Assembly (NCBI GenBank): GCA_003336485.1 | Contig: QENH01000200.1 | Span: forward strand, 7,510 to 71,509 | Direction: 5' to 3' | DNA from: Candidatus Methanophagales archaeon | Lineage (GTDB): Archaea; Halobacteriota; Syntropharchaeia; Alkanophagales; Methanospirareceae | DNA: 64,000 nt | Part shown: in pieces, positions 1 to 64,000 of the stretch | How the letters are laid out: the number at the start of each line of letters is the position of its first letter | Position numbering within the stretch: position 1 is the first letter of the stretch | Translations under genes and position numbers: made by a program | The notes under the pieces: generated by a model | What the model saw: the letters and a program-made list of their open reading frames with translations, nothing else | Database searches by the model: none | Told to the model about the DNA's origin: nothing

Positions 1-1
1 C

Positions 2-883
2 GAAATATTAGTGGCAGAGGGTAACTCCACTGATGATACAATGAATATCGTTGAGGCGTACGCGAGAAAATACAAGAACATAAAACTACTAAATAATTCA
101 ACCGGAAACACAGCCATTGGAAGAAATATATGCATAGAGCATGCTACGGGGGAGATGTTAATGAACTACTCCGGTCATGTTATAGCCGAGAAGAACCTTC
201 TTAATGTACTTGCATTAAAACTCTTAAAACTACCTAAAGAGATCGCTGGGGTTGGCTGTTCCAACATTTCTCCTAAGGCACAGAATTTTGTTGGACAGGT
301 GACAGGTGTTGCGTTCTCCGGATTTATGGGTGGCAAAAATAGCTTCCCTCAAAACGAGGTATTCCAAGAGGAAAGATTCGTTGAACACGTTTCCTTTACC
401 TGCTACAGAAGAGGAATAGTCGAAGAAGTTAGTAACTTTGATCCGGAGTTTTGGTGCGGTCAGGACGCTGAGCTCGATATACGAATAAAGAAGGCGGGGT
501 ACAAGCTTTTGTACACTCCGGAAACAAGAGTCTATCATTTCAAGAGAAGTACCTTCCGCTCTCTCTTTAGACAGATGTACAGCTATGGGCTAGCACGGGC
601 AAAGATGGTTAAAAAACATCCTGACACTTTTCGTATAGTTTACCTGTTCGGTTCGGGGTTCATACTCGGCATAATACTTTTGAGCGCCCTTACTATTCTC
701 AAACTTATCCCCCCGGAGCTTATTGCAACTCTTGCGTTACTGTATGTTCTACTTTCTATTATCAGCTCGATTCAAGTTACAAAAAAACCGGGCTTAGTTA
801 TGGCGAGTATTCTCTTTTATTTCGTAACTCATGTTAGCTATGGACTAGGGTTCTTCCGAGGGATATTCTATGGCAAGCTTTAA
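2..883 (+). CDS. Glycosyltransferase family 2, Dol-P sugar transferase-like. The 5' end lies outside the window and the C-terminus has transmembrane helices.
   Basis: The frame is open from position 2. The N-terminus reads EILVAEGNSTDDT, matching the GT2 DxD-region pattern, and hydrophobic helices follow at the C-terminus (LFGSGFILGIILLSALTIL...) as in AglJ/AglD/Dpm1-like enzymes. Confidence 0.65.
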   Translation, partial: EILVAEGNSTDDTMNIVEAYARKYKNIKLLNNSTGNTAIGRNICIEHATGEMLMNYSGHVIAEKNLLNVLALKLLKLPKEIAGVGCSNISPKAQNFVGQVTGVAFSGFMGGKNSFPQNEVFQEERFVEHVSFTCYRRGIVEEVSNFDPEFWCGQDAELDIRIKKAGYKLLYTPETRVYHFKRSTFRSLFRQMYSYGLARAKMVKKHPDTFRIVYLFGSGFILGIILLSALTILKLIPPELIATLALLYVLLSIISSIQVTKKPGLVMASILFYFVTHVSYGLGFFRGIFYGKL

Positions 884-930
884 CCGAAAGAATTTTATAG
901 ATTAATACACTATAAGCAAAGAGGCAGACT

Positions 931-1896
931 ATGGCTAAAATCGGACTCATAGGCGTGGGAAAATGGGGTATAAATCACCTCAAATCTTTGAGTGGACTAG
1001 AATGCGAACTAGTGGGAATTTCGGATACAAATCAGGAAAAAAAAAGTGTCGCCGATGAATATGACATAAAATTCTTTACCGACTACAGGGAACTTCTAAA
1101 GGTGGTGGATGCAGTTACCGTAGTTGTCCCAACCGACCTGCATTATAAGATTGCCAAAGATTGTTTAGAATTGGGAAAGCATCTATTGATAGAAAAGCCC
1201 ATAACGACCAAATCAGAGCAAGCCAAAGAACTTGTCAAGATTGCGGAAGATAAAGGACTTATACTTTCTGTCGGCTATCTATATCGATTCAACAATTCTA
1301 TAAAGAGACTAAAAGAATTGATGGAAGAGATAGGCGAAATACAATATATAACCTGCAGATATATGCATTCCACAAAACCACCAAGAAAAGATTCTGGCGT
1401 TATACTCAACCTGGGTATACACCCTATGGATATACTTAACTTCATCACGGATAGAAGACCACTTAAAGTCTATTCCAAAAAGAAGAATCAGATTTCGGAA
1501 CAATTTGAAGATTCTGCAATGATCGTGCTCGATTATGGCGACTTCTTCGCTACAATTGAGGTCAGTTGCTGTCACCCGGAAAAGAAGAGAGATATGTGGA
1601 TTATCGCCGAGAAAGAGAAGATATACGTGGATTATTTCGAGCAGAAAATCGTAAGGTATCCATTGAAGGTGAGCTATGAAAAAATCGAGAAAGAGGAACC
1701 CGTGGAAGAATCAATAACAAAAAATGAGTCGCTCAAGGACGAGCTCGAATATTTCATCCAATCAGTCGATAAAAAAAACGCGGAGGGGATTTCCAACACC
1801 TTAAACATAGGTAAGGAAGAATATTACACAACAAGGATCTGTGAACTCAGTATTAAATCAGCAGAAACGAGAAAGGAGATGGCACTCCATGATTAA
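931..1896 (+). CDS. Gfo/Idh/MocA family NAD-dependent oxidoreductase (WbpB-like UDP-GlcNAcA 3-dehydrogenase)
   Basis: N-terminal Rossmann motif MAKIGLIGVGKWG, EKP motif (LIEKPI), 321 aa. It sits in an operon with an acetyltransferase and an aminotransferase. Confidence 0.75.
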   Translation: MAKIGLIGVGKWGINHLKSLSGLECELVGISDTNQEKKSVADEYDIKFFTDYRELLKVVDAVTVVVPTDLHYKIAKDCLELGKHLLIEKPITTKSEQAKELVKIAEDKGLILSVGYLYRFNNSIKRLKELMEEIGEIQYITCRYMHSTKPPRKDSGVILNLGIHPMDILNFITDRRPLKVYSKKKNQISEQFEDSAMIVLDYGDFFATIEVSCCHPEKKRDMWIIAEKEKIYVDYFEQKIVRYPLKVSYEKIEKEEPVEESITKNESLKDELEYFIQSVDKKNAEGISNTLNIGKEEYYTTRICELSIKSAETRKEMALHD

Positions 1897-2545
1897 TGTC
1901 TCGGTAGCGAAGACCGCGGAAATAATGAAAAACGTGGAATTGGGAAAAAATGTAGAGATAGGAGACTTCGTTATAATCGGCATTCCCCCAGAAGGCAAGA
2001 AGGAAGGAGAACTTAAGACTGTCATAGGCGATTCTGCCATCATAAGATCTCACACCGTGATCTATGCTGGTACGGTTATAGGAAACAATTTTCAAAGCGG
2101 CAACCATACAGCCATAAGGGAGGGAAATATTATAGGAACTAATGTTAGCATAGGTACAATGAGTGTGGTCGAGTTCAAAACCAAGATAGCAGATAATGTC
2201 CGGATTCATTCCCAAGCATTCATTCCCGAATATTGCGAACTCCATGAGGGATGTTGGATAGGCCCAAACGTAGTGCTGACCAACGCGCCATTCCCAAAAT
2301 CAGCCAAGTCCAAAGAATTCCTGAAGGGTGTCATCATATCCGAAGCTGCAAAAATTGGGGCCAATTCGACTATTCTGCCGGGAGTAAAGATTGGCAAAAA
2401 TGCCTTGGTTGGTGCGGGCAGCGTTGTTACAAAAGATGTGCCTGACGGCAAAGTGGTTGTAGGAAACCCGGCAAAAGTTGTCCGGGACGTTTTTGAATTG
2501 AAATATCCCACAGGCGAAAAGGCATATGAAGAGGGTGAAACATGA
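1889..2545 (+). CDS. Left-handed beta-helix (hexapeptide repeat) sugar N-acetyltransferase (WbpD-like)
   Basis: Repeated [LIV]-G-x-x-x-x hexapeptides (IGDSAIIRSHTVIYAGTVIGNN...). The start is placed at MINVSV, with GGAGA 10 nt upstream and an 8-nt overlap with the upstream gene. The ORF-track start at 1841 lies inside the upstream gene. Confidence 0.75.
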   Translation: MINVSVAKTAEIMKNVELGKNVEIGDFVIIGIPPEGKKEGELKTVIGDSAIIRSHTVIYAGTVIGNNFQSGNHTAIREGNIIGTNVSIGTMSVVEFKTKIADNVRIHSQAFIPEYCELHEGCWIGPNVVLTNAPFPKSAKSKEFLKGVIISEAAKIGANSTILPGVKIGKNALVGAGSVVTKDVPDGKVVVGNPAKVVRDVFELKYPTGEKAYEEGET

Positions 2546-3642
2546 AGATACCACTAGTGGATTTAAAAGCCAATTATCTTTCTATAAAGACGGAGATTGA
2601 TTCTGCAATACAAAGGGTTATAGACAATACAGCATTTATAATGGGCGAGAACGTCAAAAATTTTGAGATACATTTTGCGAATTTCAGCAATGCGAAACAT
2701 GCCATCGGCTGTTCAAGCGGGACCAGTGCTCTCCATCTAGCCCTGATGGCAGCGGAAGTCGGACCTGATGACGAGGTTATAACAGTTCCGAACACCTTCA
2801 TCGCGACTACTGAATGCATAACTCATGTTGGTGCCACAGTAAAGTTTGTTGATGTGGACCCTCAAACACTCCTAATTGATATTGACAAGCTAGAGCACGC
2901 GATAACACCACAAACAAAAGCAATCATCGTTGTTCATCTCTATGGGCAGATGCCGGATATGGAACGGATAAGGGAGATCGGAAAGAAGAGTGACCTAACG
3001 ATAATAGAGGATTCTGCGCAAGCACATGCTGCCGAATTCAAGGGGCACTCGCCAGGTTACTATGGCGATATTGCGACATTTAGTTTTTTCCCCGCCAAGA
3101 ACCTCGGATGCTTTGGGGATGGTGGCGCAGTCGTAACAAATGATGACAAGTTGGCAGAACGAATCAGGTTGCTTGTGGATCATGGTAGGACGACCAAATA
3201 TGAACATAAGATAGAAGGATACAATTATAGGCTTGATGCCTTACAGGCGGCCATACTGGATGCGAAGCTTCCCCACCTTGAAAAGTGGACTCATCTAAGG
3301 CGACAGCATGCAAAATTCTACAAAGATAACTTGCCTTCTGAAGTGAGAACTCCCTCCGAGACTGAGAATTACAAGTATGTCTATTACATGTATGTATTAA
3401 GGACAGACAAAAGGGATGATTTGATGGCTTTTCTAAAAGAGAAAGAAGTAAGTTGCGGTATTCACTATCCCATACCATTACATTTGCAACCTGCTTACAG
3501 TTATAGGGCTTATAAAAGCGGTGACTTCCCCGTTGCAGAAAAGGCAGCAAAGGAGATACTATCGATACCTATTTATCCGGAAATGACGCAAGAACAATTG
3601 CGGTATATAGTCGATAGTATAACGGAATTCTTTAGTATTTGA
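2542..3642 (+). CDS. DegT/DnrJ/EryC1/StrS family PLP-dependent sugar aminotransferase (WbpE-like)
   Basis: 366 aa. Motifs include CSSGTSALHLAL, a ~190-aa spacing to the PLP-lysine region (FSFFPAKNLGCFGDGGAV) and GYNYRLDALQAAIL. It is ATGA-coupled to the upstream gene. Confidence 0.8.
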   Translation: MKIPLVDLKANYLSIKTEIDSAIQRVIDNTAFIMGENVKNFEIHFANFSNAKHAIGCSSGTSALHLALMAAEVGPDDEVITVPNTFIATTECITHVGATVKFVDVDPQTLLIDIDKLEHAITPQTKAIIVVHLYGQMPDMERIREIGKKSDLTIIEDSAQAHAAEFKGHSPGYYGDIATFSFFPAKNLGCFGDGGAVVTNDDKLAERIRLLVDHGRTTKYEHKIEGYNYRLDALQAAILDAKLPHLEKWTHLRRQHAKFYKDNLPSEVRTPSETENYKYVYYMYVLRTDKRDDLMAFLKEKEVSCGIHYPIPLHLQPAYSYRAYKSGDFPVAEKAAKEILSIPIYPEMTQEQLRYIVDSITEFFSI

Positions 3643-3645
3643 GCC

Positions 3646-4536
3646 TCATTTATAGCCTCTCTCATTCTCTTGCAGATAGCGCCCAATTTCTGCTTTCAAC
3701 TCTTCTTGTTCTAACGCAAAATCGATAATCGCTTTTATATAGCCCGTCTTATCTCCCGCATCATATCTCTTACCTTTGAACGAATAAGCAAGAACTTCTT
3801 CCTTATCCATCAGCAGTTTAATAGCGTCCGTAAGCTGGATTTCTGTTCCACTTCCCGGCTTCGTCTCCCTGATACAATCGAATATCGCAGGTGTGAACAC
3901 ATAACGCCCAACGGTACCTATGTTAGACGGGGCTTCTTCTATACTCGGCTTTTCTATTATCTCTTCTATGCGGTAGATGAATTCCTCTATTTCTCGCCCT
4001 TTTATCATCCCATAACTGCTCACCTTCTCTTTTGGAACCTTTTCGACAGCAATTATTGATTTGTTATAGCGCCCAAACAAATTCGTGAGTTGCTTAATGC
4101 AAGGTATCTCCGCCTTTATTATATCATCGCCTAATAAGATAGCGAAAGGTTCATTGCCTACATGCTTTTCTGCCTTTAAAACAGCATCGCCCAAGCCTCT
4201 TGGCTCCTTCTGTCTTATGTAATGGATGTCAACTAAGGCGGATATATCTTTTATTTCTCTCAATAGCGCATATTTCTTATTCTTGAATAAATGGCTTTCC
4301 AGTTCGGGCGAGGTATCAAAATAATCCTCGATAGCCTTTTTGCCCCTGCCGGTAACGATTATAAGATCTTCAATTCCTGCTGCTATTGCTTCTTCAACGA
4401 CAAATTGGATGATTGGGGTATCTATAATAGGTAACATCTCCTTGGGCATGGATTTTGTAGCAGGGAGAAATCTAGTTCCTAATCCTGCTGCAGGTATTAC
4501 CGCTTTCCTTATCGTTTGCTCTGCCATCTTACCCAC
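3646..4536 (-). CDS. Sugar-1-phosphate nucleotidyltransferase (UTP-glucose-1-phosphate uridylyltransferase GalU/AglF-like)
   Basis: N-terminal AVIPAAGLGTRFLPATKSMPKEMLP is the canonical GalU/RmlA G-rich loop. Length is 296 aa. Confidence 0.8.
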   Translation of the reverse strand: MGKMAEQTIRKAVIPAAGLGTRFLPATKSMPKEMLPIIDTPIIQFVVEEAIAAGIEDLIIVTGRGKKAIEDYFDTSPELESHLFKNKKYALLREIKDISALVDIHYIRQKEPRGLGDAVLKAEKHVGNEPFAILLGDDIIKAEIPCIKQLTNLFGRYNKSIIAVEKVPKEKVSSYGMIKGREIEEFIYRIEEIIEKPSIEEAPSNIGTVGRYVFTPAIFDCIRETKPGSGTEIQLTDAIKLLMDKEEVLAYSFKGKRYDAGDKTGYIKAIIDFALEQEELKAEIGRYLQENERGYK

Positions 4537-4648
4537 TTAACCTAGTTTTAATAAATTAAAGCGGACATATATCGCTAATTATATATATGTACCACGCCAG
4601 TAATTATTTTATACTATCTAAGATTTAAGAACTAATAGTGAGTGGGAA

Positions 4649-7249
4649 ATGGATAAAATAAGTATAAATATGAAAGGGCTAGAAAAAACATCAATAATCT
4701 ATGGTGTCATATTGGCGCTGATATTCTGTGTTTCGCTTGCTATACGGGGTGTTTTACCATATGCGAGTGTTTTTACTGATACATTCGTCAAATTTGGCGG
4801 GAATGACCCTTGGTATAAGATGCGAGTGGTGGAAAACATGCTGCAGAACTTCCCGCATCGTATTTACTTCGACCCGTTCACATATTATCCTCATGGTACG
4901 CATTTGGGCGTTGGACCGTTATTTGATTACTTGCTTGCGGTTATTATATGGCTAATCGGGCTTGGGAACCCTTTCGCTACTTTAGGTCAGCAGGGAATAG
5001 AAGTAATAGGCGCCTGGTATCCTGCCGTTTTGGGCGCTCTTACTGTTTTACCGGTCTATTTTATAGGAAAAGAATTATGGGGCAGGAATGCCGGCATTCT
5101 CTCCGCAGCCCTAATCGCTATTCTCCCGGGACAGTTCTTATCCCGTTCTCTATTGGGCTTCACAGACCATCACGTTATGGAAACGCTATTCAGTACGATA
5201 GCAATCCTATTCATCATTTTAGCGATAAAGGCGGCGAAGAAGAATGGAATAACATTTCATACCATATTGGAGAAGGATTGGACTTCTTTGAAGAGGCCAA
5301 TGCTTTATTCCTTCTTCGGCGGCATATTCCTCGGAAGTTATTACCTCGCGTGGATGGGTGCCTCACTCCTCATCTTTGTTCTGATTATCTTTGCAGCGGT
5401 GCAGTATGTGCTAGACCATGTAAGAGGCGTAAGCACTGATTATCTTTGCATTATTGCCGTCCCGGTTTTTATTATTTCGTTACTGATGATTGCCCCCGTG
5501 CCATATATTGGCTCTCTAACGGGCATTTCGTTTATTTCGCTTCTCCTTGTAATAGCTGTATTTCTTATTTTGAGTGCTCTTTCAGTTTTGATGGACAGGA
5601 AGAAAATGAACCCTTATGGGTATCCTATTGCGATATTGGCTGTTGCTGTATCATCCATCATCATTTTGAGCGCTTTGAGTCTACCCATATACTCAAAGAT
5701 TATCGGAGCGCTTCATGTCTTTATTCCTTCTGCGTCCAGTTTGACCATAGCTGAAGTTCATCCAATGCATATTATATCACAATATACCGGTAAGTTCACC
5801 GATGGTGAAGCCTGGCGCTGGTTCACCACGCCCTTTTTCGTTGCCTTCGCTGCTTTTCCCTTGATCGGCTATAACATAGCGAAGAAATTCAGGGCAGAAG
5901 AGATGTTGATCCTTGTATGGAGTGTGGTAATGCTGTTTGCATGTTTTGGGCAGAATAGGTTCGCGGCATATTATGCAGTGAACGTTGCTCTTCTCTGTGG
6001 ACTCGTTTCCTGGAAGCTAATTGAGTTTGTATGGCTTAGAGGCGCGGGCGATGCGGTAGAAAAAGCGGGGGTGAAGATAAAGGGGAAGACGAAAGGGGGA
6101 GCAGGTATGGAGAAGGCGAAGCCTAATAAAAAAGTGCATAATGATGAGAAGAGACCGGAAATGGATAAAGTAAAGCGGTATTTACGTCCGGAGCTCATAA
6201 TTACGTGCATCATCATAGGCGTAGTTGTATTTATCCCACCGCTAAATGCTTCTTTAGCAAGTGCGAAATATGGTGGCGGTCCTGCTGACGATTGGTACGA
6301 ATCTCTCTCCTGGATGCGGAATAACACGCCCGATACAGGTGTTGACTATTATGCACACTATGACCGACCACCGATAAATGAAACAACCGGTAGAATAGAG
6401 GATTATAACTATCCGGAATCGGCATATTCGGTAATAAGCTGGTGGGACTATGGACATTGGATTACGCGCATCGCTCGTAGGATTCCCGTTGCCAATCCGT
6501 TCGGGCAGCAGGGCATAGGGGGGCCGTATCGTGGGAACGACCCCGGTGCGTGCCTATTCTTCGTTACAACGAACGTAAGCGAAGCGAACAATGTTGCCGA
6601 TGCGCTTGACGTGAAATATGTAGTGACAGATTTCATGATGGCCGATGCATTCAACGCATTTTATAATAAATTCGGTGCAATGACCGTTTGGTTTGGCGAT
6701 ACAGAAGGATATTACACTCAAGTTGTCACTGATGATGGTCCTCAAATAGGGCCAAGTACAAAGTATTTCAGCACGATGGTGGCACGACTTCACATATTCG
6801 ATGGTCGGGGTGTAGCACTAAGTGAAGAGTTCTATCTGGAGCCGTTACGCCATTACCGGCTTATTCACGAATCGCCCAGTAGCATAATTGTCATGGGTGG
6901 GCAACCGATAAAATATGTTAAGGTCTTCGAATACGTAGAAGGTGCGAAGCTAAAAGGAACCGCACCTATTGGTTCCATAGTGGAAATAGCGACAAATGTG
7001 TCTACAAATACGGGGCGCGAATATATCTATGCCGAGCGAATGATGTCAAATGGCACATACGAGTTCCCCGTGCCGTATTCAACGGCGGGGCCGATAGAAG
7101 GCGGCACGAATTTTGACGTTTTCGCATCGCCATATAAAGTGAGTGTAGGGTATGTAACAAACGCAACGGTGGCATGGACAGAGGCGAAGGAGATTAATGT
7201 GCCGGAAGAGGCAGTAATGGACGGCAAAATGATAACGGTGAATTCGTAA
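4649..7249 (+). CDS. aglB: Archaeal oligosaccharyltransferase AglB (STT3 family)
   Basis: 866 aa with a multi-TM N-terminal half, the STT3 hallmark WWDYG (SWWDYGHWI) and a soluble C-terminal domain. Confidence 0.9.
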   Translation: MDKISINMKGLEKTSIIYGVILALIFCVSLAIRGVLPYASVFTDTFVKFGGNDPWYKMRVVENMLQNFPHRIYFDPFTYYPHGTHLGVGPLFDYLLAVIIWLIGLGNPFATLGQQGIEVIGAWYPAVLGALTVLPVYFIGKELWGRNAGILSAALIAILPGQFLSRSLLGFTDHHVMETLFSTIAILFIILAIKAAKKNGITFHTILEKDWTSLKRPMLYSFFGGIFLGSYYLAWMGASLLIFVLIIFAAVQYVLDHVRGVSTDYLCIIAVPVFIISLLMIAPVPYIGSLTGISFISLLLVIAVFLILSALSVLMDRKKMNPYGYPIAILAVAVSSIIILSALSLPIYSKIIGALHVFIPSASSLTIAEVHPMHIISQYTGKFTDGEAWRWFTTPFFVAFAAFPLIGYNIAKKFRAEEMLILVWSVVMLFACFGQNRFAAYYAVNVALLCGLVSWKLIEFVWLRGAGDAVEKAGVKIKGKTKGGAGMEKAKPNKKVHNDEKRPEMDKVKRYLRPELIITCIIIGVVVFIPPLNASLASAKYGGGPADDWYESLSWMRNNTPDTGVDYYAHYDRPPINETTGRIEDYNYPESAYSVISWWDYGHWITRIARRIPVANPFGQQGIGGPYRGNDPGACLFFVTTNVSEANNVADALDVKYVVTDFMMADAFNAFYNKFGAMTVWFGDTEGYYTQVVTDDGPQIGPSTKYFSTMVARLHIFDGRGVALSEEFYLEPLRHYRLIHESPSSIIVMGGQPIKYVKVFEYVEGAKLKGTAPIGSIVEIATNVSTNTGREYIYAERMMSNGTYEFPVPYSTAGPIEGGTNFDVFASPYKVSVGYVTNATVAWTEAKEINVPEEAVMDGKMITVNS

Positions 7250-7320
7250 CAGGGGTTATGTGATGTCCAAAGGTATTCTCGTGAAAATCAGTGTAATCTT
7301 GTGGTTGCTATAAAAAGGAG

Positions 7321-8205
7321 TTAATGCGATAGGCCTAACTCATCCAAATAGATTTTATATCGACCTAAGCTACCACCGTAATTACCCGCCGATATTTTCA
7401 CCACGCCTTCTATATCGCGTACACTATTCACTGCGGCCTTCATCGCGCTTTTTACCGAATCGAGGGAAAGCCCATTTATGACTATTTCTGGAATTGCAGT
7501 TACAGAGTCCGGAACTTTTGACCCGCTTATTTTATGCATTAATGTGGGACAATAAAGATGATTTGTCGTGGGCCCTATCTCGGGATATTTCGTCTCCGGT
7601 TTAGAACCTGCAGCGCAGACATCAAAAGGAGTGATTGCACCTTCTATTTGATCTATTGCACGGATTGCCGTTTCACTCGCATCTAACGCAGCCTCTAAAG
7701 TTTCAGCAAGGAACCATAGGTTCCCTCCCATTACGCCTTTCTTATAGCCAATGCGATGCTCCACAAGGAACTCCCCCACCATTATCGGCACCGCTATGAC
7801 TTCCCGCCCGAATTTGTGTTCTATTGTTTCGTAGCCATCGCCACAATGCCCTATTCTATTCATGGTATCAATTTTCACTTCTGAATCGAGTGCATTGAAG
7901 ACAGAAGTCGTAGGCACTACCAGTATCCCCTGCCGTATCCGTTTCGATATTTCATAGTCCAGTTTTTTAACGGCATTCTCGCCATAGTTCACCCATAGTT
8001 GAACAAGTGCACCTTTTCTACCGTCTGGTGTTTCGTCTTCGTTCAACCACTTCTCCACTCCGCCTTCCGATTCACCAAAGACCGTGGAAGGCAATGCAGT
8101 GGCACCGAAAGCCGCTCGTTTCAAGCTCTTATCATCTCTCGCAGTTATGCATATCCTTGCGACTAATCCATCAAACGCTTCACAATAAGTCTTTTCGATC
8201 TCCAT
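7321..8205 (-). CDS. ftr: Formylmethanofuran--tetrahydromethanopterin N-formyltransferase
   Basis: 294 aa. The N-terminus MEIEKTYCEAFDGLVARICITA matches the Ftr N-terminus (EDTFAEAFD...ARVIITA). This is a methanogen/ANME marker. Confidence 0.85.
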   Translation of the reverse strand: MEIEKTYCEAFDGLVARICITARDDKSLKRAAFGATALPSTVFGESEGGVEKWLNEDETPDGRKGALVQLWVNYGENAVKKLDYEISKRIRQGILVVPTTSVFNALDSEVKIDTMNRIGHCGDGYETIEHKFGREVIAVPIMVGEFLVEHRIGYKKGVMGGNLWFLAETLEAALDASETAIRAIDQIEGAITPFDVCAAGSKPETKYPEIGPTTNHLYCPTLMHKISGSKVPDSVTAIPEIVINGLSLDSVKSAMKAAVNSVRDIEGVVKISAGNYGGSLGRYKIYLDELGLSH

Positions 8206-8270
8206 TTTTATTATTTCTTTTGGTAAAGCTTTTCTTTCTAAGAAAAGGTTTCCATTAAGTTAAAGAAGAC

Positions 8271-8831
8271 GTGAAAATAAGAGTGGGAATAACCGGGAAG
8301 CCGAAGATAGGGAAGTCAACGATTATAAAAGAAGAGATACAGCGATTGAAAGCGGAAGGGATTGCTGTGGGCGGCATGCTTACATCGGACATCCATAAAA
8401 GCGGCAGGCGAGTAGGTTTCTCGATAGAGGACATAAACTCCGGTGTCATGGGCATTCTGGCACATGTGCACCAGGGAGGTCCCAAAGTGGGTAAATATGG
8501 AGTAAACATAATTGATTTAGATTCCATCGGTGCAAACTCGATAAAAGATGCGGTTGCAAGTCTGGATATAGCAGTGATCTTCGTAGATGAAATAGGACCT
8601 ATGGAACTGAAGTCAATGCGTTTCATAACTGCGGTGGAAGAGGCGATAAAAAGTGATAAACATCTCATTGTCTCTGTGCATCAGAAGTCGGAGCACGAAC
8701 TGGTAAGGCGGATAAAAGACGATTTCGAGATAATTGCTGTTACGGAAGAGAACAGGGCTGAGATTGCTATGATCTTAAGTGAAAAAGTGTTTGGCTGTAA
8801 TGATTCAGCACAAGAAACGGTATATTTTTGA
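8271..8831 (+). CDS. Nucleoside-triphosphatase, THEP1/MJ1559 family
   Basis: P-loop GITGKPKIGKST and a size of 186 aa, typical of archaeal NTPase THEP1. Confidence 0.7.
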   Translation: MKIRVGITGKPKIGKSTIIKEEIQRLKAEGIAVGGMLTSDIHKSGRRVGFSIEDINSGVMGILAHVHQGGPKVGKYGVNIIDLDSIGANSIKDAVASLDIAVIFVDEIGPMELKSMRFITAVEEAIKSDKHLIVSVHQKSEHELVRRIKDDFEIIAVTEENRAEIAMILSEKVFGCNDSAQETVYF

Positions 8832-9607
8832 TGAGAGAAAGTTTCAGGCTAAAAGAGACGTTCGTATGGATAACCGCAGACGAAAAGAGGCACATAGAGG
8901 TTGCAAAAAAAGAGTTAACGCAACGCCGAAGAGATTTGGAACGATTCGCGCGCTGGCATCCTTACTTTCTTGTAACCTTTGAAAGCTACCCGATAGATGA
9001 GACAGAAGTCGGTAATGCCACTATAGCGGCGATAGTGCGAAGAATGATAGAGTCAGCGGAAAAATTCGGCTTAGGGCCGATGTCAGCAGTTGCAGGTACT
9101 TTAGCGGAGTTCGCAGTTGATGCAATGCAAGATGCCGGGGCGACATACGCAATGGTAGATAACGGTGGCGATGTTGCATTAATAACAGATAGAGCGATAC
9201 TTGTGGGCATATATGCAGGGGAAAGTCCCTTCTCGAACAAAATCGCACTTAAAATAAAACCTTCTGCCTCTATGGTGGGAATATGCACATCCTCTGGTAC
9301 CGTGGGACATTCCATAAGCTTTGGGCATGCAGATGCAGCGACGGTGATAAGTAATAGCGCATCTTTGTCCGATGCCGCAGCCACGGCACTATGCAATTCC
9401 GCCACAGACGCCCAATCTATCTCAAAGGTATTCCATTCGATCGACCACGTGGAAGGCATTGAAGGTGCGCTTGTAATATATAAGGACAAGCTTGCAACAT
9501 GGGGTGAAATTCCGGAAATAGCGCGTTTAAATAGTGAAGATCACACGAATTCTCAAAAAAGTTTTTATATACAAAAGACCAATATAAAAGTGGAGGAAGA
9601 GCTATGA
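8828..9607 (+). CDS. UPF0280 / ApbE-like protein
   Basis: GPMSAVAGTLAEFAVDAM...MVDNGGDVAL resembles the ApbE flavin-transferase core. The ~250-aa length matches the methanogen UPF0280 family. It is ATGA-coupled to the upstream NTPase gene. Confidence 0.5.
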   Translation: MMRESFRLKETFVWITADEKRHIEVAKKELTQRRRDLERFARWHPYFLVTFESYPIDETEVGNATIAAIVRRMIESAEKFGLGPMSAVAGTLAEFAVDAMQDAGATYAMVDNGGDVALITDRAILVGIYAGESPFSNKIALKIKPSASMVGICTSSGTVGHSISFGHADAATVISNSASLSDAAATALCNSATDAQSISKVFHSIDHVEGIEGALVIYKDKLATWGEIPEIARLNSEDHTNSQKSFYIQKTNIKVEEEL

Positions 9608-9804
9608 GTATAAGTCTGGATTTTATAGAATCATGTGAGAACCCGGGTATGTGTGGTCCATGGTGCCTCTTCCCGCTTACAATCATCCTGTTCGTGGCTA
9701 TAGTGGTTATACTGGGATTTGCGGAACGGCGTATAGTTGATTGGTATACTATTATACAAATTAAGAAACGCCTGGAAGAGAATGAAGTTCAACAATTTGA
9801 TTAG
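9604..9804 (+). CDS. Small hydrophobic protein, possibly spurious
   Basis: 66 aa with one predicted TM (LFPLTIILFVAIVVILGF). The start overlaps the upstream stop in an ATGA arrangement. Confidence 0.25.
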   Translation: MSISLDFIESCENPGMCGPWCLFPLTIILFVAIVVILGFAERRIVDWYTIIQIKKRLEENEVQQFD

Positions 9805-10076
9805 ATATATTCCCATTTTTTTCGTTACTAAAAGCGAGCAGAAATCTATAGTGATATCGTAGAGGTATAACGTTGCTTATGTATTTGTGCAGTATCCCCG
9901 GGATATTTACAAATTCAAAGCTATGGTTCGGGCTATCGGATTCCTCTCCGTTTTGGAAAAATCAAGACGATTGCGATAACAAATATTATTTTATATCTTG
10001 TGGGGGCGTACATATATATATCCTATGTCGGCTTATATCAAACAATCTCATTAAGATGAAAAGAGGCGAATAAGAA

Positions 10077-11366
10077 ATGAACGACAATTCTAGCACCGTC
10101 AAGTGGGAAAAGAAGGAATTAGAGAAAATTTCTTTGGCTGAAGGAGTTAACGTGGAAAAATTGGAACAACTCCTTGGAGCAGGTCAAGTGGTAATCCCAA
10201 AAAACGCAAAGAGGGCAGAGAAGGGAGACATAACGCTAAAAGCTATTGGCGCTGGGATGAGTATGAAAGTGAACGTTAACGTAGGTACGTCAACGGATTA
10301 TGTTAGCGTCGAGGAAGAAGTAAGAAAGGCAAAGGTAGCGGTAGAATACGGCGCGGATGCCATAATGGACCTCTCCACTGGTGGAAACCTCGCTGCAACC
10401 AGGAGAGCGATTTTGAAAGAGGTAGATGTGCCAGTAGGGACGGTCCCGATATACCAGGCGGCTTTAGAGAAGGCTGATGAACGGGCAGTAGTGGACATGA
10501 GTTCCGATGACTTGTTCAATGCGGTAAGGACCCATGCAAAAGACGGAATAGATTTTGTCACCATTCATGCCGGTGTCAATCAGAATTCGTTGGCACGATT
10601 GAAACTTAGCGGGCGCATATTAGATGTTGTCAGTCGCGGTGGCGCGTTCCTCGTTGCTTGGATGATACATAACGAGCGTGAGAATCCATTTTACGCCGAA
10701 TATGATTACCTGTTGGAAATAGCGAACGAGTATGATTTAACGCTCAGTTTGGGCGATGGTATGCGTCCAGGTTGCGTTTCCGATGCTTCCGACCGTGCCA
10801 AATTTGCAGAAGCTATTACACTTGGCGAACTCGTGAAACGAGCTCGTGAAGAAGGTGTACAGGCAATGGTCGAAGGCCCGGGACATGTGCCATTAGACGA
10901 AATAGAAGCATCTGTAAAGATAATAAAGCATGTAACTGATTTTGCACCGCTTTACCTCTTAGGGCCTCTTGTTACTGACATCGCACCCGGATACGACCAT
11001 TTCGTGAGTGCGATCGGTGGTGCGGTTGCGGGGATGTACGGTGCGGACTTCCTATGTATGGTTTCGCCATCAGAGCATTTGGCGTTGCCATCAGTGGACG
11101 ACATAAAGGAAGGCACGATCGTAACGAAGATAGCTGCGCATGTCGCAGACCTTGTAAGAGAGGGGCAACGAGAAAAGGCGAGACAATTAGATGCTGAGAT
11201 GGCTCATGCAAGGAAAGGCCTCGATTGGAAAAGGCAATTTGAGCTCGCGATGAACCCTGAGGAAGCGATGAGAATAAGAAATAGCAGACTCTCGAAAAGC
11301 GATGCATGCTCTATCTGTGGCGATCTGTGCGCGATAAAGATGGTGAAGGAGTGTTTGGAGAAATGA
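10077..11366 (+). CDS. thiC: Phosphomethylpyrimidine synthase ThiC
   Basis: 429 aa with a conserved radical-SAM-type C-terminal CxxCxxxxC ([13 protein letters not shown]) and an overall ThiC-like sequence. Confidence 0.9.
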
Positions 11367-11486
11367 TTTTGAGTTTGAGGGACTTAAACCAAGAGAATTA
11401 TATTAATTCCGCATCTTGTTCATTTTATGTGCTCTTAATGTAAGCAAATAGGATCTGTTTCTTCTACTTATGGTCTTTTATATGAC

Positions 11487-11534
11487 CTTGACGAATAGAA
11501 TAATGCAAAAAGATATGAGGTGAAAAAGAAGAAA
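11487..11534 (+). promoter_or_regulatory. Conserved 5' leader/promoter block shared by the three beta-helix paralogs. The other copies are at 14288-14322 and 16057-16107.
   Basis: The block ATGACGAATAGAATAA(A)TG(C/A)AAAAG recurs immediately upstream of each paralog start. Confidence 0.4.
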
Positions 11535-13940
11535 ATGAAAAAACCAATAGCAATTTTATTGATAGCTGCAATATTAACGCTAGGCATAGCTACAAGTGCA
11601 CTGCCATTCTCATTCTCAACTTGCGCAACTACAAATAACCAAGGATCTCCACTACTGGCAACAGCCATGCCAGCACTAGCACAAGGTAGCAATGGCACTC
11701 CTAGCGAAGGCGACGCCAGTAGTATGGAAATTCCCCCGAATGCTGAGGAAAATGAGATAACAACGGGCAAGGAGTACTTAAACACCATACAAATGGACGG
11801 TTCTTCATCAGCTCTTTCACATGATGATACAAAGCTTCCATACAACTCTTCGGGTAACAGACAAAAAGGCAGAGATATGCATACATTAGGGAAAATACCG
11901 AGTGAATCGGAACAGCCAGTAGAAGTATCAAAACCACCATTGAAAGGATCTAAACAGCCAGTAAAAGTATCGAAACCGCCAATTAAAGAATCCAAACAAC
12001 AATTAGTACATAATATAAACACAGGCGAGGACTTCACCACGATCCAAGCAGCAATAGATGATCCTGATACATTGGATGGACATACGATTACGGTTGATCC
12101 GGGAACGTATACGGAGAATGTAGCTGTTTACAAGTCTTTAACTATACACTCAACCACAGGTAATCCATTAGATACGATTGTTCAGACGAATTCTGATGAC
12201 CATGTCGTTAATGTATCTGCGGATTATGTGAACATAAAGGGGTTTACGGTGTCGGTGATAGATGATTGGATGAAGGCGGGAATATATCTCGGAAGCGGAG
12301 TGGATCACTGCACCCTCTCTGATAATAATATGACAGATACTTGGTGGGGCATCTATCTAGATCATTCCAACCACAACTATCTCTCTAACAATAACGCCTG
12401 GTATAACGAGTATGGCATCTCTCTGGATTATTCCAGCAACAACTGTCTCTCTAACAATAACGCCTGGTATAATAACGAGTATGGCATAGGTCTATCTCAT
12501 TCCAGCAACAACTGTCTCTCTAACAATAATATCTCGGATTTTAACTTTTATAGCATCTACCTATTGGAATCTAGCAACAACTCCATCTCTAACAATAATC
12601 TCTGGAATAACGAGGATGGCATATACCTATCTTATTCCAGCGACAACTATATTTCTAACAATAATGGTTGGGCTAACAATGGTTATTTCATTAGGCTGTC
12701 GCATTCCAGCAACAACCATATTTCTAACAATAATGCATGGTCAAACTTCTTGGGTGGTATCCGTTTGTCACATTCCAGCAACAACACGATCTCCAACATT
12801 AATACTTCGAACAACGATTTCTTTGGCATTTGTCTATCTGATTCCGACAACAACGGTCTCTATAACAATAATGTCTCGAACAACGGGGATTATGGTATCT
12901 GCCTCTCTTCCTCGAGTAGCAACACCATCTACAACAACTACTTCAACAACACGAACAACGCCTATGATGATGGAACCAACATCTGGAACATCTCAAAAGA
13001 AAATGGACCAAATATCATTGGTGGTGACTATCTTGGTGGGAACTATTGGAGCGATTACACGGGCATAGATGAAGATGGCGATGGACTTGGAGATACTTTG
13101 CTACCATACAACTCTTCTGGTGAGATCCAAAATGGCGGTGATTTGCGGCCATTAGTTACAGCGTGTTTTACACCGCCGGAGATCACTTCTTCCGCCCCTC
13201 TTTCTCCGGTTAACGATACAATATGCACATGGCGGACATTTAACGTTACGGTAGATCAGACGGTGAACGTGCGCTGGTATTTGAACGATATGTTATTATT
13301 CACGAACCTAAGTGTGCGAAAAGCCGATTGCACACTCCATGCAGAGGTTGTGGGAGAACACAACGTAACAGCAAATGCATCGAATGCAAATGGCTCTGAT
13401 CTGCAGACCTGGATCTGGAATGTGACTGGTTTTACTGCGGAGCCGCCTGAAATAACATACTATGCCCCCAAATCGCCGGTTAACGATACCCGAAATGCAA
13501 CAAGGACATTCAACATCACAATCAATCAATCAGTAAATGTTAGTTGGCAGATAAACGGCACGACAGTTCAGGCCAATGAGGGTCTAACCGAAGCATCATA
13601 CACGAATACAAGTGCGGTCATTGGGACCTGGAACGTTTCTGTGATTGTAAGCAATGCAAATGGGACCGACATGCAGACGTGGATATGGACTGTAACATCA
13701 CCATGTTTCATAGCAACAGCAGCATATGGGACGCCATTGCACGGAGATATAGACGTTTTGAGAGATTTCCGAGACGAATATCTGATGTCGAATCCAACCG
13801 GGAGAGCATTTGTAAAAGTTTATTATAATGCAAGTCCCCCAATTGCTGATTGGATAAGGGCGAATGAAGGATTGGGAACTGCTGTACGGGAAGGTTTTGT
13901 TAAACCATTAGTGTATGTTACGAGGATGTTTGTAGGCTGA
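11535..13940 (+). CDS. Secreted right-handed parallel beta-helix (PbH1/NosD-like) repeat surface protein, paralog 1
   Basis: Signal peptide [22 protein letters not shown] (ORF-track start at 11520 adds a K-rich extension). Sequence features in order:
- K/P-rich 11-aa repeats ([11 protein letters not shown]);
- ~22-aa PbH1 repeats (GIxLxxSSNNxxSNNN);
- NosD-like tail [28 protein letters not shown];
- two ~90-aa Ig-like repeats;
- a conserved C-terminal CFIATAAYG domain. Confidence 0.8.
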
Positions 13941-14322
13941 GCGGGGATATTTTGAACTGAATTCTGTCATCGCGATAACACGTCCCAAAGTTGGCTCTTC
14001 GTCCGTCCAGAACTCCCACATATCTTCATCACACGCCGAGTCATATATTCGCGGTGAATTCTCAGTATTGTCTGTCTCACCCTTATCCCGGTCATTGGTG
14101 AGCCAAGCAGTAGAGGAGAGCAACAATAATTTTTGAAGGGTGTATAGCGCGGTTTATTTCGATTATTCAGCCCTGCTTGTGGAGTCGAAAGAGGTTTCTA
14201 CTTTTGGAGTTATAAGGTCACAACTTGTTTATACGTTATCAACACACCAAAATAACACCTGTTCATTCTACCGAGGGTGTTTTATATCAACATGACGAAT
14301 AGAATAAATGAAAAGGAAAAAA

Positions 14323-15876
14323 ATGAAAAACCCAATAGCAATTTTATTGATAACTGCAATATTAACGCTAGCCATAGCTACAAGTGCACTGCCATTCTCG
14401 GCTTGCGCAACTACAAATAACCAAGATTCTTTGATACGGGCAACAGCCATGCCAGCACTAGCACAAGATAGTAAGGATACTCCCTGCGAAGACAACGCCA
14501 ATAGTATGGGATTTGCCCCGAACGCTGAGGAAAATGAGATAACAACGGGCAAGGAGGGCTTAGACACCATACAAATGGACGGGTCTTCATCAGCTCTTTC
14601 GCATGGCGATACAAAGCTACCATACAACTCTTCTGGCAACATAAAAAATGGCGGAGATCTGCATACATTAGAGAAAAAATCGAGTGGATCGAAACCGCCA
14701 GTGAAAGTATCGAAACAGCCGGTGAAAATATCGAAACCACCCGTGAAAGTATCTAAACTACTTTTAGTTCATAATAGGGACACCGGCAAGAACTTTGCTA
14801 CGATACAGGCTGCGATTGATGATTCTGATACCGTAGATGGGCATACGATTATGGTTGATCCAGGAACGTATACGGAAAATATAGTTGTTTACAAGTCTCT
14901 AACGATCAGATCAACCACAGGTAATCCGGCGGATACGATTGTCCCGGCTGCGGATTATAGAGCTCATGTCTTTAATGTGACCGCGGATTATGTGACTATA
15001 CGCGGGTTTACGGTATCGGGGGCAAATGATTATGATACACTGCCGGCCGGAATATATCTGGGAAACGGAGTGGATCACTGCAACATCTTAGATAATAATC
15101 TAATTGACAATTGGAGGGGCATCGATATATACTATTCCAACAACAACGGTCTCTCTAACAATAACGCCTGGTATAACGAGTATGGCATCGGTCTATCTCA
15201 TTCTAGCAACAACTGTCTCTCTAACAATAATATCTCGAATTTTAACCATTATAGCATCTACCTATTGGAATCTAGCAACAACTCCATCTCTAACAATAAT
15301 CTCTGGGATAACGAGTATGGCATATATCTGTCTTATTCCAGCAACAACTATATTTCTAACATTAATGGTTGGGCTAACAATTGTCATCTCATTACGCTGT
15401 CACATTCCTGCAACAACCATATTTCTAACATTAATGCATGGTTAAACTTCTATGGGGGTATCAGTTTGTCACATTCCAGCAACAACTCTATCTCAAACAT
15501 TAATACTTCGAACAACGATTTCTTTGGCCTCTATCTATCGGATTCCGACAACAACTGTCTCTATAACAATATTGTCTCGAACAACGGGGATTATGGTATC
15601 TACCTCTCTTCTTCTAGTAGCAACACCATCTACAACAACTATTTTGACAACACGAACAATGCTTGGGATGACGGAAGCAACATCTGGAACATCACGCCGA
15701 CCTTAGGCGAGAATATCATTGGCGGTTGCTTGCAGGGAGGTAATTATTGGAGCGATTACACGGGCATAGATGAAGATGGTGATGGACATGGAGATACAAT
15801 GCTACCATACAACTCTCCTGGTGAGATACAAAATGGCGGCGATTTGCGACCATTGGTACCTAGAACGTTTTTATGA
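14323..15876 (+). CDS. Secreted beta-helix repeat surface protein, paralog 2 (lacks the C-terminal domain)
   Basis: It has the same signal peptide and N-terminal region as paralogs 1 and 3, PbH1 repeats and the NosD-like tail, but ends at ...GDLRPLVPRTFL with no Ig-like or CFIATAAYG domain. Confidence 0.7.
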   Translation: MKNPIAILLITAILTLAIATSALPFSACATTNNQDSLIRATAMPALAQDSKDTPCEDNANSMGFAPNAEENEITTGKEGLDTIQMDGSSSALSHGDTKLPYNSSGNIKNGGDLHTLEKKSSGSKPPVKVSKQPVKISKPPVKVSKLLLVHNRDTGKNFATIQAAIDDSDTVDGHTIMVDPGTYTENIVVYKSLTIRSTTGNPADTIVPAADYRAHVFNVTADYVTIRGFTVSGANDYDTLPAGIYLGNGVDHCNILDNNLIDNWRGIDIYYSNNNGLSNNNAWYNEYGIGLSHSSNNCLSNNNISNFNHYSIYLLESSNNSISNNNLWDNEYGIYLSYSSNNYISNINGWANNCHLITLSHSCNNHISNINAWLNFYGGISLSHSSNNSISNINTSNNDFFGLYLSDSDNNCLYNNIVSNNGDYGIYLSSSSSNTIYNNYFDNTNNAWDDGSNIWNITPTLGENIIGGCLQGGNYWSDYTGIDEDGDGHGDTMLPYNSPGEIQNGGDLRPLVPRTFL

Positions 15877-16107
15877 TTGTACGCAATGTTTTGGCTGCAC
15901 AATGAGATTTTTTTATATATATATCAAGCCAAAATGTTCTAGCAAGCAGGTAGCGGCATTTTCCACTTGAAGAGTAAAAAACCCCTATCGTACCCATTTT
16001 ATGAGTCCCTAACACCTATGAATATGACATATTCACCCAACCTATGTCTTTTTATGCAGATATGATGAATAGAACAAATGCAAAAGTATGATGTGGAAAA
16101 GATAAAA

Positions 16108-19100
16108 ATGAAAACCCCAATAGCAATATTATTAATAGCCGCAATATTAACGCTAGCCATAGCTACAAGTGCACTCTCATTCTCGGCTTGCGCAACTACA
16201 AATAACCAAGAATCTTCGACATTGGCAACAGCCATGCCAGCACTAGCACAAGGTAGCAATGGTACCCCTAACGAAGACGACACCAGTAGTAGGGGATTTA
16301 CCCCGGATGCTGTGGCATGTGTCTTAACAAAGGACGTGGTGGCCTTTGATACCGTACAAATGGACGGTTTTGCATCTGCCCTTTCGCATGAAGATACAAC
16401 GCTTCCATACAACTCTTCGGGTAACAGACAAAAAGGCAGAGATATGCATACATCAGGGAAAATACCGAGTGAATCGGAACAGCCAGTAGAAGTATCAAAA
16501 CCACCATTGAAAGGATCTAAACAGCCAGTAAAAGTATCGAAACCGCCAATGAAAGAATCCAAACAACAATTAGTACATAATATAGACACAGGCGAGAACT
16601 TCACCACGATACAAGCTGCGATTGGTGATCCTGATACCGAGAATGGGCATACGATTACGGCTGATCCGGGAACGTATACGGAGAATGTAGTTGTTTACAA
16701 GTCTTTAACTATTCGCTCAACCACAGGAAATCCAGCAGATACGATTGTTCAGGCGGCGGATTCCTATGATCATGTCGTTAATGTGACTGCGGATTCTGTG
16801 ACTATAAGCGGGTTTACGGTGTCGGCGATAGATGGATATGCTGCAGGGATATATCTTGGAAGCGGAGTGGATCACTGCAATATCTCTGATAATAATGTAA
16901 CTGTCACTTATGGGTCGGGTATATATCTAGATTGTTCTAGCAACAACCTTATCTCTAACAATAATGCCTGTGGTAACGGGCCATCTGGCATCGAGCTGTC
17001 TCATTCCAACACCAATACTATCGTTAACAATACTGCAGACTATAATGACGAATATGGAATCCATCTGGATTATTCCAGCAACAACTTCATCTCTAACAAT
17101 AATGCCAGCGGGAATAACGGGCATGGCATCTATCTATCTCATTCCAACAACAACTCTCTTTCTAGCAATAATGTCTCGCAGTGTTGGTATGGCATCTATC
17201 TATCTCATTCCAACAACAACTCTCTTTCTAACAGTAATGTTTGGGGATTCGATGATGATGGCATCAGTCTATATTATTCTAGCAACAATTCGCTCTATAA
17301 CAATAACGTCTGGCTTAGCAGTGGTACGGGCATCCGTCTGTCATCTTCCAGCCACAACTCGCTCTCTAACAATAATGTCTTTAGTAACCTTGCTTTTGGC
17401 ATCGCGCTATATGGATCCAGCAACAACTCTCTTTCTACTAATACCCTAGAAAATAACGATTATGGCATCGAGCTGTCTCATTCCACCTGCAACTCGCTCT
17501 ATAACAATAATGTCTTGAAGAATGATGAGCATGGCATCCACCTCTCTTCTTCAGATAGCAACCTCATCTACAACAACATTTTCAACAACACGAACAACGC
17601 CTATGATGATGGAAGCAACATCTGGAACATCACAAAAGAATATACCCCAAACGGGAACATCATTGGCGGTCCTTACTTAGGGGGGAACAATTGGAGCGAT
17701 TACATGGGCATAGATAAAGATGGCGATGGACTTGGAGATACTTTGATGCCATACAACTCTTCGGGCGACATCCAAAACGGCGGCGATTTGCGGCCATTAG
17801 TGGAACCATCTGAACTACCAGTACATAATACAAACACAGGCGAGAACTTCGCCACGATACAAGCTGCGATTGATGATCCTGATACCGTGAATGGGCATAC
17901 GATTACGGCTGATCCGGGAACGTATATAGAGAATGTAGTTGTTTACAAGTCTTTAACTATGCACTCAACCTCAGGAAATCCATCAGATACGATTGTTCAG
18001 GCGGCGGATTCCTATGATCATGTCGTTAATGTGACTGCGGATTATGTGACTATACGCGGGTTTACGGTGTCGGGGGCATCATATGGATGGGATATAGCGG
18101 GAATATATCTTGGAAGCGGAGTGGATCATTGCACCATCTCTGATAATAATATAACTGACAATGGGTGGGGCATCTATCTGGATCATTCCAGCCACAACCA
18201 TCTCTATAACAATAATGTCCGGGGTAACGTCGGCGTTAATGGCGGCGGAATCAGGCTGTCATATTCCGGCGGCAACACTCTCTCTAACAATAACGTCTTG
18301 AACAACGAGGATGATGGCATCTGGCTATATCATTCCAACAACAACACTCTCTCTAACATTAATGCATCGCATAACTACTTTGGCATCATTCTGTCACATT
18401 GCAGCAACAACTCGCTCTTTAATATTGATGCTTCTAACGCATTCGCAAGCATATGGCTCTCTCAATCCAGCAACAACTCGCTCTTTAACATTAATGCCCG
18501 CCACAGCTCTGGTGACGCCGGCATTGTGCTGTTTCAATCCAGCAACAACTCGCTCTCTAACATTAATGCATCGGATGTCATGGGTTATCCTGGCATACAC
18601 CTCTCATCTTCCAGCAACAACTCGCTCTTTAACATTAATGCCTTTAACAACTTTTTAGGCATCGAGCTGTCAGATTCCAGCAACAACACTCTCTATAACA
18701 ATAATGTCTCGAATAACTATCTGTGGGGCATCGAGCTGTCACATTCCTCCTGCAACTCGCTCTATAACAATAATGTCTCGAACAATTATGATCTTGGCAT
18801 CCGCCTCTCTTCTTCAAACAATAACCGCATCTACAACAACATTTTCAACAACACGAACAACGCCTATGATGATGGAACAAACATCTGGAACATCACAAAA
18901 GAATATACGCCAAACGGGAACATCATTGGCGGTACTTACTTAGGGGGGAACAATTGGAGCGATTACATGGGCATAGATGAAGATGGCGATGGACTTGGAG
19001 ATACTTTGCTGCCATACAACTCTTCGGGCGACATCAAAAATGGCGGCGATTTGCGGCCTTTAGTGGAACCATCTGAACTACCAGTACATAATATAGACAC

Positions 19101-20616
19101 AGGCGAGAACTTCGCCACGATACAAGCTGCGATTGATGATCCTGATACCGTGAATTGGCATACGATTACGGCTGATCCGGGAACGTATACGGAGAATGTA
19201 GTTGTTTACAAGTCTTTAACTATTCGCTCGACCACAGGAAATCCATCAGATACGATTGTTCAGGCGGCGGATTCCTATGATCATGTCGTTAATGTGACTG
19301 CGGATTCTGTGACTATAAGCGGGTTTACGGTGTCGGGGGCACCAAGTTGGGATAGTGCAGGGATATATCTTGGAAGCGGAGTGGATCTTTGCACCATCTC
19401 TGATAATAATATAACTGACAATGGGAGGGGCATCTATCTGGATCATTCTAGCCACAACACTCTCTCTAACAATAATGCCCTGAAGAACTTTTGGTGTGGC
19501 ATCTATCTAGATTATTCCAGCAACAACAAGCTCCTCAACAATACTATCTTTCGAGGCGATTATGGCATCTATCTGGATTATTCCAGCAACAACTTCCTCT
19601 ATAACAATACTGTCGATTGGAGCGGTATGGAAGGCATAATTATGTCACATTGCAGCAACAATTCGCTCTTTAACAATAATGCCTGGGGTGTCAATGGTCC
19701 AGGCATCCATCTATCTTCTTCCAGCAACAACAACAATCTCTCAAACAATAATGCCTGGCATAACCTTGATGGTATCATTCTGTCACATTGCAGCAACAAC
19801 TCGCTCTTTAACAATAACGCCTGGTATAACGAGTATGGCATAGGTCTATATCATACCAACAACAACACTCTCTCAAACATTAATGCATCGCATAACGACT
19901 TTGGCATCTATCTGTATCATTGCAGCAGCAACTCGCTCTTTAACAATAACGCCTTTAACAACTATTTTGGCATCGAGCTGTCACATTCCAGCAACAACTC
20001 TATCTCAAACATTAATACATCGAACAACGATTTCTTTGGCATCTATCTATCTGATTCCGACAACAACTGTCTCTATAACAATATTGTCTTGAAGAATGAT
20101 GAGCATGGCATCCACCTCTCTTCTTCAGATAGCAACCTCATCTACAACAACATTTTCAACAACACGAACAACGCCTATGATGATGGAAGCAACATCTGGA
20201 ACAGCACAAACACCACGGGACCGAACATCATTGGTGGACCTTATATTGGCGGTAACTATTGGTCTGATTATGCAGGTATTGATTCGAATCATGATGGTTT
20301 TGGCGATACGCCTTATAATATACCGCCAGGCGGCATTAGCAAAGATTATTTACCGCTGGTTCCTGTTGAACCATCACCATGTTTCATAGCAACAGCAGCA
20401 TATGGTACGCCATTGCACGATGATATAGACGTTTTGAGAGATTTCCGAGACGAATATCTGATGATGAATCCAACAGGGAGAACATTTGTAAAAGTTTATT
20501 ATACATTGAGTCCACCGGTTGCGGATTTGATAAGGGGAAATGAAGGACTGGGAACTGCTGTACGGGAGGGTTTTGTTAAACCCTTAGTGTATGTTACGAG
20601 GATGTTTGTAGGCTGA
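16108..20616 (+). CDS. Giant secreted beta-helix repeat surface protein, paralog 3 (three tandem NosD-like modules)
   Basis: The same signal peptide is followed by three ~420-aa modules, each starting [22 protein letters not shown] and ending ...[13 protein letters not shown], then the C-terminal CFIATAAYG domain. The ORF-track start at 16078 is an upstream in-frame ATG. Confidence 0.8.
16576..20345 (+). repeat. Three tandem ~1.25 kb coding modules inside paralog 3. They start near 16576, 17824 and 19087, with a period of about 1248-1263 bp.
   Basis: Read directly from the sequence. Module ends are about 95% identical at nucleotide level (for example 17650-17822 vs 18900-19083), while interiors differ in PbH1 repeat content. 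Confidence 0.85.
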
Positions 20617-20636
20617 GCGGGGATATTTTATTCCAT

Positions 20637-21221
20637 TTATGTGAAAAACTTCTCGTTCAGAATCTCAATCGCATCCTTCTCTCTACGCCCGCCGCATTTT
20701 TCGACTATGTCCGCATAATGTACCATCTCTTTTTTTAGCTCTTCCTGTTCTCGTTCATCCCTGGTCATTTTATACCGCGTTGCGAGTATAGTAGCTTCAA
20801 TCACCGCATTAAGCCCCCTATTTATCGCTTTTAGCTCATTCCAATTGATTTTCACTGCTATGGGCGTCAATTGAAAGATGGAATATACACCGCTCTTCTC
20901 TTCTAAAACCGCCCGGAATATTATCCCCGATTGCGCTTCTTTTAGTACCGGAAATCCGGAAAGAGCTGAATAATGCGATTTGTCCAACTTCTCAAATGCC
21001 GCTTTCACGAATAAGACCGCGTCACAGGTTACATTCGCGGCTAATTTGTCCGTTTCCGTCACGTTAGAAAGGGTTCTTGAACCTTTGTATAGTTTCACAA
21101 AATGCCCGTTTGTTGTTGTTATTATACCAATAGGGGCAGCATTGAACGTGCCCACAGCGGATCTCGAGGTAACTATTACTTCTGATATGCCCTCGTCTAT
21201 GCCAGCTTCTCTTATGTTCAT
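20637..21221 (-). CDS. DUF447-like protein (predicted flavin-binding split barrel)
   Basis: 194 aa. It resembles methanogen DUF447 proteins, but the family assignment comes from memory and is not computed. Confidence 0.4.
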   Translation of the reverse strand: MNIREAGIDEGISEVIVTSRSAVGTFNAAPIGIITTTNGHFVKLYKGSRTLSNVTETDKLAANVTCDAVLFVKAAFEKLDKSHYSALSGFPVLKEAQSGIIFRAVLEEKSGVYSIFQLTPIAVKINWNELKAINRGLNAVIEATILATRYKMTRDEREQEELKKEMVHYADIVEKCGGRREKDAIEILNEKFFT

Positions 21222-21285
21222 TCTTAAAATCAGTTAAAAATATCTTTTTTGCTGATGCCGAAAAGAGCGAAAACAAAACGCGGTT

Positions 21286-22122
21286 CTAGCTCTTTTTTCT
21301 AATATGTGTAATTGCTGCAGTTAATATCAGAATGATGATTACTGTAGTCGCGTCGAGAGAAGGTAGGGTAGAGGATGACTTACCGATTGTTATTTCGACT
21401 GGCTTGGATTGTGAGACTTTAGAGTCCGCATTCACGAAAGCAAGAGCGGTGTATTGCCCTTCTTCTTCGTCTGTAGTATCCCAGAAAAGTTTAACGTGTT
21501 TTTCTTCTCCCACGATCAGCTCTTCGGGAAAGCCGGGTATCTCTTCCGCTTTTACCCCATCTTTGTACACCGTCACGTTTGGATAAGCGGTTGTACGCAC
21601 GTCCCCATTGTTATTGATAACCAAATCGAACTTCAGAATGTCTCCACGTGAAACGCTTGTGGTAGGGACAGAGAAGGAAGTAATTATAGCTGAGATAACG
21701 GCACCGGGTTTCACGAAATTAGCATACGTCTTTGCCTTTAGCGAGATGATGTAGCCAACTGCAGACCCTTCTCCACTAGCGCCCGAGACCCGTTTTTTGC
21801 CCGCTGCTTTTATCCAGCCATTGTATTCCCCGAGTTTCGCATCTTCCGGAACAATAAGGGTTAAGATAACTTCTTCTGTCTCTCCAGCGTGCAAATCGAA
21901 TTCCGCAGGCGAAAACGATATCAAATCCGACATTTCGCCGCCCTTCTCCATTACGAAATGATTGTCAAAATCCTTTTCTAATGAATAGACCAAAACAGAT
22001 ATGTTATGCACCTTTCCAAGCTCCACGCTACCGAAGCTTGCTCCAGTTATCCCAAATGCACTTGCTGTACTGATACAAAACAAGATGCAAAGGATAAATA
22101 CCAGTGCGGCCTTTTTTATCAT
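21286..22122 (-). CDS. Secreted protein with a C-terminal TM anchor
   Basis: N-terminal signal peptide MIKKAALVFILCILFCISTASA. The C-terminus has a hydrophobic helix plus a basic tail (TVIIILILTAAITHIRKKS) and no PGF motif. Confidence 0.5.
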   Translation of the reverse strand: MIKKAALVFILCILFCISTASAFGITGASFGSVELGKVHNISVLVYSLEKDFDNHFVMEKGGEMSDLISFSPAEFDLHAGETEEVILTLIVPEDAKLGEYNGWIKAAGKKRVSGASGEGSAVGYIISLKAKTYANFVKPGAVISAIITSFSVPTTSVSRGDILKFDLVINNNGDVRTTAYPNVTVYKDGVKAEEIPGFPEELIVGEEKHVKLFWDTTDEEEGQYTALAFVNADSKVSQSKPVEITIGKSSSTLPSLDATTVIIILILTAAITHIRKKS

Positions 22123-22194
22123 GGTTTTTCTCTTTGACTTATTAAAAAAAAATAAAAAGACAAAAAGAAAAAGGTTTTGTCTTACTCTACTATG

Positions 22195-22710
22195 CTACGC
22201 TATGCTAAATATTAGTTCGACTGTTCCGTTATACTTGCCGGCTTCTTGGTATGACGGCACGTTTAGCCCTGCACTGAAATCTTCTGTGCTCTGACTGGTC
22301 ACAGTTCCTATCTCAACATCCTGTCCTTCATTGTCTAATGGTATTTCATTTAACTCAAAATTATCTGCTGGGATTACTTTCCCTTCCGATGGCGTTGGTT
22401 TATATCCTTTCGACGAGTTAGTCAAACCATAGGTACCACCCACTTCTATGGTGAATGCTGCTTCCACCAAAGCCTCGAGACCTCCAGTGTTATCTAGCGT
22501 AAATGACGGCGATAGCTCTTTCAACACTCCAGGAGCCATGTCGCCAAAATCCGCTTCCGCTATACTAATACTTACATCGATGCCTTTTACATTTACTGAA
22601 TACTCTACAGACTCTGTAATCTGGACTTTCTCAGCAGATGCTGCTACCGCTATGATCATAGCAAACATCCATAGAGCAAATACAATCGCTATTTTTTTCC
22701 CCCTTTTCAT
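22195..22710 (-). CDS. Secreted protein of unknown function
   Basis: Signal peptide MKRGKKIAIVFALWMFAMIIAVAASA. It lies next to the other secreted protein. Confidence 0.45.
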   Translation of the reverse strand: MKRGKKIAIVFALWMFAMIIAVAASAEKVQITESVEYSVNVKGIDVSISIAEADFGDMAPGVLKELSPSFTLDNTGGLEALVEAAFTIEVGGTYGLTNSSKGYKPTPSEGKVIPADNFELNEIPLDNEGQDVEIGTVTSQSTEDFSAGLNVPSYQEAGKYNGTVELIFSIA

Positions 22711-22996
22711 CTTTTTTCAGATCACCCCCTAACCATATACCATTACTACATGGCAAGATGATAAGTTAAGAACCTATATAAATATGTGTCCCATGTTGTT
22801 ACGAAAAGACAACCAAATCTTAATATTTTTGGGTATTTCTGCTAAACCCAAATAGGTTAGGCATGCCTAAAAAGGTTAGCGTTGCAAAAAAGATTGAGGG
22901 GCATTGAAATGGCCGTTACCTTTTTCTCATTTACAACTTAATTGATGAACAGTACGTTAAGCGAGAGATAGTAATCGAAAATACAGGAGTAAAAAA

Positions 22997-24343
22997 ATGG
23001 ACCTCGAGGGATTTGCGAAGCGGAAATTAAGAGAAGGCGAAGCAGACAGTAGGATAATGGCAGAGTTGTGCACTCGCATATTAGAAATAAAGCGTGATCG
23101 TATAACGAGAGAAAAGGCCGATGCGATTTCTAACGCGGTATTAGAAGAAGCTAAGATGACGCTCGATTTTAATGACGCACTTATCACCGAACTCAAATCA
23201 GACGTAAGAATGGGCGAGTTGGGAGTTGGATCCCGAGGCGCAGGTGATTTTTATGCCCATGAGAAGATAGGCGAGCTAATAGGTGCTACGGGCGCCGTAG
23301 TTGACTCATCGAGCCTGAGTGATTCGGGTGTGGTGCGTCTCCCGGCAGGGAATAAGGAGAAGTTAATTGTGGTGACGGTAGACGGAATGCATTCGCGGCT
23401 GAGCGATTTCCCGTTTCTCGCTGGTTTTCATGTTGCGCGTGCGGCACTTCGTGACGTGTACGTAATGGGCGCCACACCAGTTGCGTTACTTTCAGACATT
23501 CATGTGGCGGATGACGGCGACGTTGCGAAGATATACGACCATATCGCAGGCATTTCCACTGTCTCAGACGCTGCAAACGTTCCGCTTGTTACGGGCTCAA
23601 CATTGAGAATCGGTGGTGATGTGGTAATAGGGGAACGGATGACGGGCTGTGTAGGCGCAGTTGGCGTGGCTGATACTGTCGTAACGAGAGAAGGCGCAAA
23701 AGAAGGTGATCTGATTTTGATGAGCGAAGGCGCAGGTGGAGGCACTATAACCACTGCCGCTTTGTATTACGGTGAACCGGAAGTGGTGCGGGAAACGCTG
23801 AACATAAAATTCCTGGACGCTTGTAATGCGCTTATCAAAGAAGACCTAGTGAAGAAGGTACATCTAATGACCGATGTCACGAACGGCGGAATCAGGGGCG
23901 ATGCAAATGAGATAGCAAAAGTGTCACACGTGAAACTCGTCTTTCATGAAGATCGAATACGTAATTTAGTAAATAAAAAGGTGCTTGCAATGCTAAAACG
24001 GCGTGCGATAGACTATTTGGGCGTATCTCTGGATGCACTTCTGGTCATTTGTCCCGCGGAAGTTGCAGAAGATGTTGAAGCAGTTGTAAGGGGCGCCGGG
24101 GTGCAAATAGTGGAGATTGGCAAAGTTGTAGCGGGAGAAGGTGCTGAAATTGTTGTTGACAGTGAAGCTAAAGATTTTTCGCCTAAATTCCGTGAGTCTG
24201 CTTATACGCCGATAAAGAAGGTTGTGGGTGAATCAGGGCAGAATTTTGAAGCGATGAAGCGGAAAGTGGATAAGGCGGTTGAAGACGCAGTCAGGAAGAA
24301 AGATGCGGTAAAAAGGATTTTGGAATCTTCACAATACCCATAG
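22997..24343 (+). CDS. AIR synthase-related (PurM-like superfamily) protein
   Basis: 448 aa with a PurM-like N-domain (VDGMHSRLSDFPFLAGFHVARAALRDVYVMGATP) and a C-domain, as seen in methanogen PurM-like proteins. Confidence 0.65.
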   Translation: MDLEGFAKRKLREGEADSRIMAELCTRILEIKRDRITREKADAISNAVLEEAKMTLDFNDALITELKSDVRMGELGVGSRGAGDFYAHEKIGELIGATGAVVDSSSLSDSGVVRLPAGNKEKLIVVTVDGMHSRLSDFPFLAGFHVARAALRDVYVMGATPVALLSDIHVADDGDVAKIYDHIAGISTVSDAANVPLVTGSTLRIGGDVVIGERMTGCVGAVGVADTVVTREGAKEGDLILMSEGAGGGTITTAALYYGEPEVVRETLNIKFLDACNALIKEDLVKKVHLMTDVTNGGIRGDANEIAKVSHVKLVFHEDRIRNLVNKKVLAMLKRRAIDYLGVSLDALLVICPAEVAEDVEAVVRGAGVQIVEIGKVVAGEGAEIVVDSEAKDFSPKFRESAYTPIKKVVGESGQNFEAMKRKVDKAVEDAVRKKDAVKRILESSQYP

Positions 24344-25066
24344 ATATATTATTGCAATCAGTACTGGCTGATGAATAAGGTAAATTAGTAATGAATGCCT
24401 ACCAAAAAGGCAAAGCAATCTTATAACCGCGGAATTAGAAAGGTCACAAAGGTTAAAACGCCGTGTGCAGTCGGGATATAACATATATCCAAGAAATAGC
24501 CCGATTAGGATCACGCCGAACCAGGGTAAAATCGGGAAATAGTCTATAGTATAAAAGTGCTCGGGCGTGAGCCCTAACCACATCAACCAGGAGAACCCCA
24601 AAGTATAGTTCTTTAAGTATAGTCCAAGCGATACGAAAAGAACACCCGGCATCAGATTCCATAAACGGAGTTTTAAGAATGGATAAGCCATAATAATCGA
24701 AATCCCAATAAGATGAAGAACACCAAAAACAACAAAACCCGCTCGCAAAAAGAGCCAGGTCGCTATGCTGATGACCAAACCCCATGCAAATATTTTTAGA
24801 CCCCGTTTGAGATATTTCCGGTATAATCTCTTCCTCTGTTTCTTCTTAGCTCTAGAGTAACTAATGGTTAGTGAGATACCGACCAGAAGAATAAATATTG
24901 TCGCTGTTGCACGCCCAAAATATAACCAGAAACCTGAATGTACGTTAAGATCGTATCCGCCAAAATAATCCAGATCGTAGAGTAAATGGAACAGGATCAT
25001 CATGAATATAGCAATTCCACGCATAAAATCTAGCTCCCAAAATCGCTGCTCCAACTTATTAGCCAT
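24329..25066 (-). CDS. DUF1624 / acyltransferase-3-like integral membrane protein
   Basis: The start is placed at MANKLEQRFWELDFMRGIAIFMMILFHL, the FMRG..I motif of the DUF1624 / heparan N-acetyltransferase-like family. The protein is multi-TM. Confidence 0.55.
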   Translation of the reverse strand: MANKLEQRFWELDFMRGIAIFMMILFHLLYDLDYFGGYDLNVHSGFWLYFGRATATIFILLVGISLTISYSRAKKKQRKRLYRKYLKRGLKIFAWGLVISIATWLFLRAGFVVFGVLHLIGISIIMAYPFLKLRLWNLMPGVLFVSLGLYLKNYTLGFSWLMWLGLTPEHFYTIDYFPILPWFGVILIGLFLGYMLYPDCTRRFNLCDLSNSAVIRLLCLFGRHSLLIYLIHQPVLIAIIYLWVL

Positions 25067-25146
25067 TAAAAACGAAATGTAAACGAAAGCTTTTATATTC
25101 AGAAACTTTGATATTGGATTATAACTCACGTGAAGGGTAGTGCGAA

Positions 25147-25872
25147 ATGACGACATGGACTGAATTGAAGTTTGGAGGCAGGACTTTTTCCCCGGAAGTG
25201 CGGAAATTGGGCGATATGAAGGAAGTCGTATTAGACAAGCGCTTTTTAGCGTGTGCGGACATGGATATGGCGCTGTATTTCATGTTCAGGGAAGTATCAA
25301 AGAATGAAGAGGACGAGAAGCGGATAAAAGAAAGAGAGCTGAGATACGACATCACTATTATCCCCCCGAATACGCTCGGCGCGGAATTTGTTAAAACCGC
25401 GGGACACTATCATCCCCTTATACCGGGTTCACAAATGACATATCCCGAGATGTACGAGGTATTAGAAGGCGAAGCACATTATCTTTTACAGTGCAGAGAT
25501 GAAGATGGCGGTACCGAGAAGATAACAGATGTAGTTGTGGTAAAGGCGAAAAAAGGCGATACTGTTATAATACCGCCCAATTACGGGCATGTTACGATAA
25601 ACCCATCTGAAGCGACGTTAAAAATGGCTAACTGGGTTGCAAGGGCTTTCTCTTCGATCTACGAGCCGATACGAGTAAAAGGCGGTGCCGCGTACTTCGA
25701 GCTGACCAACGGCGAGTTTATTAAGAACGAAAAATATGGGGCCGTGCCTGATATTAGGTTCCTTAAGCCTGAGGCGACAGGGATAAAGCAAATAAAGCTG
25801 AACAAAGAAGTGACAATGTACGAACTACTTCGAGAGCCCGAAAAGTTGCAGTTCCTTATATCACACATTTGA
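25147..25872 (+). CDS. Cupin-type glucose-6-phosphate isomerase (cPGI)
   Basis: Signature motifs TIIPPNTLGAEFVKTAGHYH (TxxPxxxGxExxxTxGHxH) and PPNYGHVTIN (PPxxxHxxxN). The 241-aa length fits archaeal cPGIs. Confidence 0.6.
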   Translation: MTTWTELKFGGRTFSPEVRKLGDMKEVVLDKRFLACADMDMALYFMFREVSKNEEDEKRIKERELRYDITIIPPNTLGAEFVKTAGHYHPLIPGSQMTYPEMYEVLEGEAHYLLQCRDEDGGTEKITDVVVVKAKKGDTVIIPPNYGHVTINPSEATLKMANWVARAFSSIYEPIRVKGGAAYFELTNGEFIKNEKYGAVPDIRFLKPEATGIKQIKLNKEVTMYELLREPEKLQFLISHI

Positions 25873-26025
25873 AACTTCCGGATATTTTTATTGGACTCTT
25901 CACCATTCTCGCCTCCTTCTATAGTCGGTCTACAAAGGATTTTGATAGATAGAATATTCAAGAGATGTAATTAATACTAATGTCAGAAAGCGAATATAAG
26001 AAGGCGAGAAGCGAAGTGATTAATA

Positions 26026-26844
26026 ATGACGCTAAGAGATTATTTAAAGGATTCTGAGATGAAAGGTGTTGAACTACAAAGGAATCCGTATCTCATCAGT
26101 GCTTTCTATTTGATCCTGATAACAATTGCAGAGTGGGTAACAAATTATCATCCTAAATTTGGGATTGCATCACACGTTTTCATCATGATCCTACTGTTTT
26201 GTCATTTCGCTCTGGTATCAGACAAAGATGATAATTTAGCACATTATCTTATTGCTCTTCTTCTCGCCCCGCTTATACGTATACTGAGCTTATGTCTACC
26301 ATATATACAGTTCAGTTGGATCTTTAGCTTCACGCTCGTGTCAATACCACTATTCATAGCGATCTTTACCTGCATGTGGCTGCAAGGGCTACACGGAGCG
26401 GATGTTGGGTTTTCGTCACCCAAGTTGAAGTACCTGCCACTAGAAGCAGGAATAATTCTTTTTGCCGTAGCTCTGGGAATAGCGGAATATATGATTTTAA
26501 GACCCAACCCATTGCCGGCGTCAGGAACATTGAATTTAATCATCGCATCACTACTTTTAATAATATGCACGGGCTTTTTAGAGGAGCTGATCTTCAGGGG
26601 TTTGCTACAATATAATGCAGTAAGAGTGATGAGTAAATGGCGTGGTATCTTTATTGTATCCGCTATTTTCGGCGTGCTTCACCTTGGAAATATATCCCCG
26701 TGGCATTTAGATTGCTTCTTTGCTGGCGCTGTTGGGTTTCTGTTTGCCGTAGTGCGCGATAAAACAGGATCAATACACGGTATAAGCTTCGCGCACGGCA
26801 TTATAAACATAGTTCTGTTTTTAATCGCACCGCTTTATTTTTGA
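26026..26844 (+). CDS. CPBP family intramembrane glutamic endopeptidase (CAAX protease / Abi)
   Basis: Multi-TM protein with the FLEELIFRGLL motif (EExxxR) and the FGVLH motif. Confidence 0.7.
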   Translation: MTLRDYLKDSEMKGVELQRNPYLISAFYLILITIAEWVTNYHPKFGIASHVFIMILLFCHFALVSDKDDNLAHYLIALLLAPLIRILSLCLPYIQFSWIFSFTLVSIPLFIAIFTCMWLQGLHGADVGFSSPKLKYLPLEAGIILFAVALGIAEYMILRPNPLPASGTLNLIIASLLLIICTGFLEELIFRGLLQYNAVRVMSKWRGIFIVSAIFGVLHLGNISPWHLDCFFAGAVGFLFAVVRDKTGSIHGISFAHGIINIVLFLIAPLYF

Positions 26845-26901
26845 TCGTCTGTATTTTTCTTTTGAGTTCAAAACACAGATTATCGCCTTTAGCCCTTACC
26901 C

Positions 26902-27774
26902 CTACCTCTTTTTCAACCGGTTACTTATAGAAGGATAGAAGATAAATGCCAGAGGCACGAGGAATAGCATGACGATTGCCACTTTGCCTGTGGCCGAGCC
27001 AGAAGAGAAGAGGGTAAGAAGAATAGGGTCTTCCTTTTGTACCTCAAAGAGGTAGGGGACGGTATCGCCCATGAACTCCTTTGTTCTATTGAGAATGCCA
27101 TCGTAAGAGCCGTTACGCGATGCGAGAGCTGAGATACGGACCATAGTAACGGTATTTGACGCGAAAGTTTCCTTCACGTAGAAATAAAGCACGACCCTTC
27201 GCTCTGTTACCTTCCCTTCTTCCTTTGATTCCTTCGTGACAATGAGCTTCTTTGCTGCTATCGTCTCATTAAAGACTAAACCATGTTCTCTTTCATACTC
27301 TTCCGACCGCCAAAATCCGGCTGCCCAACTTACATTATGCACCGGCACCTCTGCTATGCCTTCCTCTTTTATCGTATAGCCCAACGCGGGATAGCAAACA
27401 ATAGGCGGATGGAAGCTAGAGCGGTTATTTGATTGCATGATGAGAAAGAATACCGGCTGGTAATATTTCGGATGCGAGTATGCACGCATGAGCATTACGT
27501 CCGCGTTCAAGCGTTCTGCAAGACCTGTCGTGTTGTACTCATAGGCAGTCCAATTCCCTAGCTGCTCTGGGAACTTCTGTAGGTGCTCGTTGTTTCCGAA
27601 GTCCATCTTTGTTCGAACAGGCGTGGCATCGTCAGAAGCATACGAGAGCTCGGTATCTATCGTGGTGATCGTTCTGGCGAGTATCATAGACGGTGTTGAA
27701 AAGACGATGATAATAACGAAAACGAGCAAAAGGAGCCCTATGACCCGTGAATATTCTTCAAAGAAACTCCTCAT
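26902..27774 (-). CDS. Archaeosortase-associated protein, possible EpsI analogue
   Basis: 290 aa with an N-terminal TM, a large extracytoplasmic domain and a C-terminal TM. Its start is a 4-nt ATGA overlap with the stop of the archaeosortase gene, in the same gene order as bacterial epsH-epsI. Confidence 0.4.
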   Translation of the reverse strand: MRSFFEEYSRVIGLLLLVFVIIIVFSTPSMILARTITTIDTELSYASDDATPVRTKMDFGNNEHLQKFPEQLGNWTAYEYNTTGLAERLNADVMLMRAYSHPKYYQPVFFLIMQSNNRSSFHPPIVCYPALGYTIKEEGIAEVPVHNVSWAAGFWRSEEYEREHGLVFNETIAAKKLIVTKESKEEGKVTERRVVLYFYVKETFASNTVTMVRISALASRNGSYDGILNRTKEFMGDTVPYLFEVQKEDPILLTLFSSGSATGKVAIVMLFLVPLAFIFYPSISNRLKKR

Positions 27775-28628
27775 TTCGTTCTCCCCGTAACTTTACACCC
27801 AAAGAGACTACTTATTAGTATCAAGAATATAAGCGCGATGATGAATAGCAGGGGGCTGAAAAGGGTATGGTAAAATCCTGTTGCCGTCTCCGCGCCATAT
27901 GCGTTTGCAATTAGTAGTAGAGATGTAACCCGGATGATATTGGCGAGGATTGCAAGAGGGGGCGTTATACAGAGCAAGATGATCTTCTTATACAACGGGC
28001 ACCGTAAAATGTAGATGAATAGCGTTGCTATTGCCAATAGCGAGATGAGCGAATTCATGCCGCTGCATGGCAAACCGATAATGAAAGCGGCATCTTCAAG
28101 CCGAATCTCCGCCCCTATCCGTGTAACGGGAATACCAAGCATTTCGAGAATTAATGCAGGGAAATATGCAGACAGAGTTTGTAGTGCGTTTGCGACTTTT
28201 CCCAGGAACTCTGGTGGCAATGGGATAGCGAAGATAAGATAGGCGATTGGAAATATGAGAGTGCGCATCAGAGGTTTACCATAGAAATAAAGGATCAAAC
28301 CGCTTGTTGTGAATAAGAATGATAGCGCGGATAAGAAAGGGAAGAGCTTGATAATGCCGATGATATAAAGGATAAGGCCAAAGGCGAAGACGTAGATTCC
28401 TGGTTTACAGGGTTCCTGATTGTCTCCCGGCTCGCTCTTCTTATAGTCTCTGACATTCCACCACGCGATAACGCATGATATAATTAGGATCAAGAACCCA
28501 TGTGTGTAGCACGGATCGGTCCGCCAGAAACTGGCTAACCATATCGGTATAAAGTTGGAAAAAGGCGATGGGAAATATAAAATGACTAAGAGCAGCAAGA
28601 TAAAAATAGTGGTCTTCTTCATCTTCAT
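27771..28628 (-). CDS. Archaeosortase (exosortase/archaeosortase family transpeptidase)
   Basis: 285 aa, polytopic. It carries the family catalytic motif PCSGMNSL (Cys), a conserved Arg in NIIRVTSLL, and an N-terminal lysine-rich stretch followed by a TM. Confidence 0.7.
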   Translation of the reverse strand: MKMKKTTIFILLLLVILYFPSPFSNFIPIWLASFWRTDPCYTHGFLILIISCVIAWWNVRDYKKSEPGDNQEPCKPGIYVFAFGLILYIIGIIKLFPFLSALSFLFTTSGLILYFYGKPLMRTLIFPIAYLIFAIPLPPEFLGKVANALQTLSAYFPALILEMLGIPVTRIGAEIRLEDAAFIIGLPCSGMNSLISLLAIATLFIYILRCPLYKKIILLCITPPLAILANIIRVTSLLLIANAYGAETATGFYHTLFSPLLFIIALIFLILISSLFGCKVTGRTK

Positions 28629-28661
28629 ATACTTCTCTTTATACTAAGTTCTTAATATTTA

Positions 28662-29030
28662 TTATTTGAGTATCGCGTTGTACTCATAAGTGAACTCCAT
28701 TGTGACAAGCTGGAAACGATAATTAACGCTATATCTTCTCTCGGTCTTCGCCGGAAATACCATCTCGTTCTGAGCACCATCTTCGTTCCACCTTATTGAT
28801 ACCACAATATCGCCGGAATTATTCAGCGTCACAATATGACTACCAACAATGCTTGCATGCCATAAATCCACATGTATCTCAAAATCGGTCACCTCACAGC
28901 CGAGATCGTTTATCTGTATCGCATGTTTTTCGTTCTCGTTACCCATTAATCCAAATGCAGATGCCGAGTTAAGAGAAGCCGCAAGAAGTAATGCTATAAC
29001 AACGCCAAATAAGAGATCTCGCCTTCCCAT
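28662..29030 (-). CDS. Small secreted protein
   Basis: Signal peptide MGRRDLLFGVVIALLLAASLNSASA, 122 aa. It lies 34 nt upstream of the archaeosortase gene on the same strand. Confidence 0.45.
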   Translation of the reverse strand: MGRRDLLFGVVIALLLAASLNSASAFGLMGNENEKHAIQINDLGCEVTDFEIHVDLWHASIVGSHIVTLNNSGDIVVSIRWNEDGAQNEMVFPAKTERRYSVNYRFQLVTMEFTYEYNAILK

Positions 29031-29098
29031 AATTATATTAATAGATACAAAAAATATAAATACGAGCAGGACCTTCTTGTGTAAGAAGGAAATAAAAG

Positions 29099-30076
29099 AT
29101 GAGAACTGCGTGGTTGGGGATACGGATGGGGCTTTGTGTATTGCTCCTGTTTGCGGTGATCTATGCGCTATTAATCGTCATAGCTACAGCTACCGGAGTG
29201 GGCACGCCGATAGTTTACGCTCTACTTGCTGCTGGATTAGTGGCTGTTCAGTTCATTATAGGTCCAAAGATAGTAGAGAAGACCATGCACGTTCGCTATG
29301 TTTCAGAGACGGAAGAGCCGGAATTGCATCGGATGGTGACGGAATTAGCGATGAAAGCAGGGATACCCAAGCCAAAAGTAGGGATTTCTGAAATAGCGAT
29401 ACCGAATGCGTTCGCGTTCGGCACATCAAAAAGGAAAGCAAGGGTTTGTGTTACTAGGAGATTGATGCAGATGCTAAGCAGAGATGAGTTAGAAGCGGTT
29501 TTAGGGCATGAAATATCACACATACAGCATCACGATATGGTAGTTATAACCGCGCTGAGTGTAATACCGATGATCTGCTACTTTATCTATTTCAGCTTCT
29601 TCTGGTCCGGTCTCTTTGGTGGCGGCGATAGCGATAGAGAAGGGGCGTTACCTATGATGGCGATTGCACTTATTGCATTTGCATTATACTTCATAAGCAA
29701 CCTCATCGTGCTTTATGGATCGCGAATAAGGGAATATTATGCAGATGCCGGAAGTGTAGAGCTAACGAATAAGCCTCATGAACTTGCTTCTGCGTTATAC
29801 AAAATGATCTATGGTAGTGCAGGAGTGAAACAAGAGAAGTTGAAGAAAGAACTGGGCAGCATGCGCGCTTTCTTTGCCGCAGATCCTGTAACAGCACGAG
29901 GCGATTTAAAGGATCTGAGCGCTGCTGACCTGGACAAGGATGGTAAGATAGACGCCCATGAACTGAAAATATTCGCAGAACGGGCGCAGGTGAGTCGTGC
30001 GGACAGGTTGATGGAGATCTTCTCCACGCATCCAAATCCCGTGAGTAGAGTTAAGAAGTTGGGTGAGTATTTATAA
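29099..30076 (+). CDS. htpX: HtpX-like M48 zinc metalloprotease
   Basis: HEISHIQHHD (HExxH) plus an HtpX-like TM topology, 325 aa. Confidence 0.8.
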   Translation: MRTAWLGIRMGLCVLLLFAVIYALLIVIATATGVGTPIVYALLAAGLVAVQFIIGPKIVEKTMHVRYVSETEEPELHRMVTELAMKAGIPKPKVGISEIAIPNAFAFGTSKRKARVCVTRRLMQMLSRDELEAVLGHEISHIQHHDMVVITALSVIPMICYFIYFSFFWSGLFGGGDSDREGALPMMAIALIAFALYFISNLIVLYGSRIREYYADAGSVELTNKPHELASALYKMIYGSAGVKQEKLKKELGSMRAFFAADPVTARGDLKDLSAADLDKDGKIDAHELKIFAERAQVSRADRLMEIFSTHPNPVSRVKKLGEYL

Positions 30077-30107
30077 GGTCTGAAAACTACGAGTTTAGTT
30101 TCTTTGT

Positions 30108-30644
30108 TTATCTAGCATTTTTACTCACACGCTCAACAGCCACCTTTATCATCGCCACTATGCCCTTCTCGTTCCATCGCGAGGAATCGATTACCAGATC
30201 ATAAATGGTAAGATCGTCCAAGAGTATACCGTAATATTGCTCATATCGCTTATGTTCGGACCGTTCTCGGTCTCTCATTGCAGAAAGAGCATCAATGTAG
30301 GCGACACCTTCGCGACTACCAATTCGTCTCGCTCTTATTTCCGAGGGTGCTTTCAACCATATCTTCAAATCTGCTTTGGGGACAAAGAATCCGGCCAGTC
30401 GGCTTTCTATAATGACATTGTCACGCTTCATCGCCTCCTTGCCCTGCAGCTCATCTATCTGCCTATCGAACTCATCGTTATCTTCTGCTAATTTGTTAAA
30501 ATGCGCCAATTGCAATTTCTTAGCATTCGCTATTTGCCGGAACATTTCGCCCGCAGAGATTAGCTCCATCTCAAATTCACGCGATAGCAAATTCGCAACT
30601 GTTGTTGTTCCACTGCCTGGAAGACCGCTTATTGTTAGTCGCAT
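30108..30644 (-). CDS. cmk: Archaeal cytidylate kinase
   Basis: P-loop ISGLPGSGTTTVANLL. The 178-aa length is typical of archaeal Cmk. Confidence 0.75.
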   Translation of the reverse strand: MRLTISGLPGSGTTTVANLLSREFEMELISAGEMFRQIANAKKLQLAHFNKLAEDNDEFDRQIDELQGKEAMKRDNVIIESRLAGFFVPKADLKIWLKAPSEIRARRIGSREGVAYIDALSAMRDRERSEHKRYEQYYGILLDDLTIYDLVIDSSRWNEKGIVAMIKVAVERVSKNAR

Positions 30645-30700
30645 AAAACATTCTTTAAAAGAAAGTTTTATTAAAGGAATAGTTTTTCAATAATTTTTGG

Positions 30701-30812
30701 TAATCGGACGCAGATGAACGCAGATAATCAGGATTTTAAATATAAGGTTTAATTGACGGAGGAGATTATTAGAATCATTGAGGAACTAGTTTTCTGCGTA
30801 AATCCGCGTCCT
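30701..30812. repeat. Intergenic element with inverted termini, ~110 nt, copy 1. Copy 2 is at 49547-49660.
   Basis: The shared core is AATCGGACGCAGATAAT...GATTTT(A/T)AAT...GACGGAGGAGATTATTAGA. In copy 1 the termini GGACGCAG and CTGCGT..GCGTCC are reverse complements. Confidence 0.5.
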
Positions 30813-30896
30813 AAATAGGTGGAAGTTATACTTCATATATGCACTGCTCGGCGCTCTCCGCGGTGATAAAACAGTATATTTTTAGACTGTGTTGGT

Positions 30897-32405
30897 TTAT
30901 CCTTTTATAACACCAATGGCTCTGAAAGCCGCTACTTTCTTCGCTATACCTGATACTTCACAACTTTGAACTACCACTTCCGGGTCTTTATAGGCTGCGG
31001 AAACTTCTTCCGCCAGCTCGCCATATTTGTCAAATTGGATACCTCTCTTCTTCCTCACATCTCGCTTTGTTCGTTCTCGTGTCTTCACTATTATATTCCG
31101 TTTCGCTAATTCCGCTTTCACTTCACTACCTCGGTATTGCCTCATTGCCGCTGTCCTGCTCATTTCTCTACCAGAGCCATGAGCACAACTTCCAAAAGTC
31201 TCATCTCTTGCTACGTTTGTGCCCACCGCCAAGAAACTGCGTGTGCCCATAGAGCCGGGAATTAACACCGGCTGGCCAACGTTTCTATAGATCGGTGGTA
31301 ATCGTTCGTCACCTGCGGGGAACGCCCGTGTCGCACCTTTTCGATGCACACACAACTTCTTACGCTTCCCGTCCACCACATGCTCTTCCTCTTTCGCTAT
31401 GTTATGTGCAATGTCGTACACCAGCCGAACTTCCATATCTTCCGCTTTTCTTCGTAGCACGTCTTCAAATACTTTTCTTGTCCAGTGGGTTGCGAGTTGC
31501 CTATTCGCAAAAGCGTAATTCGCACATGCGCACATCGAAACGAAATAATCCATACCCGTGTCACTGTTCAAATAAGCGCAAGCCAGTTCACGTTCTAAGC
31601 CGAGTATCTTTGATAACGTTGCATCCTTGTTCATCTCGCGTTCGAAATTCCGCAGATAGTAAGAGCAAACGCCGTGTGATAAGCCCCTGCCACCGGTATG
31701 GATCAAAACAGTTACCTGCCCCACCTCTTCTATTCCATACGCATTTGCAAGTTGCTCATCAAAGATCTCATCCACTACCTGCACCTCTAAAAAGTGATTC
31801 CCCGAACCGAGCGTACCTAACTGTGGCGAGCCCCGCTTCTTTGATTTCTCGTCTATCTTATCTATACTTGCTGCTTTTAATCTACCGCCCTCTTCTGTGC
31901 GCTCTATATCCTCTGGCCAGCCATAACCATTTTCAATGCACCATTTGGAACCACCCAATAGCACATCATCTAACTGACTATGCGACAACTTCACTTTCCC
32001 GGATAGTCCCAGCCCCGCGGGGATATAGTCAAATAAGCTGTCCAATATCTCGGACAAATGAGGCCTCACGTCACCCTCCTTCAGATTGGTGCGCATAAGC
32101 CTAACGCCACAGTTTATGTCGTATCCAACGCCACCGGGGGAAATGACACCGTCCTCGAAATCCGTAGCTGCAACGCCGCCTATCGGGAAGCCATAACCCT
32201 GGTGCCCATCGGGCATAACCAGAGAGTATTTCTCTATGCCTGGGAGCGAAGCGATATTGATTGTTTGTTGTAGCGTCAGGTCGCTTTTCAGCTTTTCCAA
32301 AAGCGCTTCTGCCGCATATACCCTTGCCGGCACTCGCATGTACTCTTTATATGATTGGGGTACTTCCCATACATCGTCCCTTATCTTTTTAAGCGGAATT
32401 GCCAT
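30897..32405 (-). CDS. rtcB: RNA-splicing ligase RtcB
   Basis: 502 aa with motifs GSGNHFLEV, the C-terminal HGSGR-type block (CAHGSGREMSR) and contiguous homology with no intein. Confidence 0.9.
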   Translation of the reverse strand: MAIPLKKIRDDVWEVPQSYKEYMRVPARVYAAEALLEKLKSDLTLQQTINIASLPGIEKYSLVMPDGHQGYGFPIGGVAATDFEDGVISPGGVGYDINCGVRLMRTNLKEGDVRPHLSEILDSLFDYIPAGLGLSGKVKLSHSQLDDVLLGGSKWCIENGYGWPEDIERTEEGGRLKAASIDKIDEKSKKRGSPQLGTLGSGNHFLEVQVVDEIFDEQLANAYGIEEVGQVTVLIHTGGRGLSHGVCSYYLRNFEREMNKDATLSKILGLERELACAYLNSDTGMDYFVSMCACANYAFANRQLATHWTRKVFEDVLRRKAEDMEVRLVYDIAHNIAKEEEHVVDGKRKKLCVHRKGATRAFPAGDERLPPIYRNVGQPVLIPGSMGTRSFLAVGTNVARDETFGSCAHGSGREMSRTAAMRQYRGSEVKAELAKRNIIVKTRERTKRDVRKKRGIQFDKYGELAEEVSAAYKDPEVVVQSCEVSGIAKKVAAFRAIGVIKG

Positions 32406-32514
32406 TTGAACCTTCCTCCCTATTTGTAATTACTGCGCATTAGTTTAAAAAATTTATGAAAAAAATAAGAGTCCGAAAAAAAATGGGACGCCATGCGAAC
32501 AAACCAAAACAAAA

Positions 32515-32886
32515 CTATGCGCCTGGCGGCTGTGTATCAGCACCTAAAGCTTCTCGTAACTGCTGCTGCAACTGCTGGTATCGCTTCTGTACACGCTCAT
32601 CCTGCCGTTCCAGCGTTTTCAATCGCAAGGCGTAGGTCTCTTTCTTCTCTGACAGTTCCACCTTTACTTCGTCCTTACCGGTTTTTATCATCAACATGCC
32701 AACATTTTTGTATATCGCTGTTTTTTCATCGTGCTTTTCCAATTCCTCTAACGCGTTTTCTGAGTCTTGCAACATAGCCTCCACCTGCATCTTCTGCCTG
32801 CCCGCGGCTTCTATTTGAACCTTAAGCTGCTGAAGCTGAGCAAGCTGGTTCTGTAACTGCGGTGGCATCTCTCCACTTCCACTCAT
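32515..32886 (-). CDS. pfdB: Prefoldin subunit beta
   Basis: 123 aa of coiled coil, starting QLQNQLAQLQQLK and ending QQQLREAL. Typical archaeal PfdB. Confidence 0.75.
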   Translation of the reverse strand: MSGSGEMPPQLQNQLAQLQQLKVQIEAAGRQKMQVEAMLQDSENALEELEKHDEKTAIYKNVGMLMIKTGKDEVKVELSEKKETYALRLKTLERQDERVQKRYQQLQQQLREALGADTQPPGA

Positions 32887-32980
32887 CTTATTTATTATCC
32901 CCTCATTTACCGTATGTCATTATTTATTTACGATTTTAGTTAAACTATTACTTTTCAGTCCTTATAAGTATAAATACATC

Positions 32981-34381
32981 ATGACCGAAGAAAGAGAGAA
33001 AGTAGGAGTATTAGTTATTTCTTATGGCTCACGAGCGGCTGCGCTAATAGATGCACTGAGCAGAAGTGCGAGTTATGACGCGCGTTTGTTTGTTGCGGAC
33101 AAGCAAAGGAACCCGTTTAACGTGTCACATGCCGAGAAGCACGTGGTCATCCCAGATCTGGATGTGGAGAAGATATGTGAGTTCGTGGAGGCGAATAAAA
33201 GCAGCATAGATTTCGGGATTTGCGGCCCAGAGAAGCCAATAATTGCCGGTGTTCGGGATCTGGTAGAGCATAAGACAGGAGTGCCAATGATATGTCCGAC
33301 GAAGAGATATGCAATAGAAGGAAGCAAAGCATCGCAACGGTATCTGATTGAGGATTGTTGTGCAGAGGCGAATCCTAAATTCAAAGTCTTTCATCATGCG
33401 GATTATAAGAGCGTAAGTGAAGTGAAAGATGCGGTATGGGCATTTTTAGACGAGTTTGGCGATGAAGTGGCAGTGAAGCCAGATAAGCCCGCTGCGGGTA
33501 AGGGCGTGGGGGTCTGGGGCGACCACTTCACCTGTCGGGAGCACCTTTTCACACATTTCCGATCCATTTTTGAGAGTGGTAGTGACGTGATATTAGAGGA
33601 GCGAGTAGAGGGCGAAGAATCGAGCTTTCAGGCGTTCTGTGATGGTAAAAGGCTCCTCGCTCTACCGGACACAAGGGATTATAAACGCGCTTTCGATTCC
33701 GATTTGGGCCCAAATACGGGTGGTATGGGCGCTTATAAGGACACTACCGATTGGCTGCCGTTTATGGATGAACGTGATCGTGAAGAGGAGGTGCTTTTGG
33801 TTCAGAAGATATTCAACAAATTGAGGGGTAACGGAAGCAATGACGAGCTTAGGGGTATACCGCTTTATGTCGCTTTTATGCATACTCGAGACGGTGCGAA
33901 GATACTAGAGATAAACAGTCGACCGGGCGACCCCGAAATAATGGGTTTATTGCCGGTTTTGGAGAACGATTTTGTGGATCTCTGCTTTCGTATGATAGAA
34001 GGGACTCTTTCACGGCTCGAATGTGCGAATAAAGCAACAGTGGTGACGTATGCAGTGCCGATGGATTATGGCGGTTACCGTAAAAAAGATAGCGGCGATA
34101 AAAGGGTGGATTTGAGTGCGGCCTATGCGTTGCAGGATACTTATGGTGATCATTTGCGGGTCTATCCCGGGTCTATGGAGTTACGTGCAGATGGAAATAC
34201 ATACGCGCTTGGATCACGAACTGTTTGCACCGTGGGCGTTGGTGAGACGATGGAAGATGCGAGGGAACTATCGCTGGAAGGGATTAGGAATATAGATGGT
34301 GCGTTGTGGAACCGGTGGGACGTGGGAGCTGCACATTACATAGAGCGGAACATAAAGAAGATGCGGGAGTTGCGTGGATAA
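32981..34381 (+). CDS. ATP-grasp enzyme of the phosphoribosylamine--glycine ligase (PurD) family, divergent
   Basis: The N-terminus VLVISYGSRAAALIDAL parallels PurD VLVVGSGGREHA. Other matches are GPEKPIIAGVRD and the ATP-grasp segment VAVKPDKPAAGKGVGVW. At 466 aa it is longer than canonical PurD. Confidence 0.5.
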   Translation: MTEEREKVGVLVISYGSRAAALIDALSRSASYDARLFVADKQRNPFNVSHAEKHVVIPDLDVEKICEFVEANKSSIDFGICGPEKPIIAGVRDLVEHKTGVPMICPTKRYAIEGSKASQRYLIEDCCAEANPKFKVFHHADYKSVSEVKDAVWAFLDEFGDEVAVKPDKPAAGKGVGVWGDHFTCREHLFTHFRSIFESGSDVILEERVEGEESSFQAFCDGKRLLALPDTRDYKRAFDSDLGPNTGGMGAYKDTTDWLPFMDERDREEEVLLVQKIFNKLRGNGSNDELRGIPLYVAFMHTRDGAKILEINSRPGDPEIMGLLPVLENDFVDLCFRMIEGTLSRLECANKATVVTYAVPMDYGGYRKKDSGDKRVDLSAAYALQDTYGDHLRVYPGSMELRADGNTYALGSRTVCTVGVGETMEDARELSLEGIRNIDGALWNRWDVGAAHYIERNIKKMRELRG

Positions 34382-34422
34382 TAAACAAAAACAAAGATAC
34401 TAAATAACTAAAGAGTGCTGAA

Positions 34423-35148
34423 ATGTGGTACTTTTACATTATAATCGGTTTACTTGTCTTTTTTGCTTTTACCGTAAGAGTTATTACCGGTTTTGGTTCT
34501 GCAATGATTTTAACACCGGTTTTATCACTCTTTTTAGGCCCGAAGAACGCGGTTATCATTAGTATACTCATGGAAAGTGTAATGGCGGTGGTTTTTATAG
34601 TAAAAGAGAAGCTTAATTTCGAGATAAGGCAGATTTTTAGCGGCGGTATAGTGGGAATAATTGTAGGCATAATATTGTTTGGGTTATTACCGACACGAAT
34701 ATTGGGGTTGATTATAGGAATAAGTGTTCTTACGTTTTCCGTCATCTTTCTCCTGAATATAAACTTCCGAACGAAAAGGGAGGGGCTGCTATTTACCGTT
34801 CTTGGGTTAATAAGTGGTTCTATGGGTGTCTTGACGGGAATAAATGGGCCACCAATCGTTTTTGGTTTGGTAAATCAGCAATATGATGCAACATTCATAA
34901 GAAGATGCTTGATTACTTATTTAATTGTGATAGATATTATTACTTTGGCTTCATTTTCGATTTCCGGGTATGTAACGGTTGATCTAGTTCTACTTCTGAT
35001 TTATTCCATTCCTTTCATTCTTATCGCTTATGTGGTTGGGAAATATATATTGACTTTCACAGATCCGGAGAAGTTGAAACGAATTATTCTCTTTACTACT
35101 CTTTTCGTGGGAATCATTGCAATTTGGAAGTTCTTACCGTGGTGGTAG
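34423..35148 (+). CDS. TauE/SafE family sulfite/anion exporter membrane protein
   Basis: 241 aa. It has two repeated halves with the G-rich TM motifs typical of TauE/SafE (GFGSAMILTPVL...). Confidence 0.65.
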   Translation: MWYFYIIIGLLVFFAFTVRVITGFGSAMILTPVLSLFLGPKNAVIISILMESVMAVVFIVKEKLNFEIRQIFSGGIVGIIVGIILFGLLPTRILGLIIGISVLTFSVIFLLNINFRTKREGLLFTVLGLISGSMGVLTGINGPPIVFGLVNQQYDATFIRRCLITYLIVIDIITLASFSISGYVTVDLVLLLIYSIPFILIAYVVGKYILTFTDPEKLKRIILFTTLFVGIIAIWKFLPWW

Positions 35149-35276
35149 GTGCGTTTCTTTAGATTCTTCAGAAAAGCGAATCTACCCCTGCCAAAATCAT
35201 TTATCGCATTCTTTGAAACCGCAATAACAGCCTTTCCTATACGAATTTATATTGATACTCCGTATTTACTAAGTGT

Positions 35277-35816
35277 ATGAAGATCGCATGGGGGATTACA
35301 GGTGCAGGAGACCACATGACCGAATGTGTGACTTTTATGAGGCTGCTTAGCAAGAAGTACAACTTAGATGTTCATGTCTATCCCTCAAAAGAGGGCGTTG
35401 TAGTTTTGAAGTACTATAATCTCTTAAAAGAAGTTAAAGATAATTTCTCAAAGCTGAGCCCCGAAAAAGGGCCAAACGCACCGTTCATAGCAGGGAAAAT
35501 AGCGTTAGGCACTTACGAATTCTTTTTAATCGCACCCGCTACTGCAAATACAGTGGCAAAGATGGCATATGGTATTGCGGATTCGCTTATTACTAATTCT
35601 GCTGCACAGGCCATGAAGGCGAACGTGCCGGTGTATATCTTCCCCGTAGACCAGAAAGAGGGCGAAATAATGACTACGCTACCTGATGGTAGGGCTTTAA
35701 AGTTAAGAATTCGGAAAGAGGATGCCGATAATGTAGAGACGTTACGGGGGATGCGTGGCATCAATGTTTTAAGCCGGGTACATGAGGTAAAAGATGTGGT
35801 GGAGCAGCATAGCTGA
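35277..35816 (+). CDS. Flavoprotein (archaeoflavoprotein AfpA / CoaC-like flavin-binding fold)
   Basis: The N-terminus KIAWGITGAGD matches the flavoprotein family (PF02441-like), and a PATANT-like segment (APATANTVAKMAYGIAD) follows. Confidence 0.6.
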   Translation: MKIAWGITGAGDHMTECVTFMRLLSKKYNLDVHVYPSKEGVVVLKYYNLLKEVKDNFSKLSPEKGPNAPFIAGKIALGTYEFFLIAPATANTVAKMAYGIADSLITNSAAQAMKANVPVYIFPVDQKEGEIMTTLPDGRALKLRIRKEDADNVETLRGMRGINVLSRVHEVKDVVEQHS

Positions 35817-35872
35817 TTAGTCTATGGAGACCACAGTTAGTTGCCGACTCCGAGAATCTATTTGATCTTTTA

Positions 35873-36274
35873 TTATTGCGCTTTGGTTCTCACGCCATAT
35901 TTGGCATACATGTAAAGCGCTATCTCAAGGGTAACATGTAAATCTCTCTCCTCGAGCGGTTTGAGTACATAGCCATAAGGCTCTGTTATCTTTGCTCGTT
36001 GTACTGTCTCGTCATCCGCATAAGCAGTGAGATATACGACAGGGATTTTGAAGCGAGTGCGAATCTGATCTGCTGCTTCTATACCGTCCATGCCATCTTT
36101 CAGCACAATATCCATCAATACTAAATCAGGCTTCATCTCTCCTGCCTTTCCTATAGCTTCTTCTCCTGTAGATGCTATCGCAGGTACCGTGTATCCCCAA
36201 GTCACCAACAGATCTTTTAGATCCTTTGCAAAAAGGACCTCATCCTCAACAATCATTATATTTGCTTCTGCCAT
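35873..36274 (-). CDS. Stand-alone response regulator receiver (CheY-like) domain protein
   Basis: 133 aa with an acidic pocket (IMIVEDE), the phospho-acceptor DLVLMDIVL and the K-containing YVLKP. Confidence 0.8.
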   Translation of the reverse strand: MAEANIMIVEDEVLFAKDLKDLLVTWGYTVPAIASTGEEAIGKAGEMKPDLVLMDIVLKDGMDGIEAADQIRTRFKIPVVYLTAYADDETVQRAKITEPYGYVLKPLEERDLHVTLEIALYMYAKYGVRTKAQ

Positions 36275-36388
36275 TTTTTTATCCCCCCTTTATTTTAGCT
36301 TGGTATTATAACGCTAACTTTCTATTCTATTGTGTAGCATAGTATATAAAACTACCCTACTTAAAATTTGTATATTGAAAACATCGTA

Positions 36389-36568
36389 TTACTCTTCCTT
36401 ATTTTTCCCAGTTTCAATCTCCTTCTTTATCGCCGCTGCTATTTCCGGATCGTCTTCTTCTATTATGAAAACACCCCGATAACCACAATCCCGGCATTCA
36501 TATATCTCGCCAAGCCAGGGCTCATAGTTCAACTCCTCAGAGCCACATTTCGGACAGATTTTCATCTT
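36389..36568 (-). CDS. Small zinc-ribbon protein (59 aa), absent from the ORF track
   Basis: Own translation: MKICPKCGSEELNYEPWLGEIYECRDCGYRGVFIIEEDDPEIAAAIKKEIETGKNKEE. It has two CxxC pairs, and its ATG directly abuts the tpiA stop on the same strand. Confidence 0.5.
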   Translation of the reverse strand, partial: KMKICPKCGSEELNYEPWLGEIYECRDCGYRGVFIIEEDDPEIAAAIKKEIETGKNKEE

Positions 36569-37249
36569 CTACACCCCCGACACCAGGTCCAACAATGCCG
36601 CCCTTGGATCCTTTGCCTTCACTACGCCAGAAGCCAGCAGCACACCGTCTGCGCCTAACTCTATCGCCGCTTTTACATCCTCGCCATTTGTTACTCCTGC
36701 GCCGCAAAGCACAACACAGTCCGCATATACTCGTTTCACTTCTTTCACCGTTTCTTCTACTATCCCCGGATCCTCCTTTGATACGGATCTGCCGCTACCG
36801 ATCAACTCCGGCGGTTCCACTGCGACTGCGTACGGTTTCAGTTCCGCAACCGCTTTACTCACCGCGATATTATTCGTGCAGACTATCGTTGGAAGGTCTA
36901 AGCTTGCTGCTTTACCTATGATGAACTCAATATCCGCGATTTTCAGCCGGTGCTCTGAATGATTCACGAGTGTGCCCGTAGCGCCCGCCGCCTTTATTGA
37001 CTCCAGCGTTACAAAGCCAGTATGACTGCCCGGTTCCACTGCCTCAACGTGCTGTGCGAAACACGGAATCTTCACTGACGATGCTATCTTCGCAAGTTCC
37101 ACCTGCTGTGGGCAGATGACAATACTCATATCCTGCTCTGCTGCAACAGCCTCGCATATTTTGGCGAGTTTTAGACCCTTAGCCCCTGCAGATTCTAGGT
37201 AGGTCTTTTCGTTTAGCACGATTACCGGCAGATCTATTTTTCTTCCCAT
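36569..37249 (-). CDS. tpiA: Triosephosphate isomerase (archaeal short form)
   Basis: 226 aa. The sequence IVLNEKTY...VICPQ...NHSEHRL...LVCTNN...AVEPPELIG matches archaeal TIM. Confidence 0.85.
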   Translation of the reverse strand: MGRKIDLPVIVLNEKTYLESAGAKGLKLAKICEAVAAEQDMSIVICPQQVELAKIASSVKIPCFAQHVEAVEPGSHTGFVTLESIKAAGATGTLVNHSEHRLKIADIEFIIGKAASLDLPTIVCTNNIAVSKAVAELKPYAVAVEPPELIGSGRSVSKEDPGIVEETVKEVKRVYADCVVLCGAGVTNGEDVKAAIELGADGVLLASGVVKAKDPRAALLDLVSGV

Positions 37250-37318
37250 AATTAATTATTCTTTCACTTATCTCCTTTCTTTGATAGGTATACACTAACT
37301 AAATGTACGTTTTTTATT

Positions 37319-38020
37319 TCATATAACTTGTTTCAGTTCTCCGATATTAAGCACAGAAAACGTGGGTTTCGATTCATACTTTAGCCCCTTGTCCGCGTCC
37401 GCGTTATCGATAAGCACGGAATCAATACCGGCCCGATTTGCCGCTAATATCCCTACCGTGCTGTCATCTACTAGTATCACGTCAGCCCTACGCATATTCA
37501 ATTCACTCAGGACCTTATTAATGTAATAAGGGCTGGGCTTCCTCTTTGCCAGACTTGGCAAATCGCTACTCCGTCCATACCATATTTTGAAGTGCGGTTT
37601 CAAGTGGAAATGCGCAAGTGCATAGTCCACACACGCCTGTTGTGAATCGCTCACCACGGCAAGATAAAATTGTCCGCTGAGATAGTTTATTATCGCCTCG
37701 GATCCGTCGCATAGTTTTATCTTGCCTGTTCGCATCGCTTCTATCTTCGCTTCTATGACGTCCGCCTCCCGCCGTGCCCAGAACTCTTCTGTATCTAATC
37801 CGAACCTATTACAAAATCGTCTCACGCCTGCTTCGCCATCGGAATGCAGAGGCGCGAGAAATAAACTATCTATCTCCGTCATGGAGAGAGATAGCCCATA
37901 ATGCCGCAAAGTTTTTCTGAATGCTTCATAGGCCCACTCATGTGCTATCGCCCTTACACCCCTCGAATTCAGAAGCGTTTCGTCCATATCGAAGATGACT
38001 GTCTTATATCTATTCACCAT
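37319..38020 (-). CDS. HAD superfamily hydrolase
   Basis: Motif I VIFDMDETL at the N-terminus and the C-terminal VDDS-type motif (ILVDDSTVGILAA). Confidence 0.7.
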   Translation of the reverse strand: MVNRYKTVIFDMDETLLNSRGVRAIAHEWAYEAFRKTLRHYGLSLSMTEIDSLFLAPLHSDGEAGVRRFCNRFGLDTEEFWARREADVIEAKIEAMRTGKIKLCDGSEAIINYLSGQFYLAVVSDSQQACVDYALAHFHLKPHFKIWYGRSSDLPSLAKRKPSPYYINKVLSELNMRRADVILVDDSTVGILAANRAGIDSVLIDNADADKGLKYESKPTFSVLNIGELKQVI

Positions 38021-38102
38021 ATAACTACATAAGTAGTATACAGGAAGTTATAACCCATAAAAATTTATTACGAATGAAACGAAAGAAGGAGAAAGTGCAA
38101 AA

Positions 38103-38519
38103 ATGAGTGTCGAAACGAAGGAACTGCATTTTGATACACAAGGCGAAGTGGAAATAATAAACATAACGGGGAAGGTGAACGGTAAATTAAGAGAATCTGC
38201 GATTGAGGACGGTATTGTAACTGTCTTCGTGCCTGGTGCGACGGGAGCGATCACAACAATAGAATACGAGCCCGGTCTGCTGCAGGATTTACCCACCGCC
38301 TTGGAACGGTTATTTCCTAAGGGTATTGGATACGAGCATGAATATAGATGGCATGACGGTAACGGGCATTCGCACGTAAGAGCATCTTTCTTAGGCCCGT
38401 CTTTGACCGTGCCCTTCAGAGCGAAAAAGCTCATGCTGGGAACGTGGCAGCAAGTGATATTTATCGAGCTGGACAATAAGAGGCGGTCAAGAAGAATAAT
38501 CCTTCAGATAATCGGGTAG
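38103..38519 (+). CDS. YjbQ/UPF0047 family protein (secondary thiamine-phosphate synthase-like)
   Basis: 138 aa. DITxxV-like and HVRASFLGPSLTVP motifs are characteristic of the YjbQ family. Confidence 0.75.
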   Translation: MSVETKELHFDTQGEVEIINITGKVNGKLRESAIEDGIVTVFVPGATGAITTIEYEPGLLQDLPTALERLFPKGIGYEHEYRWHDGNGHSHVRASFLGPSLTVPFRAKKLMLGTWQQVIFIELDNKRRSRRIILQIIG

Positions 38520-38940
38520 CGAGATATACGAGAAGGGCAATTGTCGCCTGAAGACATGGGGTAATCATGTTAAAAATATCAAAATGATCCACCAGCAGAT
38601 ACTCGCAATATTTTTAAAATCTCTCGGTAATTCTTTTCTCGCCCCACCCGGAACAAAACCCTGATAAAATCGCGGTAATCGGTGATGAATCTTGCCCTGA
38701 TTAAGATATTCGTCACTTCTTCCTCTTCTTTTCCGCTTATCCTAAATCATATCTCCTTTATATTCTCTTAATACTCTCGTTGTTATTTGATAGCCCCATG
38801 AACACAATAATCGCAAACATAGCCATTATAACCACTATCTTCACACCGCTATTTTTTCTTCTTATCCCTCTACTTCTAACCACGATGCAATCGCTTTTAG
38901 TGAATCAAGTGCAGTTTTAGATCGCTAAAATCTAATAATA

Positions 38941-39357
38941 TTGATGTTCTCGTTCTCAAGCGCGAAACCGAGTTCGATAAAAGATGGACGTGTGGAAGGC
39001 GATATTCAAAACTTCCTCAGACGATGTAAGGAGCATCCGATTTATACCTTTTCCTGTTTGATGCTTCTAATCTTGCTTTTTTGGGTAATTGGTTATTATA
39101 GCTGGGATTTGTTGTGGAATGTTTGTGCATTCGTCACAATGCTACCGATCCTTTCGGTATTTGCATTGATATTGAATATTTTCTTTGTTGAGTTTGTGCA
39201 TCGGCTCGATAATACGCTGAAAATGTACAAAATTCTGCCCATCGTAGCTTTTTGGGGGCGTTATTTCCTGACTGCACAATTTACCGCTAATCAATATCTG
39301 ATTAATGGTGTGAGTGTAGGGCTATTAGAGGGGGTGTTAAAGGTTGTTTCTAAATAA
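38941..39357 (+). CDS. Hypothetical membrane protein
   Basis: 138 aa with two or three hydrophobic helices and no recognisable motif. Confidence 0.3.
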   Translation: MMFSFSSAKPSSIKDGRVEGDIQNFLRRCKEHPIYTFSCLMLLILLFWVIGYYSWDLLWNVCAFVTMLPILSVFALILNIFFVEFVHRLDNTLKMYKILPIVAFWGRYFLTAQFTANQYLINGVSVGLLEGVLKVVSK

Positions 39358-39366
39358 AATGTAGGA

Positions 39367-40503
39367 CTACCTTTTTCGTCCTACCAGATATGCTACTGCT
39401 AATAGCCCTGCAATAGCGAATACCATTTCAAACCCTATTGTTTCCCTTGGACTAGGTGTGGCCATTGTCCTGGTTGTCGCAGGTGTAGAAATTAGATCCA
39501 CTTTAACAGGAAGCATTATGCTTTTATATTCCGCAGTTGACTTATCTCCTCCAAAATAATAACAAATATCGCTCTCAACATTGAACACACCAACTTGATT
39601 CGTTTTTATGCCCACCCCGATATGTCTTTCCTTTCCCGGTTCTACGGTATAATTAGCTGTATACATACCTGCTCCAGATTCTATAAATTCTATGGATGTA
39701 ATGCTCATTCCTGATGGGACTTTTAGTATCAGTTGCAAAGTCATCGTTGGCTTTGTTATTAGATTGACCGCAGAAAGAGATAATAGAATATCTTCTCCAA
39801 CAGTGACATCTGTCTTTTCTCCATGGAGATAAACACTTGGTTCTCCGGGTTTGGGAGTTGGTGGCGGGGTCTCAGTTGGTGTTTCTGTTGGCATAGAAGT
39901 GTATGTTGATGCCTGTGTGGACGTAGTTATTGTTGGAGTTGGTATGTAGGAGGGGGTAGGTGTTATAAATGGCGTGGGACTCGGTGCTTGTAAGTGGAAA
40001 GGAGTAATAGTAGGTAAATGTTTTGGTGAAGGAGTTATAGCAGGAGTTGGACTTGGTGAAGGTGTTGGTGAAAGTATTGGTGAAGGTGTTATGGTAGGAG
40101 TTGGACTTAGTGTGGGTGTTGGTGAAGGTGTTGGCGAAGGTGTTGGCGAAGGTGTCAATACCTTATAACTCACGGAGATAGTTTTTGTAGCGGTATCACC
40201 AGCATTATCAGTTGCTTCCACTTTTATTATATTGGTGTTGGGGTTTAACGAAATGGTTTTACTCCAGAAAGATGTGCCTGATGCAAGCTCTCCGTTGACC
40301 AGGACACCCTCAATTACTGCTCCCGGAGAAGTGGGGAATGCTGTACCAGAAACCGTTATGGTACCCGTAATCACTTCTGCCTCATCTTCAGGTGTAGCTA
40401 TTTCCAACAAAGGAGCACTTGCAAGCACGGATGTCAAAGAATATATAAGTAAGAAAATGCTGATAGGTACTATAATGAAACCCCTCAAACCTATCCTTTT
40501 CAT
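39367..40503 (-). CDS. PGF-CTERM-anchored surface protein with a Pro/Thr/Ser-rich linker
   Basis: - Start placed at [19 protein letters not shown] (signal/TM).
- Long TPSPTPSP linker.
- C-terminal [23 protein letters not shown], a PGF-CTERM archaeosortase A sorting signal. Confidence 0.7.
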
Positions 40504-40513
40504 GCCAACCTCT

Positions 40514-42811
40514 TTACTGTTCCAATCTAACAATTGGTATCCAAGTATTATAAACTATTATGCTTAGATATGTTTCGGGACCCGTATCAAATTCACTTTC
40601 TGTTGCAACAATAGTAACTTCCCTTGGCTTTGCGATATTTCCTTCTTCATCATTGGCATGTATTATAAAAGTATATCTACCCTCCTTCTTCGGAACAAAG
40701 CTCACCATATACCTATTTCCTACCTCTTCTTTTAACTCCAATGTGGTCAAGTTTATTTCATACATTGTATCATTGCTTATCTGGTCTATGGCAAAATCAG
40801 GTTCAATCAGGGTTACATATACACGCTCTACCTTCAAATCATCTACTACTACCGCCCATATCTCTATTTCTTCACCCACCATCACAGTCTGATTATCAAT
40901 TGAATCTAAGATAGTTGGAGGGAAATCAAGGGCTCCGAATTGGGATCCTATGTATGTTGACGATGACAAAGAGCCATCTCCAGGATATACTGGTGCGGGA
41001 TGCCCAATTCCATCACCATTGTCATCCAACAACGAAATTTGAGGCGATAATCCTACTTTATCGAGCGTATCAGAATATGCTTTTATCTCAGGCACATTTG
41101 ATGTTTCTTCAAAAGCTTCTTTTATGTTCTTCCCTTTTGCTATCGAGTTGAAGAAATATTTTGAGAATGTAGCGCCTGTTTGCTCTATCAACGAATTCGC
41201 TTTTGCGCCCGTTGATGTTACAATTATCCTGCCAGCCGTTGAAAGATTACAAATGAAACTGCCAGAACTACACGATTCTATCACCACCGTTATCTTATAG
41301 CATCCCGTATCAGCGGACAATTCATCCAGATTAGAATCCAACTCCGAAGAACTCAATGTCTCTCCAAGTCCTTTTAACAGAAGCATATCTTCTTTTCCAT
41401 GACCTATTATGTAAATGAACAATGGGACCTCGGTGCCTACTTTCCCCTCTGCCCATGTGTTTATCGCATACGAAATATTTTCCTTTGATGTTTGCATGTC
41501 TACTCTCTCAAAGTTCATGGGACTGAGATAAAATAGCCTTTCATCAGTGAAGCCGCGCTTCAAGAGTGTGTCATAAGTCATGTTTGCTGTCAGGTCAATG
41601 TAATTCTGCGATAGCCATTCGTCGTTTCTGCCAACGATTATAATTGCATATCCTACTTCAATACGGTATTGTTTTACGGTAAAACACATAGTTTCGCTCT
41701 TTATCGCTTTCCCTCCGATAACACAAGAGGCATTTACGTTCCATTCTCCGACCTCATTTGGCGGAAAAGTAATGGCGTAGGAGCCGCTTAATGTGGTCAT
41801 TACAGGCTGCTCTGCAATTTCACCTGTGGGCGATTTGAATATCATGGTTACTATTGTGCTGGATGCAGGAACTATTTCTCCAGAAACCGTTACGCTTTCT
41901 GATCTGTTCAACATAGCAGGACTTACTGAGATTGTGATATGTGTTGGTGGGGTTGGAGTGGGAGTTGGATATTCGTAAGTTGTGGGGGATGCAACAGGTG
42001 TTGGCGTTTGCTGAGCTGAGGGTGAAGGCGTTAATGTTTGAGAAGGTGAAGGTTCTGGAGTGGGAACCGCTCCTCTTGCCTCCTTCTTATCCACTATAAA
42101 ACCAAAAGCAATACCGCTACCATCAGTTTCGAGCTTAATCTTTAACGTGTCCCCAGTGAACCATTCCGTCCACATATCCGCTTCACTTAAAGGGCCCCAA
42201 CTGTATCCATATGTTGCAAGTTCATTCTTGTCTATATCGAGTATCCGCACATAATCATCTTCCAAGAGTTCTATCTTGGTAAAATGAATCCTCATTTCAG
42301 CTACTCCCGGTTCCGAGATGGTCCAGATGTTTTCATAGTTGTTTGCATACGGATGATAGGTTTCTGCTAAATATGAGGATGTTGGTGCTGATTCTGTCCG
42401 CCTTTCCACTTCATCCACTATAAAACCAAAAGCAATACCGCTACCATCAGTTTCGAGCTTAATCTTTAACGTGTCCCCAGTGAACCATTCCGTCCACATA
42501 TCCGCTTCACTTAAAGGGCCCCAACTGTATCCATATGTTGCAAGTTCATTCTTGTCTATATCGAGTATCCGCACATAATCATCTTCCAAGAGTTCTATCT
42601 TGGTAAAATGAATCCTCATTTCAGCTACTCCCGGTTCCGAGATGGTCCAGATGTTTTCATAGTTGTTTGCATACGGATGATAGGATTCTGCTAAATACGA
42701 AGCTGAAACAGTTTGGATTCCGAGTGGGAAGATTCCGATTGACAAGACACATATCAAAAGGATACTACCTAAAAATATGCCGAGCTTCATGATTTTGCCC
42801 TTTCTCTTCAT
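40514..42811 (-). CDS. Secreted legumain/C13-like cysteine peptidase with two tandem CUB-like domains
   Basis: - Signal peptide.
- Two ~130-aa near-identical CUB-like domains ([18 protein letters not shown]...YVRILD...).
- Peptidase core with His in IIGHG and Cys in VIESCSSG, the C13/caspase-like dyad arrangement. Confidence 0.55.
42091..42694 (-). repeat. Near-perfect tandem duplication of the CUB-like domain coding segment (2 copies of ~324 bp)
   Basis: Read directly from the sequence: 42091-42370 and 42415-42694 are nearly identical. Confidence 0.85.
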
Positions 42812-42870
42812 GCTCTCTTCACACCATATAATAAAAAAAGTGAGGCTATTTTTTTTTTCGCCTCACAAGA
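42812..42870 (-). terminator. Hairpin plus oligo-T terminator-like structure after the stop of the PGF-CTERM gene at 42846-43538
   Basis: On the minus strand the sequence is GTGAGGC-GAAAAAAAAAATA-GCCTCAC followed by TTTTTTTT, and the hairpin spans the stop codon. Archaeal termination typically occurs at oligo-T tracts. Confidence 0.5.
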
Positions 42871-43538
42871 TATGCTACTGCTAATGATCCTGTGACCGCT
42901 AAAACTGCTTCAAATCCGGATATTATCGCTGGCGTTTCAGTTGGTAGTTCCTTTACCGTTATAGGATATGTTAGCGATATTGGATTATAATGGTCTTTGT
43001 TATTCCCTGGATAATATAATCCGCTGAAATGTAAAGTATGCTGACCAATTCTCGCATTCTCATCCGCTTTGATATGTAGCGAGATTGTCCTCACCGTTCC
43101 GGGTGGGATTTCGAAAAGTGGTGCATAAGCAACTCCAGCGGCTGTTGCCCATGCATATTCTTCTGAATAGATATGTATTCCGGAAGGAACACTGACATGC
43201 GCTTCCATATGCAATACCACATCGTTCAACGACGGATTGTCTATATATAACTCAACAATACCATCTTGTTTCTTTTCAATTATATCAATTACTGGCCTTA
43301 AACGAACAGTTGGCCCCACTCTGAATTTCTCTTCCGATGGTTTTGGTGTAGCTGGCGCTGGCGTAATAGTGGAGGTAACCACAGGTATAGTTGTTGGCGT
43401 AGACGTTATTATTGGTGCAGGCGTTAGCGTAACGGGCGTTATTGAGGAGGTATATAGCATTGGATAAACAACAAAGGCAATAAGACTAATTACTGCGATT
43501 ATAACACTTGCTAAAGCTATTTTTTCACCTTTATCCAT
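42846..43538 (-). CDS. PGF-CTERM-anchored surface protein
   Basis: - N-terminal TM/signal anchor.
- Thr/Pro-rich stretch.
- C-terminal SGFEAVLAVTGSLAVAYLVRRKKK, a PGF-CTERM signal. Confidence 0.7.
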   Translation of the reverse strand: MDKGEKIALASVIIAVISLIAFVVYPMLYTSSITPVTLTPAPIITSTPTTIPVVTSTITPAPATPKPSEEKFRVGPTVRLRPVIDIIEKKQDGIVELYIDNPSLNDVVLHMEAHVSVPSGIHIYSEEYAWATAAGVAYAPLFEIPPGTVRTISLHIKADENARIGQHTLHFSGLYYPGNNKDHYNPISLTYPITVKELPTETPAIISGFEAVLAVTGSLAVAYLVRRKKK

Positions 43539-43669
43539 TACGTTTCATCTCCTTTTCATAACCTACTTTCATGGATAGATTTACAAATAAACTTGGGTAT
43601 GATAAATGAATAGCCATCGGGAAAAAAAATCATATTCTTAAAATAGCTAGTGCGGGCTGCTTAAATCAA

Positions 43670-43766
43670 TCATTTCTTTCGTCCTACGAAATATGCTATG
43701 GCTAATAGCTCAGCGATAGCAAATATTACTTCAAATCTCGGCGATTTTTGGTAATAGGGGTGCTAA
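43670..43766 (-). pseudogene. Orphan remnant of a PGF-CTERM gene 3' end
   Basis: Own translation of the minus strand: ...HPYYQKSPRFEVIFAIAELLAIAYFVGRKK*. There is no start codon, and an in-frame stop lies immediately upstream. Confidence 0.5.
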
Positions 43767-43831
43767 AAATGTACAACTTAAAAATAGCACAATACTGTAT
43801 CTCTTCCATTTTTGCTTTTTGACCATAACGG

Positions 43832-45088
43832 TTACAGATTCGCCTTATACGCCTCTATCGTCTTCTCTATATCATCGTCAGTATGTGCAAAACAGACGAA
43901 ATTCGTCTCAAACTGAGAAGGCGGAAAGAACACACCAGCAGACAACATTTTATGGAAAAAGCGTGTATATTTGGCTTTATCGCAATCCAAAGCATCGGCA
44001 TAGTTCTTTACCGCCGCACCGCCTGGACTAAAGAAGACCTTGAACATCGAACCAACACCCGAAACACAGCCTTCAACGCCTGAGTCACGCACTAGCTCGC
44101 TTAAAACTGACCGCATAGTCGCACCACGCTCGTTTATCCTTTCCGGTACACTATCTCGTTCCAATATCTCTATCGTTTTCAAGCCCGCAGTAACCGAAAC
44201 AGGATTACCACTAAATGTCCCTGCCTGATATACCGCACCGGAAGGCGCTACTAACGCCATAATCTCGCGCTTGCCGCCGAACATGCCGATAGGGAAACCA
44301 CCACCTACGATCTTACCCAAAACCGTTAAGTCCGCATCCACACCATAATATTCCTGCGCACCGCCCAACGCCAACCGAAAGCCAGTAATTACCTCATCAA
44401 GAATGAGTAGTACGTCGTTCTCCTTCGTTATTCTTCGCACTTCACCCAAATAGTCATCTGCAGGCGGTATCGGACCCACATTCCCCATCACCGGCTCCAA
44501 TATAATAGCAGCAACCGAATTATTCTCCAGCACAGAGGTAAGCGCCTCCGTATCATTAAATGGAATTTGAAGCGTGTTCGTCACGGAATCCTTAGGTATA
44601 CCTTCTGAGTCAGGAATACCAAATGTTGTAGCGCCGGAACCTGCCTTTACGAGCACGCCATCATGTGCACCGTGAAACCCGCCCTCTATCTTCACTATTT
44701 TATCGCGTCCCGTAAACCCCCTTGCAAGCCTTATAGCCGCCATCGTTGCTTCACTCCCGGTATTAACAAACCGGACCATCTCAACAGAAGGGTAATGGCT
44801 TATTACCTTCTTCGCAAGCGTTATCTCCTTCTCATGCGGCGTACCATAAAGCCACCCTTTTTCGAGCTGATCTACGACTGCATGCTTCACCTCTTCGTTT
44901 CCATGCCCTAAAACAAGCGGGCCATACGCCAAACAGTAGTCAATGTATTCTTTACCATCCACATCGTATATCTTCGACCCTTTCGCACGCGCCGTATAAA
45001 ACGGATACGGCTTATATGCTCGCACCGGGCTGCTAACACCACCGGGCATATACCCCTTTGCAAGTTCAAAAAGCTTCTCGGATTTCAT
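43832..45088 (-). CDS. hemL: Glutamate-1-semialdehyde 2,1-aminomutase
   Basis: 418 aa with an aminotransferase class III fold and an overall sequence ([12 protein letters not shown]...) that matches HemL. Confidence 0.9.
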
Positions 45089-45089
45089 T

Positions 45090-45449
45090 TTACTTCAATT
45101 CCTTCAGTCTTATAGCTTCATTTATACGCAACAAATCTATTAAATGCTCACAAGCCCTAAAAGCCGCCGTCCTATGCTTCGCACCTACCAAAATAGCAAC
45201 GATAATATCGCCCACTTCCAGTAAGCCATGCCGATGTATGACCTCCACAGCTTCGATGTCAAACTTATCAAAAGCATCTCGTTTTAACTGCTCAAGCTCG
45301 GCCTGCGCATTATCTTCTAGCTCTACTGCCATGCCTTTTAGACCCGCCTCAGCCCGCACCACACCGACAAAAGTCACTATGGCACCTATACCCCGCTTCT
45401 CCATCGCCCTTACGGCGCCATCAATGGAAATCTCTTGTTCTGTAATCAT
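45090..45449 (-). CDS. moaE: Molybdopterin synthase catalytic subunit MoaE
   Basis: [11 protein letters not shown] and [36 protein letters not shown] align with E. coli MoaE. Confidence 0.6.
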
Positions 45450-45495
45450 CTAAAAATGCGCTTTATTTTATTTCGCTATGTTCTATTATGCTAGG

Positions 45496-45837
45496 TTATA
45501 CCCTTCTTATTGTAATATCGCGCTTCTTTGGCATCAACTGCCGCAGGATTTCCTTAAATTGAGTATCGTTTATCATGCTCTTTAGCCTTCCACTCTGCGC
45601 TAATCCAATTAGCTGGTTCTCTAGCAGTTCCGCATATTCTGGCTTTGCCATTCTTATGTTCGTTAGCCGTTCTCGCGCTTCCGGTGAGAGAATCTGCTTG
45701 ATAATACTTTGTTTCGCCTCTTCTATCTCTTGCCGCTTTTCCTCTTCCGCGCCCGCTCCTGCCTGAACCTGCGCCAGCTCTTCATACTTGCGCCTTTTTA
45801 TCGCTTCTAGTTCCGCTTCACTCGCCATTTGTAACAC
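45496..45837 (-). CDS. PDCD5/TFAR19-like dsDNA-binding protein
   Basis: 113 aa. QILSPEARERLTNIRMAKPEYAELLENQLIGLAQSGRL is the conserved PDCD5-family core. Confidence 0.7.
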   Translation of the reverse strand: MLQMASEAELEAIKRRKYEELAQVQAGAGAEEEKRQEIEEAKQSIIKQILSPEARERLTNIRMAKPEYAELLENQLIGLAQSGRLKSMINDTQFKEILRQLMPKKRDITIRRV

Positions 45838-46288
45838 CTGCTGCTTCTTCTAAGACTTCCTTGATCGGTTCTTGAGTATTTTTTAGCTCGTGTGCGGCAT
45901 CATCGAGAAAAGATTGCCCCTTTGGCGATATTTTACGCCCTTTTTTCGTCTTTATCACATACTCGGCCTGTTCTAACTGAGAAAGCACCTCTCGTATTAT
46001 CTTCCCAGAAGCAGCTCTAAACCGCGCTTTCTTTACGCCCCTTCTGGCACTACTACCGTAATACGTACGAAGCCTTGACACTCCTACAGGCCCATGAAGA
46101 TATATCTGCCGCAGCACAGATGCACATCGCACCCACCACCAGTCCTTATCCTCAGGCGGTAATTCCTTGCTCATGCCTTTCTTTACGTCCTTGCTCCACT
46201 CTGGCATAGTGATAACCTTGTTCTTCTTTAATTCCGCCCCTACCGACTTCGTCAGTTTATCCGGTGGCACATCGTATACCGTCGTCAT
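45818..46288 (-). CDS. rps19e: 30S ribosomal protein S19e
   Basis: 156 aa. The sequence TVYDVP...KDWWWVRCASVLRQIY matches S19e. Confidence 0.85.
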   Translation of the reverse strand: MTTVYDVPPDKLTKSVGAELKKNKVITMPEWSKDVKKGMSKELPPEDKDWWWVRCASVLRQIYLHGPVGVSRLRTYYGSSARRGVKKARFRAASGKIIREVLSQLEQAEYVIKTKKGRKISPKGQSFLDDAAHELKNTQEPIKEVLEEAAGVTNGE

Positions 46289-46333
46289 TTTACTTTACTT
46301 TTTTATTGCAGACATAAAAAGTTATTTGATAAA

Positions 46334-46374
46334 AAACCTTTTCTTAGAATGAAAAGCTTTACCAAAAGAAACAG
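46334..46374. promoter_or_regulatory. ~40-nt quasi-palindromic intergenic motif, copy B. Copy A is at 8217-8254 (inverted) and copy C at 54774-54812.
   Basis: Consensus: AACCTTTTCTTAGAA(A/T)GAAAAGCTTTACCAAAAGAAACA. All three copies lie in divergent promoter regions. Confidence 0.5.
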
Positions 46375-46475
46375 GTTTTTCTGCGAAGCATTTATGATAA
46401 AGTTTTTTGTAAAAAGAAAAAGAGTAAAGAAAGCGTCATTAAAGTAATAAGATACAATAAAAGGAGAAGAAACAA

Positions 46476-47906
46476 ATGGAAGTGAAAATCGGTTTGGAAT
46501 GCCATGCACAACTTCTTACAAAGTCTAAATTGTTTTGTTCTTGCTCTACAGACTATCATAACGCTGATCCAAATACGCACGTCTGTGCAACCTGTTTAGG
46601 CTTACCCGGCGCTTTGCCGGTCGTGAACACACGAGCAATAGGATATGCGATAAAAATAGCGCTTGCTTTGGGCTGTGAAGTGCAAGAGGAAACCATATTC
46701 TACCGAAAGAATTATTACTATCCCGACCTACCCAGAGGGTTCCAGATCACGCAGTATGATTTCCCCATCGCTTTTAATGGCTTGGTACGAATAGAAAGTG
46801 ATAGCGGCGATGGAAGCAAAGAGCGAGAGATAAGGATTACGCGCGTGCATATGGAGGAAGACCCCGGTAGGCTGGCATATAAGGGTACGATAGATAGCGC
46901 GAAATATTCTCTTGTTGATTATAACCGGTCGGGAATGCCGTTAGTTGAGATAGTGACCGAGCCCGACCTCAAGTCGCCGAAAGAGGCGCGGATATTCTTA
47001 GGTAAGTTGAGGAGCATACTGGAATATTTAGACGTCTATGATGGCGATTTGGAAGGTGCAATGCGAGTTGATGCGAATATATCCATAGAAGGGGGCGATA
47101 GGGCAGAAGTAAAGAACATATCGTCATATAAGGGTGTGGAGCGTGCGTTATTGTTCGAGATAACACGGCAGAAGAATTTGTTGCGCCGAGGACTTAATGT
47201 CCGACTGGAGACACGCCATTACGATGAAGTGCGTGGGATAACTCTTTCCATGCGTACGAAAGAGTTTGAGCATGACTATCGCTATTTCCCAGAGCCAGAT
47301 CTCGTGCCTATTTGCATTTCTGACCGTGTAGAAGCGGTGAGGCAGGAGATACCCGAACTCCCGGACGAAAAGCGGAAGCGATTCCTCGCCCTATATTCTA
47401 TTACACCGGAACATGCGAGTTCGCTCACTTACGATCTCCCTATTGCGGTTTACTACGAAGCTGTAGCGTCTAAGATAGATCCGCGGTTAAGTGCTACGTG
47501 GATTGCGGATGTTCTGAAGGGCGAACTGAATTATCGCTCTATTTCAATGCGTGAGGCGTCAAAAAGGATACCTCATGATGAGTTCGTCACCATCTTGCGA
47601 TCTTTGGAGCAGGGTGTGATTACCGAGCGAGGGGCGACTACGATAATAAGGGCGATGCTTGATAAGGGCGGTAAGCCAGAAGAGATAATCAAGATAAAAG
47701 GTCTGGCAAGTATGGGTTCGGAAGAGACGGAAAAGATAATCTATGGCGTACTAAAGGATAACAAAGCCGTAATAGCAGATTATAAAGCGGGAAAAAAGGA
47801 AACGTTGAATTTCTTAGTCGGGCAGGTAATGAAGCATACACAGGGTAGAGCGGACCCAAAAGAAGTTAGTAGATTGATACGGGACAAGATAGAAAGTGGC
47901 GTTTAG
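46476..47906 (+). CDS. gatB: Asp-tRNA(Asn)/Glu-tRNA(Gln) amidotransferase subunit B
   Basis: 476 aa. The N-terminus IGLECHAQL.TKSKLFCSC...CATCLGLPGALPVVN is the GatB signature. It is shorter than GatE. Confidence 0.85.
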   Translation: MEVKIGLECHAQLLTKSKLFCSCSTDYHNADPNTHVCATCLGLPGALPVVNTRAIGYAIKIALALGCEVQEETIFYRKNYYYPDLPRGFQITQYDFPIAFNGLVRIESDSGDGSKEREIRITRVHMEEDPGRLAYKGTIDSAKYSLVDYNRSGMPLVEIVTEPDLKSPKEARIFLGKLRSILEYLDVYDGDLEGAMRVDANISIEGGDRAEVKNISSYKGVERALLFEITRQKNLLRRGLNVRLETRHYDEVRGITLSMRTKEFEHDYRYFPEPDLVPICISDRVEAVRQEIPELPDEKRKRFLALYSITPEHASSLTYDLPIAVYYEAVASKIDPRLSATWIADVLKGELNYRSISMREASKRIPHDEFVTILRSLEQGVITERGATTIIRAMLDKGGKPEEIIKIKGLASMGSEETEKIIYGVLKDNKAVIADYKAGKKETLNFLVGQVMKHTQGRADPKEVSRLIRDKIESGV

Positions 47907-47949
47907 GAGAGTTGTATTTGGTTAGCGAACCATAAAAAAAAGTATTCCA

Positions 47950-48491
47950 TCATCCTTTGATAAAATCAGCCTCTGACGCTGTGATCAACTTATACATCTT
48001 CGGCCGCCTGTCCTTGAGGTAGCTATGGTTGGCCGCTGGATGGGTCATCCCATAGTGCCCCGAGATGCAGTCAGCAATAAGCAACGTGTCCTGCTGATGA
48101 TTGGCCTGAACAATGATGTCACCGTGAGGTCCTATAATGATACTGTTGCCGCGATAGTGCCATTGGTTTGAATCTCGTTCCTCATATCCTGCACGGTTAG
48201 AATATGCATAGAATACATTATTAGTATATGCAAAGGCTGGAAGCACGAGAGTTGAAACGTCAGGATATGGAACAGCACTGCGATTGCCGTTGGGTAGAGT
48301 ATAATAATAGTCCGCAGCAGTTGGACCTACAATGAGCTTTGCACCTTTGAGGGCGAGCATTCGAGAAAGCTCAGGGAACTCATTCTCATAGCAGTTGAGA
48401 ATACCAACAGGTTCACCACGCGCTCATGGAGCACCGCGGTTTGTGGATATTGAAAGTGGTCAATAAAATTTTTGTTGATGTTTTCCATGAA
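47950..48491 (-). pseudogene. Carbon-nitrogen hydrolase (nitrilase superfamily) gene remnant, frameshifted and N-terminally truncated
   Basis: The 136-aa ORF holds only the C-terminal half. The catalytic-Cys region GEPVGILNCYENEFPE lies upstream in a different frame, preceded by an in-frame TGA. An ATG at 48489 gives MENINKNF..., which frameshifts after ~25 codons. Confidence 0.5.
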
Positions 48492-48500
48492 GATCAAGCG

Positions 48501-49493
48501 TCAAAATCCATCTCGCTTCCTCAATCCCTCTTCATCTGCGTATCTCTCTATTAAAGGCCTTATCTCCTCGCTGTACCAGCCCTTTTTGATGTACCGCGGA
48601 TAGATAGGTAGTCGTTCCCGTAATTCGAAAGGTGCAACTCTCCTTCGGAGTTCGTCCTCTCGTGGCCATGGCGATTCGGGATTTATGTAGTCTATTGTCT
48701 TCTCCGCTATCCCGCCGAGGTCCGATGCGCCCAGTTCTATCAACTCCGTTGGCGAAGTCAAATTCGGCGGGACCTGTATCGCTATCTCATTCGGCAGTAT
48801 ATCTTTCGCTGCACGGACAACGTCCTTCAGCTCCTCGAAACTCGGTGGAGTTTTGTCCCCCATTGGTGTGAACGGTTTAGGTAAGAATGGCTGGATAATA
48901 ACCTCCTGTATGTGCCCATACTGCCCATGTACTGATTTTATAGCTTCTAAAGCGCGAATATGGTCGCCCTTTTCTTCGCCTATGCCAACTAATATGCCCG
49001 TAGTGAACGGTATCTTGAGCCTACCCGCCTCTTCCATCATCGCCAATCTCAGATTCGGATCTTTACCCGGCGAGTTCTTATGCGCTTCTAGTTCAGAAGT
49101 GGTTTCAAGCATCAAGCCTATAGACGCATTCACTGGTCGTAGTTCCTTTAATTCCGCTCTATTCAGCACGCCCAAATTGCAGTGAGGCAGTAATCCCTGC
49201 TTAATCGCGAGTTTGCACAGCTCTTTTGTGTATTCTATGAGGGTGGAGCACCCCAAAGAGGCAAGGCGATCTGTGAAGAAGTGCGCAAGATGTGCGAGTT
49301 CTGGCTTTTCGCCTGCTGTGAATAGCGCTTCTGTCACCGCACCGCAATTAGTTATGCCCTCTAAAAATTCGCGCTTCTCTATCACGTAAGCCTCTTCTAA
49401 GCTACGTGCTTTAAACACGCAATAGTCACATGCATTCCTGCATACATTCGTCACCGGTATGAAGATGTTCTTGGAGAAGGTGATGTATCTCAT
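48501..49493 (-). CDS. cofG: FO synthase subunit 1 (7,8-didemethyl-8-hydroxy-5-deazariboflavin synthase CofG)
   Basis: Radical SAM motif CRNACDYC and an overall sequence matching CofG, 330 aa. Confidence 0.8.
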   Translation of the reverse strand: MRYITFSKNIFIPVTNVCRNACDYCVFKARSLEEAYVIEKREFLEGITNCGAVTEALFTAGEKPELAHLAHFFTDRLASLGCSTLIEYTKELCKLAIKQGLLPHCNLGVLNRAELKELRPVNASIGLMLETTSELEAHKNSPGKDPNLRLAMMEEAGRLKIPFTTGILVGIGEEKGDHIRALEAIKSVHGQYGHIQEVIIQPFLPKPFTPMGDKTPPSFEELKDVVRAAKDILPNEIAIQVPPNLTSPTELIELGASDLGGIAEKTIDYINPESPWPREDELRRRVAPFELRERLPIYPRYIKKGWYSEEIRPLIERYADEEGLRKRDGF

Positions 49494-49546
49494 TTCCTTT
49501 TATTCTATTTCTCTTTGATTGCTTATATTTGATTTTTTGTATTTGA

Positions 49547-49660
49547 TAATCGGACGCAGATAATATGATTTTTAATATTTTTGATGGTTTATTAGACGGA
49601 GGAGATTATTAGACTCTTCTATCATCTCGTGGAAATCTGTGTAATCTCGTGGCGTATAAA
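49547..49660. repeat. Intergenic element, copy 2 (see 30701-30812)
   Basis: It shares the core AATCGGACGCAGATAAT...GACGGAGGAGATTATTAGA with copy 1. Confidence 0.5.
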
Positions 49661-49730
49661 AAAGGAGCTAAACAAATACAAGTTAAAGTATAAATATTAA
49701 TCACTGGCTAATGTGGGAGAGCGAAAGAAG

Positions 49731-50588
49731 ATGAAAATAATACCCGGAAAGTCGTCACAGCTCCTGGCTGCGAGAATAGCATCGGAACTGGACTGTAACG
49801 TCTCGTTATGTGAGTTCAAGAAATTCCCCGATGGGGAGTCATACACGCGAGTATTAGATGACATAAAAGACGAAGAAGTAACCATCGTTCAGAGCATCGT
49901 AACCGATTCCGACCTGATATGCCTGTTGCAACTGATAGATGCGGTAGAAGAAGCGCATGAAACAACAGTGGTTATACCGTATCTAGGGTATGCGAGACAG
50001 GATAAGAAGTTTAAATCAGGCGAGGCGATAAGCGCAAGAGCTGTTGCAAGGTGCTTGTGTCTTGATAGTATCAAAAGGATTTATGTAGTTAATGTGCATA
50101 ATAACGCCATATTGCAGTATTTCGATAAAGAAACAAAGGATCTGGATGCAGCTCACACAATTGGCGATTACATAGCGAGGAAGGAAATAACACATCCTGT
50201 GATAATCGGACCGGACGCAGGAGCGAATGGGTTAGCGAAAGCAGTTGCCGCACCTCATGGCTTCGATTACGATGTGCTGGAGAAGCGGCGGATAAGCGGC
50301 GAGGAAGTGGAAATATCGCCGCGAGCGTTGAGCGTGGCGGGGAAGAACGTTATTATCGTAGATGACATCATCTCTACCGGTGGCACAATAGCAGAAGCGG
50401 CCACTATGCTAAAAGCGCAGGGCGCAGTGGACGTTCATGTTACGTGCATACATGGCCTTTTTGTGCAAAATGCGACTCTGCGGATGTTTAAAGCAGGCGT
50501 CAAAGAGATAACCGCAACGGATACATTAGAATCCGCTTTTAGCACGATAAGCATCGCTAAGATGGTTGCCGAAGAGTTGACGAAGTGA
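49731..50588 (+). CDS. prs: Ribose-phosphate pyrophosphokinase
   Basis: Start placed at MKIIPGKSS. The PRPP-binding loop IIVDDIISTGGT is present. The ORF-track start at 49713 is also possible. Confidence 0.85.
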   Translation: MKIIPGKSSQLLAARIASELDCNVSLCEFKKFPDGESYTRVLDDIKDEEVTIVQSIVTDSDLICLLQLIDAVEEAHETTVVIPYLGYARQDKKFKSGEAISARAVARCLCLDSIKRIYVVNVHNNAILQYFDKETKDLDAAHTIGDYIARKEITHPVIIGPDAGANGLAKAVAAPHGFDYDVLEKRRISGEEVEISPRALSVAGKNVIIVDDIISTGGTIAEAATMLKAQGAVDVHVTCIHGLFVQNATLRMFKAGVKEITATDTLESAFSTISIAKMVAEELTK

Positions 50589-50622
50589 AAAATAAATAAA
50601 TAATCTTGTGGTTTCCTTTTCG

Positions 50623-52077
50623 TCATTCACCGCCGAAGAATCGTCTCATTGTCGGATACATCTCCATCATCTGCTCAGACGCTACGTCTTCATAGAGCCG
50701 GTATGCAATGCTCACCGCCAGAAGTAAACCAGTCCCTGATGCCTGTCCAAGTGTGCCGAACATACTCGAAACCACGCACAACACGCCCAGAATAGCACCG
50801 CCCATAAGCGCTATTTTCGGGATGTATCCTTCCATCATTCGTTCTATCGTTGACGCTGTCCTACGATGCCCCGGTATTTGTAGCCCTGAGTTATGTATCT
50901 GCGCTGCCACATCTTTAGCACCCATTCCTGTTGTATTTATCCAGAACAGGGCAAACATCGCGCCACCTACGATCATAAAAGAGAAGTCAATACACAATCT
51001 TATGGCAATTTGCCAACCTTCAATGCCCGGAAGCACAAGTGCAGGGTACCAATCCCAGGGGCTATATATAGGGCTGAGATAATACATCAAGCCTGAAACC
51101 GCAGTGTTCCCTTCAAACGTCCCAAAAATAGTTATTCCTTGTGAATAAAGCATCCTCCCAAAACCCTGTATGGTCGCTTGTAACGCTCTTACAAGGATCA
51201 TTGGCAGCACACTTGCGTACAACAGCTTAATAGGGAATTTCCCCCGTGCTCCTCTTGCTACCGCATGTGCTAACGGTATCTCTAACCGAGTGCTCTCAAG
51301 ATAAACAACGGTGAAAAATACCGCAATCGTGGATATAAGCGCAATCAGGTGATTTTGGAAAAGGAAAGTCATTCCACCTTCCAGTATCTCGTACCCCGGT
51401 ACTTGTTGCACTATTTCTATCCATCTTGGGATTACGCCCACGGCCCATCCGCTTTGATCGGGAATCCAACTTATAAGGCCGATAATTACCTGTTGCGAGA
51501 CACCTGCGAGGATGAACAGTGAAACACCTGATCCTATACCCCATTTCGAGACCACCTCATCCATGAAGTATATCAGCATCCCACCAGCGAAGACCTGAAG
51601 AAACAGCATGGTCGTAATCCAGAATGGATCCACGCCAAGCTGCGCTGCTACTGCCAGGTCGGGCTTATAAAAGCCTACAACGTACGTCAGACTAATAAAA
51701 GCAGCAAAGACCAAAACGAGCAGTTTCTGGATGTTCTGATAAAACGCCTGATCCTTGGGATCGCTCAAGTTCAACTTTACTATACCTGCACCGACTAAGA
51801 GTTGTAATACAATAGAAGCATCAACAATTGGCATAATACCAAGAGCAGTTAGCGAGAATCGCTCCCCTGCAAATATCGCACGCCATTGCCCGAATAGGTC
51901 CATTGACTCAGGCGATAGCCCAAATAGGGGGATATTACCAAGGGCAAAAAAGAGAACGAGTATGCCCACTGTCCAGGCCAATTTAGTTTTAAAATGAACG
52001 TGCCACTCGGGACGTTCAACCATGGGGAATTTACCTAAAACAGACGATACTACATCTCTGAAGTTTATCGCACTCAT
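50623..52077 (-). CDS. secY: Preprotein translocase subunit SecY
   Basis: 484 aa with 10 TM helices. It sits immediately downstream of uL15 as in the conserved operon. Confidence 0.9.
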   Translation of the reverse strand: MSAINFRDVVSSVLGKFPMVERPEWHVHFKTKLAWTVGILVLFFALGNIPLFGLSPESMDLFGQWRAIFAGERFSLTALGIMPIVDASIVLQLLVGAGIVKLNLSDPKDQAFYQNIQKLLVLVFAAFISLTYVVGFYKPDLAVAAQLGVDPFWITTMLFLQVFAGGMLIYFMDEVVSKWGIGSGVSLFILAGVSQQVIIGLISWIPDQSGWAVGVIPRWIEIVQQVPGYEILEGGMTFLFQNHLIALISTIAVFFTVVYLESTRLEIPLAHAVARGARGKFPIKLLYASVLPMILVRALQATIQGFGRMLYSQGITIFGTFEGNTAVSGLMYYLSPIYSPWDWYPALVLPGIEGWQIAIRLCIDFSFMIVGGAMFALFWINTTGMGAKDVAAQIHNSGLQIPGHRRTASTIERMMEGYIPKIALMGGAILGVLCVVSSMFGTLGQASGTGLLLAVSIAYRLYEDVASEQMMEMYPTMRRFFGGE

Positions 52078-52497
52078 CTAAGTAATACTCACCGTGCCTC
52101 CAGCACTTTCTATCTTCCCCTTCGCTGTCTCGGTAACTGCATTCGCTGTGAGCATCAGCTTCTTCGTTACTTTGCCCTTGCCCAGAATCTTTTGTATACC
52201 TAGCTCCGTGACATCGAGATAAATACCATCTGCTTTCTCTTCCGCTTTACCGTCCCTTATCAGTTCTGCTAGCATCTCTTCTAAATTACCGATATTAAGT
52301 GTCCCTTCGTCATGGCGGTTATGCTGATTTGAGATATGCTGCCCTTTTATTATACCCATCTTCAACGATCGTACGACATGATGTGAGTGCGCTCCCGCGT
52401 TACCGACACCGCCCCTACTTCCTTTCCCTCTTCGTTTCTTATGTGAGCCACCGCCGCAGGTTCTTGTTCCGCGTATCCTTTTTAGTCTCTTCTTCAT
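52078..52497 (-). CDS. rpl15: 50S ribosomal protein uL15
   Basis: The basic, Gly-rich N-terminus RIRGTRTCGGGSHKKRRGKGSRGG matches uL15. Confidence 0.85.
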   Translation of the reverse strand: MKKRLKRIRGTRTCGGGSHKKRRGKGSRGGVGNAGAHSHHVVRSLKMGIIKGQHISNQHNRHDEGTLNIGNLEEMLAELIRDGKAEEKADGIYLDVTELGIQKILGKGKVTKKLMLTANAVTETAKGKIESAGGTVSIT

Positions 52498-52613
52498 GAT
52501 CTATGCATGCCCTCTTAATCTTATAGTCTATCTCAGGTTTAAAAATATACTATACATTTCTTTTTATAGCACAGCAATAGTATAGTTTTATATATTATAA
52601 TATTGGGGGATTA

Positions 52614-53171
52614 ATGAAAATGTCAGAAATAAATATAAAAATAGAGAATGTTGTAGCGAATGCGAGGATTACTGAGAGCCTGGACCTGGAATATGTCGAA
52701 TCTCAGTTAGAAGAAGCGATGTTCACGAAAAAGAAGTTCCCTGGTCTCGTGTATAGGACAAAAGAGCCCAAATCCGCTTTTCTTATCTTCCGCTCTGGAA
52801 AAGTAGTATGCACGGGAGCGAAGACCAAAGAAGGTGTGCGTACTGTAATGGATAAGCTTGCTGCGGACCTCAGAGGCGTAGGTATAGAAGTGGAAGAGCA
52901 TCCCGAATTCAAAGTGCAAAATATCGTGGCTTCTGCCGATCTTGGGAAAGAGCTTAACCTCGGGGCTATTGTGATGGGTTTAGAGCTAGAAGGTATGGAA
53001 TATGAGCCCGAAGTTTTCCCCGGCTTAGTTTATCGTATAACCGATCCAAAGAGTGCTATATTGATTTTCAGTTCGGGCAAGCTGGTTATAACTGGTGGGA
53101 AGACGTTAGACGATTGTAAAAAGTCCGTAGAGATATTACTGACAAAATTAAGGAGTTTAAACCTGTTTTGA
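52614..53171 (+). CDS. tbp: TATA-box-binding protein
   Basis: 185 aa comprising two direct repeats (ENVVANARI... / QNIVASADL...) characteristic of TBP. Confidence 0.9.
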   Translation: MKMSEINIKIENVVANARITESLDLEYVESQLEEAMFTKKKFPGLVYRTKEPKSAFLIFRSGKVVCTGAKTKEGVRTVMDKLAADLRGVGIEVEEHPEFKVQNIVASADLGKELNLGAIVMGLELEGMEYEPEVFPGLVYRITDPKSAILIFSSGKLVITGGKTLDDCKKSVEILLTKLRSLNLF

Positions 53172-53181
53172 GCGTTTATGA

Positions 53182-53994
53182 TTGATGGGCGATAAAGAGA
53201 AGCTGAAAGTAGCAGTTGCGGGAAAGGGCGGTGTGGGTAAAACGACCATTGCCGGCACGCTCGCCCGACTCCTTGCGAGGGATGGGCATACGGTAATAGC
53301 AGTGGATGCAGATCCTTCAATGAACTTAAAATTTGTATTGGGTATAAAGGAGAATCCAAAGCCAGTGTCTGAGCTAAAGGACTTGATTTTCGAGCGGACG
53401 AACGCTTATTCTGGGATCTACAAATTGAATCCCAAAGTGGATGACGTAATCCGAAGATACGGGGCAGAAGGACCCGACGGGGTGACATTGTTGGTAATGG
53501 GAACGATAGAGAAAGGCGGGTCAGGCTGCACATGCCCGGAAAATGCGTTCCTTCGCTCTTTGTTGCATCATACCCTGTTCAAGGAAAACACGGTTATAAT
53601 GGATATGGAAGCAGGGATAGAGCATTTGGGTAGGGGAACGGCAAAGGGGGTTGATCTACTGCTTGCCGTGGTAGAGCCAGGGATGAGATCGGTAGAGACA
53701 GTGGGTAGAATAAAGAAACTCGGAGAGGATATAGGGATAAAGAATATGGCGGCGGTGATGAACAAGGTTACAGATTCAGAGATGGTAAAAACGATAGAAA
53801 CCAAATTAAATGCTATGGGCATTCCATTGCTGGCGATCATACCTCACGATCCGGAGTTGATAAAGGCGGATATAGAGAATAAAGCACCTTTAGATGTGGG
53901 TGGGGATGCAGTTGAGCATATAAAAACAATTAAAGAACTCTTAATTGATTGCCAAACAAATACCGAATACTTAAATAGCAGATATAATAAATGA
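53182..53994 (+). CDS. CooC-type nickel-insertion ATPase (MinD/ParA superfamily)
   Basis: Deviant Walker A AGKGGVGKTT and the CooC CxC metal motif (GSGCTCPE). Confidence 0.65.
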   Translation: MMGDKEKLKVAVAGKGGVGKTTIAGTLARLLARDGHTVIAVDADPSMNLKFVLGIKENPKPVSELKDLIFERTNAYSGIYKLNPKVDDVIRRYGAEGPDGVTLLVMGTIEKGGSGCTCPENAFLRSLLHHTLFKENTVIMDMEAGIEHLGRGTAKGVDLLLAVVEPGMRSVETVGRIKKLGEDIGIKNMAAVMNKVTDSEMVKTIETKLNAMGIPLLAIIPHDPELIKADIENKAPLDVGGDAVEHIKTIKELLIDCQTNTEYLNSRYNK

Positions 53995-54006
53995 GACTAG
54001 TAGCAG

Positions 54007-54300
54007 ATGGAGAACAAGGATAAAGAGCGGGATAAAAAAAGGGCAGAATATGAGGAAGGCTTAAAAAAGACGTTGATACCACTCGCATTTGGTATTCTTG
54101 CAGGTGCCTTATCCTTTATTTTGATAAAAGATCCCGTATCAACGGATGGTTTGATTATTGCAATCATAATGATATTTGTGCAGAAGTTTGTCTATCAGTT
54201 CTTGCATATACCCATGGAAGGTGCAAAAGACTGGATTTATCTCGCTTTTATGACTCTTTTCTGCTGGTTCGTCGCTTATACATTAATGTTGAATCTGTAG
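54007..54300 (+). CDS. Small membrane protein
   Basis: 97 aa with a charged N-terminus followed by two or three TM helices. Confidence 0.4.
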   Translation: MENKDKERDKKRAEYEEGLKKTLIPLAFGILAGALSFILIKDPVSTDGLIIAIIMIFVQKFVYQFLHIPMEGAKDWIYLAFMTLFCWFVAYTLMLNL

Positions 54301-54771
54301 ATCGGAATTCAGAATAATGTGGGTAGCTGCGATAGCGAGGGCATCAGTGACATCGTCGGGCTTTGGCATTTCCGCTAATTTGAGCTTCTCGACTACACTG
54401 GTGGCGACTTCGCTCTTCGTTGCCCTGCCATATCCGGTTATAATGCTCTTTACCTCGGATGTGTTATAGTCATATGCCGGTATGTCTGAGATCGCAGCAG
54501 TTAAGAGACAAACCCCTCGTGCCTGTCCAACACTTAACGCTGTCTTCACGTTTGTATTGAAGAAAATCATCTCTATTGCCATAACATCTGGCGTAACGTC
54601 CTTTATCACGGCGAGCAGATCATAATAGATCTTCTTTAATCGCTCTCCATTCGATTGCGCGGGTGTTGTCTTTACATAACCAAAATCAATTGGTTTTAAT
54701 CGTCCGTTGTTTAACTCGACAACACCCCATCCAGTGCGAGCAGTTCCTGGGTCTATTCCTATCACACGCAT
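54283..54771 (-). CDS. ruvC: Crossover junction endodeoxyribonuclease RuvC (bacterial-type Holliday junction resolvase)
   Basis: RVIGIDPGTARTGWGVV, AIEMIFF, LSVGQARGV, TGYGRATKSEV and DDVTDALAIAATH are colinear with E. coli RuvC motifs, including the catalytic D/E/D/D positions. Confidence 0.7.
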   Translation of the reverse strand: MRVIGIDPGTARTGWGVVELNNGRLKPIDFGYVKTTPAQSNGERLKKIYYDLLAVIKDVTPDVMAIEMIFFNTNVKTALSVGQARGVCLLTAAISDIPAYDYNTSEVKSIITGYGRATKSEVATSVVEKLKLAEMPKPDDVTDALAIAATHIILNSDLQIQH

Positions 54772-54803
54772 AAAAAAACCTTTCTTTCAAAAAGAAAGCT
54801 TTA

Positions 54804-54878
54804 CCAAAGAAACAATATACCTTAGGTAAGATAACCTTCTTCCAAAGAAACAATATACCTTAGGTAAGATAACCTTTC
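54804..54878. repeat. Two tandem copies of a 38-nt unit (CCAAAGAAACAATATACCTTAGGTAAGATAACCTTTCT)
   Basis: Read directly from the sequence. It lies immediately 3' of motif copy C, in the ruvC/csl4 divergent region. Confidence 0.8.
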
Positions 54879-54973
54879 TTTCAAAAAGTTTTAAAACATT
54901 TAGCAAAGAAATATTAATTATACTTAGTATAAAGTAAATTGTTAAGGGGGAGTGAAAAGAAGGAAAGGAAGTA

Positions 54974-55537
54974 ATGGAGAAAGAAGAAGGTATTGTAGTT
55001 CCTGGGGATTTCCTGGGTACTTCTGAGGAATTTACGCCTGGGATGGGCGTGTATGATGAAACTGGAAATATTTATGCCTCTGTGACCGGAGAGATTAGCA
55101 TAAGTGATAAGAGGGTTATAGATGTCCTGCCAAAAGTAGGGACACCGCCAGTGCCAGAAGAGGGAGATGTGGTTATAGGCAGGATAGAAGATTTGAGAGA
55201 TGCTGTTGCTGTCGTGAATATAGCGCGAGTGAAAGGTAAAGATGATCGAGATGTTGCATCATCCACGCAGGGTATTATCCATATATCGAATATAAAGAGC
55301 GGGTATGTGTCAGAATTGCAGCGTGAGTTTGGTTATCTGGATCTGGTGAAGGCGAAAGTGCTGGACGCAAAGGCATTAAGACTTAGCACGGAGGGAAATG
55401 ATTTGGGCGTGATAAAAGCGATATGCGGGAAATGCAAAGGCGATTTGAGGAAGAAAGGGAATACGTTGACGTGTGATACGTGCAAGAGGGTAGAAGAAAG
55501 GAAGCTATCTGACGATTATGGTAAGGGATTAGTGTAG
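54974..55537 (+). CDS. csl4: Exosome complex RNA-binding subunit Csl4
   Basis: An S1 domain plus a C-terminal zinc ribbon (CGKCKGDL...CDTCKR), 187 aa. Confidence 0.8.
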   Translation: MEKEEGIVVPGDFLGTSEEFTPGMGVYDETGNIYASVTGEISISDKRVIDVLPKVGTPPVPEEGDVVIGRIEDLRDAVAVVNIARVKGKDDRDVASSTQGIIHISNIKSGYVSELQREFGYLDLVKAKVLDAKALRLSTEGNDLGVIKAICGKCKGDLRKKGNTLTCDTCKRVEERKLSDDYGKGLV

Positions 55538-55568
55538 CTAGCATACTAAACTAAGTGGTGATGTAAGC

Positions 55569-55859
55569 ATGGAGAATGGCGGGATAAAGATAAAGGTAGT
55601 GGAAAGGGCGGAGAATGAGCTGCGGCTGGAGATAGAAGGGGAGGGCAATACGCTTTTAGCACCGCTGACTTCCAAGCTCCTGGAGAATGAAAATGTAGAC
55701 CTAGCAACCAATAGCATGACACATTCGCTGCTGGGCAATTCCATATTGTATGTGAAGATGAAGGAGGGTGATGCTTTAGAAGCCATAAAATCTGCACTTA
55801 CTTCTCTTGCTTCCGACTTTGAAGAGTTTGGGCGGAAATACCGGGCGGCAATAGTCTAG
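55569..55859 (+). CDS. rpoL: DNA-directed RNA polymerase subunit L (Rpo11)
   Basis: 96 aa. IKVVERAENELRLEIEGEGNTLLAPL matches the Rpo11 N-terminus. Confidence 0.8.
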   Translation: MENGGIKIKVVERAENELRLEIEGEGNTLLAPLTSKLLENENVDLATNSMTHSLLGNSILYVKMKEGDALEAIKSALTSLASDFEEFGRKYRAAIV

Positions 55860-55915
55860 TGGTAGGACATAGGCTTCCCAAGCCTGTAACCCGGGTTCGA
55901 GCCCCGGTTGCCGCA
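55845..55915 (+). tRNA. tRNA-Gly (anticodon CCC)
   Basis: Manually folded:
- acceptor stem GCGGCAA/TTGCCGC;
- D-arm GTCT/GGAC;
- anticodon stem TAGGC/GCCTG with loop TTCCCAA;
- T-arm CCGGG-TTCGAGC-CCCGG;
- discriminator A.
No CCA is encoded, as is common in archaea. It overlaps the rpoL stop by 15 nt. Confidence 0.85.
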
Positions 55916-56018
55916 TAAAGCCGCCGCTCGTGTGGGGACGGTTTTCGGCAGACAACCATTAGGATATTAGTTTAGAACCGCTATCAAAGTAAACTAAATA
56001 CTGTGTTGGGCTGAGGAT

Positions 56019-57101
56019 ATGGATCAGATAAAGAAATATGAATTCAGGAAGGTATTGGAAGAACTGAGGGAAAAGACCGGGCGAGGAACCGAGCTCGTTT
56101 CCGTTTACATCCCGCAGGATAAACAGATTTCAGATGTTACTTCTCAGCTCCGTTCGGAGCACGGGCAGGCGATGAACATAAAGAGTAAATCGACACGTAC
56201 TAATGTTCAAAGCTCTCTGGAGTCAATATTAGCGAAGCTGCGGTACGTGCGTGTGGATGAGAACGGGTTGGTTATTTTCTGCGGTGCCGTTGCTAAGGGA
56301 GGGGACAGGACAGATATAGAAACTTTCATTGTGGAGCCGCCAGCGAAGATATATTCCTATATCTACCATTGTGATTCGAGCTTCTTCCTCGAGCCGCTGG
56401 AAGATCTAGTGGACGAGCACGAAAAATACGGCTTGATTGTGCTTGACAAAAGAGAGGCAACGATCGGTCTATTGAATGGTAAGGTGATAGAGTCGCTGAA
56501 GCACATAACTTCCGCTGTTCCGGGAAAGATGAGAAAAGGTGGGCAATCAGCACCGAGATTCCAGCGGCTGCGGTTAATAGCAATCGGGGATTTTTATAAG
56601 CGAATAGGCGAACATACAACACAAGCATTGCTTCATATGGACCTGAAAGGCATTTTGATTGGTGGACCCAGTCCGACGAAGGAGGAATTTTTAAAGGGGT
56701 CTTTCCTGCATTATGAGTTACAAGATAAGATACTGGGCATTTTTGATGTTGCATATACGGATGAATCGGGACTCTATGAACTCGTAGACAAAGCGGATGA
56801 TGTATTAGAGGGGTTGGATTTGGTGCGTGAGCGGAAGCTGATGACAAGGCTCATGAAACTATTGGTTAATAAGGATACTATGGTGGCATACGGCGAACAA
56901 GAAGTGCGGCGGAAATTGGAACAGGGTGCGGTGGATACGCTTTTGGTATCGGAAGAGCTAGATAAGGCGCTTGTGCACGATTTGGTGGAGATGGCCGAGG
57001 TGATAGGGTCAGACGTGGAACTAATTTCAATGGAGTTTGAGGAAGGTGCGCAGTTAAAGCGAGCTTTTGGTGGCGTTGCTGCTATATTGCGCTATGGCTA
57101 G
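56019..57101 (+). CDS. prf1: Peptide chain release factor aRF1
   Basis: The N-terminus YEFRKVLEELREKTGRGTELVSVYIP, the NIKS-containing segment QAMNIKSKSTR and the GGQ motif (KMRKGGQSAPRFQRLR) are all present. Confidence 0.85.
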   Translation: MDQIKKYEFRKVLEELREKTGRGTELVSVYIPQDKQISDVTSQLRSEHGQAMNIKSKSTRTNVQSSLESILAKLRYVRVDENGLVIFCGAVAKGGDRTDIETFIVEPPAKIYSYIYHCDSSFFLEPLEDLVDEHEKYGLIVLDKREATIGLLNGKVIESLKHITSAVPGKMRKGGQSAPRFQRLRLIAIGDFYKRIGEHTTQALLHMDLKGILIGGPSPTKEEFLKGSFLHYELQDKILGIFDVAYTDESGLYELVDKADDVLEGLDLVRERKLMTRLMKLLVNKDTMVAYGEQEVRRKLEQGAVDTLLVSEELDKALVHDLVEMAEVIGSDVELISMEFEEGAQLKRAFGGVAAILRYG

Positions 57102-57356
57102 AAGGTAAATTCACGCCATGGGCCTGTGTCCGCCCCACCGATTAAAAGCACACACAGCAAAAGGCTTATATATCCCTTGTACACTTCCAATTTTTAACGG
57201 TCTGCTTTGTGGAAGGCGATAAAAACAAAGATGGACCTTACTTAAAGCGATACGAACGAAGCGTACTTTAGCTTGACCTGAAACTGCTCTGAACCATTTT
57301 GTGATGAAATCCTCAATTTTCTTATTGTATTGTCTAGATACTCAATATACAATAAA

Positions 57357-57527
57357 GAACCCACCGCCGCGGATGGCCCGGTAGGCGCCATCTCCTTTCC
57401 ATACGCTGCCGTCAGTAGGTGCGCCGTCCGTCATAGCAAACCAGACATTGTTGTCAGGCAGGACTTCGTATCCGCGTTTTAGCTCGAGAATTGATGTACT
57501 GTAAGCTTTGAGGTTTCATGTAATTTG
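57357..57527 (-). pseudogene. Short gene fragment (C-terminal ~57 codons, no start) in a decayed intergenic region
   Basis: Own translation: NLKAYSTSILELKRGYEVLPDNNVWFAMTDGAPTDGSVWKGDGAYRAIRGGGFFIVY*. It is bounded upstream by an in-frame TGA and has no ATG. It weakly resembles the C-terminus of FGE-sulfatase/SUMF1-like domains (NVWEW...R..RGGS). Confidence 0.3.
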
Positions 57528-57785
57528 AGGGGGTTTTGAGGATACCAAAGCTTTGATCCGTTGTGTTGCAAGGCTATAGCAGAGAGTAGCGGTTCCAAAT
57601 AATGTGCTTCGCATTTTGTTCGTTCTATCGCTTTATGACAACCTTTTTGGTGGTGAGTATCAAAACAAAAAAGCGAATAGCTTTTAATATCCTAGGTCAT
57701 ACCTGTGATAAACGTGTAGTTTATGTCATCGGCGGTCTTGCTTAAAGGCAGGCCTTGTACTTAAGTACGCTGTATGGTGACTTTA

Positions 57786-58499
57786 TCAACCCCAACGTTC
57801 ATGGCTCAACATTGACCGATTCAACTCTTCTTTATATAAACGCCATTGCGGCATAAATTTATCCAGATATGCTATAAAACGATCGCTGTGGTTGCGCACT
57901 AAAAGGTGTATCATCTCGTGTACGATAATGTATTCAAGACAGGTTTCCTGCTTTTTCGCGAGTTCTAGATTTAACCAAATTCGACGACTTGCAAGAGTGC
58001 AAGTGCCCCATTTGGTTTTCATTTTCTTAATACCCCAGTCATCAACTTCCACTCCGATTATCTTTTGCCATTTATCCAATAGTGCAGGTACTTGATCTTT
58101 AAGTTGCTTCCGATACCATTTGGTAAGCACTTTCTCGCGCTGCTCGGTCGTGCTCCCAACCCGAACGTAAAGGTCAATATAGGTTTTATTGCGTATTTCT
58201 ACTTTGGGGCTAGCATTGCAATAAATAACATTTAATATATAGCGCCTGCCGTTGTAATAATGACTTTCTCCGGACACAAATTTACGTGCTGATTGACGTT
58301 CTTGAGCTTCAAATTTCAATTGCTGTTTTCTTATCCACGCCATTTTCGTTATAGCAAAAAGGCTAACAGCATCATCATCTAGTTTCAGTGGTGTAGCAAT
58401 GCGCACCCGGCCGTTGGGCGGATATACACCAAGATGCAGATTCTTTATATCCTTTCTTACCACATCTATTGATAGGTCACCTACAGTAATCCGGTGCAT
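57786..58499 (-). CDS. DUF45/YgjP-like M48-family zinc metallohydrolase (accessory gene often found with type I R-M systems)
   Basis: HEMIHLLVRNH (HExxH), 237 aa, positioned directly downstream of hsdR. Confidence 0.75.
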   Translation of the reverse strand: MHRITVGDLSIDVVRKDIKNLHLGVYPPNGRVRIATPLKLDDDAVSLFAITKMAWIRKQQLKFEAQERQSARKFVSGESHYYNGRRYILNVIYCNASPKVEIRNKTYIDLYVRVGSTTEQREKVLTKWYRKQLKDQVPALLDKWQKIIGVEVDDWGIKKMKTKWGTCTLASRRIWLNLELAKKQETCLEYIIVHEMIHLLVRNHSDRFIAYLDKFMPQWRLYKEELNRSMLSHERWG

Positions 58500-58500
58500 T

Positions 58501-61500
58501 TTAATAGTCCCTCTGATTTTTGACTAACCCAAAAATAAGGTCTACTTCATCATCATCATCTATGTGTTTTCGTATCGCATATTTTACTTCACGCTCCTTT
58601 ATCAAATTGCCACGCCAGCCGTCTTTTTTCGTGTGACTGATTTCCGCATCCAGAGCAATCGTGAGTTCTTCATCATGGCTCAAATTATCGTATAGGGCGC
58701 GTTTGGCATTAGAATCCAACCGTTTAGGATATATAGCAGAATCAGCAGGTTTTTTTACTTTTTTACTTAATTCGACTATTTTGGCCAAATATTCTTTATA
58801 ACTTTTGGCTTCTTCTTTTCGTTCATTTATCAATTCATCCAGAAGCGTTGACATATTCTCGTAATACTTCGGATTGGTAGGCATTTGATCGATTATCAGC
58901 CTGCGCATATTGTTTTCTATTGTTTCCGCCACGGCTTCTTTGTTCCTTGTTATGCCTTTCGGTAATGCGTTTACCGCATCCGCGCCTCGTTCTACGATCA
59001 AATCGATCAGCGTCATGTCATCAAAAGCAGAAATCGTTTTGCTTTCTTCTGCACCTATGTACGTGTCTATCAAATGACGCATAGCAGGCTCGTATGCCTT
59101 CAAGTCAATATAATCACCACTTGCCAGTTTTATTTCGGCTCTTACAGCTTCATAATACGCAACATCTCTTTTTATCTGCTCAATTTCTTCTGGTCTATAA
59201 CCGGCTTTCACCATTTCGTTTGCTATGTCGGCATAGGCTCTGATCAATGCTGCTGTATGCTTATATAATGCGATACGCTTTTGTTCCGTTTCTTTTAATT
59301 CGTTCTTAATTTCCGGGTTGCCACAGAAGTAACGAGTATAAGCCAGAGTATCTTTTGGTGCTGCTACCGGTTCGCACAACGCTTTTATTGCTTCCAGTGC
59401 ATTATCTAATCGTTCCTTGCCCAGTGCCAATCTGTCAGTCAATAAACCTGCTACATCTTCTTGTTCGTACGCATCGAATGCTCCTGAGGTATAATCGTCT
59501 ATTGCCTTTTCAAGGCTTTTGAATAGGTCTTTGTAATCGATGATATAGCCATATTCTTTGTCATCGCCATCTAAACGGTTTACACGGCAGATGGCTTGAA
59601 ACAGCCCATGATCCTGCATACTCTTATCAATGTAGAGATAGGTAGCGGAAGGGGCGTCAAAGCCCGCAAGCAGTTTATCCACAACAATGAGCAATTTCAT
59701 CTGGGCAGGTTCTTCTACAAACTTCTTTTTTACTTCTTCTTCAAACGTCTTTGGATCTTTACCATCCAACATCTTCTGATAAACGTCGTATTTCTTCAGT
59801 TTGTCAGTAGGCGAGTCTTCGCCGGTGCTTTCGCCTTTTTGGTCTCCCATTGAGGGTATGTAAGAGGTGACAATGGCACATTTTTTCAAGCCTGCATTTT
59901 GAAACAGTTCATAATATCTACATGCCTGATAAATACTACCTGAGACCAGCATGGCATTGCCCGCACCGTTTTGCAGCCGGTCTTTTGTTTCTATGTCCAG
60001 TAAAATATCGGCAACAATTTTTTCTAATCGTGATTGTGAGCTGAGGACACGTTTCATGGTGCCCCATTTCTTCTTCAGTTCGATTTTGGCGTAGTCGGTT
60101 AATCCTCTTGTCTTTGCCTCGAACCACTGGTCTATCTTTGCCGGTGAGGTGATATTCTGGTCAACGTTCCGTGCCTCGTATCGCAGATCAAGCACTACCT
60201 CATCTTTTACTGCTTCATCGTATTTGTAGGTGTGGATATATTTGCCAAATACTTCTATGCTTTTCTTCTTATCTTTCTTTAGCAGGGGCGTGCCGGTAAA
60301 ACCGATGAGCAATGCATCAGGCAAAATGAATTTCATGGCTTCGTGCAGCTTACCCGACTGTGTGCGGTGGCACTCATCCACAAATACGTAGATGTCGCCT
60401 TTTGCTCGAAAGTCTCTGGGCAGATTTTTCCGGAGGTCTTCTATATAGCCGTCATAATCAGCCTCTTCTTTATTTGCGAATTTATGGATTAGCGAGCAGA
60501 GCAGCCAGGGCGTTGTCGCATTCAATTTATCAATCAAATCTATTCCGCTTCTGGTGCGGGCAATCTTTTCACTGAGACCCAAAAATACTTTCTCTATCTG
60601 CTTATCCAGATCATCACGGTCGGTGATGATGAGTACCCGGGCATCATTGATATTCTCGCGTATCCATTTGGCAAGCCAGACCATGATCAGGCTTTTGCCG
60701 CTACCCTGGGAGTGCCAGATGATACCGCCTTCGCGTTTGCCTATGCTTGCCTGAGATGTCTTGACTGCAAAGTACTGATTGTGCCGGCAGATCTTTTTGG
60801 TGCCGCGATCGTAGACGATAAAATCGTGTAAGAGCTCCAGAAACCGCTCTTTATTGCATAGCTGTGTAATGTGCCGATCAAGCGGGTTTTCTATGTCGCT
60901 TTCTTCTTTCCATGAGAGCCAATATTTTTCCGGTGTTTCGATAACGCCGTAGCGGATGCCTTCGGTATCGTTGCCTGCCATTATCAATTGAATAGTAGCA
61001 AAAAACGGGCGGATAAAAGTTTGCTTTTGATTGTCCAGATTCTGGCGAATACCTTCGGAAACGGACACGGTGCTGCGTTTTAGTTCCAATACGCCTAAGG
61101 CAATGCCATTGACATATAGCACCACGTCCGGGCGTTTATCGTTTTCGCCTTTTACTGTTACCTCTTCTGCTATGGCGAACTCATTTTCAAGTGGATTTTC
61201 CCAATCTATCAGCTTAACGGTCTGGGTGTTTTCACCTACCTCTTCCTTTACACTTACGCCATAACGCAACAGGGAATATACATCTTTGTTGAGGTCGTGC
61301 AAACTCTTGCTCTGGTTGGTTGCGGCCCTGGTAAGCTCGTAAATGGCTTTGACGATAAGGATCTGGCTATAACCTCTTTTAAGCAGGTACTGGTGTAAAA
61401 TCTTCTTTTCTATATTGCCATTGTTCTCGCGGTCTTCCCAGTTGCCGAGATATTCATAGCCTAAATGTGTTTGGAACAGGTCTACCACTCGGTCCTGTGT

Positions 61501-61530
61501 GATGCGTTCTATTTGTCCTATTGGTGTCAT
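58501..61530 (-). CDS. hsdR: Type I restriction enzyme R subunit HsdR
   Basis: 1009 aa with an N-terminal nuclease-domain region, the SF2 helicase motif I (HSQGSGKS) and DEAH-like motif II (VFVDECHRTQ), plus C-terminal helical domains. Confidence 0.9.
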   Translation of the reverse strand: MTPIGQIERITQDRVVDLFQTHLGYEYLGNWEDRENNGNIEKKILHQYLLKRGYSQILIVKAIYELTRAATNQSKSLHDLNKDVYSLLRYGVSVKEEVGENTQTVKLIDWENPLENEFAIAEEVTVKGENDKRPDVVLYVNGIALGVLELKRSTVSVSEGIRQNLDNQKQTFIRPFFATIQLIMAGNDTEGIRYGVIETPEKYWLSWKEESDIENPLDRHITQLCNKERFLELLHDFIVYDRGTKKICRHNQYFAVKTSQASIGKREGGIIWHSQGSGKSLIMVWLAKWIRENINDARVLIITDRDDLDKQIEKVFLGLSEKIARTRSGIDLIDKLNATTPWLLCSLIHKFANKEEADYDGYIEDLRKNLPRDFRAKGDIYVFVDECHRTQSGKLHEAMKFILPDALLIGFTGTPLLKKDKKKSIEVFGKYIHTYKYDEAVKDEVVLDLRYEARNVDQNITSPAKIDQWFEAKTRGLTDYAKIELKKKWGTMKRVLSSQSRLEKIVADILLDIETKDRLQNGAGNAMLVSGSIYQACRYYELFQNAGLKKCAIVTSYIPSMGDQKGESTGEDSPTDKLKKYDVYQKMLDGKDPKTFEEEVKKKFVEEPAQMKLLIVVDKLLAGFDAPSATYLYIDKSMQDHGLFQAICRVNRLDGDDKEYGYIIDYKDLFKSLEKAIDDYTSGAFDAYEQEDVAGLLTDRLALGKERLDNALEAIKALCEPVAAPKDTLAYTRYFCGNPEIKNELKETEQKRIALYKHTAALIRAYADIANEMVKAGYRPEEIEQIKRDVAYYEAVRAEIKLASGDYIDLKAYEPAMRHLIDTYIGAEESKTISAFDDMTLIDLIVERGADAVNALPKGITRNKEAVAETIENNMRRLIIDQMPTNPKYYENMSTLLDELINERKEEAKSYKEYLAKIVELSKKVKKPADSAIYPKRLDSNAKRALYDNLSHDEELTIALDAEISHTKKDGWRGNLIKEREVKYAIRKHIDDDDEVDLIFGLVKNQRDY

Positions 61531-61533
61531 ATC

Positions 61534-62150
61534 TTAGCCCCCTATAACTTTCCAATGCCCGCCTTTATCTGGGCCAACTCTTATAAGTTTACCCTCTTGT
61601 TGCAAGTTTTGGATGTTTCTTTCGATTGAACGTGTGGTTACGCCAATTATTTCTGCAAGTTCCGGTATCGTTATCCAGTCATTTGATTTAATTGCCTCCA
61701 CTATTTTCACCGACGTTTTCACCGACGTTTCTTCCGGAACAATATAGTTACTTAGCTTAAACTCAAGATAAAAACCGGAGAAATCATACTTGAATTCAGG
61801 TACGGGCAAACCAGCTCTCTTGCATTCACTGTTAATTTTCTGAATGCCTCGCCCCCCATGCTTCAATTAAGCCTGCACGGAAAAATGCATTCGCAATATC
61901 GGGATTATACGGTTTGGAGGGGTGTTTTTGTTTTAGCGTTTCAATTGTCCAGTTTTCAGGTAATTGACCATCGTTCCATAAAACTATTTTATCATCATAA
62001 ACGCTTATTTGGATGGGGACGCCGTTGCTATAATCTTTGTGTACAACGGCATTTAACAGGGCTTCACGCAAAGCCGGTCTGGGAAACGGGTATTTTTCAA
62101 TTCTGGTCAGATCGTCATAACTTATATTCGCCCTCATGTATTTGGTAAGC
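61534..62150 (-). pseudogene. Transcriptional-regulator-like ATPase gene (HATPase_c_4 core plus C-terminal wHTH; AlbA_2/Schlafen-like family), 5'-truncated and frameshifted
   Basis: Two overlapping ORFs (61832-62230 and 61534-61866) carry the HATPase_c_4-like core (LLNAVVHKDYSNGVPIQISVYDDKIVLWNDG) and the wHTH tail. The frameshift is near the C-run at ~61855-61861. Homology stops at ~62150, where sequence identical to the beta-helix repeat begins. Confidence 0.6.
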
Positions 62151-64000
62151 AGCAACACGATACATAGCAATACCGCTTCAAGCAACGACTTCGGCATCGA
62201 TCTGTATTCTTCAAGCAACAATAACCGCATCTATAACAACTACTTCAACAACTTCCATAACAATGCTCGAGATGACGGGAGCAACATCTGGGACATCTCG
62301 CCGACCTTAGGAGGGAACATAATCGGCGGTTCCTGGCTGGCTGGTAACTACTGGAGCGATTATGCCGGAATAGATGCAAATGGCGATGGGCTTGGAGATA
62401 CATTACTACCGTATAACGCCAATGGTGATATTTTAATAGGTGGCGATATGCATCCATTGGTTCCAGCGGGTATTGCACCCCTTTTAGCACTAAAAAAATC
62501 AGACGACCTCGATCCCATCCCGCCCGGCGGCACATTGAACTATTCTATTATCGTGAATAACGTTGGATATATAACAACAACGAATGTCACAGTGACAGAG
62601 ACATACGATATGAACGTTGCCTACGACTCGGCTATGCCTGCGCCTTCATCAGGAAACGACATGTGGATATTCCCGGTGCTCAATGCAAACGAGAGCAAAT
62701 GGATCAATATTTCCGTTATTGTCAACCCGTCCATTCCGATAGGAACGGTCCTACATAATACCGTTAATGTGTCCAGTGCAGAAGGAGTAACTGATTCTGA
62801 TACAGAGGCTACAACTGTCTTCTTCGGTGAACAAAACTGCACCTGTGGCGACATATGTGTAATTACAACCGGCTGGTGGCGAGATGGCGGCGCGTTTCAT
62901 CCAACTGATACGCCGATACAAGATGCAATAGAGAACGCAGGTACGGGTGATACTATTTGCGTTAAGGATGGCACGTACAATGAGAACGTGAATGTGGACA
63001 AGCGATTAACGCTAAAATCGGATAACTGTGCTGCTTCGACCACGGTTAATGCTTTATATCCAAATGAGCATGTATTTGAGGTGACTGCGGATTATGTAAA
63101 CATATCGGGATTCACTGTTAAAGGAGCAACAGGTAAAGGAAAGGCAGGAATATATCTCAGCAGTAGCATAGATCACTGCAACATTTATGATAACAACGCT
63201 TCGGATAATAACTATGGCATCTATATGATGGAGTCGAGCTACAACAGGATCACAAGCAATACCGTCTCGAACAACGACAGGTATGGCATTTACCTGCGGC
63301 GTGAGTCGAGCAACTACAACACAATCACAAACAACATTGCTTTGAACAACGACTACGGCATCCGCCTGTCTCATTCCAGCAACAACACGATACATAGCAA
63401 TACCGCTTCAAGCAACGACTTCGGCATCGATCTGTATTCTTCAAGCAACAATAACCGCATCTATAACAACTACTTCAACAACTTCCATAACAATGCTCGA
63501 GATGACGGGAGCAACATCTGGGACATCTCGCCGACCTTAGGAGGGAACATAATCGGCGGTTCCTGGCTGGCTGGTAACTACTGGAGCGATTATGCCGGAA
63601 TAGATGCAAATGGCGATGGGCTTGGAGATACATTACTACCGTATAACGCCAATGGTGATATTTTAATAGGTGGCGATATGCATCCATTGGTTCCAGCGGG
63701 TATTGCACCCCTTTTAGCACTAAAAAAATCAGACGACCTCGATCCCATCCCGCCCGGCGGCACATTGAACTATTCTATTATCGTGAATAACGTTGGATAT
63801 ATAACAACAACGAATGTCACAGTGACAGAGACATACGATATGAACGTTGCCTACGACTCGACTATTCCTGCGCCTTCCGTAGGGAATGACACGTGGATAT
63901 TCCCTGCACTCAATGCAAACGAGACCAGATGGATTAATATTTCCGTTTCTGTCAATCCGTCCACTCCGATAGGAACTGTTCTACATAATATCGTTAAGGT
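62136..64000 (+). CDS. Beta-helix/NosD-like plus DUF11-like repeat protein. It is open-ended with no stop in the window, no signal peptide at the first ATG, and is probably a fragment.
   Basis: Own translation of the plus strand from ATG 62136 (preceded by an in-frame TAA at 62118): [40 protein letters not shown]...[37 protein letters not shown]...DUF11-like LALKKSDDLDPIPPGGTLNYSIIVNNVG...CTCGDICVITTGWW...PbH1 repeats, then the same unit again. The ORF track missed it because the ORF does not terminate inside the window. The minus-strand ORFs listed here are antisense artefacts. Confidence 0.6.
   Translation, partial: MYLVSSNTIHSNTASSNDFGIDLYSSSNNNRIYNNYFNNFHNNARDDGSNIWDISPTLGGNIIGGSWLAGNYWSDYAGIDANGDGLGDTLLPYNANGDILIGGDMHPLVPAGIAPLLALKKSDDLDPIPPGGTLNYSIIVNNVGYITTTNVTVTETYDMNVAYDSAMPAPSSGNDMWIFPVLNANESKWINISVIVNPSIPIGTVLHNTVNVSSAEGVTDSDTEATTVFFGEQNCTCGDICVITTGWWRDGGAFHPTDTPIQDAIENAGTGDTICVKDGTYNENVNVDKRLTLKSDNCAASTTVNALYPNEHVFEVTADYVNISGFTVKGATGKGKAGIYLSSSIDHCNIYDNNASDNNYGIYMMESSYNRITSNTVSNNDRYGIYLRRESSNYNTITNNIALNNDYGIRLSHSSNNTIHSNTASSNDFGIDLYSSSNNNRIYNNYFNNFHNNARDDGSNIWDISPTLGGNIIGGSWLAGNYWSDYAGIDANGDGLGDTLLPYNANGDILIGGDMHPLVPAGIAPLLALKKSDDLDPIPPGGTLNYSIIVNNVGYITTTNVTVTETYDMNVAYDSTIPAPSVGNDTWIFPALNANETRWINISVSVNPSTPIGTVLHNIVK
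62150..62630 (+). repeat. Direct repeat, copy 1, of a ~1.23 kb unit. Copy 2 is at 63380-63860.
   Basis: Blocks compared by eye (62161-62340 vs 63391-63570 and 62581-62630 vs 63811-63860) are identical at a 1230-bp offset. Downstream the copies diverge to roughly 85%. Confidence 0.8.
63380..63860 (+). repeat. Direct repeat, copy 2 (see 62150-62630)
   Basis: Same comparison as for copy 1. Confidence 0.8.

Follow-up and report, generated by a model that had tools for sequence, protein, structure and literature searches.

Our analysis of a 64-kb stretch of DNA from a methane-oxidizing ANME-1 archaeon (Methanophagales), hereafter the window, identified at its start what is probably (we would put it at about 55%) the 3′ half of an island for N-glycan (agl) biosynthesis that works by the steps proposed below. 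Such an island is an ordinary archaeal cluster, of a known kind, for putting sugars on surface proteins (Table 1). The product of its three amino-sugar enzymes (the trio) is most likely a neutral UDP-3-acetamido-3-deoxy sugar (GlcNAc3NAc or Glc3NAc). The first-pass annotation had named six genes here, all of which we recovered, namely a GT2, a Gfo/Idh/MocA oxidoreductase, a hexapeptide acetyltransferase, a DegT aminotransferase, a GalU on the opposite strand and an AglB with WWDYG; it had also proposed a different end product, the uronic acid UDP-GlcNAc3NAcA.

Table 1. Features of the island within the window (positions counted from the first nucleotide of the window).
Feature	Coordinates	Strand	Support
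Membrane GT2, 3′ 293 codons	2..883	+	PF00535, 41.7 bits (gathering score 23.3)
Gfo/Idh/MocA oxidoreductase, putative NAD-dependent nucleotide-sugar 3-dehydrogenase, 321 aa	931..1896	+	PF01408, 102 bits; PF22725
LbH (hexapeptide) putative 3-amino-sugar N-acetyltransferase, 218 aa	1889..2545	+	PF00132, 87 bits
DegT/DnrJ/EryC1 putative PLP-dependent sugar 3-aminotransferase, 366 aa	2542..3642	+	PF01041, 405 bits
GalU, UTP-glucose-1-phosphate uridylyltransferase, 293 aa	3646..4527	-	TIGR01099, 390 bits (equivalog cut-off 326.8)
galU-aglB divergent intergenic region, 121 nt, AT-rich	4528..4648	.	GC 0.29 (island 0.43)
AglB, archaeal oligosaccharyltransferase (STT3 family), 866 aa	4649..7249	+	TIGR04154, 730.7 bits (cut-off 450)
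WWDYG catalytic motif of AglB, aa 598-602	6440..6454	+	regex on translation; same as 3waj

The reading of the region as an archaeal agl-type island is supported by a catalytically complete AglB, which anchors it. Pfam places STT3, AglB_core-like and AglB_L1 domains in this protein, and it matches Archaeoglobus fulgidus AglB-L (3waj, 5gmy) over its full length (7e-98 for 3waj), sharing the AglB_L1 domain and keeping GGNDPWY, (T/N)DHH and LTIAEV, with TIAE and WWDYGHWI identical, although the aligned segments have clearly diverged. As expected of an AglB/STT3 enzyme, it combines WWDYG with N-terminal acidic, DxH and TIxE motifs and a multi-spanning domain, with ~11-12 predicted hydrophobic segments.

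The island does not begin at position 2 of the window, where its start had been placed. A public contig (L001), identical to the window over 7,314 nt, carries seven further sugar genes in ~8 kb upstream, among them two GT4s and the genes of a second amino-sugar route; the 12 kb before aglB thus contain three glycosyltransferases, two amino-sugar routes and GalU, as an agl cluster would have them. The grouping of sugar genes with aglB, in agl clusters that vary by species and strain, is a known archaeal pattern (PMC11407970; PMC2952790). Past aglB follow housekeeping genes (Ftr, an NTPase and ThiC), and AglB and Ftr share 89-91% identity with Methanophagales MAG fragments. The description of the first four genes as mostly ATGA-coupled proved wrong: only the acetyltransferase/aminotransferase junction, one of three, is of this type, while a 47-nt gap separates the GT2 from the oxidoreductase gene, and the latter overlaps the acetyltransferase gene by 8 nt (ATGATTAA). 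The galU gene faces the trio tail to tail, with 3 nt between the stop codons, and points away from aglB; the region between galU and aglB, where TTATATATAT and TTTAATAAAT are among the TATA-like runs, is presumed to be a bidirectional promoter region. In four other ANME-1 loci (L002, L003, L008 and L017), aglB is likewise preceded by galU on the other strand, and the agl cluster of Haloferax volcanii (AglF, AglM, AglB) also has a GalU-type uridylyltransferase beside aglB.

Judged from their relatives, the trio genes appear to encode a sugar C-3 dehydrogenase, a 3-aminotransferase and a 3-N-acetyltransferase. First, the top family for the oxidoreductase is NF040723, the archaeal UDP-GlcNAc 3-dehydrogenase (MMP0352 equivalog), at 222.5 bits, below the curated cut-off of 450 and ahead of inositol dehydrogenase (iolG), the next family, at 103. 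Its best match of solved structure is GnnA (7bvj; 7e-26, 94.5 bits), whereas 3q2k, a WlbA entry, reaches only 47.6 bits over the N-terminal (Rossmann) part. Among 528 homologues, identity rises to 96% and for many is 55-75%, and several carry the JGI label UDP-GlcNAc 3-dehydrogenase. MMP0352 has been used as a UDP-GlcNAc dehydrogenase (bioRxiv 10.1101/2023.03.18.533286), and both best characterised relatives, MMP0352 and GnnA, act on UDP-GlcNAc itself. Second, the acetyltransferase matches QdtC (3fs8, 2.5e-42), a WxcM-like protein (4mzu, 2e-27) and WlbB (3mqg, 6e-19), being nearer to QdtC than to WlbB (147.9 vs 71.5 bits), and maltose acetyltransferase is a far weaker match (3e-15). The substrate of QdtC is a 2-hydroxy sugar. 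Third, the aminotransferase is matched over its full length by 7b0d (3e-107), QdtB (3e-101) and DesV (2oga, 2e-90), the first two scoring above WbpE (3nyu and 3nu7, 2-3e-83, residues 3-361), and its FSFFPAKNLG segment contains a candidate PLP lysine. Given these family matches, the concern that the three enzymes might belong to unrelated subfamilies, such as inositol dehydrogenase or maltose acetyltransferase, does not hold.

The trio had been assigned to the canonical route to UDP-GlcNAc3NAcA, which in Pseudomonas begins with the 6-dehydrogenase WbpA, and WbpB there acts on the uronic acid (PMC10622841). Across the window and 10 kb upstream, 74 kb in all, we found no 6-dehydrogenase of any type: four tblastn queries with UDP-sugar 6-dehydrogenases (two WecC-like, from L083 and L087, and two AglM-like, from L085 and L086) returned nothing with E <0.49, and Pfam scans found no UDPG_MGDP_dh domain among the larger ORFs of the window. 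Nor were homologues of a 6-dehydrogenase, a 2-epimerase, Wzx or AglH detected by tblastn (E<=1) in the window and L001, or any of these steps by Pfam in 30 larger ORFs downstream of 11.5 kb. A pathway lacking UDP-GlcNAc dehydrogenase is what the first-pass annotation itself had said would refute its proposal, and, locally, this is the pathway present; the uronic acid as end product is therefore unsupported, although the genome might hold a gene for a 6-dehydrogenase beyond the 74 kb covered.

The gene neighborhoods of related cassettes bear on what the trio makes. The GT2, the trio and a convergent galU form a cassette conserved in ~10 other metagenomic contexts, with the first four genes kept at 58-78% identity. 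Counting orthologous contexts, galU is convergent downstream of the aminotransferase gene in 10 of 11, and is followed in 8 of 11 by the gene for an AglM-like (AglM/TuaD-type) UDP-glucose 6-dehydrogenase, these dehydrogenases scoring 419-520 bits on AglM vs 196-214 on UDP-ManNAc dehydrogenase. The relatives, with an AglM-like gene next to galU, resemble Haloferax in this respect; the window lacks the AglM-like gene, and Haloferax lacks the C-3 amination module. In two contexts, a second set closer to MMP0352 co-occurs near a WecC/WbpA-like dehydrogenase, as a full trio in L083 and as oxidoreductase and aminotransferase in L087. Its oxidoreductases reach 347 (L083) and 369 (L087) bits on NF040723, vs 222 here and all below 450, and the 191-aa acetyltransferase in L083 matches WlbB at 2.3e-44. 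The MMP0352/WlbB type is thus present in the same clusters and scores higher on NF040723, and the trio of the island probably belongs to a paralogous subfamily rather than to that type.

These observations make it unlikely that the trio is the equivalent of WbpB/E/D, producing UDP-GlcNAc3NAcA with a WbpA-type 6-dehydrogenase supplied from elsewhere in the genome. Enzymes of the Wbp/Wlb pathway are characterised by a uronic acid substrate and by NAD recycling coupled to 2-oxoglutarate. The WlbB-type acetyltransferase belongs to the other, co-occurring trio, and the dehydrogenase usually linked to the cassette is of the UDP-glucose rather than the HexNAc type; the short 3q2k alignment and the lack of a 6-dehydrogenase in 74 kb also argue against it. 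On its side stand the strong WbpE match (2e-83) and the WecC-like dehydrogenase that, in L087, directly precedes a 58% orthologue of the oxidoreductase. M. maripaludis reportedly uses the Pseudomonas pathway, to go by the title of a 2015 study by Siu et al., which also counts in its favor. Further, the N-glycans of Methanococcus are known to contain GlcNAc3NAcA (PMC2952790). The island does share with MMP0350-MMP0353 of M. maripaludis and with WbpA/B/E/D(/I) of P. aeruginosa the same three chemistries and, with the former, an archaeal N-glycan setting. It differs from both in having no 6-dehydrogenase or 2-epimerase nearby and an acetyltransferase that is QdtC-like, not WlbB-like, and its oxidoreductase attains about half of the cut-off of the MMP0352 model.

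That low score, which is also below those of the L083 and L087 paralogues, suggests that the substrate may differ from UDP-GlcNAc, and the linkage of the cassette to galU and to AglM-like genes hints at one derived from glucose. Specifically, UDP-glucose from GalU might be converted by the trio to UDP-3-acetamido-3-deoxy-glucose (N-acetyl-kanosamine) and transferred by the GT2, with the AglM-like dehydrogenase of the relatives leading to the corresponding glucuronic acid. We regard this route as possible, if doubtful. The acetyltransferase and the aminotransferase are nearer to QdtC and QdtB than to WlbB and WbpE, and the presence, in the same clusters of L083 and L087, of a second, MMP0352-closer trio close to a WecC-like dehydrogenase implies that the two sets perform non-redundant chemistry. 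There is also precedent in RifL/RifK, an oxidoreductase and a DegT-family enzyme that oxidize and transaminate UDP-glucose at C-3 to give UDP-kanosamine (PMC8788734). However, RifL/RifK belong to secondary metabolism and come without an acetyltransferase or glycosyltransferase, and AHBA synthase/RifK matches the aminotransferase at 130 bits, far below QdtB and WbpE (283-342 bits). Moreover, the closest characterised oxidoreductases are UDP-GlcNAc-specific, GalU and Ugd alone would make a self-sufficient UDP-GlcA branch (cf. AglF/AglM) that does not depend on the trio, galU pairs with aglB also in ANME-1 loci without the trio, and the literature searched held no report of Glc3NAcA or UDP-Glc3NAc.

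In the pathway that we infer instead (substrate, step order, lipid carrier and protein targets alike), the oxidoreductase would oxidize a UDP-hexose derivative (UDP-GlcNAc being the likeliest) at C-3, the DegT enzyme would transaminate the 3-keto sugar, and the hexapeptide enzyme would N-acetylate the new amine, yielding a neutral sugar that is most likely UDP-GlcNAc3NAc and not a uronic acid. The co-conserved membrane GT2 would put this 3-acetamido sugar onto a dolichol-linked glycan, GalU would provide UDP-glucose for other residues, the upstream GT4s, with a 4,6-dehydratase, a 4-aminotransferase and an acyltransferase, would contribute further sugars, and AglB would move the completed glycan onto Asn residues in secreted proteins. 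For the first of these steps, GnnA provides a parallel, as it acts on UDP-GlcNAc without prior C-6 oxidation. GnnA/GnnB, which convert UDP-GlcNAc to UDP-GlcNAc3N, serve the bacterial lipid A pathway, where LpxA-type enzymes acylate the amine and no acetylation takes place; lipid A is not known from archaea. For the later steps, the best named PDB match of the acetyltransferase is QdtC and the best specifically named match of the aminotransferase is QdtB, from a Thermoanaerobacterium thermosaccharolyticum pathway whose product, dTDP-Quip3NAc, decorates an S-layer glycoprotein. There, the 3-keto sugar arises from dTDP-glucose through a 4,6-dehydratase and a 3,4-ketoisomerase, whereas the island has a Gfo/Idh/MocA dehydrogenase and no isomerase.

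The GT2 gene is cut by the window edge, which removes 35 N-terminal residues of a 328-aa protein; the complete gene lies at 8967-9953 of L001. PF13632 and PF13641 also exceed their thresholds in it, C-terminal hydrophobic helices lie at ~aa 250-294, and orthologues (58-69% identity) stand directly upstream of the oxidoreductase gene in most orthologous contexts. The canonical DxD is absent, S92-G93-H94 aligning to D-A-D of PcManGT (6yv7), and MNYSGH is invariant in five orthologues. An agl cluster would also have a priming transferase (AglH/AglJ/AglK type) and a flippase; tblastn detected no PF00953-type and no Wzx-type homologue in the window and L001, and the GT2 could itself be a candidate priming enzyme. 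Several features count against the explanation that we prefer: the QdtC-like acetyltransferase, the low NF040723 score, the GT2 without a canonical DxD, the lack of a visible priming transferase or flippase and the fact that the cassette never adjoins aglB elsewhere.

The last of these features also raises the alternative that the cassette serves a non-protein glycoconjugate (an exopolysaccharide, a glycolipid or an envelope polymer) and lies next to aglB incidentally. In the ~10 other contexts of the cassette, aglB is never present within 10 kb, and other ANME-1 aglB loci are without the trio cassette. One context (L085) includes genes for a heptosyltransferase and an HldE-like protein, of the sort typically seen with bacterial LPS, and one homologue is labelled as from a KSB1 bacterium. 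We nevertheless consider this alternative improbable: here, the six genes form a compact block with aglB, which shares the putative promoter region with galU, we see no genes for a polymerase or for chain length, and in archaea the agl genes are usually grouped around aglB and differ from strain to strain (PMC11407970).

Three surface proteins near the island had been described as sequon-dense and 4 kb away. The distance is right, the first beginning 4.27 kb past aglB, and each of the three is a NosD/beta-helix protein rich in Asn (13-15.5%). Against composition-preserving shuffles, which predict 19.5±3.7, 12.9±3.0 and 43.1±5.5 sequons, they contain 29, 7 and 47, respectively. Hence, the claim of density stands only for the first, whose count is reached by ~1% of shuffles; the second is depleted in sequons, and the third is not enriched.

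The left end of the window is a genuine agl-type island of an uncharacterized lineage, ordinary in kind and rightly recognized by the first-pass annotation, whose six genes, including GalU on the opposite strand and an AglB with WWDYG, were all recovered in the ORF list and profile searches. The description of the sugar genes as mostly ATGA-coupled did not hold: only one of the three junctions is ATGA, the others being a 47-nt gap and an 8-nt overlap (ATGATTAA). The divergent galU/aglB intergenic region spans 121 nt at 29% GC. AglB looks catalytically complete, because GGNDPWY, (T/N)DHH, LTIAEV and WWDYGHWI are all kept in an alignment with A. fulgidus AglB-L (3waj; E 7e-98). Together with the adjoining Ftr, it is 89-91% identical to Methanophagales (ANME-1) MAG fragments, and full-length ANME-1 AglBs share 61-68% identity with it. 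L001, a public Logan contig identical to the window across 7,314 nt, adds 10 kb upstream, including the full 328-aa GT2 and two GT4 glycosyltransferases. Given these sugar genes, and given that aglB is followed by housekeeping genes (Ftr, an NTPase, a PRK04334 protein and ThiC), the island ends at aglB and runs about 8 kb past the left edge of the window. Rfam and tRNA scans of positions 1-7249 found no RNA gene. Systems of this kind are well known, and current understanding is not challenged; the modest novelty lies in a distinct, widely distributed cassette, formed by the GT2 and the trio of oxidoreductase, acetyltransferase and aminotransferase, and in its GT2 lacking DxD. ANME-1 are uncultured methane-oxidizing archaea of marine sediments; to our knowledge, nothing is known experimentally of their protein glycosylation, and a full-text literature search combining ANME-1 with either AglB or oligosaccharyltransferase yielded no paper.

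Locations of the features discussed (window positions unless prefixed by a contig)
Feature	Location	Strand	Remarks
GT2	2-883 (L001:8967-9953)		5' end cut by window edge; ORF list, profile searches
Gfo/Idh/MocA oxidoreductase	931-1896		ORF list, profile searches
Hexapeptide acyltransferase (acetyltransferase)	1889-2545		ORF list, profile searches
DegT aminotransferase	2542-3642		ORF list, profile searches
GalU	3646-4527	-	TIGR01099, 390 bits (cut-off 326.8)
AglB	4649-7249		TIGR04154, 730.7 bits (cut-off 450)
WWDYG of AglB	6440-6454		aa 598-602
Second amino-sugar route	L001:2345-6486		Upstream of window; LegB/RmlB-like 4,6-dehydratase, PseC/LegC-like aminotransferase, LpxD-like hexapeptide acyltransferase
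Second set	L083:5036-7676		Full second trio near WecC/WbpA-like 6-dehydrogenase; cassette alongside
Second set	L087:6675-10000		Second oxidoreductase and aminotransferase adjoining WecC/WbpA-like dehydrogenase; cassette alongside
Three paralogous secreted NosD/parallel beta-helix proteins	11520-20616		Signal peptides
Membrane acetyltransferase	24329-25156		HGSNAT_cat/Acyl_transf_3 (277 bits)
Cupin-type glucose-6-phosphate isomerase	25147-25872		Start overlapped by membrane acetyltransferase gene
CPBP/Rce1-like protease	26026-26844	+	
EpsI-like DUF3485 protein	26902-27774	-	7 sequons
Exosortase, EpsH family	27771-28628	-	8TM; TIGR02602, 125.7 bits, above cut-off
PGF-CTERM protein	39367-40533	-	Glucodextran_B domain
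C13 peptidase and CUB domain protein	40514-42811	-	765 aa; overlaps start of PGF-CTERM protein gene
tRNA-Gly(CCC)	55845-55915		Sole RNA gene of window
Type I restriction enzyme HsdR	58501-61530		TIGR00348, 541 bits

At the level of enzyme families, the C-3 chemistry proposed for the trio (oxidation, amination and acetylation) is well supported by its matches. Specifically, the oxidoreductase scores best on NF040723, the archaeal UDP-GlcNAc 3-dehydrogenase family (222.5 bits), and its closest solved relative is 7bvj, identified in a Borg preprint as the UDP-GlcNAc 3-dehydrogenase GnnA. The aminotransferase matches the 3-aminotransferases QdtB, DesV and WbpE (E 1e-83 to 1e-101), and, among 3-amino-sugar N-acetyltransferases, QdtC (2.5e-42, 148 bits) and WlbB (6e-19) are matched by the acetyltransferase of the trio. 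Assignment to unrelated subfamilies was rejected, as inositol 2-dehydrogenase reaches 103 bits against 222 for NF040723, and maltose O-acetyltransferase 59 bits against 148 for QdtC.

The specific product first assigned to the trio, the uronic acid UDP-GlcNAc3NAcA, was over-interpreted and is not supported. In the canonical route, the 6-dehydrogenase WbpA acts first, and WbpB then uses UDP-GlcNAcA (PMC10622841). The visible 74 kb of the window and L001 hold no 6-dehydrogenase, since tblastn with four archaeal/metagenomic UDP-sugar 6-dehydrogenase queries (two WecC-like and two AglM-like) gave no match at E < 0.49, and Pfam scans of 30 among the larger ORFs beyond 11.5 kb showed housekeeping and envelope genes only. 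For this 74 kb, the lack of a UDP-GlcNAc dehydrogenase is what the first-pass annotation had itself named as refuting its pathway. UDP-GlcNAc 2-epimerase, Wzx flippase and AglH-type primer genes were likewise not found in the window and L001. What L001 does carry is a second amino-sugar route, whose enzymes suggest C-4 chemistry and, as product, an N-acylated 4-amino-4,6-dideoxy sugar; its LpxD-like acyltransferase (307 aa) scores 187 bits against a cut-off of 207, and two further proteins within the route (195 and 182 aa) match no family in Pfam or NCBIfam. Most likely, the trio would convert UDP-GlcNAc into neutral UDP-GlcNAc3NAc, and the dedicated membrane GT2 would add GlcNAc3NAc to a dolichol-linked glycan, with GalU feeding in glucose-derived residues, the upstream genes adding the 4-amino-4,6-dideoxy sugar and other residues, and AglB moving the glycan to Asn.

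Across 528 homologues of the oxidoreductase and 80 loci from metagenomes, the genes for GT2, oxidoreductase, acetyltransferase and aminotransferase recur in this order as a conserved cassette (58-78% identity). The GT2 motif MNYSGH is invariant in the island and in its orthologues in four other contigs (L081, L083, L085 and L086). Its S-G-H (S92, G93 and H94) stands where the canonical DxD would be, aligning to D-A-D of the crenarchaeal mannosyltransferase PcManGT (6yv7); further, the first acidic motif reads E-G-x-S-T-D, not D-x-x-S-T-D. Eleven independent contexts, window included, have enough downstream sequence to be judged. A convergent galU directly follows the aminotransferase in 10 of these 11, and an AglM/TuaD-like dehydrogenase of the UDP-glucose type then appears in 8 of the 11, scoring 419-520 bits on AglM versus 196-214 on UDP-ManNAc dehydrogenase. 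No aglB lies within 10 kb of the cassette in the other contexts compared, nor does a trio stand beside aglB in any of 79 loci of other ANME-1, Syntrophoarchaeum and Methanosarcinales; the galU-aglB pairing alone recurs, and is retained by several of the ANME-1 aglB loci without the trio. A separate observation concerns AglB itself: many contigs binned as Dehalococcoidia/Chloroflexota, and a few binned as Nitrospirota/Thermodesulfobacteriota, carry homologues of it with 36-43% identity over ~700 residues (L045, L046, L054, L056, L058-L064, L067, L069-L072, L076 and L078-L080); either bacteria have an archaeal-type OST or these contigs were misbinned.

In two of the compared contigs, L083 and L087, a paralogous set of trio-type genes stands beside the cassette, which is evidence that the two sets are not redundant. 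The second-set oxidoreductases score 347-369 bits on NF040723 versus 222 for the window enzyme, and the second-set acetyltransferase of L083 (191 aa) matches WlbB at 2e-44. PDB rankings are less telling: that of the oxidoreductases is weakly informative, as both paralogues match GnnA, and that of the aminotransferases does not separate the two types (241 bits on WbpE for the L083 paralogue, 283 for the window enzyme). Judged by these similarities, the second set is a better candidate than the window trio for the Methanococcus/Pseudomonas-type pathway, and the window trio represents a different subfamily, its chemistry presumably differing too. Automated pipelines annotate the window oxidoreductase subfamily as UDP-GlcNAc 3-dehydrogenase; because the cassette differs from the trio type closer to MMP0352, found alongside it in two contexts, this label may be wrong, making the comparison useful for annotation.

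A serious rival to the UDP-GlcNAc reading is that the trio would act on UDP-glucose. The linkage of the cassette to galU and an AglM-like dehydrogenase, the QdtC-like acetyltransferase and the co-occurrence with a second trio all point that way, and there is a precedent in RifL/RifK, which oxidize and aminate UDP-glucose at C-3 (PMC8788734). Taken to its full extent, the cassette and galU, usually with the AglM-like dehydrogenase, would act as a single pathway that turns glucose-1-phosphate into a UDP-3-acetamido-3-deoxy-gluc(uron)ic sugar; because the ANME-1 cassette has no such dehydrogenase, it would yield N-acetyl-kanosamine, placed on surface proteins by AglB. We consider this extended proposal unlikely, with perhaps one chance in five. 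Neither Glc3NAcA nor UDP-Glc3NAc turned up in a literature search, and we know of no UDP-3-acetamido-3-deoxy-gluc(uron)ic-type sugar in an archaeal N-glycan. With UDP-GlcNAc as substrate, the predicted glycan residue is GlcNAc3NAc at 244.106 Da, not GlcNAc3NAcA at 258.085 Da, and the upstream route additionally predicts a 4-amino-4,6-dideoxy sugar; these predictions could steer glycoproteomics, lectin or antibody probes for ANME-1 cells.

The three beta-helix proteins near the island are plausible AglB substrates, and their earlier description as sequon-dense needs qualification. Sequon density mostly follows from an Asn-rich composition (13-15.5% Asn): the first protein alone stands above composition-matched shuffles (29 sequons versus 19.5±3.7), and the second is sequon-depleted. 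A reading of the sequon density as a sign of co-adaptation is largely rejected, and the statistic is no evidence of coupling. The signal peptides of these proteins are near-identical, with an end (SALPFS(A/T)CATTNNQ or a close variant) that may be lipobox-like, and the C-terminus of the first and third proteins is a CFI-box-CTERM domain (89 and 86 bits on NF041770) that the middle one lacks. Farther along, the membrane acetyltransferase may be a glycan-modifying enzyme. Positions 26026-28628 hold a bacterial-style exosortase set within an ANME-1 genome, whose exosortase resembles XrtA, XrtW and XrtV, archaeosortase A not being among its matches. The window also encodes a PGF-CTERM protein, and an archaeosortase A system is therefore implied elsewhere in the genome.

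Follow-up and report, generated by a model that had tools for sequence, protein, structure and literature searches.

A motif of approximately 40 nt recurs in the 64,000-nt stretch of archaeal DNA analyzed here (the window), close to the start codons of ftr, S19e, and ruvC. A sequence-only reading had proposed that it could be a shared transcription-factor operator, a bidirectional promoter cassette, or a small mobile or ncRNA element. The question raised by the locus is which of these it is. We conclude that the motif is probably one module, named A and found as types I and II, of a non-coding, structure-defined family of interspersed repeats of approximately 40 nt in ANME-1/Methanophagales and neighboring archaea, comparable to REP/BIME, MITE, and BoxC elements, and not a common operator.

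Copies in the window and their anatomy

The three sites are all present (Table 1), with zero expected by chance, and the genes assigned to their surroundings (FTR, NTPase_1, S19e, GatB, RuvC, and Csl4) are correctly labeled. Compared with a 39-nt consensus, copy 1 (8212–8250, minus strand) has one mismatch and copy 2 (46335–46373, plus strand) has none. Copy 3 is a sequence subtype with 82% identity over 33 nt, in which the 14-nt AAAGCTTTACCAAA core is identical. A profile made from relatives recovered exactly three full copies in the window, together with a half copy and a decayed fourth copy. The sequence is A/T-rich and made of homopurine and homopyrimidine runs, so a chance or low-complexity likeness of A/T-rich spacers has to be considered. 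It is hardly conceivable, however: dinucleotide-preserving shuffles gave no matches to the 39-nt consensus, and an identical block of 33–40 nt is shared by more than 120 unrelated loci whose flanks are random.

Each copy consists of AAACC, a 7-nt pyrimidine arm, a 3-nt loop, a 7-nt purine arm, the 8-nt GCTTTACC, a second 7-nt purine segment, and C or T. The arms are predicted to form a hairpin of −5 to −12 kcal mol−1 with z about −3 (ViennaRNA, modeling the hairpin only and not a third strand), which AAACC and GCTTT lengthen around a conserved C·C mismatch. The AAAGCTTT that had been taken for a central palindrome is in fact the 3′ foot of this 12-3-12 hairpin, AAACCTTTTCTT-nnn-AAGAAAAGCTTT. 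In copy 2 the hairpin has one arm mismatch, at position 46350. Conservation begins abruptly 2–3 nt before AAACC and fades past the last purine segment, and the flanks are random.

The copies lie 6, 45, and 4 nt from the starts of ftr, S19e, and ruvC. The claim that each sits 3–50 nt upstream of a minus-strand start therefore stands for distance; the common orientation does not, as site 1 runs in the opposite direction to sites 2 and 3. The spacer from the ftr ATG (8205) to the NTPase GTG (8271) is 65 nt long, and copy 1 takes up 42 nt of it. Copy 2 is separated by 45 nt from the S19e ATG (46288) and by 102 nt from the gatB ATG (46476), and is followed by decayed sister modules to about 46440. 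Copy 3, which is 4 nt from the ruvC ATG (54771), opens a three-unit tandem array; the third unit decays into a TATA-like ATTATACTTAGTATAAAG approximately 40 nt ahead of the csl4 ATG (54974). The decayed fourth copy adjoins the start of a cytidylate-kinase-like gene (30108–30644, minus strand).

Table 1. Module A copies and their parts in the window, followed by the sister modules.
Feature	Position	Strand	Sequence or remark
Copy 1, type I	8212..8253	−	Hairpin −9 to −12 kcal mol−1, z about −3 (predicted)
Copy 1, minus-strand reading		−	(gg)AAACC-TTTTCTT-AGA-AAGAAAA-GCTTTACC-AAAAGAA-ATA
Copy 1, Hoogsteen-type segment H	8215..8221	+	TTCTTTT; parallel complement of purine arm 8240–8246
Copy 1, 8-nt linker	8222..8229	+	GGTAAAGC (GCTTTACC on opposite strand)
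Copy 1, hairpin	8230..8246	+	TTTTCTT 8230–8236, loop TCT, AAGAAAA 8240–8246
Copy 1, GGTTT	8247–8251	+	Directly after purine arm
Copy 2, type I	46334..46373	+	AAACC 46334–38, TTTTCTT 46339–45, AGA, ATGAAAA 46349–55
Copy 2, distal half		+	GCTTTACC 46356–63, mirror segment AAAAGAA 46364–70
Copy 3, type II	54776..54813	+	AAACC 54776–80, TTTCTTT 54781–87, CAA, AAAGAAA 54791–97
Copy 3, distal half		+	GCTTTACC 54798–805, mirror segment AAAGAAA 54806–12
Three-unit tandem array, remainder	54814..54934	+	Unit = element + 19-nt tail AATATACCTTAGGTAAGAT
Array unit 2	54834–54870	+	Without hairpin
Array unit 3	54871–54888	+	Coordinates of its opening half copy, AACCTTTCTTTCAAAAAG
Decayed fourth copy	30645..30679	+	AAAACATTCTTTAAAAGAAAGTTTTATTAAAGGAA
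Module B			TTTTTCTTTT-AGCACAGG-TTTTCTTTTT...AAAAAGAAAA; mirror rule, 8-nt linker
Module C			TCTTTCTT-AGCACAGG-TTCTTTCT; mirror layout, 8-nt linker
Module F			TCTTTTC-CG[TA]AAACG-CTTTTCT; mirror layout, 8-nt linker
Sister module			CTCTTTT-AGTCAAGG-TTTTCTC; mirror layout, 8-nt linker
Sister module			TCTCTTT-CGCGCACG-TTTCTCT; mirror layout, 8-nt linker

The window holds other repeats as well. At 11500–20650 and 62100–63700 a cluster of at least five paralogous genes is made of tandem 66–69-nt (22–23-residue) coding repeats, suggestive of beta-helix-type repeat proteins. Between these paralogues, 300-nt blocks are 82–94% identical, and the copies at 62148–62447 and 63378–63677 are 100% identical over 300 nt. 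A tandem duplication of 293 nt (42089–42381 and 42413–42705) is 99% identical, and a tract at 39938–40153 repeats a GGTGAAGGTGTT-type unit with a 12-nt period. The RuvC encoded beside copy 3 (54283–54771, minus strand) is a full-length bacterial-type resolvase (PF02075, E = 3e-40) in an archaeal, ANME-1-like context.

Distribution and gene context

The species scan covered one genome per species with the pattern AAACCTTT-N11-AAAGCTTTACCAAA, a core that specifies 22 bases. The exact core was found in at least 117 stretches, at least 127 copies, and at least 46 assemblies. Almost all of the matches listed come from ANME-1/Methanophagales, under various labels and with several copies per MAG. The remaining listed matches belong to Syntrophoarchaeum, to Methanolliviera, to three long DPANN contigs (GC 0.38), and to a few small contigs whose binning is probably wrong. 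Viral contigs searched for module A or B gave no matches. The Rfam 15 covariance models returned only tRNAs for the window and eight composite-bearing loci, even at E≤1. No description of the element was found in the literature under its sequence, under repeats or MITEs of ANME-1, or under ANME-1 casposons.

The gene context of the 127 listed copies was taken from crude ORF calls. Seventy-five of these copies are intergenic: 21 lie between convergent, 15 between divergent, and 39 between tandem genes, shares that match the background intergenic spacer length. In the tandem spacers both orientations are about equally common (21:18), and the distance from the core to the next start codon ranges from 0 to more than 1000 nt. 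The neighboring genes are unrelated housekeeping genes. When 673 flanking ORFs were clustered, only housekeeping families emerged and no recurrent transposase was found beside the copies.

At least ten copies, in at least nine genes, are internal and in frame. The host genes include purL (two genomes), pheA (prephenate dehydratase), ubiD, a CDP-alcohol phosphatidyltransferase, an AAA/DUF4143 ATPase, and an NAD-epimerase (two paralogues). Translation of these copies gives KPFFRKESFTKE or NLSLKKKALPKK, and alignment to the solved structures of PurL (3viu) and prephenate dehydratase (3mwb) shows the peptide as an insertion. In all well-supported internal copies the AAACC strand is the sense strand. 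Antisense copies inside ORFs were only apparent and turned out to be artefacts of 5′ ORF extension. One copy lies within the canonical 37/38 intron of a tRNA-Ser on a DPANN contig.

These contexts bear directly on the regulatory proposals. Co-regulation of ftr, S19e/gatB, and ruvC/csl4 by a portable bidirectional promoter, or by an operator or upstream activating site of a dimeric factor, would be in keeping with the position of the three window copies, all in divergent spacers and 4–45 nt from a start codon. The 12-3-12 palindrome also resembles a dimer binding site, and the S19e copy (45 nt upstream) stands just upstream of a conserved TATA-like box and is kept in four lineages. A TATA-like tail (ATATnATAC-TTTATATACA) is present on about a dozen type II copies and is followed by a gene start after 20–60 nt, and the csl4-proximal array ends in such a tail. 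We nevertheless regard this role as improbable. Across at least 46 assemblies the multi-copy element shows no preference for a start codon or an orientation, it occurs between convergent gene ends at the background rate (21 of the 75 listed intergenic copies), and it is found in frame within enzymes and in a tRNA intron. The ftr spacer of a close relative works without it. The half-sites of the hairpin covary, and so does the third mirror segment, which no dimeric dsDNA binder explains. As a general function, neither the shared operator nor the bidirectional promoter cassette agrees with this distribution, and a core promoter (BRE/TATA) is at odds with the two orientations, the variable start distances, and the convergent and coding locations. 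Copies inside coding sequence and the lack of positional bias are also what the sequence-only reading had named as speaking against a regulator.

A local, secondary promoter role is possible for the type II subfamily with the TATA-like tail, including the array before csl4. We also considered TTTACCAA as the TATA box of leaderless mRNAs and rejected it as inconsistent; the distance from TTTA to ATG is 32 nt in loci L030 and L034, 16–40 nt elsewhere, and 22 nt at ftr. As a separate observation, an ATAC-TTTATATACA-type box recurs (L007, 1790–1910; L118, 1470–1500; several type II copies) 20–30 nt before a tRNA gene, and is probably the real BRE/TATA of the lineage. In L118 it lies 18–21 nt before the ftr ATG, too close for the canonical archaeal TATA-to-start distance if that ATG is used.

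The third option of the sequence-only reading, a small mobile element, is supported by the multi-copy spread, the copies in genes, and an orthologous spacer from which the element is absent. It is likely that the motif is a non-autonomous, structure-recognized interspersed repeat and that the three window copies are bystanders in promoter-bearing spacers. They would be separate residents that happen to lie in divergent spacers, and any effects on ftr, S19e, ruvC, and csl4 would be incidental or secondarily co-opted. When ANME-1 genomes are annotated, a conserved 40-mer that precedes several genes is likely to mark this repeat and not the binding site of a regulator. Real enzymes gain 13–20 residues from the repeat, and ORFs are artificially lengthened by it.

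Layout and covariation of the three segments

The third segment of the element reverses the purine arm without complementing it. Read on the opposite strand, the order is H (TTCTTTT), the 8-nt linker GGTAAAGC, Y (TTTTCTT), the loop, and R (AAGAAAA). H complements R in parallel, the arrangement expected of a pyrimidine-motif third strand. The general layout of a module on one strand is H, an 8-nt linker, Y (the mirror of H), a 2–5-nt loop, and R, which is complementary to Y. The element has the three homopurine/homopyrimidine blocks, in compatible order and polarity and with short loops, of a triplex-type repeat. Among the 127 listed copies, type I has TTTTCTT/AAGAAAA/AAAAGAA and type II has TTTCTTT/AAAGAAA/AAAGAAA; mixed forms are almost absent.

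An unbiased scan looked for a 7-nt asymmetric pyrimidine tract, its mirror d nt further on, and the reverse complement within 12 nt. It gave 113 matches at d=8, from 14 H/linker/Y combinations, and 0 at d=7 or 9. Where d is even and above 8, the matches come from longer arms in shifted register. With a direct repeat in place of the mirror, the scan gave three matches at d=8.

The sister modules follow the same layout (Table 1). Mosaics combine module A with iteron-like units and modules B, C, D, E, and F, and A and B are oppositely oriented in them. Modules are also nested: the B linker can take up A or a GC-rich hairpin after AGCAC, and other modules sit in the B loop. Iteron-like CAC-RAGATTW-CAC units often bracket A+B. 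The window has such units without a full A copy. In the radical-SAM<>PRPP-synthetase spacer (49540–49680) there is an iteron-type palindrome without module A, which reads GTATTTGTTTAGCTCC...CCACGAGATTACACAGATTTCCACGAG on the minus strand with GGACGCAGATAAT on the far side, and a tandem GGACGCAGATGAACGCAGATAATC (30703–30726) lies beside the decayed A copy. Units like these bracket A+B composites in many ANME-1 loci. In L048 (about 6700–6790) and in both copies of L033, a GC-rich double hairpin (TGTGGGGCTCYGCCCCACGACCC...CCCTGTAAGGGYTT) sits exactly after AGCAC in the B linker, where it parts the Hoogsteen from the Watson–Crick tract and gives an ENE-like topology. This double hairpin may be a separate small repeat family.

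Covariation was assessed over 49 distinct A-family rows. Pairing in the hairpin reaches 97.1%, and four of its pairs have changed on both sides. Complementarity of the parallel H/R columns is 94.9%, and 4/4 tested columns changed on both sides; these counts reflect a few subfamilies that spread as units, with about 5–6 discriminating families and few independent events. None of 500 shuffles reached the H/R value, and slid registers gave 51–76%. An independent metagenome variant (L124) has R=AAAGAG and GAGAAA as its third segment. A metagenome scan for stems other than the main ones gave only two matches. The third-strand rule is broken in variant L125 and in several decayed copies. We also considered the third segment as a shifted direct repeat, that is, as an alternative pairing partner. 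This was rejected, as type I, L124, and the CG[TA]AAACG and AGTCAAGG families fit the mirror rule only; families B and C are compatible with both the mirror and the direct repeat.

To our knowledge, no dsDNA-binding dimer and no replication mechanism produces mirror repeats. The simplest explanation of the pattern may be selection for a triplex-compatible fold of a single strand. In such a fold, Y and R would pair as a hairpin and H would lie in its major groove, forming T·A-T and C+·G-C triples (class IV pyrimidine motif). The complementary strand has the class II purine-motif layout. The folded single strand, either DNA during mobilization or RNA, may be what a trans-acting factor recognizes, and we propose that the three segments covary for this reason. 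On the comparative evidence, we lean towards the triplex-capable fold of a single strand as the selected feature.

The same fold could act in RNA. An element with a hairpin of U·A-U and C+·G-C triples, ENE/MALAT1-like in principle, might be kept by selection as a 3′-end protector, an aid to termination, or a processing signal. The pyrimidine-motif order H-linker-Y-loop-R is the one able to form in RNA (PMC4666352), and the cytosines of H are always isolated. The GC-rich hairpin fits into the linker and leaves H and Y undisturbed (L048, L033). Composites in which A and B are oppositely oriented are often found between convergent genes, where each transcript would meet one RNA-competent module; this and the sense-strand bias in genes hint at RNA. 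The well-supported coding insertions all put the non-RNA-competent orientation into the mRNA, but the hydrophilic peptide of the sense frames explains this bias equally well. Orthologous copies are more conserved than neighboring synonymous sites (purL of L016 compared with L107, 1/33 vs 8/40 differences). The tandem spacers, however, show no orientation bias to the flanking genes (21:18), which speaks against a function in RNA. The Rfam families, among them the ENE models, gave no match, and the oligo-T tracts would terminate archaeal transcription before the fold is complete. We consider this RNA-level role unlikely. The ncRNA option could hold only in the sense that the fold forms in transcripts.

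Turnover, putative mobility, and likeness to known systems

Orthologous spacers indicate how copies come and go. No exact-protein record was found for the Ftr and S19e of the window, and relatives were used for comparison. In L119 and L120 (Ftr 89% identical), the syntenic AbpE-NTPase<>ftr-AglB spacer is 61 nt long and the element is absent. The same NTPase–ftr spacer in L118 (Ftr 92% identical) holds a different composite of 210 nt, with a stem variant of A between iteron-like units. The S19e–gatB spacer has type I in the window and type II in relatives (L129/L130, L131/L132); the flanks are orthologous, and H, Y, and R all differ together. This switch is most simply a replacement or conversion by another copy rather than point mutation. 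Other copies persist. The one 45 nt upstream of S19e is present in four lineages and truncated in one, the ruvC-proximal copy is common to the window and L044, and the purL insertion is common to L016 and L107. That these copies are nearly unchanged across lineages could point to function rather than selfishness.

Flanking direct repeats of 11–23 nt abut AAACC in 8 of the 127 listed copies, and controls gave 0/416 at 11 nt or longer. Examples are 23 nt of a tRNA-Ala 3′ end (L021), 15 nt (L055), and 16–17 nt where A lies within the module B linker. The distal end varies raggedly, as type I tails follow the A-spacer-B composite for anything from 0 to more than 53 nt. Integration may proceed by staggered or target-primed insertion, to judge from the sharp AAACC end, the ragged opposite end, and the 11–23-nt direct repeats at the copies that look youngest. 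The sharp end, the ragged end, and the long variable duplications together resemble target-primed insertion. A tiny hairpin-defined unit placed next to ...AC also resembles single-strand transposition of the REP/RAYT or IS200/IS605 type. Casposase/Cas1-type integration, considered because of the 15–23-nt duplications and the tRNA 3′-end target, is only a possibility; no terminal inverted repeats and no Cas1 link were found at the element. Mobility is inferred from the pattern only, with no transposase or recurrent gene beside the listed copies and no match in viral contigs. The variable lengths and the lack of flanking duplications at most copies count against a mobile repeat.

In one extension of the mobile-repeat reading, the modules would be the 3′ ends of non-autonomous, SINE-like retroposed archaeal RNAs. 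Their terminus would be an intramolecular U·A-U/C+·G-C triple helix that stabilizes the RNA, serves as a handle for a reverse transcriptase, or both. Traits that would fit a SINE-like origin are the sharp GGTTT/AAACC end, the ragged other end, and the 11–23-nt repeats, in a small sample in which most copies lack repeats and no reverse transcriptase is linked. We hold this to be a long shot. If true, it would explain the precise ...R-GGTTT end, the ragged opposite end, the 11–23-nt duplications, the tRNA-gene insertions, and the spread into DPANN, and the terminus would be a prokaryotic counterpart of ENE-type elements.

DPANN contigs (Nanobdellati/Parvarchaeota) of 34–239 kb bear the same modules (L021, 3817–3980; L055, 6700–6800; L074, 5950–6060). 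In L021 the 3′ end of tRNA-Ala is duplicated over 23 nt on either side of an A+B insertion, and a module that forms a type by itself (linker CGCGCACG) lies alongside. The insertion in L055 lies between a 15-nt duplication, and in L074 module A is within the intron of tRNA-Ser(GGA). This suggests a shared mobilizing agent, or gene flow, between ANME-1 and co-resident DPANN. The element would mark insertion and turnover in uncultured methane-oxidizing archaea.

BoxC, PIT, and TM_ECO of Enterobacteria are reportedly intrastrand-triplex repeats, as described by Hoyne and Maher in 2000 and 2002. The closest kinds to the ANME element appear to be these (PMC4666352) and the repeats of Methanomicrobiaceae (PMC8044849); REP/BIME mosaics and the in-frame insertions of Rickettsia palindromic elements (RPE) are also close. 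Like BoxC/PIT/TM_ECO (Holder et al. 2015, PMC4666352) and the rPQS repeats (PMC8044849), the ANME elements are short, conserved, multi-copy, and mostly intergenic, with three blocks (pyrimidine, purine, purine) and short loops. As in both of these, one strand has a class II purine-motif and the complement a pyrimidine-motif layout, the loci are variable, and there is no tie to the orientation or function of neighboring genes. The ANME elements differ in being A/T-rich (T·A-T with isolated C+·G-C) and not G/C-rich, and in their 8-nt linker of conserved sequence, nested mosaics, and in-frame and tRNA-intron copies. TM_ECO (PMC4666352) and the rPQS and C-tract repeats, of the G-rich hairpin/triplex type (PMC8044849), were probed in vitro, whereas the ANME triplex is predicted here from sequence. 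The bacterial BoxC/PIT motifs are single sequences, whereas in ANME there are several families with three covarying blocks. Several families under a parallel-complement rule with a fixed 8-nt linker would be unusually clean comparative evidence for an intrastrand triple helix selected in vivo in a prokaryote; the BoxC/PIT case, by contrast, rests on in-vitro work with a single sequence.

REP/BIME elements are mobilized by RAYT (IS200/IS605-like Y1 transposases), and REPs are usually species-specific. The ANME element shares with them the imperfect palindrome of 35–40 nt (20–40 nt is typical of the class, and the 12-3-12 hairpin qualifies), the high copy number, and the occurrence as single units or in mosaics of alternating orientation. 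Both are defined by a hairpin rather than by terminal inverted repeats, and the mobilizing gene is not adjacent; no RAYT was found among the 673 neighboring ORFs. Unlike REP/BIME, the ANME head is (cAc)AAACC and not GT[AG]G, the sequence is common across an order-level clade and beyond, and there is a third mirror segment and copies in coding sequence. As with RPE and gene-inserting MITEs, a palindromic selfish repeat survives in essential genes as an in-frame hydrophilic peptide, and two open reading frames run through the ANME element. RPE is longer (100–150 bp); the ANME element is about 40 nt and asymmetric, with flanking repeats variable or absent. It resembles MITEs in being multi-copy, non-coding, and shorter than 200 bp (at least 117 stretches, at least 46 assemblies, about 40 nt). 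A MITE is bounded by terminal inverted repeats, and its target duplication has a fixed length and derives from a known IS family, whereas the ANME element is asymmetric (a hairpin and a 3′ extension), its flanking repeats are variable or absent, and no parent IS was found.

In ENE/MALAT1, as in the fold proposed here, two antiparallel U-rich strands clamp an A-rich strand, a single C+·G-C triple sets the register, and there is room for a stem-loop between the U-rich pair. ENEs come from eukaryotes or viruses and target an A-rich tail at the 3′ end; in the ANME element, known from its DNA and lacking an Rfam match, the purine strand is joined to the Watson–Crick pyrimidine strand by a 3-nt loop. 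The ordinary idea of a promoter motif is largely refuted by the gene context of the copies. The ANME family differs from the known kinds in its A/T-rich pyrimidine-motif design, its conserved 8-nt linker, its multi-family covariation, its nesting, its copies in genes and a tRNA intron, and its wide taxonomic spread.

Follow-up and report, generated by a model that had tools for sequence, protein, structure and literature searches.

The window analysed here, a 64,000-nucleotide stretch of DNA, carries a 9.3-kb array of three modular genes between ThiC and DUF447. We regard it as reasonably probable that these form a strain- or species-specific set of envelope-protein genes, exported and glycan-binding or adhesin-like, that has been diversified by cassette recombination. 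The array is a fairly ordinary case of a variable cell-surface gene family, and its products, as judged from fold models, are probably secreted, sugar-binding beta-helix surface proteins. If this reading is correct, cassette recombination would lead to surface diversity. The host is, on sequence grounds, a Methanophagales (ANME-1) archaeon; the ThiC of the window is 100% identical to RCV62787.1 (Methanophagales archaeon).

Architecture of the array

Three intact open reading frames were found on the + strand, at 11520-13940 (806 aa), 14308-15876 (522 aa) and 16078-20616 (1512 aa), in agreement with the original prediction of three same-strand genes of these sizes, and the self-comparison proposed for 11.4-20.7 kb, carried out with BLASTN, returned 138 paralogous HSPs within 11-21 kb. 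Common to all three genes are a leader, a signal peptide, an N-region, a Lys/Pro linker and NosD-like/PbH1 modules, with one beta-helix module in gene 1, one in gene 2 and three in gene 3. These parts had been described as near-identical; their sharing holds, but near-identity does not, since identities are 75-96%, and the longest exact repeat in the array is 119 nt. The features are as follows.

11358-20638, no strand: whole array block, present in the window and lacking in relatives whose backbone is about 90% identical
11476-11503, + strand: promoter-proximal cassette of gene 1 (putative), TATA-like TTTTATAT at 11476-11483 and leader TTGACGAATAGAATAA at 11488-11503
11520-13940, + strand: gene 1, with signal peptide, disordered N-region, K/P linker, one beta-helix module, two Ig-like domains and CFI-box-CTERM
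11520-11624, + strand: gene 1 signal peptide, K-rich n-region, hydrophobic core, conserved Cys at the end (FSTC)
11625-11927, + strand: gene 1 N-region, C25-peptidase propeptide start to D.xLP, then a degenerate helix-module tail; predicted disordered
11928-12005, + strand: gene 1 Lys/Pro-rich linker of 7-aa (21-nt) repeats; repeat array placed at 11904-11998 by TRF
12006-13157, + strand: gene 1 beta-helix module, VHN...RPLV, 384 aa (AF2, Foldseek)
13167-13697, + strand: gene 1 pair of Ig-like (PKD-like) beta-sandwiches (AF2, Foldseek, weak PKD match)
13698-13937, + strand: gene 1 CFI-box-CTERM, NF041770 match, predicted three-helix unit
13938-13953, + strand: gene 1 stop codon and 13-nt 3' flank TGAGCGGGGATATTTT, identical in gene 3 at 20614-20629
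14280-14307, + strand: gene 2 upstream cassette, TATA-like box at 14280-14287 and leader ATGACGAATAGAATAA at 14292-14307
14308-15876, + strand: gene 2 (522 aa), with signal peptide, N-region, linker (14689-14766) and one helix module (14767-15858)
16050-16077, + strand: gene 3 upstream cassette, weaker TATA-like TTTTATGC at 16050-16057 and leader ATGATGAATAGAACAA at 16062-16077
16078-20616, + strand: gene 3 (1512 aa), with signal peptide, N-region, linker (16495-16572), three helix modules and CFI-box-CTERM
16573-17802, + strand: gene 3 helix module a, 410 aa
17821-19065, + strand: gene 3 helix module b, 415 aa, after the short linker EPSELP (17803-17820)
19084-20361, + strand: gene 3 helix module c, 426 aa, after the linker EPSELP (19066-19083) and with a variant tail
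20374-20613, + strand: gene 3 CFI-box-CTERM, NF041770 86.0 bits, 89.7% aa identity to gene 1

The three complete helix modules of gene 3 repeat with a period of 1248-1263 nt, and gene 2 ends exactly where its module does, six codons past RPLV, and lacks a C-terminal domain.

The expected shared leader was found upstream of every gene, as [A/T]TGA[C/T]GAATAGAA[T/C]AA at 11488, 14292 and 16062 (three-way alignment, motif coordinates), with a TTTTAT[A/G][T/C] box 4 nt upstream of it in each case, and these cassettes of TATA-like box and leader are putative promoters. The common signal peptide is likewise present, at 88-95% nucleotide identity over 91 nt among the genes. It ends in a Cys, within FSTC in gene 1 and FSAC in genes 2 and 3, where the homologous leader of the C25-peptidase gene L090 reads LSAC; this conserved Cys possibly marks a candidate lipobox, albeit an imperfect one (FSAC/FSTC) with a sub-threshold match to Pfam LPAM_1. 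What had been taken for an N-domain of ~130 aa is indeed shared (69-78% aa identity), but it is no folded domain in the AF2 model (pLDDT 27-36). The N-region (~100 aa) is a disordered chimeric relic, in which the start of a C25-peptidase leader/propeptide is joined to a helix-module tail: that of gene 1 aligns with L090 at 48% identity (E 7e-23) up to the LP motif, where the alignment stops, and only aa 103-127 match the helix tails of other proteins. In the K/P linker, TRF placed the period at 21/42 nt, that is 7/14 aa (SKxPxKx), instead of the 11 aa originally proposed.

Folds of the helix, Ig-like and C-terminal modules

The assignment of the array proteins to secreted NosD/PbH1 beta-helix paralogues was upheld by sequence and structure searches alike. 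Their Pfam E-values for NosD/PbH1 range from 1e-48 to 1e-148, the predicted strings of 22-aa PbH1 repeats appear as coils of 22-23 aa with a period of 66-69 nt, and the NosD-like segment expected to close them is present as IIGG.YLGGN.WSDY.GID.DGDG.GDT. The structure prediction suggested as a check for a right-handed beta-helix gave, for gene 1, a helix with AF2 pLDDT >90 over residues 160-500, followed by Ig-like strands at about 90 over 555-726. Foldseek matched the helix to the CBA120 and Det7 tailspikes, AlgG and AlgE6, which rank at the top, and to NosD (entries matched by the gene 1 helix include 7o0y_A, 4nk8 and 5lw3), with TMt 0.56-0.58 against NosD 7o0y_A/7osf_A, and matched the Ig-like pair to titin Z1Z2 at a TM of about 0.65. 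A cassette 70-75% identical to this pair is carried by two other loci (L067 and L001). The modules are of the NosD-like/CASH type; the CASH domain was reportedly treated by Ciccarelli and colleagues in 2002. As foreseen, the family is large, with >2400 homologues; it is not lineage-specific, since these extend across Halobacteriota and beyond, and rarity is confined to the N-region of the array subfamily.

Genes 1 and 3 share a 3' cassette (13696-13953 and 20372-20629) with a sharp onset at SPCFIATAA and an end 13 nt beyond the stop codon. It had been called nearly identical, flank included; the sharing is clear, and the identity amounts to 91.5% over 258 nt. The encoded CFI-box scores 89.4 bits in gene 1 and 86.0 bits in gene 3 against NF041770 (cutoff 40), and the two copies are 89.7% identical in amino acids, with pS 0.19 and pN 0.06. 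Because CFI-boxes of ANME-1 and ANME-2 proteins from other genomes, even from other orders, retain about 80% identity, purifying selection accounts for much of the 3' similarity between the two genes. AF2 with a 76-sequence MSA modelled the gene 1 CFI-box as a three-helix unit (pLDDT 81), for which no structural homologue was found. The CFI-box is the C-terminal element in 8 of 120 homologues, others having PGF-CTERM-like TM tails or dockerin-like tails, and a profile search yielded 30,355 cluster representatives, nearly all with C-terminal placement. Some CFI-boxes are fused to Zn-ribbon proteins of cytoplasmic appearance.

Recombination among copies

Recombination among the array copies, as judged from sequence patterns, is well supported, in line with the gene conversion or unequal crossing-over originally envisaged. 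In sliding-identity comparisons the nearest neighbour changes along the modules, with at least four switches along gene 1. In a permutation test of the GENECONV kind, the longest runs of identity, between genes 1 and 2 and between modules a and c of gene 3, spanned 33 polymorphic sites against a permutation maximum of 25 (global p 0.0005), and five more pairs gave p 0.016-0.027. Within one and the same pair, pS is 0.00-0.02 in some segments and 0.44-0.86 in others, and triplet site patterns differ by segment (chi-square p 1e-15 to 1e-25, for segments picked post hoc). The indels between modules are whole 23-aa coils; hence recombination has also occurred out of register. The high pN/pS of the central coils may come in part from misaligned repeats.

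The location of the exchange departs from the proposed mosaic of identical ends and divergent interiors. Overall module identity is 73-85% in nucleotides and gene ends are 75-92% identical, whereas the clearest exchange tracts lie within and between helix modules: the central coils of genes 1 and 2 are 91-96% identical, and modules a and c of gene 3 share the 119-nt identical tract.

Presence/absence of the array and alternative explanations

Related loci (L080, L081/L082 and L085) are colinear with the window on both sides of the array at 88-92% nucleotide identity (BLASTN, gene maps), and their ThiC-DUF447 gap is 0-41 nt. Since ThiC adjoins DUF447 in these relatives of ~90% identity, the whole array constitutes a presence/absence difference. 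The difference could have arisen by insertion in the window lineage or by loss from the L080/L081/L085 clade; in the nearest ThiC relative (L086) another gene lies downstream of ThiC, the outgroup (L067) has different surface-protein genes at the site, and no orthologous array was found in the sequence collections searched.

This absence at a precise intergenic site is also what would be seen if a mobile element or virus had brought the array in as its cargo on inserting between the ThiC and DUF447 genes, a reading that is compatible with the explanation favoured here. Two more window-specific blocks within 8 kb (21226-22992 and 25862-28661), an integrase-like gene at a neighbouring site in L081/L082 and the NosD-like genes on viruses of ANME enrichments (PMC13452462) speak for it, but the array borders hold no integrase, transposase, tRNA target, direct or inverted repeat, the array matches the background of the window in GC content (0.41-0.44), two viral-contig scans were without relatives and no donor protein above about 56% identity was found among 5.8 billion proteins, all of which makes it unlikely. 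The missing array in relatives might alternatively point to an assembly artefact, with the array or its mosaic a short-read chimera across modules or strain variants, the true locus having fewer, more or different copies. The genome is that of an uncultured Methanophagales archaeon on a metagenome-derived 79.7-kb contig, and exact repeats of 119, 96 and 90 nt connect the copies; maximum k-mers and read pairs are, however, typically longer than these repeats, the copies are only 75-85% identical over most of their length and thus easy for assemblers, the three reading frames stay intact over 8.5 kb despite much repetition, both flanks are colinear with relatives, and the in-frame coil-sized indels and graded divergence look biological. 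We consider such an artefact distinctly unlikely.

Tandem duplication followed by independent divergence, in which purifying selection alone and no exchange keeps the ends similar, would fit the conservation of the CFI-box in other genomes, its low pN/pS (0.06/0.19) and the modest overall module identity. It is nonetheless very unlikely, given that synonymous divergence within a single pair varies by as much as about 50-fold from segment to segment, that the nearest neighbour switches repeatedly along gene 1, that identical tracts exceed all permutations and that identity reaches into non-coding DNA, both upstream and for 13 nt beyond the stop. Equally, PF05048 as the best-scoring Pfam family, the Foldseek match to NosD and an ApbE-like gene upstream (8828-9607) could suggest true NosD maturation factors delivering Cu/S to a periplasmic metalloenzyme. 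This is hardly credible: TIGR04247 gives 100 bits in gene 1 and 105 in gene 2 against a cutoff of 300, gene 3 reaching 306 solely by summing stretches across three modules; no Met is invariant across the five modules, so that the canonical NosD His-Met-Met site is not conserved; the genes nearest to the array are ThiC, DUF447 and one for an AIR-synthase-like protein; nosZ/F/Y/L are absent among the annotated window ORFs; and the ApbE-like gene is part of the conserved backbone, being kept by relatives without the array. Canonical NosD identity was rejected on the per-module scores, the lack of a conserved Met and the lack of nos context.

Proposed function and comparison with known systems

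In the preferred reading of a recombining set of envelope proteins, a Sec-type signal peptide would direct export, with a possible lipid anchor at the N-terminal Cys. AglB, encoded 4 kb upstream (4649-7249), may N-glycosylate the products, which contain 29, 7 and 47 sequons in genes 1, 2 and 3, respectively. The flexible Lys/Pro heptad stalk would hold the proteins off the membrane, the beta-helices may, in an adhesin-like manner, bind glycans or process them, be these part of the archaeon's own envelope, of the extracellular matrix or of partner cells, and the CFI-box would act as an attachment module in place of the PGF-CTERM or dockerin tails of homologues. Fold and domain architecture are the sole basis for this adhesin/glycan role. 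Segments have been swapped among the five helix modules and among the gene ends by homologous recombination, as patchy gene conversion and unequal crossing-over.

Among structural relatives, the array proteins share the right-handed parallel beta-helix with tailspikes (CBA120 TSP2 5w6p, Det7 6f7k) and alginate epimerases (AlgG 4nk8, AlgE6 5lw3), which bind or process polysaccharides, but identity is 11-13% and the array has no trimerisation domain. With canonical NosD of the NosDFY(L) complex (PDB 7O0Y, 7OSF) they share the fold class and the best sequence match, PF05048, yet they are multi-module proteins with stalk and anchor domains. Genes 1 and 3 have the invariant CFIATAAYG start and C-terminal position of the CFI-box-CTERM family (NF041770); in some bacterial members a TM segment and basic tail follow, whereas in the array the CFI-box is terminal, without TM.

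Canonical NosD has a His-Met-Met site, and Narayanan et al. (2026, ISME J; PMC13452462) describe non-canonical NosD-like proteins of ANME/alkane-oxidising consortia and their viruses, which are linked with surface modules of the dockerin or S-layer type and for which an adhesion/glycan role is proposed. Like these, the array proteins have signal peptides and a NosD-like helix that has neither the His-Met-Met site nor the parts that bind NosY; unlike the viral ones, they are chromosomal, in a conserved backbone without viral hallmarks. As far as the account of Jing et al. goes (2002, Structure 10:1453; pmid 12377130), Methanosarcina surface-layer and cell-surface proteins combine beta-helix, PKD and YVTN beta-propeller domains, and the array resembles them as secreted multi-domain Halobacteriota proteins with PbH1 helices and Ig/PKD-like domains in large paralogous families. 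Measured against that account, it differs in its C25-peptidase leader scar, heptad K/P stalk, up to three helix modules, CFI-box-CTERM tail in place of TM or PGF-CTERM, ANME-1 host and absence from ~90%-backbone relatives. Surface loci that vary between close genomes and shuffle domains are also known from the cell-wall-associated island of Haloquadratum walsbyi, in the part of its description considered here (PMC4535781), and from the variable dockerin/cohesin surface proteins of ANME (Chadwick et al. 2022, PMC9012536). The array has no dockerin or cohesin domain and, compared with the latter proteins and with what that part of the island's description covers, is distinguished by tandem paralogues with demonstrable intra-array exchange.

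Organization of the array and its shared parts

The array, recovered in a metagenome assembly, consists of three paralogous genes on the same strand, as the original prediction had it, and all three open reading frames are intact. Self-comparison of the 11-21 kb interval by BLASTN yielded 138 paralogous HSPs. Five helix modules bounded by VHN...RPLV motifs were delimited, one each in g1 and g2 and three (g3a, g3b and g3c) in g3, with pairwise identities of 63-79% at the amino acid and 73-85% at the nucleotide level.

Genes of the array and the helix modules (VHN...RPLV) that they contain
11520-13940, + strand, g1, 806 aa, intact open reading frame
14308-15876, + strand, g2, 522 aa, intact open reading frame
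16078-20616, + strand, g3, 1512 aa, intact open reading frame
12006-13157, helix module of g1
14767-15858, helix module of g2
16573-17802, helix module g3a
17821-19065, helix module g3b
19084-20361, helix module g3c

Several parts had been described as common to the three genes, and these were recovered. They comprise a 5' leader ([A/T]TGA[C/T]GAATAGAA[T/C]AA), which is preceded at 4 nt by a TATA-like box (TTTTAT[A/G][T/C]) in all three genes, the signal peptide, an N-region of about 100-130 aa, strings of PbH1 coils with a period of 66-69 nt, and the NosD-like module end, which reads IIGG.YLGGN.WSDY.GID.DGDG.GDT. The Lys/Pro linker also exists, with a repeat unit of 21/42 nt (7/14 aa) instead of the 11 aa first assigned to it. 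The 3' ends of g1 and g3 match as proposed (13696-13953 versus 20372-20629), at 91.5% identity and not as identical copies; this 3' cassette has a sharp start at SPCFIATAA and stops 13 nt beyond the stop codon. The near-identity attributed to the shared parts in general did not hold, with identities ranging from 75 to 96% and a longest exact repeat of 119 nt. g2 closes six codons past its module and carries no C-terminal domain. No Rfam family matched the array or its leaders.

Beta-helix fold and relationship to NosD

By profile score, g1-g3 are assigned to the right-handed parallel beta-helix/PbH1 (CASH) repeat proteins, with matches to PF05048 (NosD; g1 174, g2 164 and g3 491 bits, cutoff 23.6), PF13229 (Beta_helix; 127, 78 and 311 bits, cutoff 25.9) and the NCBIfam parallel beta-helix repeat TIGR03804 (101, 66 and 367 bits, cutoff 19.45). 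The tandem coils are about 22-23 residues long, in agreement with TRF periods of 66-72 nt and a 69-nt unit present in 30 copies. An AlphaFold2 model of g1, built on a 70-sequence alignment, places a beta-helix with three strands per coil at residues of about 160-500 (pLDDT >90) and two beta-sandwich domains at 555-726 (pLDDT about 90), while residues 21-153 are predicted to be disordered (pLDDT 27-36) and the last 78 residues are of low confidence. In Foldseek searches of the PDB, the modeled helix matched phage tailspikes (5w6p, 6w4q, 6f7k), NosD (7o0y_A and 7osf_A, TMt 0.56-0.58), AlgG (4nk8) and AlgE6 (5lw3), all at prob 1.00, and the sandwich pair matched titin Z1Z2 (TMt about 0.65). Sequence searches added little, as phmmer found no match for g2 among PDB sequences and the C-terminal part of g1 returned noise only. 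A right-handed beta-helix was the structure anticipated for these proteins, and it is the fold predicted by both the model and its structural matches; the lack of such a fold, named in advance as grounds for abandoning the prediction, therefore does not apply.

The resemblance to NosD does not extend to the canonical N2O-reductase maturation protein. Against TIGR04247, which models that protein with a cutoff of 300, g1 and g2 scored 100.3 and 104.6 bits, and g3 reached 306.5 bits solely as the sum of 6 stretches across its three modules. Canonical NosD has a conserved His-Met-Met motif for transient Cu binding (PMC13452462). The five modules share no invariant Met column, and of their His residues H2, H26 and H66 alone are invariant; hence this motif does not appear to be conserved among them. 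A scan of roughly 35 ORFs of the window found no nosZ, nosF, nosY or nosL gene, and the neighborhood of the array consists of an ApbE-like gene, ThiC, DUF447, two small secreted proteins and an AIR-synthase-like gene. The TIGR04247 scores below the cutoff per module, the absence of an invariant Met and the absence of a nos context together rule out a canonical NosD. Adhesion roles have been proposed for NosD-like proteins of ANME systems (PMC13452462).

Recombination among the modules

Sliding-window identity across the five aligned modules revealed that the closest relative of a given module changes along its length.

Sliding-window identity between module pairs (positions are alignment columns)
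First ~180 nt: g3a, g3b and g3c among themselves, 93-98%; g1 versus the g3 modules, 85-93%; g1-g2, 74-86%
Columns 450-1035: g1-g2, 88-96%; other pairs mostly 51-83%, the g3c tract at ~945-990 excepted
Columns ~945-990: g2-g3c, 97%
Columns ~1035-1080: g3a-g3c, 99%
Columns 1125-1341: g3a-g3b, 96-97%; g3c versus g3a/g3b, 61-77%

In a GENECONV-like permutation analysis of 433 polymorphic ungapped sites (2000 permutations), the longest identical runs, found in g1-g2 and g3a-g3c, spanned 33 sites against a permutation maximum of 25 (global p 0.0005), and 5 more pairs were obtained at p 0.016-0.027. Triplet site patterns also varied among segments (chi-square p 1e-15 to 1e-25, for segments picked post hoc but with a very large effect). 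Within a single pair, pS takes values of 0.02, 0.44, 0.00 and 0.86 in successive segments (g3a-g3c), or of 0.49, 0.10 and 0.42 (g1-g2), and such a huge variation is not explicable by selection at the protein level. The 5' parts of the genes are mosaic too, since in the signal peptide g1 is nearest to g2 (pS 0.08) and in the linker it is nearest to g3 (pS 0.06, versus 0.33 to g2). Differences in module length amount to whole 23-aa coils, the outcome that out-of-register exchange would produce. Hypermutation by a DGR-like mechanism was also considered and is excluded by the mismatch spectra, which are balanced across bases and show no adenine bias; no reverse transcriptase was detected among the scanned window ORFs.

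The gene conversion or unequal crossing-over invoked originally is thus upheld by pair-specific tracts and by segment-wise incongruence beyond chance. The pattern from which it had been deduced, identical ends enclosing divergent interiors, is not the one found, as the ends are not identical and exchange is mostly internal. The array is homogenized in patches. pS reaches 0.4-0.6 and pN/pS about 0.5-0.7 in the central coils, values that repeat misalignment may inflate, which suggests relaxed or diversifying selection on this part of the helix.

A C-terminal CFI-box-CTERM domain in g1 and g3

The 3' cassette shared by g1 and g3 encodes a CFI-box-CTERM domain (NF041770, cutoff 40), with scores of 89.4 bits in g1 (aa 729-792) and 86.0 bits in g3 (aa 1435-1498) and no match in g2. 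The domain runs to the final residue of both proteins. Its CFIATAAYG start motif, C3-G11, is kept in at least 90% of 76 homologues, and a model based on the 76-sequence alignment is a three-helix unit (pLDDT 81) that yielded no significant match in a fold search of the PDB. The 3' ends of g1 and g3 differ with pN 0.06 and pS 0.19, and because the CFI-box is strongly conserved, their similarity is largely attributable to purifying selection.

When 1.84 billion cluster representatives were searched with a profile of the domain, 30,355 of them matched at E<=1e-3. Nearly all of the 150 best have the domain at the C-terminus, where it either closes the protein or has about 35 more residues behind it, and in some bacterial members these trailing residues form a TM helix and a basic tail. 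Among the 120 best homologues of g1, 8 have a CFI-box with about 80% identity to that of g1, and these belong to ANME-1, Methanophagaceae and Methanogaster; others terminate in TM tails like those of PGF-CTERM proteins or in dockerin-like tails. From this distribution we infer that the CFI-box acts as an interchangeable attachment module. A literature search for CFI-box, CFI-box-CTERM or CFIATAAYG found no entries.

The pairing of the CFI-box with a nearby CPBP/Rce1-like protease or exosortase, with "CFIA" resembling a CAAX box, was entertained and dropped as unsupported. Three CFI-box loci from other genomes have no consistent neighbor, and one Rce1-like gene at those loci adjoins a PEF-CTERM protein instead. 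On contig L087, a Rce1-like (CPBP) protease gene adjoins a PEF-CTERM protein gene (12122-13493) and a small CFI-box protein is encoded on the same contig. This hints that CPBP proteases in these archaea may pair with PEF-CTERM-type signals. The PGF-CTERM signal (PGF motif, TM helix and basic tail) was not detected in g1-g3 by PF18204 or TIGR models. Other surface proteins are encoded at 39367-43538 of the window, with PGF-CTERM matches at 39367-40533 and 42846-43538 and a peptidase C13/CUB protein between them (40514-42811), and so the genome uses PGF-CTERM and CFI-box for different envelope proteins.

Chimeric origin of the N-region

Within the N-region, similarity to homologues is confined to residues 103-127, which resemble the tail found after each helix module. 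When metagenomes were scanned with the alignment of the N-region, a single locus was recovered, L090 (Ga0114919_10071837), which encodes a Peptidase_C25 with a Propeptide_C25 domain; the gene (561-2537) is gingipain-like. Over the signal peptide and the first residues of the propeptide, it aligns with residues 1-103 of the array proteins (48% identity, E 7e-23), and the alignment stops at D.xLP(Y/H), the very point at which these proteins turn to the helix-tail motif. The N-region is therefore chimeric, a relic in which a C25-peptidase leader is fused to a helix-module end, a reading that fits its predicted disorder. Since the scar is common to g1-g3, the fusion is older than the triplication, and the likeness of the leaders indicates that one leader cassette serves different passenger domains.

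A Cys after the hydrophobic core is kept in the array proteins (FSTC in g1, FSAC in g2 and g3) and in L090 (LSAC). It is compatible with a putative lipobox, for which the pattern is [LVI][ASTVI][GAS]C and the array has F at the first position (LPAM_1 14.1 bits, cutoff 20).

Antisense - strand ORFs at 11468-12040 (190 aa), 14268-14642 (124 aa) and 15999-16607 (202 aa) overlie the signal peptide and N-region of g1-g3, and a similar open antisense frame covers the C25-peptidase leader of L090 (antisense of 561-940). These frames probably result from codon usage and paralogy rather than being genes.

Presence and absence of the array among relatives

The window ThiC (10077-11366) is 100% identical to RCV62787.1 of a Methanophagales (ANME-1) archaeon. 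In the related loci L080, L081/L082 and L085, ThiC is 92-94% identical at the amino acid level, the window is matched colinearly on both flanks (88-92% nucleotide identity), and a convergent DUF447 gene follows ThiC directly, with a gap of 0-41 nt. Block 11358-20638 is hence a presence/absence difference, and the array is specific to the strain or species. The locus with the closest ThiC (L086, 92.2% nt) has purA downstream. In L067, a locus from a more distant relative (ThiC 75% nt identity), other surface-protein genes lie downstream of ThiC (3962-12213), including a 2280-aa secreted multi-domain ORF, subtilase-like by eye, and a 429-aa protein with an Ig-like domain about 70% identical to that of g1. 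The position downstream of ThiC seems to be one at which surface-protein genes recur.

Array GC equals that of the background, and no repeats, integrase or tRNA were found at the array borders, nor did the spacer between g1 and g2 contain any DUF447 remnant or coding relic. An orthologous array, against which the paralogues could be compared for concerted evolution in the strict sense, was not found, and the relatives examined lack the array. The best homologue of the array proteins is 48-56% identical, and no helix homologue above about 56% identity was present in 5.8 billion proteins or in GTDB representative genomes. Two scans of viral contigs, with a single protein and with the module alignment, detected no relatives.

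Proposed role of the array proteins

ANME-1 archaea are uncultured and have a key role in marine methane consumption; to our knowledge, their envelope and cell-cell contacts are little understood. The envelope proteins encoded at this locus vary between strains, and recombination within the array is clearly evident. A beta-helix, Ig-like and CFI-box architecture is combined with a Sec-type leader on each gene and with segment exchange within the array. The proteins would be exported, possibly held by an N-terminal Cys lipid, and may be heavily N-glycosylated (sequons: 29 in g1, 7 in g2 and 47 in g3; an AglB of the archaeosortase A-associated type lies at 4649-7249 of the window). The helices would be displayed on a flexible K/P stalk, where, by analogy with CASH-domain proteins, tailspikes and epimerases, they could bind or process glycans, and g1 and g3 would be attached via the CFI-box. 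Surface proteins with beta-helix/PKD domains have been described in Methanosarcina (Jing et al. 2002, pmid 12377130), and modular surface proteins of ANME are highly variable (Chadwick et al. 2022, PMC9012536).

A broader reading, which we consider possible and rather doubtful, is that the locus is an ANME-1 surface-diversification site, in which cassettes (C25-type leader, NosD-like helices, Ig-like spacers and CFI-box tail) keep being rearranged through homologous recombination into strain-specific adhesins, with the CFI-box as a new envelope-attachment module. If so, strain adhesin repertoires would govern attachment to partners or matrix, or virus susceptibility, and the CFI-box, with about 30,000 cluster representatives, would parallel PGF-CTERM and dockerin. 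Current views are not overturned, as paralogous, variable beta-helix surface proteins are already documented in Methanosarcinales and ANME. The locus exemplifies cassette assembly, with a peptidase leader fused to helix modules, and gives a way into the CFI-box-CTERM domain, which is widespread. The most useful by-products of the analysis are the scar of the C25-leader fusion and the recognition of CFI-box-CTERM as a very large C-terminal module with no significant PDB match.

Other private blocks and helix proteins

Two further blocks of the window are private. Between the AIR-synthase-like gene and DUF447, the block at 21226-22992 carries the genes of two small secreted proteins, of which the 278-aa one ends in ...LPSLDATTVIIILILTAAITHIRKKS, a motif, TM helix and basic tail resembling a sortase-type signal; L081 and L082 have an integrase-like gene at this site. 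The block at 25862-28661 is missing from L080 and L081 and contains an exosortase set unusual for an ANME-1 archaeon.

Genes of the exosortase set
26026-26844, + strand, CPBP/Rce1-like intramembrane protease
26902-27774, - strand, EpsI-like protein
27771-28628, - strand, bacterial-type exosortase (TIGR02602, 125.7 bits, cutoff 105.55)

Another NosD-like beta-helix ORF, with several modules that alternate with DUF11-like domains, occupies 62121-64000 and runs off the window. It appears 5'-truncated, adjoins regulator-like gene fragments and a type I hsdR (58501-61530), and contains a repeat at 96.3% identity (62148-62770 versus 63378-64000). On L002, the 10.9-kb contig of a tar-biofilm Halobacteriota MAG, one open frame of >3540 aa (258-10877) runs off the contig end and carries three NosD-like helix modules.

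Follow-up and report, generated by a model that had tools for sequence, protein, structure and literature searches.

CFI-box-CTERM domains without a TM helix on two tandem β-helix proteins of an archaeon related to ANME-1

The DNA analyzed here, a single stretch of 64 kb (64,000 nucleotides; hereafter the window), codes for three tandem paralogs, all exported-looking NosD-like β-helix proteins, of an archaeon related to ANME-1 (Methanophagales). By profile match, the C-terminal tails of the first and the third are members of a catalogued family, NF041770 (“CFI_box_CTERM”), and represent a subtype of it without a TM helix. The domain is already named, and it is neither novel nor archaeal-specific.

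Results

Architecture of the three paralogs

All three proteins (Table 1) begin with a signal-peptide-like N-terminus, which is followed by distinct arrangements of domains. Gene 1: one NosD-like parallel β-helix module (to 13157), an Ig/PKD-like region (13158-13697) and the CFI-box. Gene 2: one β-helix module, with neither the Ig-like region nor the CFI-box. Gene 3: three tandem NosD-like β-helix modules and the CFI-box. The remainder of the window codes for, among others, an exosortase-family protein, an EpsI-like protein, two PGF-CTERM proteins that match PF18204, the proteins ThiC and HtpX, and a CPBP/Rce1-like protease (26026-26844). The sole element recovered by an Rfam scan of the window is a tRNA (55845-55915), and a scan for terminators gave none between 13600 and 16200, a range that takes in the 3′ end of gene 1 as well as that of gene 2.

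Table 1. Positions of the three paralogs, the two domain copies and the deletion scar in the window
Feature	Position	Strand	Basis and remarks
Gene 1, 806 aa	11520..13940	+	ORF list; Pfam NosD/Beta_helix, weak PKD match
CFI-box-CTERM domain, gene 1	13704..13937	+	Cys729 to Gly806; stop codon 13938-13940; NF041770 match aa 729-792
Gene 2, 522 aa, truncated paralog	14308..15876	+	ORF list; no NF041770 match
Deletion scar, gene 2	15846..15891	+	Aligns to gene 1 13614-13659, close to where the Ig-like region ends; frame shifted
Gene 3, 1512 aa	16078..20616	+	ORF list, Pfam, module boundaries
CFI-box-CTERM domain, gene 3	20380..20613	+	Cys1435 to Gly1512; stop codon 20614-20616; NF041770 match aa 1435-1498

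A six-frame motif scan found two copies of the domain in the window, those of genes 1 and 3, each with an exact CFIATAAYG and each starting 78 residues from the stop. In gene 1 the 80 codons that end in RMFVG run, stop included, from 13698 to 13940, the Cys codon lying at 13704. An earlier sequence-only reading had described a conserved C-terminal domain on genes 1 and 3 that is absent from gene 2; this is borne out, as the letters are present exactly and NF041770 matches. Its coordinates for the second copy (20380-20616) are exact and in frame, whereas its start for the first, 13690, lies 8 nt early and out of frame.

The two copies are alike at 72 of 80 residues (90%) and at 218 of 240 nucleotides; their DNA identity is 91.5% over 258 nt, and that of the rest of the paralogs about 75-80%. 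Purifying selection is stronger on the domain than on the passenger, with a dN/dS of 0.28 for the former as against 0.51 for the N-terminal region and first β-helix module. Each copy has a single Cys, preceded by Pro (S-P-C), and ends in a C-terminal sequence of the ANME/Methanosarcinales type, KPLV[YH][IV][ST]R[ML]FVG, the proteins stopping 13 residues beyond the end of the NF041770 model. Neither domain contains a TM segment (Kyte-Doolittle means over 17 residues reach 0.7-0.8 at most), and none is gained by frameshift or readthrough in any frame 3′ of the two stops.

The CFI-box-CTERM family

The NF041770 model scores 89.4 bits for gene 1, 86.0 for gene 3 and 95.3 for the domain alone, at a cutoff of 40 (E-values 1e-25 and 1e-24 for the two window copies); gene 2 gives no match. 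The window copies thus exceed twice the curated cutoff and, in common with the family, they start with CFIATAAYG, carry the motifs LRxFRD and YYxxSPPxA and lie at the C-terminus. Nothing sets them apart from it, other than that they are missing the TM helix and K/R tail of about half of its members. No Pfam model matches the domain at E≤1. The profile check for a named domain that the sequence-only reading had proposed leads to CFI-box-CTERM. That reading had also considered that the domain might be found in these two copies only, or might match a family with a well-characterised, unrelated role: a profile search (E≤1e-3) places the family at about 30,700 (30,682) representative clusters at 50% identity, in archaea and bacteria, and no role of this family is well characterised. 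Among GTDB species genomes, 581 loci were confirmed, the closest being those of Methanophagales/ANME-1 at 78-81% identity. The PGAP product name CFI-box-CTERM is already in use on RefSeq plasmids; literature searches for CFI-box, NF041770 or IPR049886 returned no paper, and we found no solved structure for the domain.

Across 337 sequences, CFIATAAYG, LRxFRD, YYxxSPPxA and R62 (numbering from Cys = 1) are invariant or nearly so. A set of polar and aromatic residues, R20, R23, D24, Y40, Y41, S44 and R62, is essentially invariant along with the Cys, which is missing in only 2 of 268 proteins, both of them short fragments. For the domain alone, AF2 predicts four helices packed into a compact bundle, one of them short (IATAAY) and three long; the mean pLDDT is 90.6 and the pTM 0.77, the other four of the five models being less confident (pLDDT 66-80). 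This prediction, together with the constancy of the Cys across the family, agrees with the earlier description of a folded globular domain with one Cys. The predicted bundle has more hydrophobic residues than a three-helix core needs, and it has no confident structural relatives. Among the candidates considered, the LYR-motif three-helix proteins (NDUFB9, NDUFA6, LYRM4, L0R8F8; Complex1_LYR) were set aside, as they did not combine a sequence-profile match with a significant structural match.

Carriers of the domain are mostly exported multidomain proteins, often large, with the CFI-box at their extreme C-terminus; this placement also holds in 88 proteins from the genome loci. A signal-peptide-like N-terminus is seen in 57 of 72 and in 80 of 103 full-length carriers. 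One genome may hold several unrelated passengers that bear the domain, a ‘choice-of-anchor L’ domain being one such passenger in the family. A Gly- or Pro-rich linker usually precedes it, and position -1 is occupied by G in about 40% of members and by P in about 20%. A TM helix directly follows the domain in 41 of the 88 genome-locus proteins (38 of these with a K/R cluster) and in 152 of 250 database proteins. The lack of a TM helix and basic tail that had been noted from the letters is hence true of both window copies, but not of the family, roughly half of which has both. The sampled relatives from ANME-1, Syntrophoarchaeum and Methanosarcinales showed TM-less forms only, so that docking on a TM-bearing paralog is unsupported for the source organism. 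In some bacterial members a single ORF fuses the protein to a TraB-like outer-membrane barrel.

A minority of members is clearly cytoplasmic: these include proteins that couple a zinc-ribbon to the CFI-box, a Haloquadratum protein with a Mrr-type nuclease domain, an Acinetobacter plasmid protein with neither signal peptide nor TM helix, and conjugative-plasmid proteins of ~140 aa. Given these members, the basic activity of the domain cannot be specific to the cell exterior.

Genomic neighborhoods offered no conserved partner gene within ±10 kb across 80 loci. Clustering of the 932 ORFs from these loci turned up nothing beyond generic ABC ATPases, in 10 loci, and type II secretion genes, in 4. 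TraB-like barrels and homologs of the CPBP, exosortase, EpsI and HtpX proteins of the window were looked for near the domain in these 80 loci and not found, and neither a CPBP protein, nor a sortase, nor any other enzyme recurs beside it there.

Gene 2 as a deletion derivative

Judged from its DNA, gene 2 arose by deletion from an ancestor that resembled gene 1. Over its 3′ half, its DNA identity to gene 1 is 89% as far as 13156, and the 46-nt scar at its end (36 of 46 identities, as against 20 of 46 for the next-best ungapped match; blastn-short E 5.6e-6) spans the stop codon (15874-15876) and has junction microhomology (TTGCG.CCATT.G). A microhomology-mediated deletion of about 469 nt, together with the frameshift that it caused, removed the Ig-like region and the CFI-box. 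The sequence-only reading had suspected such a loss of the domain, and the out-of-frame remnant of the Ig-like region across the stop codon supports it; the approximately 200 bp that it placed after gene 2 measure 201 nt, from the end of gene 2 (15876) to the start of gene 3 (16078). With both regions lost by deletion and frameshift, the product of gene 2 is probably released, or anchored in another way.

Discussion

We give an even chance to the view that the CFI-box is a membrane-proximal retention module of surface proteins, with the Cys as its key functional residue, and infer for it the following mechanism. The N-terminal signal peptide would export the protein, the passenger domains would be displayed outside the cell, and the CFI-box would adjoin the outer face of the membrane and hold the protein on the surface of the cell. 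A stop-transfer TM helix with a K/R cluster, present right after the domain in about half of the family, would reinforce this retention. As the subtype found in the window has no TM helix, retention in it must come from the bundle and/or the invariant Cys: the bundle itself may bind a partner protein or a conserved ligand of the membrane or envelope, and/or the Cys may hold the protein by its chemistry (such as a covalent link or a lipid). The hydrophobic moments of the helices in the window copy are in the ordinary globular range (muH 0.3-0.5) and, with the TM helix also lacking, nothing marks this copy as a membrane binder. A binding specific to the cell wall or S-layer, which the sequence-only reading had considered possible, fits poorly with the cytoplasmic members and with the differing envelopes across archaea and bacterial phyla.

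Processing by a dedicated enzyme would be an alternative: the enzyme would recognize the CFI-box, modify the Cys (e.g. with a lipid) and remove the domain. The invariant Cys at the domain boundary, directly after flexible linkers, speaks for such a sorting signal, as does the TM helix with its Arg/Lys cluster after the domain in many relatives; the ‘-CTERM’ of the name, in our own reading, echoes the naming of sorting signals. Cys-containing tripartite signals, the substrates of myxosortases, have been described along with their CPBP proteases (bioRxiv 10.1101/2023.06.07.544157), and the likeness to these extends to the C-terminal signature of exported proteins with its invariant Cys, to the TM helix and Arg/Lys cluster of many CFI-box relatives and to the link of some bacterial ones to a TraB-like barrel, a fusion that recalls the pairing of TraA, a bearer of MYXO-CTERM, with TraB. 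A CPBP/Rce1-like protease is, moreover, encoded in the window. Against this, the tripartite signals span 20-40 residues with the Cys right before the TM helix, whereas in the CFI-box the Cys leads into a folded domain of about 65 residues and is hence more than 60 residues, the length of the whole bundle, upstream of any TM helix. In the window copies the Cys is followed by a helical domain with neither TM helix nor Arg cluster, and we therefore do not class them with these signals; without any TM helix, the site would be out of reach for an intramembrane protease. The CPBP protein of the window scores 41.6 bits as against a Mrt cutoff of 130, is below every Mrt cutoff and lies 5.4 kb away; no candidate enzyme recurs in the 80 loci, cytoplasmic members exist, and the CFI-box is not listed in the Haft preprint (bioRxiv 10.1101/2023.06.07.544157). 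We consider a processed signal of this kind unlikely. PGF-CTERM, the archaeosortase target, is likewise an archaeal C-terminal module on surface proteins; the window copies of the CFI-box lack its PGF motif as well as the TM helix and the basic tail, and genes 1-3 give no TIGR04126 or PF18204 match at E≤1. The sequence-only reading had excluded PGF-CTERM and other archaeosortase signals, and with no sorting-signal model matching genes 1-3 at E≤1 we agree.

As an oligomerisation or folding module, the bundle would assemble its passengers (β-helices, propellers) into dimers or trimers or act as a C-terminal intramolecular chaperone, in any compartment. Its presence on exported and cytoplasmic proteins alike and its surplus of hydrophobic residues would suit this role. 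β-helix passengers often need C-terminal assembly domains, as in the chaperone domains of phage tailspikes. Both the C-terminal domain of type IX secretion and the Peptidase_S74 tailspike chaperone fold into C-terminal modules of about 70-150 residues, which occur on diverse exported or β-helix passengers and act at or after export: the former is a β-sandwich restricted to Bacteroidota-type diderm bacteria, and the latter trimerises and relies on a Ser nucleophile. As a folded C-terminal module the CFI-box resembles them, but it is predicted to be a helical bundle that matches neither and it is present in archaea and bacteria. An assembly role would leave the invariant unpaired Cys and the Arg/Asp/Tyr/Ser set unexplained across about 30,000 clusters; further, the domain shows neither a heptad nor a coiled-coil signature, Peptidase_S74 and all other Pfam models give no match, and we regard such a role as distinctly unlikely. 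Self-processing, in which the Cys would attack the preceding peptide bond (an N-to-S acyl shift) and free the passenger or transfer its new C-terminus, would account for an invariant Cys as the first residue of the domain, often as G|CF, which is also the Hedgehog site; the conserved Thr, Arg, Asp and Tyr could make up a catalytic network, and the presence of the domain in both compartments with no conserved partner is in keeping with it. A Hint (Hedgehog/intein) domain would be expected to show the all-β Hint fold with conserved TxxH and terminal motifs, as opposed to the all-helical fold predicted here; no Pfam or PDB match was obtained, nor any sequence or structure match to an autoprocessing family. 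Pro at -1, which is unfavorable for the N-S acyl shift in inteins, is found in about 20% of members, both window copies among them. Self-processing appears highly improbable. It is improbable, too, that the CFI-box is a self-contained Cys-dependent unit with no dedicated sortase, whose Cys and Arg/Asp/Tyr network would attach the protein by a covalent bond to some universal component of the membrane or envelope, or cleave it at that point, and which could act on both sides of the membrane, in archaea as in bacteria. Such a unit would account at once for the surface, zinc-ribbon, nuclease-type and plasmid carriers and for the absence of a partner gene.

For the annotation of this locus, a standard pipeline would name the products of genes 1 and 3 ‘CFI-box-CTERM domain-containing protein’. 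The domain is to be treated as named and widespread, and its missing anchor as a trait of the subtype, not of the family. Cultivable carriers of the CFI-box include Clostridium magnum DSM 2767, Natrialba swarupiae, Haloquadratum walsbyi and the plasmids of Acinetobacter lwoffii. Once the function of the CFI-box is found, tens of thousands of surface proteins could be annotated, among them the abundant β-helix proteins of methane-oxidising archaea.

Identity of the tails of genes 1 and 3

The C-terminal tails of genes 1 and 3, two of three tandem paralogs coding for NosD-like β-helix proteins, are ordinary members of the CFI-box-CTERM domain (CFI-box) family, which has a name and a wide distribution but no characterised function. 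The NCBIfam model NF041770 'CFI_box_CTERM' (curated cutoff 40 bits) matches gene 1 at residues 729-792 with 89.4 bits and gene 3 at residues 1435-1498 with 86.0 bits. The domain is not covered by any Pfam model; upstream of it Pfam recovers NosD/Beta_helix and, in gene 1, also a weak PKD match. A full-text literature search on the domain, its motif and the accessions found no paper. The family is neither a well-characterised one with an unrelated role nor confined to these two copies, and the sequence-only reading was correct in separating the tails from PGF-CTERM signals.

A six-frame motif scan finds two copies and no more in the 64-kb window (Table). The end sequence quoted in the sequence-only reading is indeed present at the ends of both genes; the interval proposed for the second copy is in frame, whereas that for the first starts 8 nt too soon, in another frame. 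The copies have 72 of 80 residues in common, each with a single Cys. Their DNA identity is 91.5% over 258 nt, versus ~75-80% for the remainder of the genes, and dN/dS between genes 1 and 3 is 0.28 in the domain (dS 0.22) and 0.51 in the N-terminal region plus first β-helix module (dS 0.39); hence, the tail is the best-conserved part of these genes. Hydropathy analysis found no TM-grade hydrophobic stretch in either copy, and no TM helix is encoded downstream of either stop codon in any frame. Both domain intervals are free of Rfam matches and, in the ORF list, of opposite-strand ORFs of ≥80 aa.

Several further features were observed around the paralogs. The 13 nt past the stop codon are the same after genes 1 and 3, followed by divergence, and probably mark where a duplication or gene-conversion tract stops. 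Three mutually similar antisense ORFs cover the 5' ends of the paralogs; these are most simply a by-product of sense-gene similarity and not evidence for separate genes. All three N-termini show a Lys-rich stretch, a hydrophobic core and then FS(A/T)C, whose lipobox-like Cys could allow lipid anchoring from the N-terminus, irrespective of the C-terminal domain. N-x-S/T sequons number 29 in gene 1 (3.6 per 100 aa) and 47 in gene 3 (3.1 per 100 aa), with fewer in gene 2 (7; 1.3 per 100 aa).

Coordinates of features in the window
Feature	Position	Strand	Remarks
AglB oligosaccharyltransferase gene	4649-7249		upstream of the three paralogs
Gene 1	11520-13940	+	806 aa; ORF list
Gene 1 N-terminal segment	11520-11640		lipobox-like Cys at aa 35
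Gene 1 CFI-box	13698-13940		80 codons and stop; Cys codon 13704
Shared sequence past stop, gene 1	13938-13953		TGA GCGGGGATATTTT
Gene 2	14308-15876	+	522 aa; ORF list
Gene 2 N-terminal segment	14308-14420		lipobox-like Cys at aa 33
Gene 3	16078-20616	+	1512 aa; ORF list
Gene 3 N-terminal segment	16078-16200		lipobox-like Cys at aa 38
Gene 3 CFI-box			Cys codon 20380
Shared sequence past stop, gene 3	20614-20629		TGA GCGGGGATATTTT
Antisense ORFs	11468-12040, 14268-14642, 15999-16607	-	124-202 aa
CPBP/Rce1-like intramembrane protease	26026-26844	+	
EpsI-like protein	26902-27774	-	
Exosortase-family protein	27771-28628	-	8 TM
HtpX	29099-30076	+	
PGF-CTERM-tailed proteins	39367-40503, 42846-43538	-	
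Fourth NosD/β-helix gene	62136-64000	+	DUF11 repeats; C-terminus beyond window end

Loss of the domain from gene 2

Gene 2 has no NF041770 match. It aligns with gene 1 as far as 13161, with 54 identities in the final 63 nt. Its segment 15846-15891 then aligns to gene 1 13614-13659 with 36 of 46 identities (blastn-short E 5.6e-6), the runner-up ungapped match having 20 of 46. This second match is in a reading frame different from that of gene 1 and contains the stop codon of gene 2 (15874-15876). At the junction there is microhomology between TTGCGACCATTGGTACC of gene 2 and TTGCGGCCATTAGTTAC and GTGCGGTCATTGGGACC of gene 1. These alignments fit a deletion of ~469 nt, which would have removed the Ig-like region and caused a frameshift. 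No recognisable remnant of CFI-box coding sequence is seen in the 201 nt between genes 2 and 3. The out-of-frame gene 1 remnant at its stop thereby bears out the earlier proposal that gene 2 lost its tail; the product may be released, kept by way of its N-terminus or non-functional.

Predicted structure and conservation

An AlphaFold2 prediction for the 80-residue domain (107 sequences; mean pLDDT 90.6, pTM 0.77; other four models 66-80) has helices at residues 5-10 (IATAAY), 16-27, 33-55 and 57-76. A 103-residue prediction from 54 sequences gave three helices with pLDDT >90 and the motif as a lower-confidence coil. Neither a Foldseek search for structural relatives nor a sequence-profile search recovered a match in the PDB. 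Numbering from the Cys, the invariant or nearly invariant positions among 337 distinct sequences, whose selection pattern partly fixed the first eight, are: C1, F2, I3, A4, T5, A6, A7, Y8, G9, L19, R20, F22, R23, D24 and L27 in the N-terminal half; G33, V37, Y40, Y41, S44, P45, P46, A48, I51, R62 and P68 further on. Profile-based alignments made without that pattern give the same picture, and of the 268 proteins retrieved only two, both of them short fragments, lack the Cys. The polar residues kept constant in archaea and bacteria alike (the lone Cys, one each of Asp, Ser and Thr, and three each of Arg and Tyr) suggest a site for binding or chemistry, as opposed to plain scaffolding.

Phyletic distribution and domain architectures

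A word-indexed search with the 80-residue query matched 122 proteins (best 84% identical), several already labelled 'CFI-box-CTERM domain-containing protein'. The carriers named include: archaea of Syntrophoarchaeum, Methanosarcinales, Halobacteriota, Thaumarchaeota and Aenigmarchaeota; bacteria of Hydrogenedens, Chloroflexota, Thermodesulfobacteriota, Clostridia and Leptospiraceae. Searching cluster representatives (50% identity) with a profile built from 54 sequences gave 30,682 matches at E<=1e-3, of which 23,778 reached E<=1e-10. Exact CFIATAAY occurs in >595 places in GTDB species genomes, with 581 confirmed relatives; those from Methanophagales/ANME-1 (78-81%) and Ca. Ethanoperedens are the closest. 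Among the carriers in culture are Natrialba swarupiae and Clostridium magnum DSM 2767. The window itself also encodes Ftr, ThiC and AglB; judged by best hits, its source is probably an ANME-1-like archaeon, and looking up the exact ThiC sequence gave no record.

In 88 proteins from 80 genome loci, the CFI-box always lies within ~75-120 residues of the C-terminus of large proteins with varied passenger domains (the parts upstream of it), and several such proteins per genome are often seen. In one representative the passenger is a 'choice-of-anchor L' domain. The Cys is preceded by G in ~40% of cases and by P in ~20%, often inside poly-Gly or poly-Pro linkers. A clear signal-peptide-like N-terminus is present in 57 of the 72 full-length genome-locus proteins and in 80 of 103 top representatives. 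Among the other 15 genome-locus proteins, one has a Tat-like twin-arginine N-terminus and one or two have weak signal- or lipoprotein-like ones; most of the rest may have mis-assigned start codons.

A TM helix directly follows the domain in 41 of the 88 genome-locus proteins and 152 of 250 database proteins. In 38 of those 41 a K/R cluster lies past the helix; by the positive-inside rule, such a tail puts the CFI-box of these proteins on the membrane's outer face. The window copies belong to a TM-less subtype ending in KPLV[YH][IV][ST]R[ML]FVG, common to ANME-1, Syntrophoarchaeum and Methanosarcinales relatives; a second, in Chloroflexi, has a conserved W..LW at the end.

A minority of the family is without export signals. 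Small archaeal proteins combining an N-terminal zinc ribbon with the CFI-box have no signal peptide or TM helix, and the same is true of annotated members on RefSeq plasmids (L087-L093): a 283-aa protein on 5.2-kb plasmids of Acinetobacter lwoffii; ~140-aa proteins just past traG on conjugative plasmids of Acidovorax, Cupriavidus, Burkholderia and Xanthomonas, adjoining M48 or S49 peptidases and Cas4/PD-(D/E)XK or PLD-type nucleases; and a 344-aa protein on Haloquadratum walsbyi PL47. The last ends in the CFI-box; judged by eye from the sequence, its N-terminal part resembles a restriction nuclease of the Mrr type and its middle a WYL domain. The genes on either side of it code for HNH and restriction endonucleases. 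Clostridioides phage pCD1602_4 has one unannotated match.

Genomic neighborhoods

Clustering of all ORFs within ±10 kb in the 80 loci revealed no recurrent neighbor apart from generic ABC ATPases at 10 loci and genes for type II secretion at 4. The following partner leads are anecdotal: the plasmid M48/S49 neighbors, barrel fusions and an M50-like pairing. Five bacterial representatives (P0126, P0128, P0150, P0174, P0231) are single-ORF fusions in which the passenger is followed by the CFI-box, a TM helix, a K/R cluster, another, signal-like TM helix and finally a TraB-like outer-membrane barrel; one was confirmed in DNA as a single ORF (locus L086, 2502-4577). The two barrels scanned resemble the N-terminal part of Myxococcus TraB (NF033763; E 1e-10 and 1e-7). 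No TraB-like barrel was found in the 80 loci. In two archaeal lineages (L081-L085) the zinc-ribbon gene lies directly downstream of a gene for a ~206-aa site-2-protease-like (M50) membrane protein bearing HExxH and LDG motifs. The two genes are 44 nt apart or overlap by 1 nt (e.g. L082 2368-3379, L085 5378-6357), and both belong to the conserved archaeal L21e-RpoF-DUF655 cluster; the zinc-ribbon gene of one Methanophagales example lacks this M50-like neighbor.

The window also has an envelope-processing gene cluster 5-9 kb downstream of gene 3 (26026-30076); bacterial XrtA/XrtW models outscore archaeosortase models on its exosortase-family protein. Homologs of its CPBP protease, exosortase, EpsI and HtpX are absent from the 80 loci. 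Further on (39367-43538), two PGF-CTERM-tailed proteins flank a 765-aa legumain-like (Peptidase_C13) protein; these tails indicate that a classical sorting system of the archaeosortase type is present in the organism as well.

Functional considerations

The lone Cys invites comparison with the myxosortase substrates described by Haft (bioRxiv 10.1101/2023.06.07.544157), in which case the CFI-box would be a processed, Cys-modified sorting signal. We consider this unlikely, given the folded spacer of >60 residues after the Cys, the window copies without a TM helix and the lack of any candidate processing enzyme recurring near the domain in the 80 loci. A role in oligomerisation or folding is decidedly unlikely, as it leaves the invariant Cys unexplained. 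Self-processing by an N-to-S acyl shift would engage that Cys, but the predicted fold is helical and position -1 is Pro in part of the family, both window copies among them, making it highly improbable.

Of the readings considered, that of a membrane-proximal module for surface retention has the best support, from the anchor-like usage of the domain and the TM helix that often follows it; we give it an even chance. The helices of the window copies have ordinary hydrophobic moments, and the related archaea sampled showed no paralog with a TM helix. The zinc-ribbon and plasmid members imply that the basic activity of the CFI-box is not S-layer or cell-wall binding as such. As a retention module, the TM-less copies of the window would act through a ligand or partner bound by the conserved surface, through chemistry at the Cys, or both.
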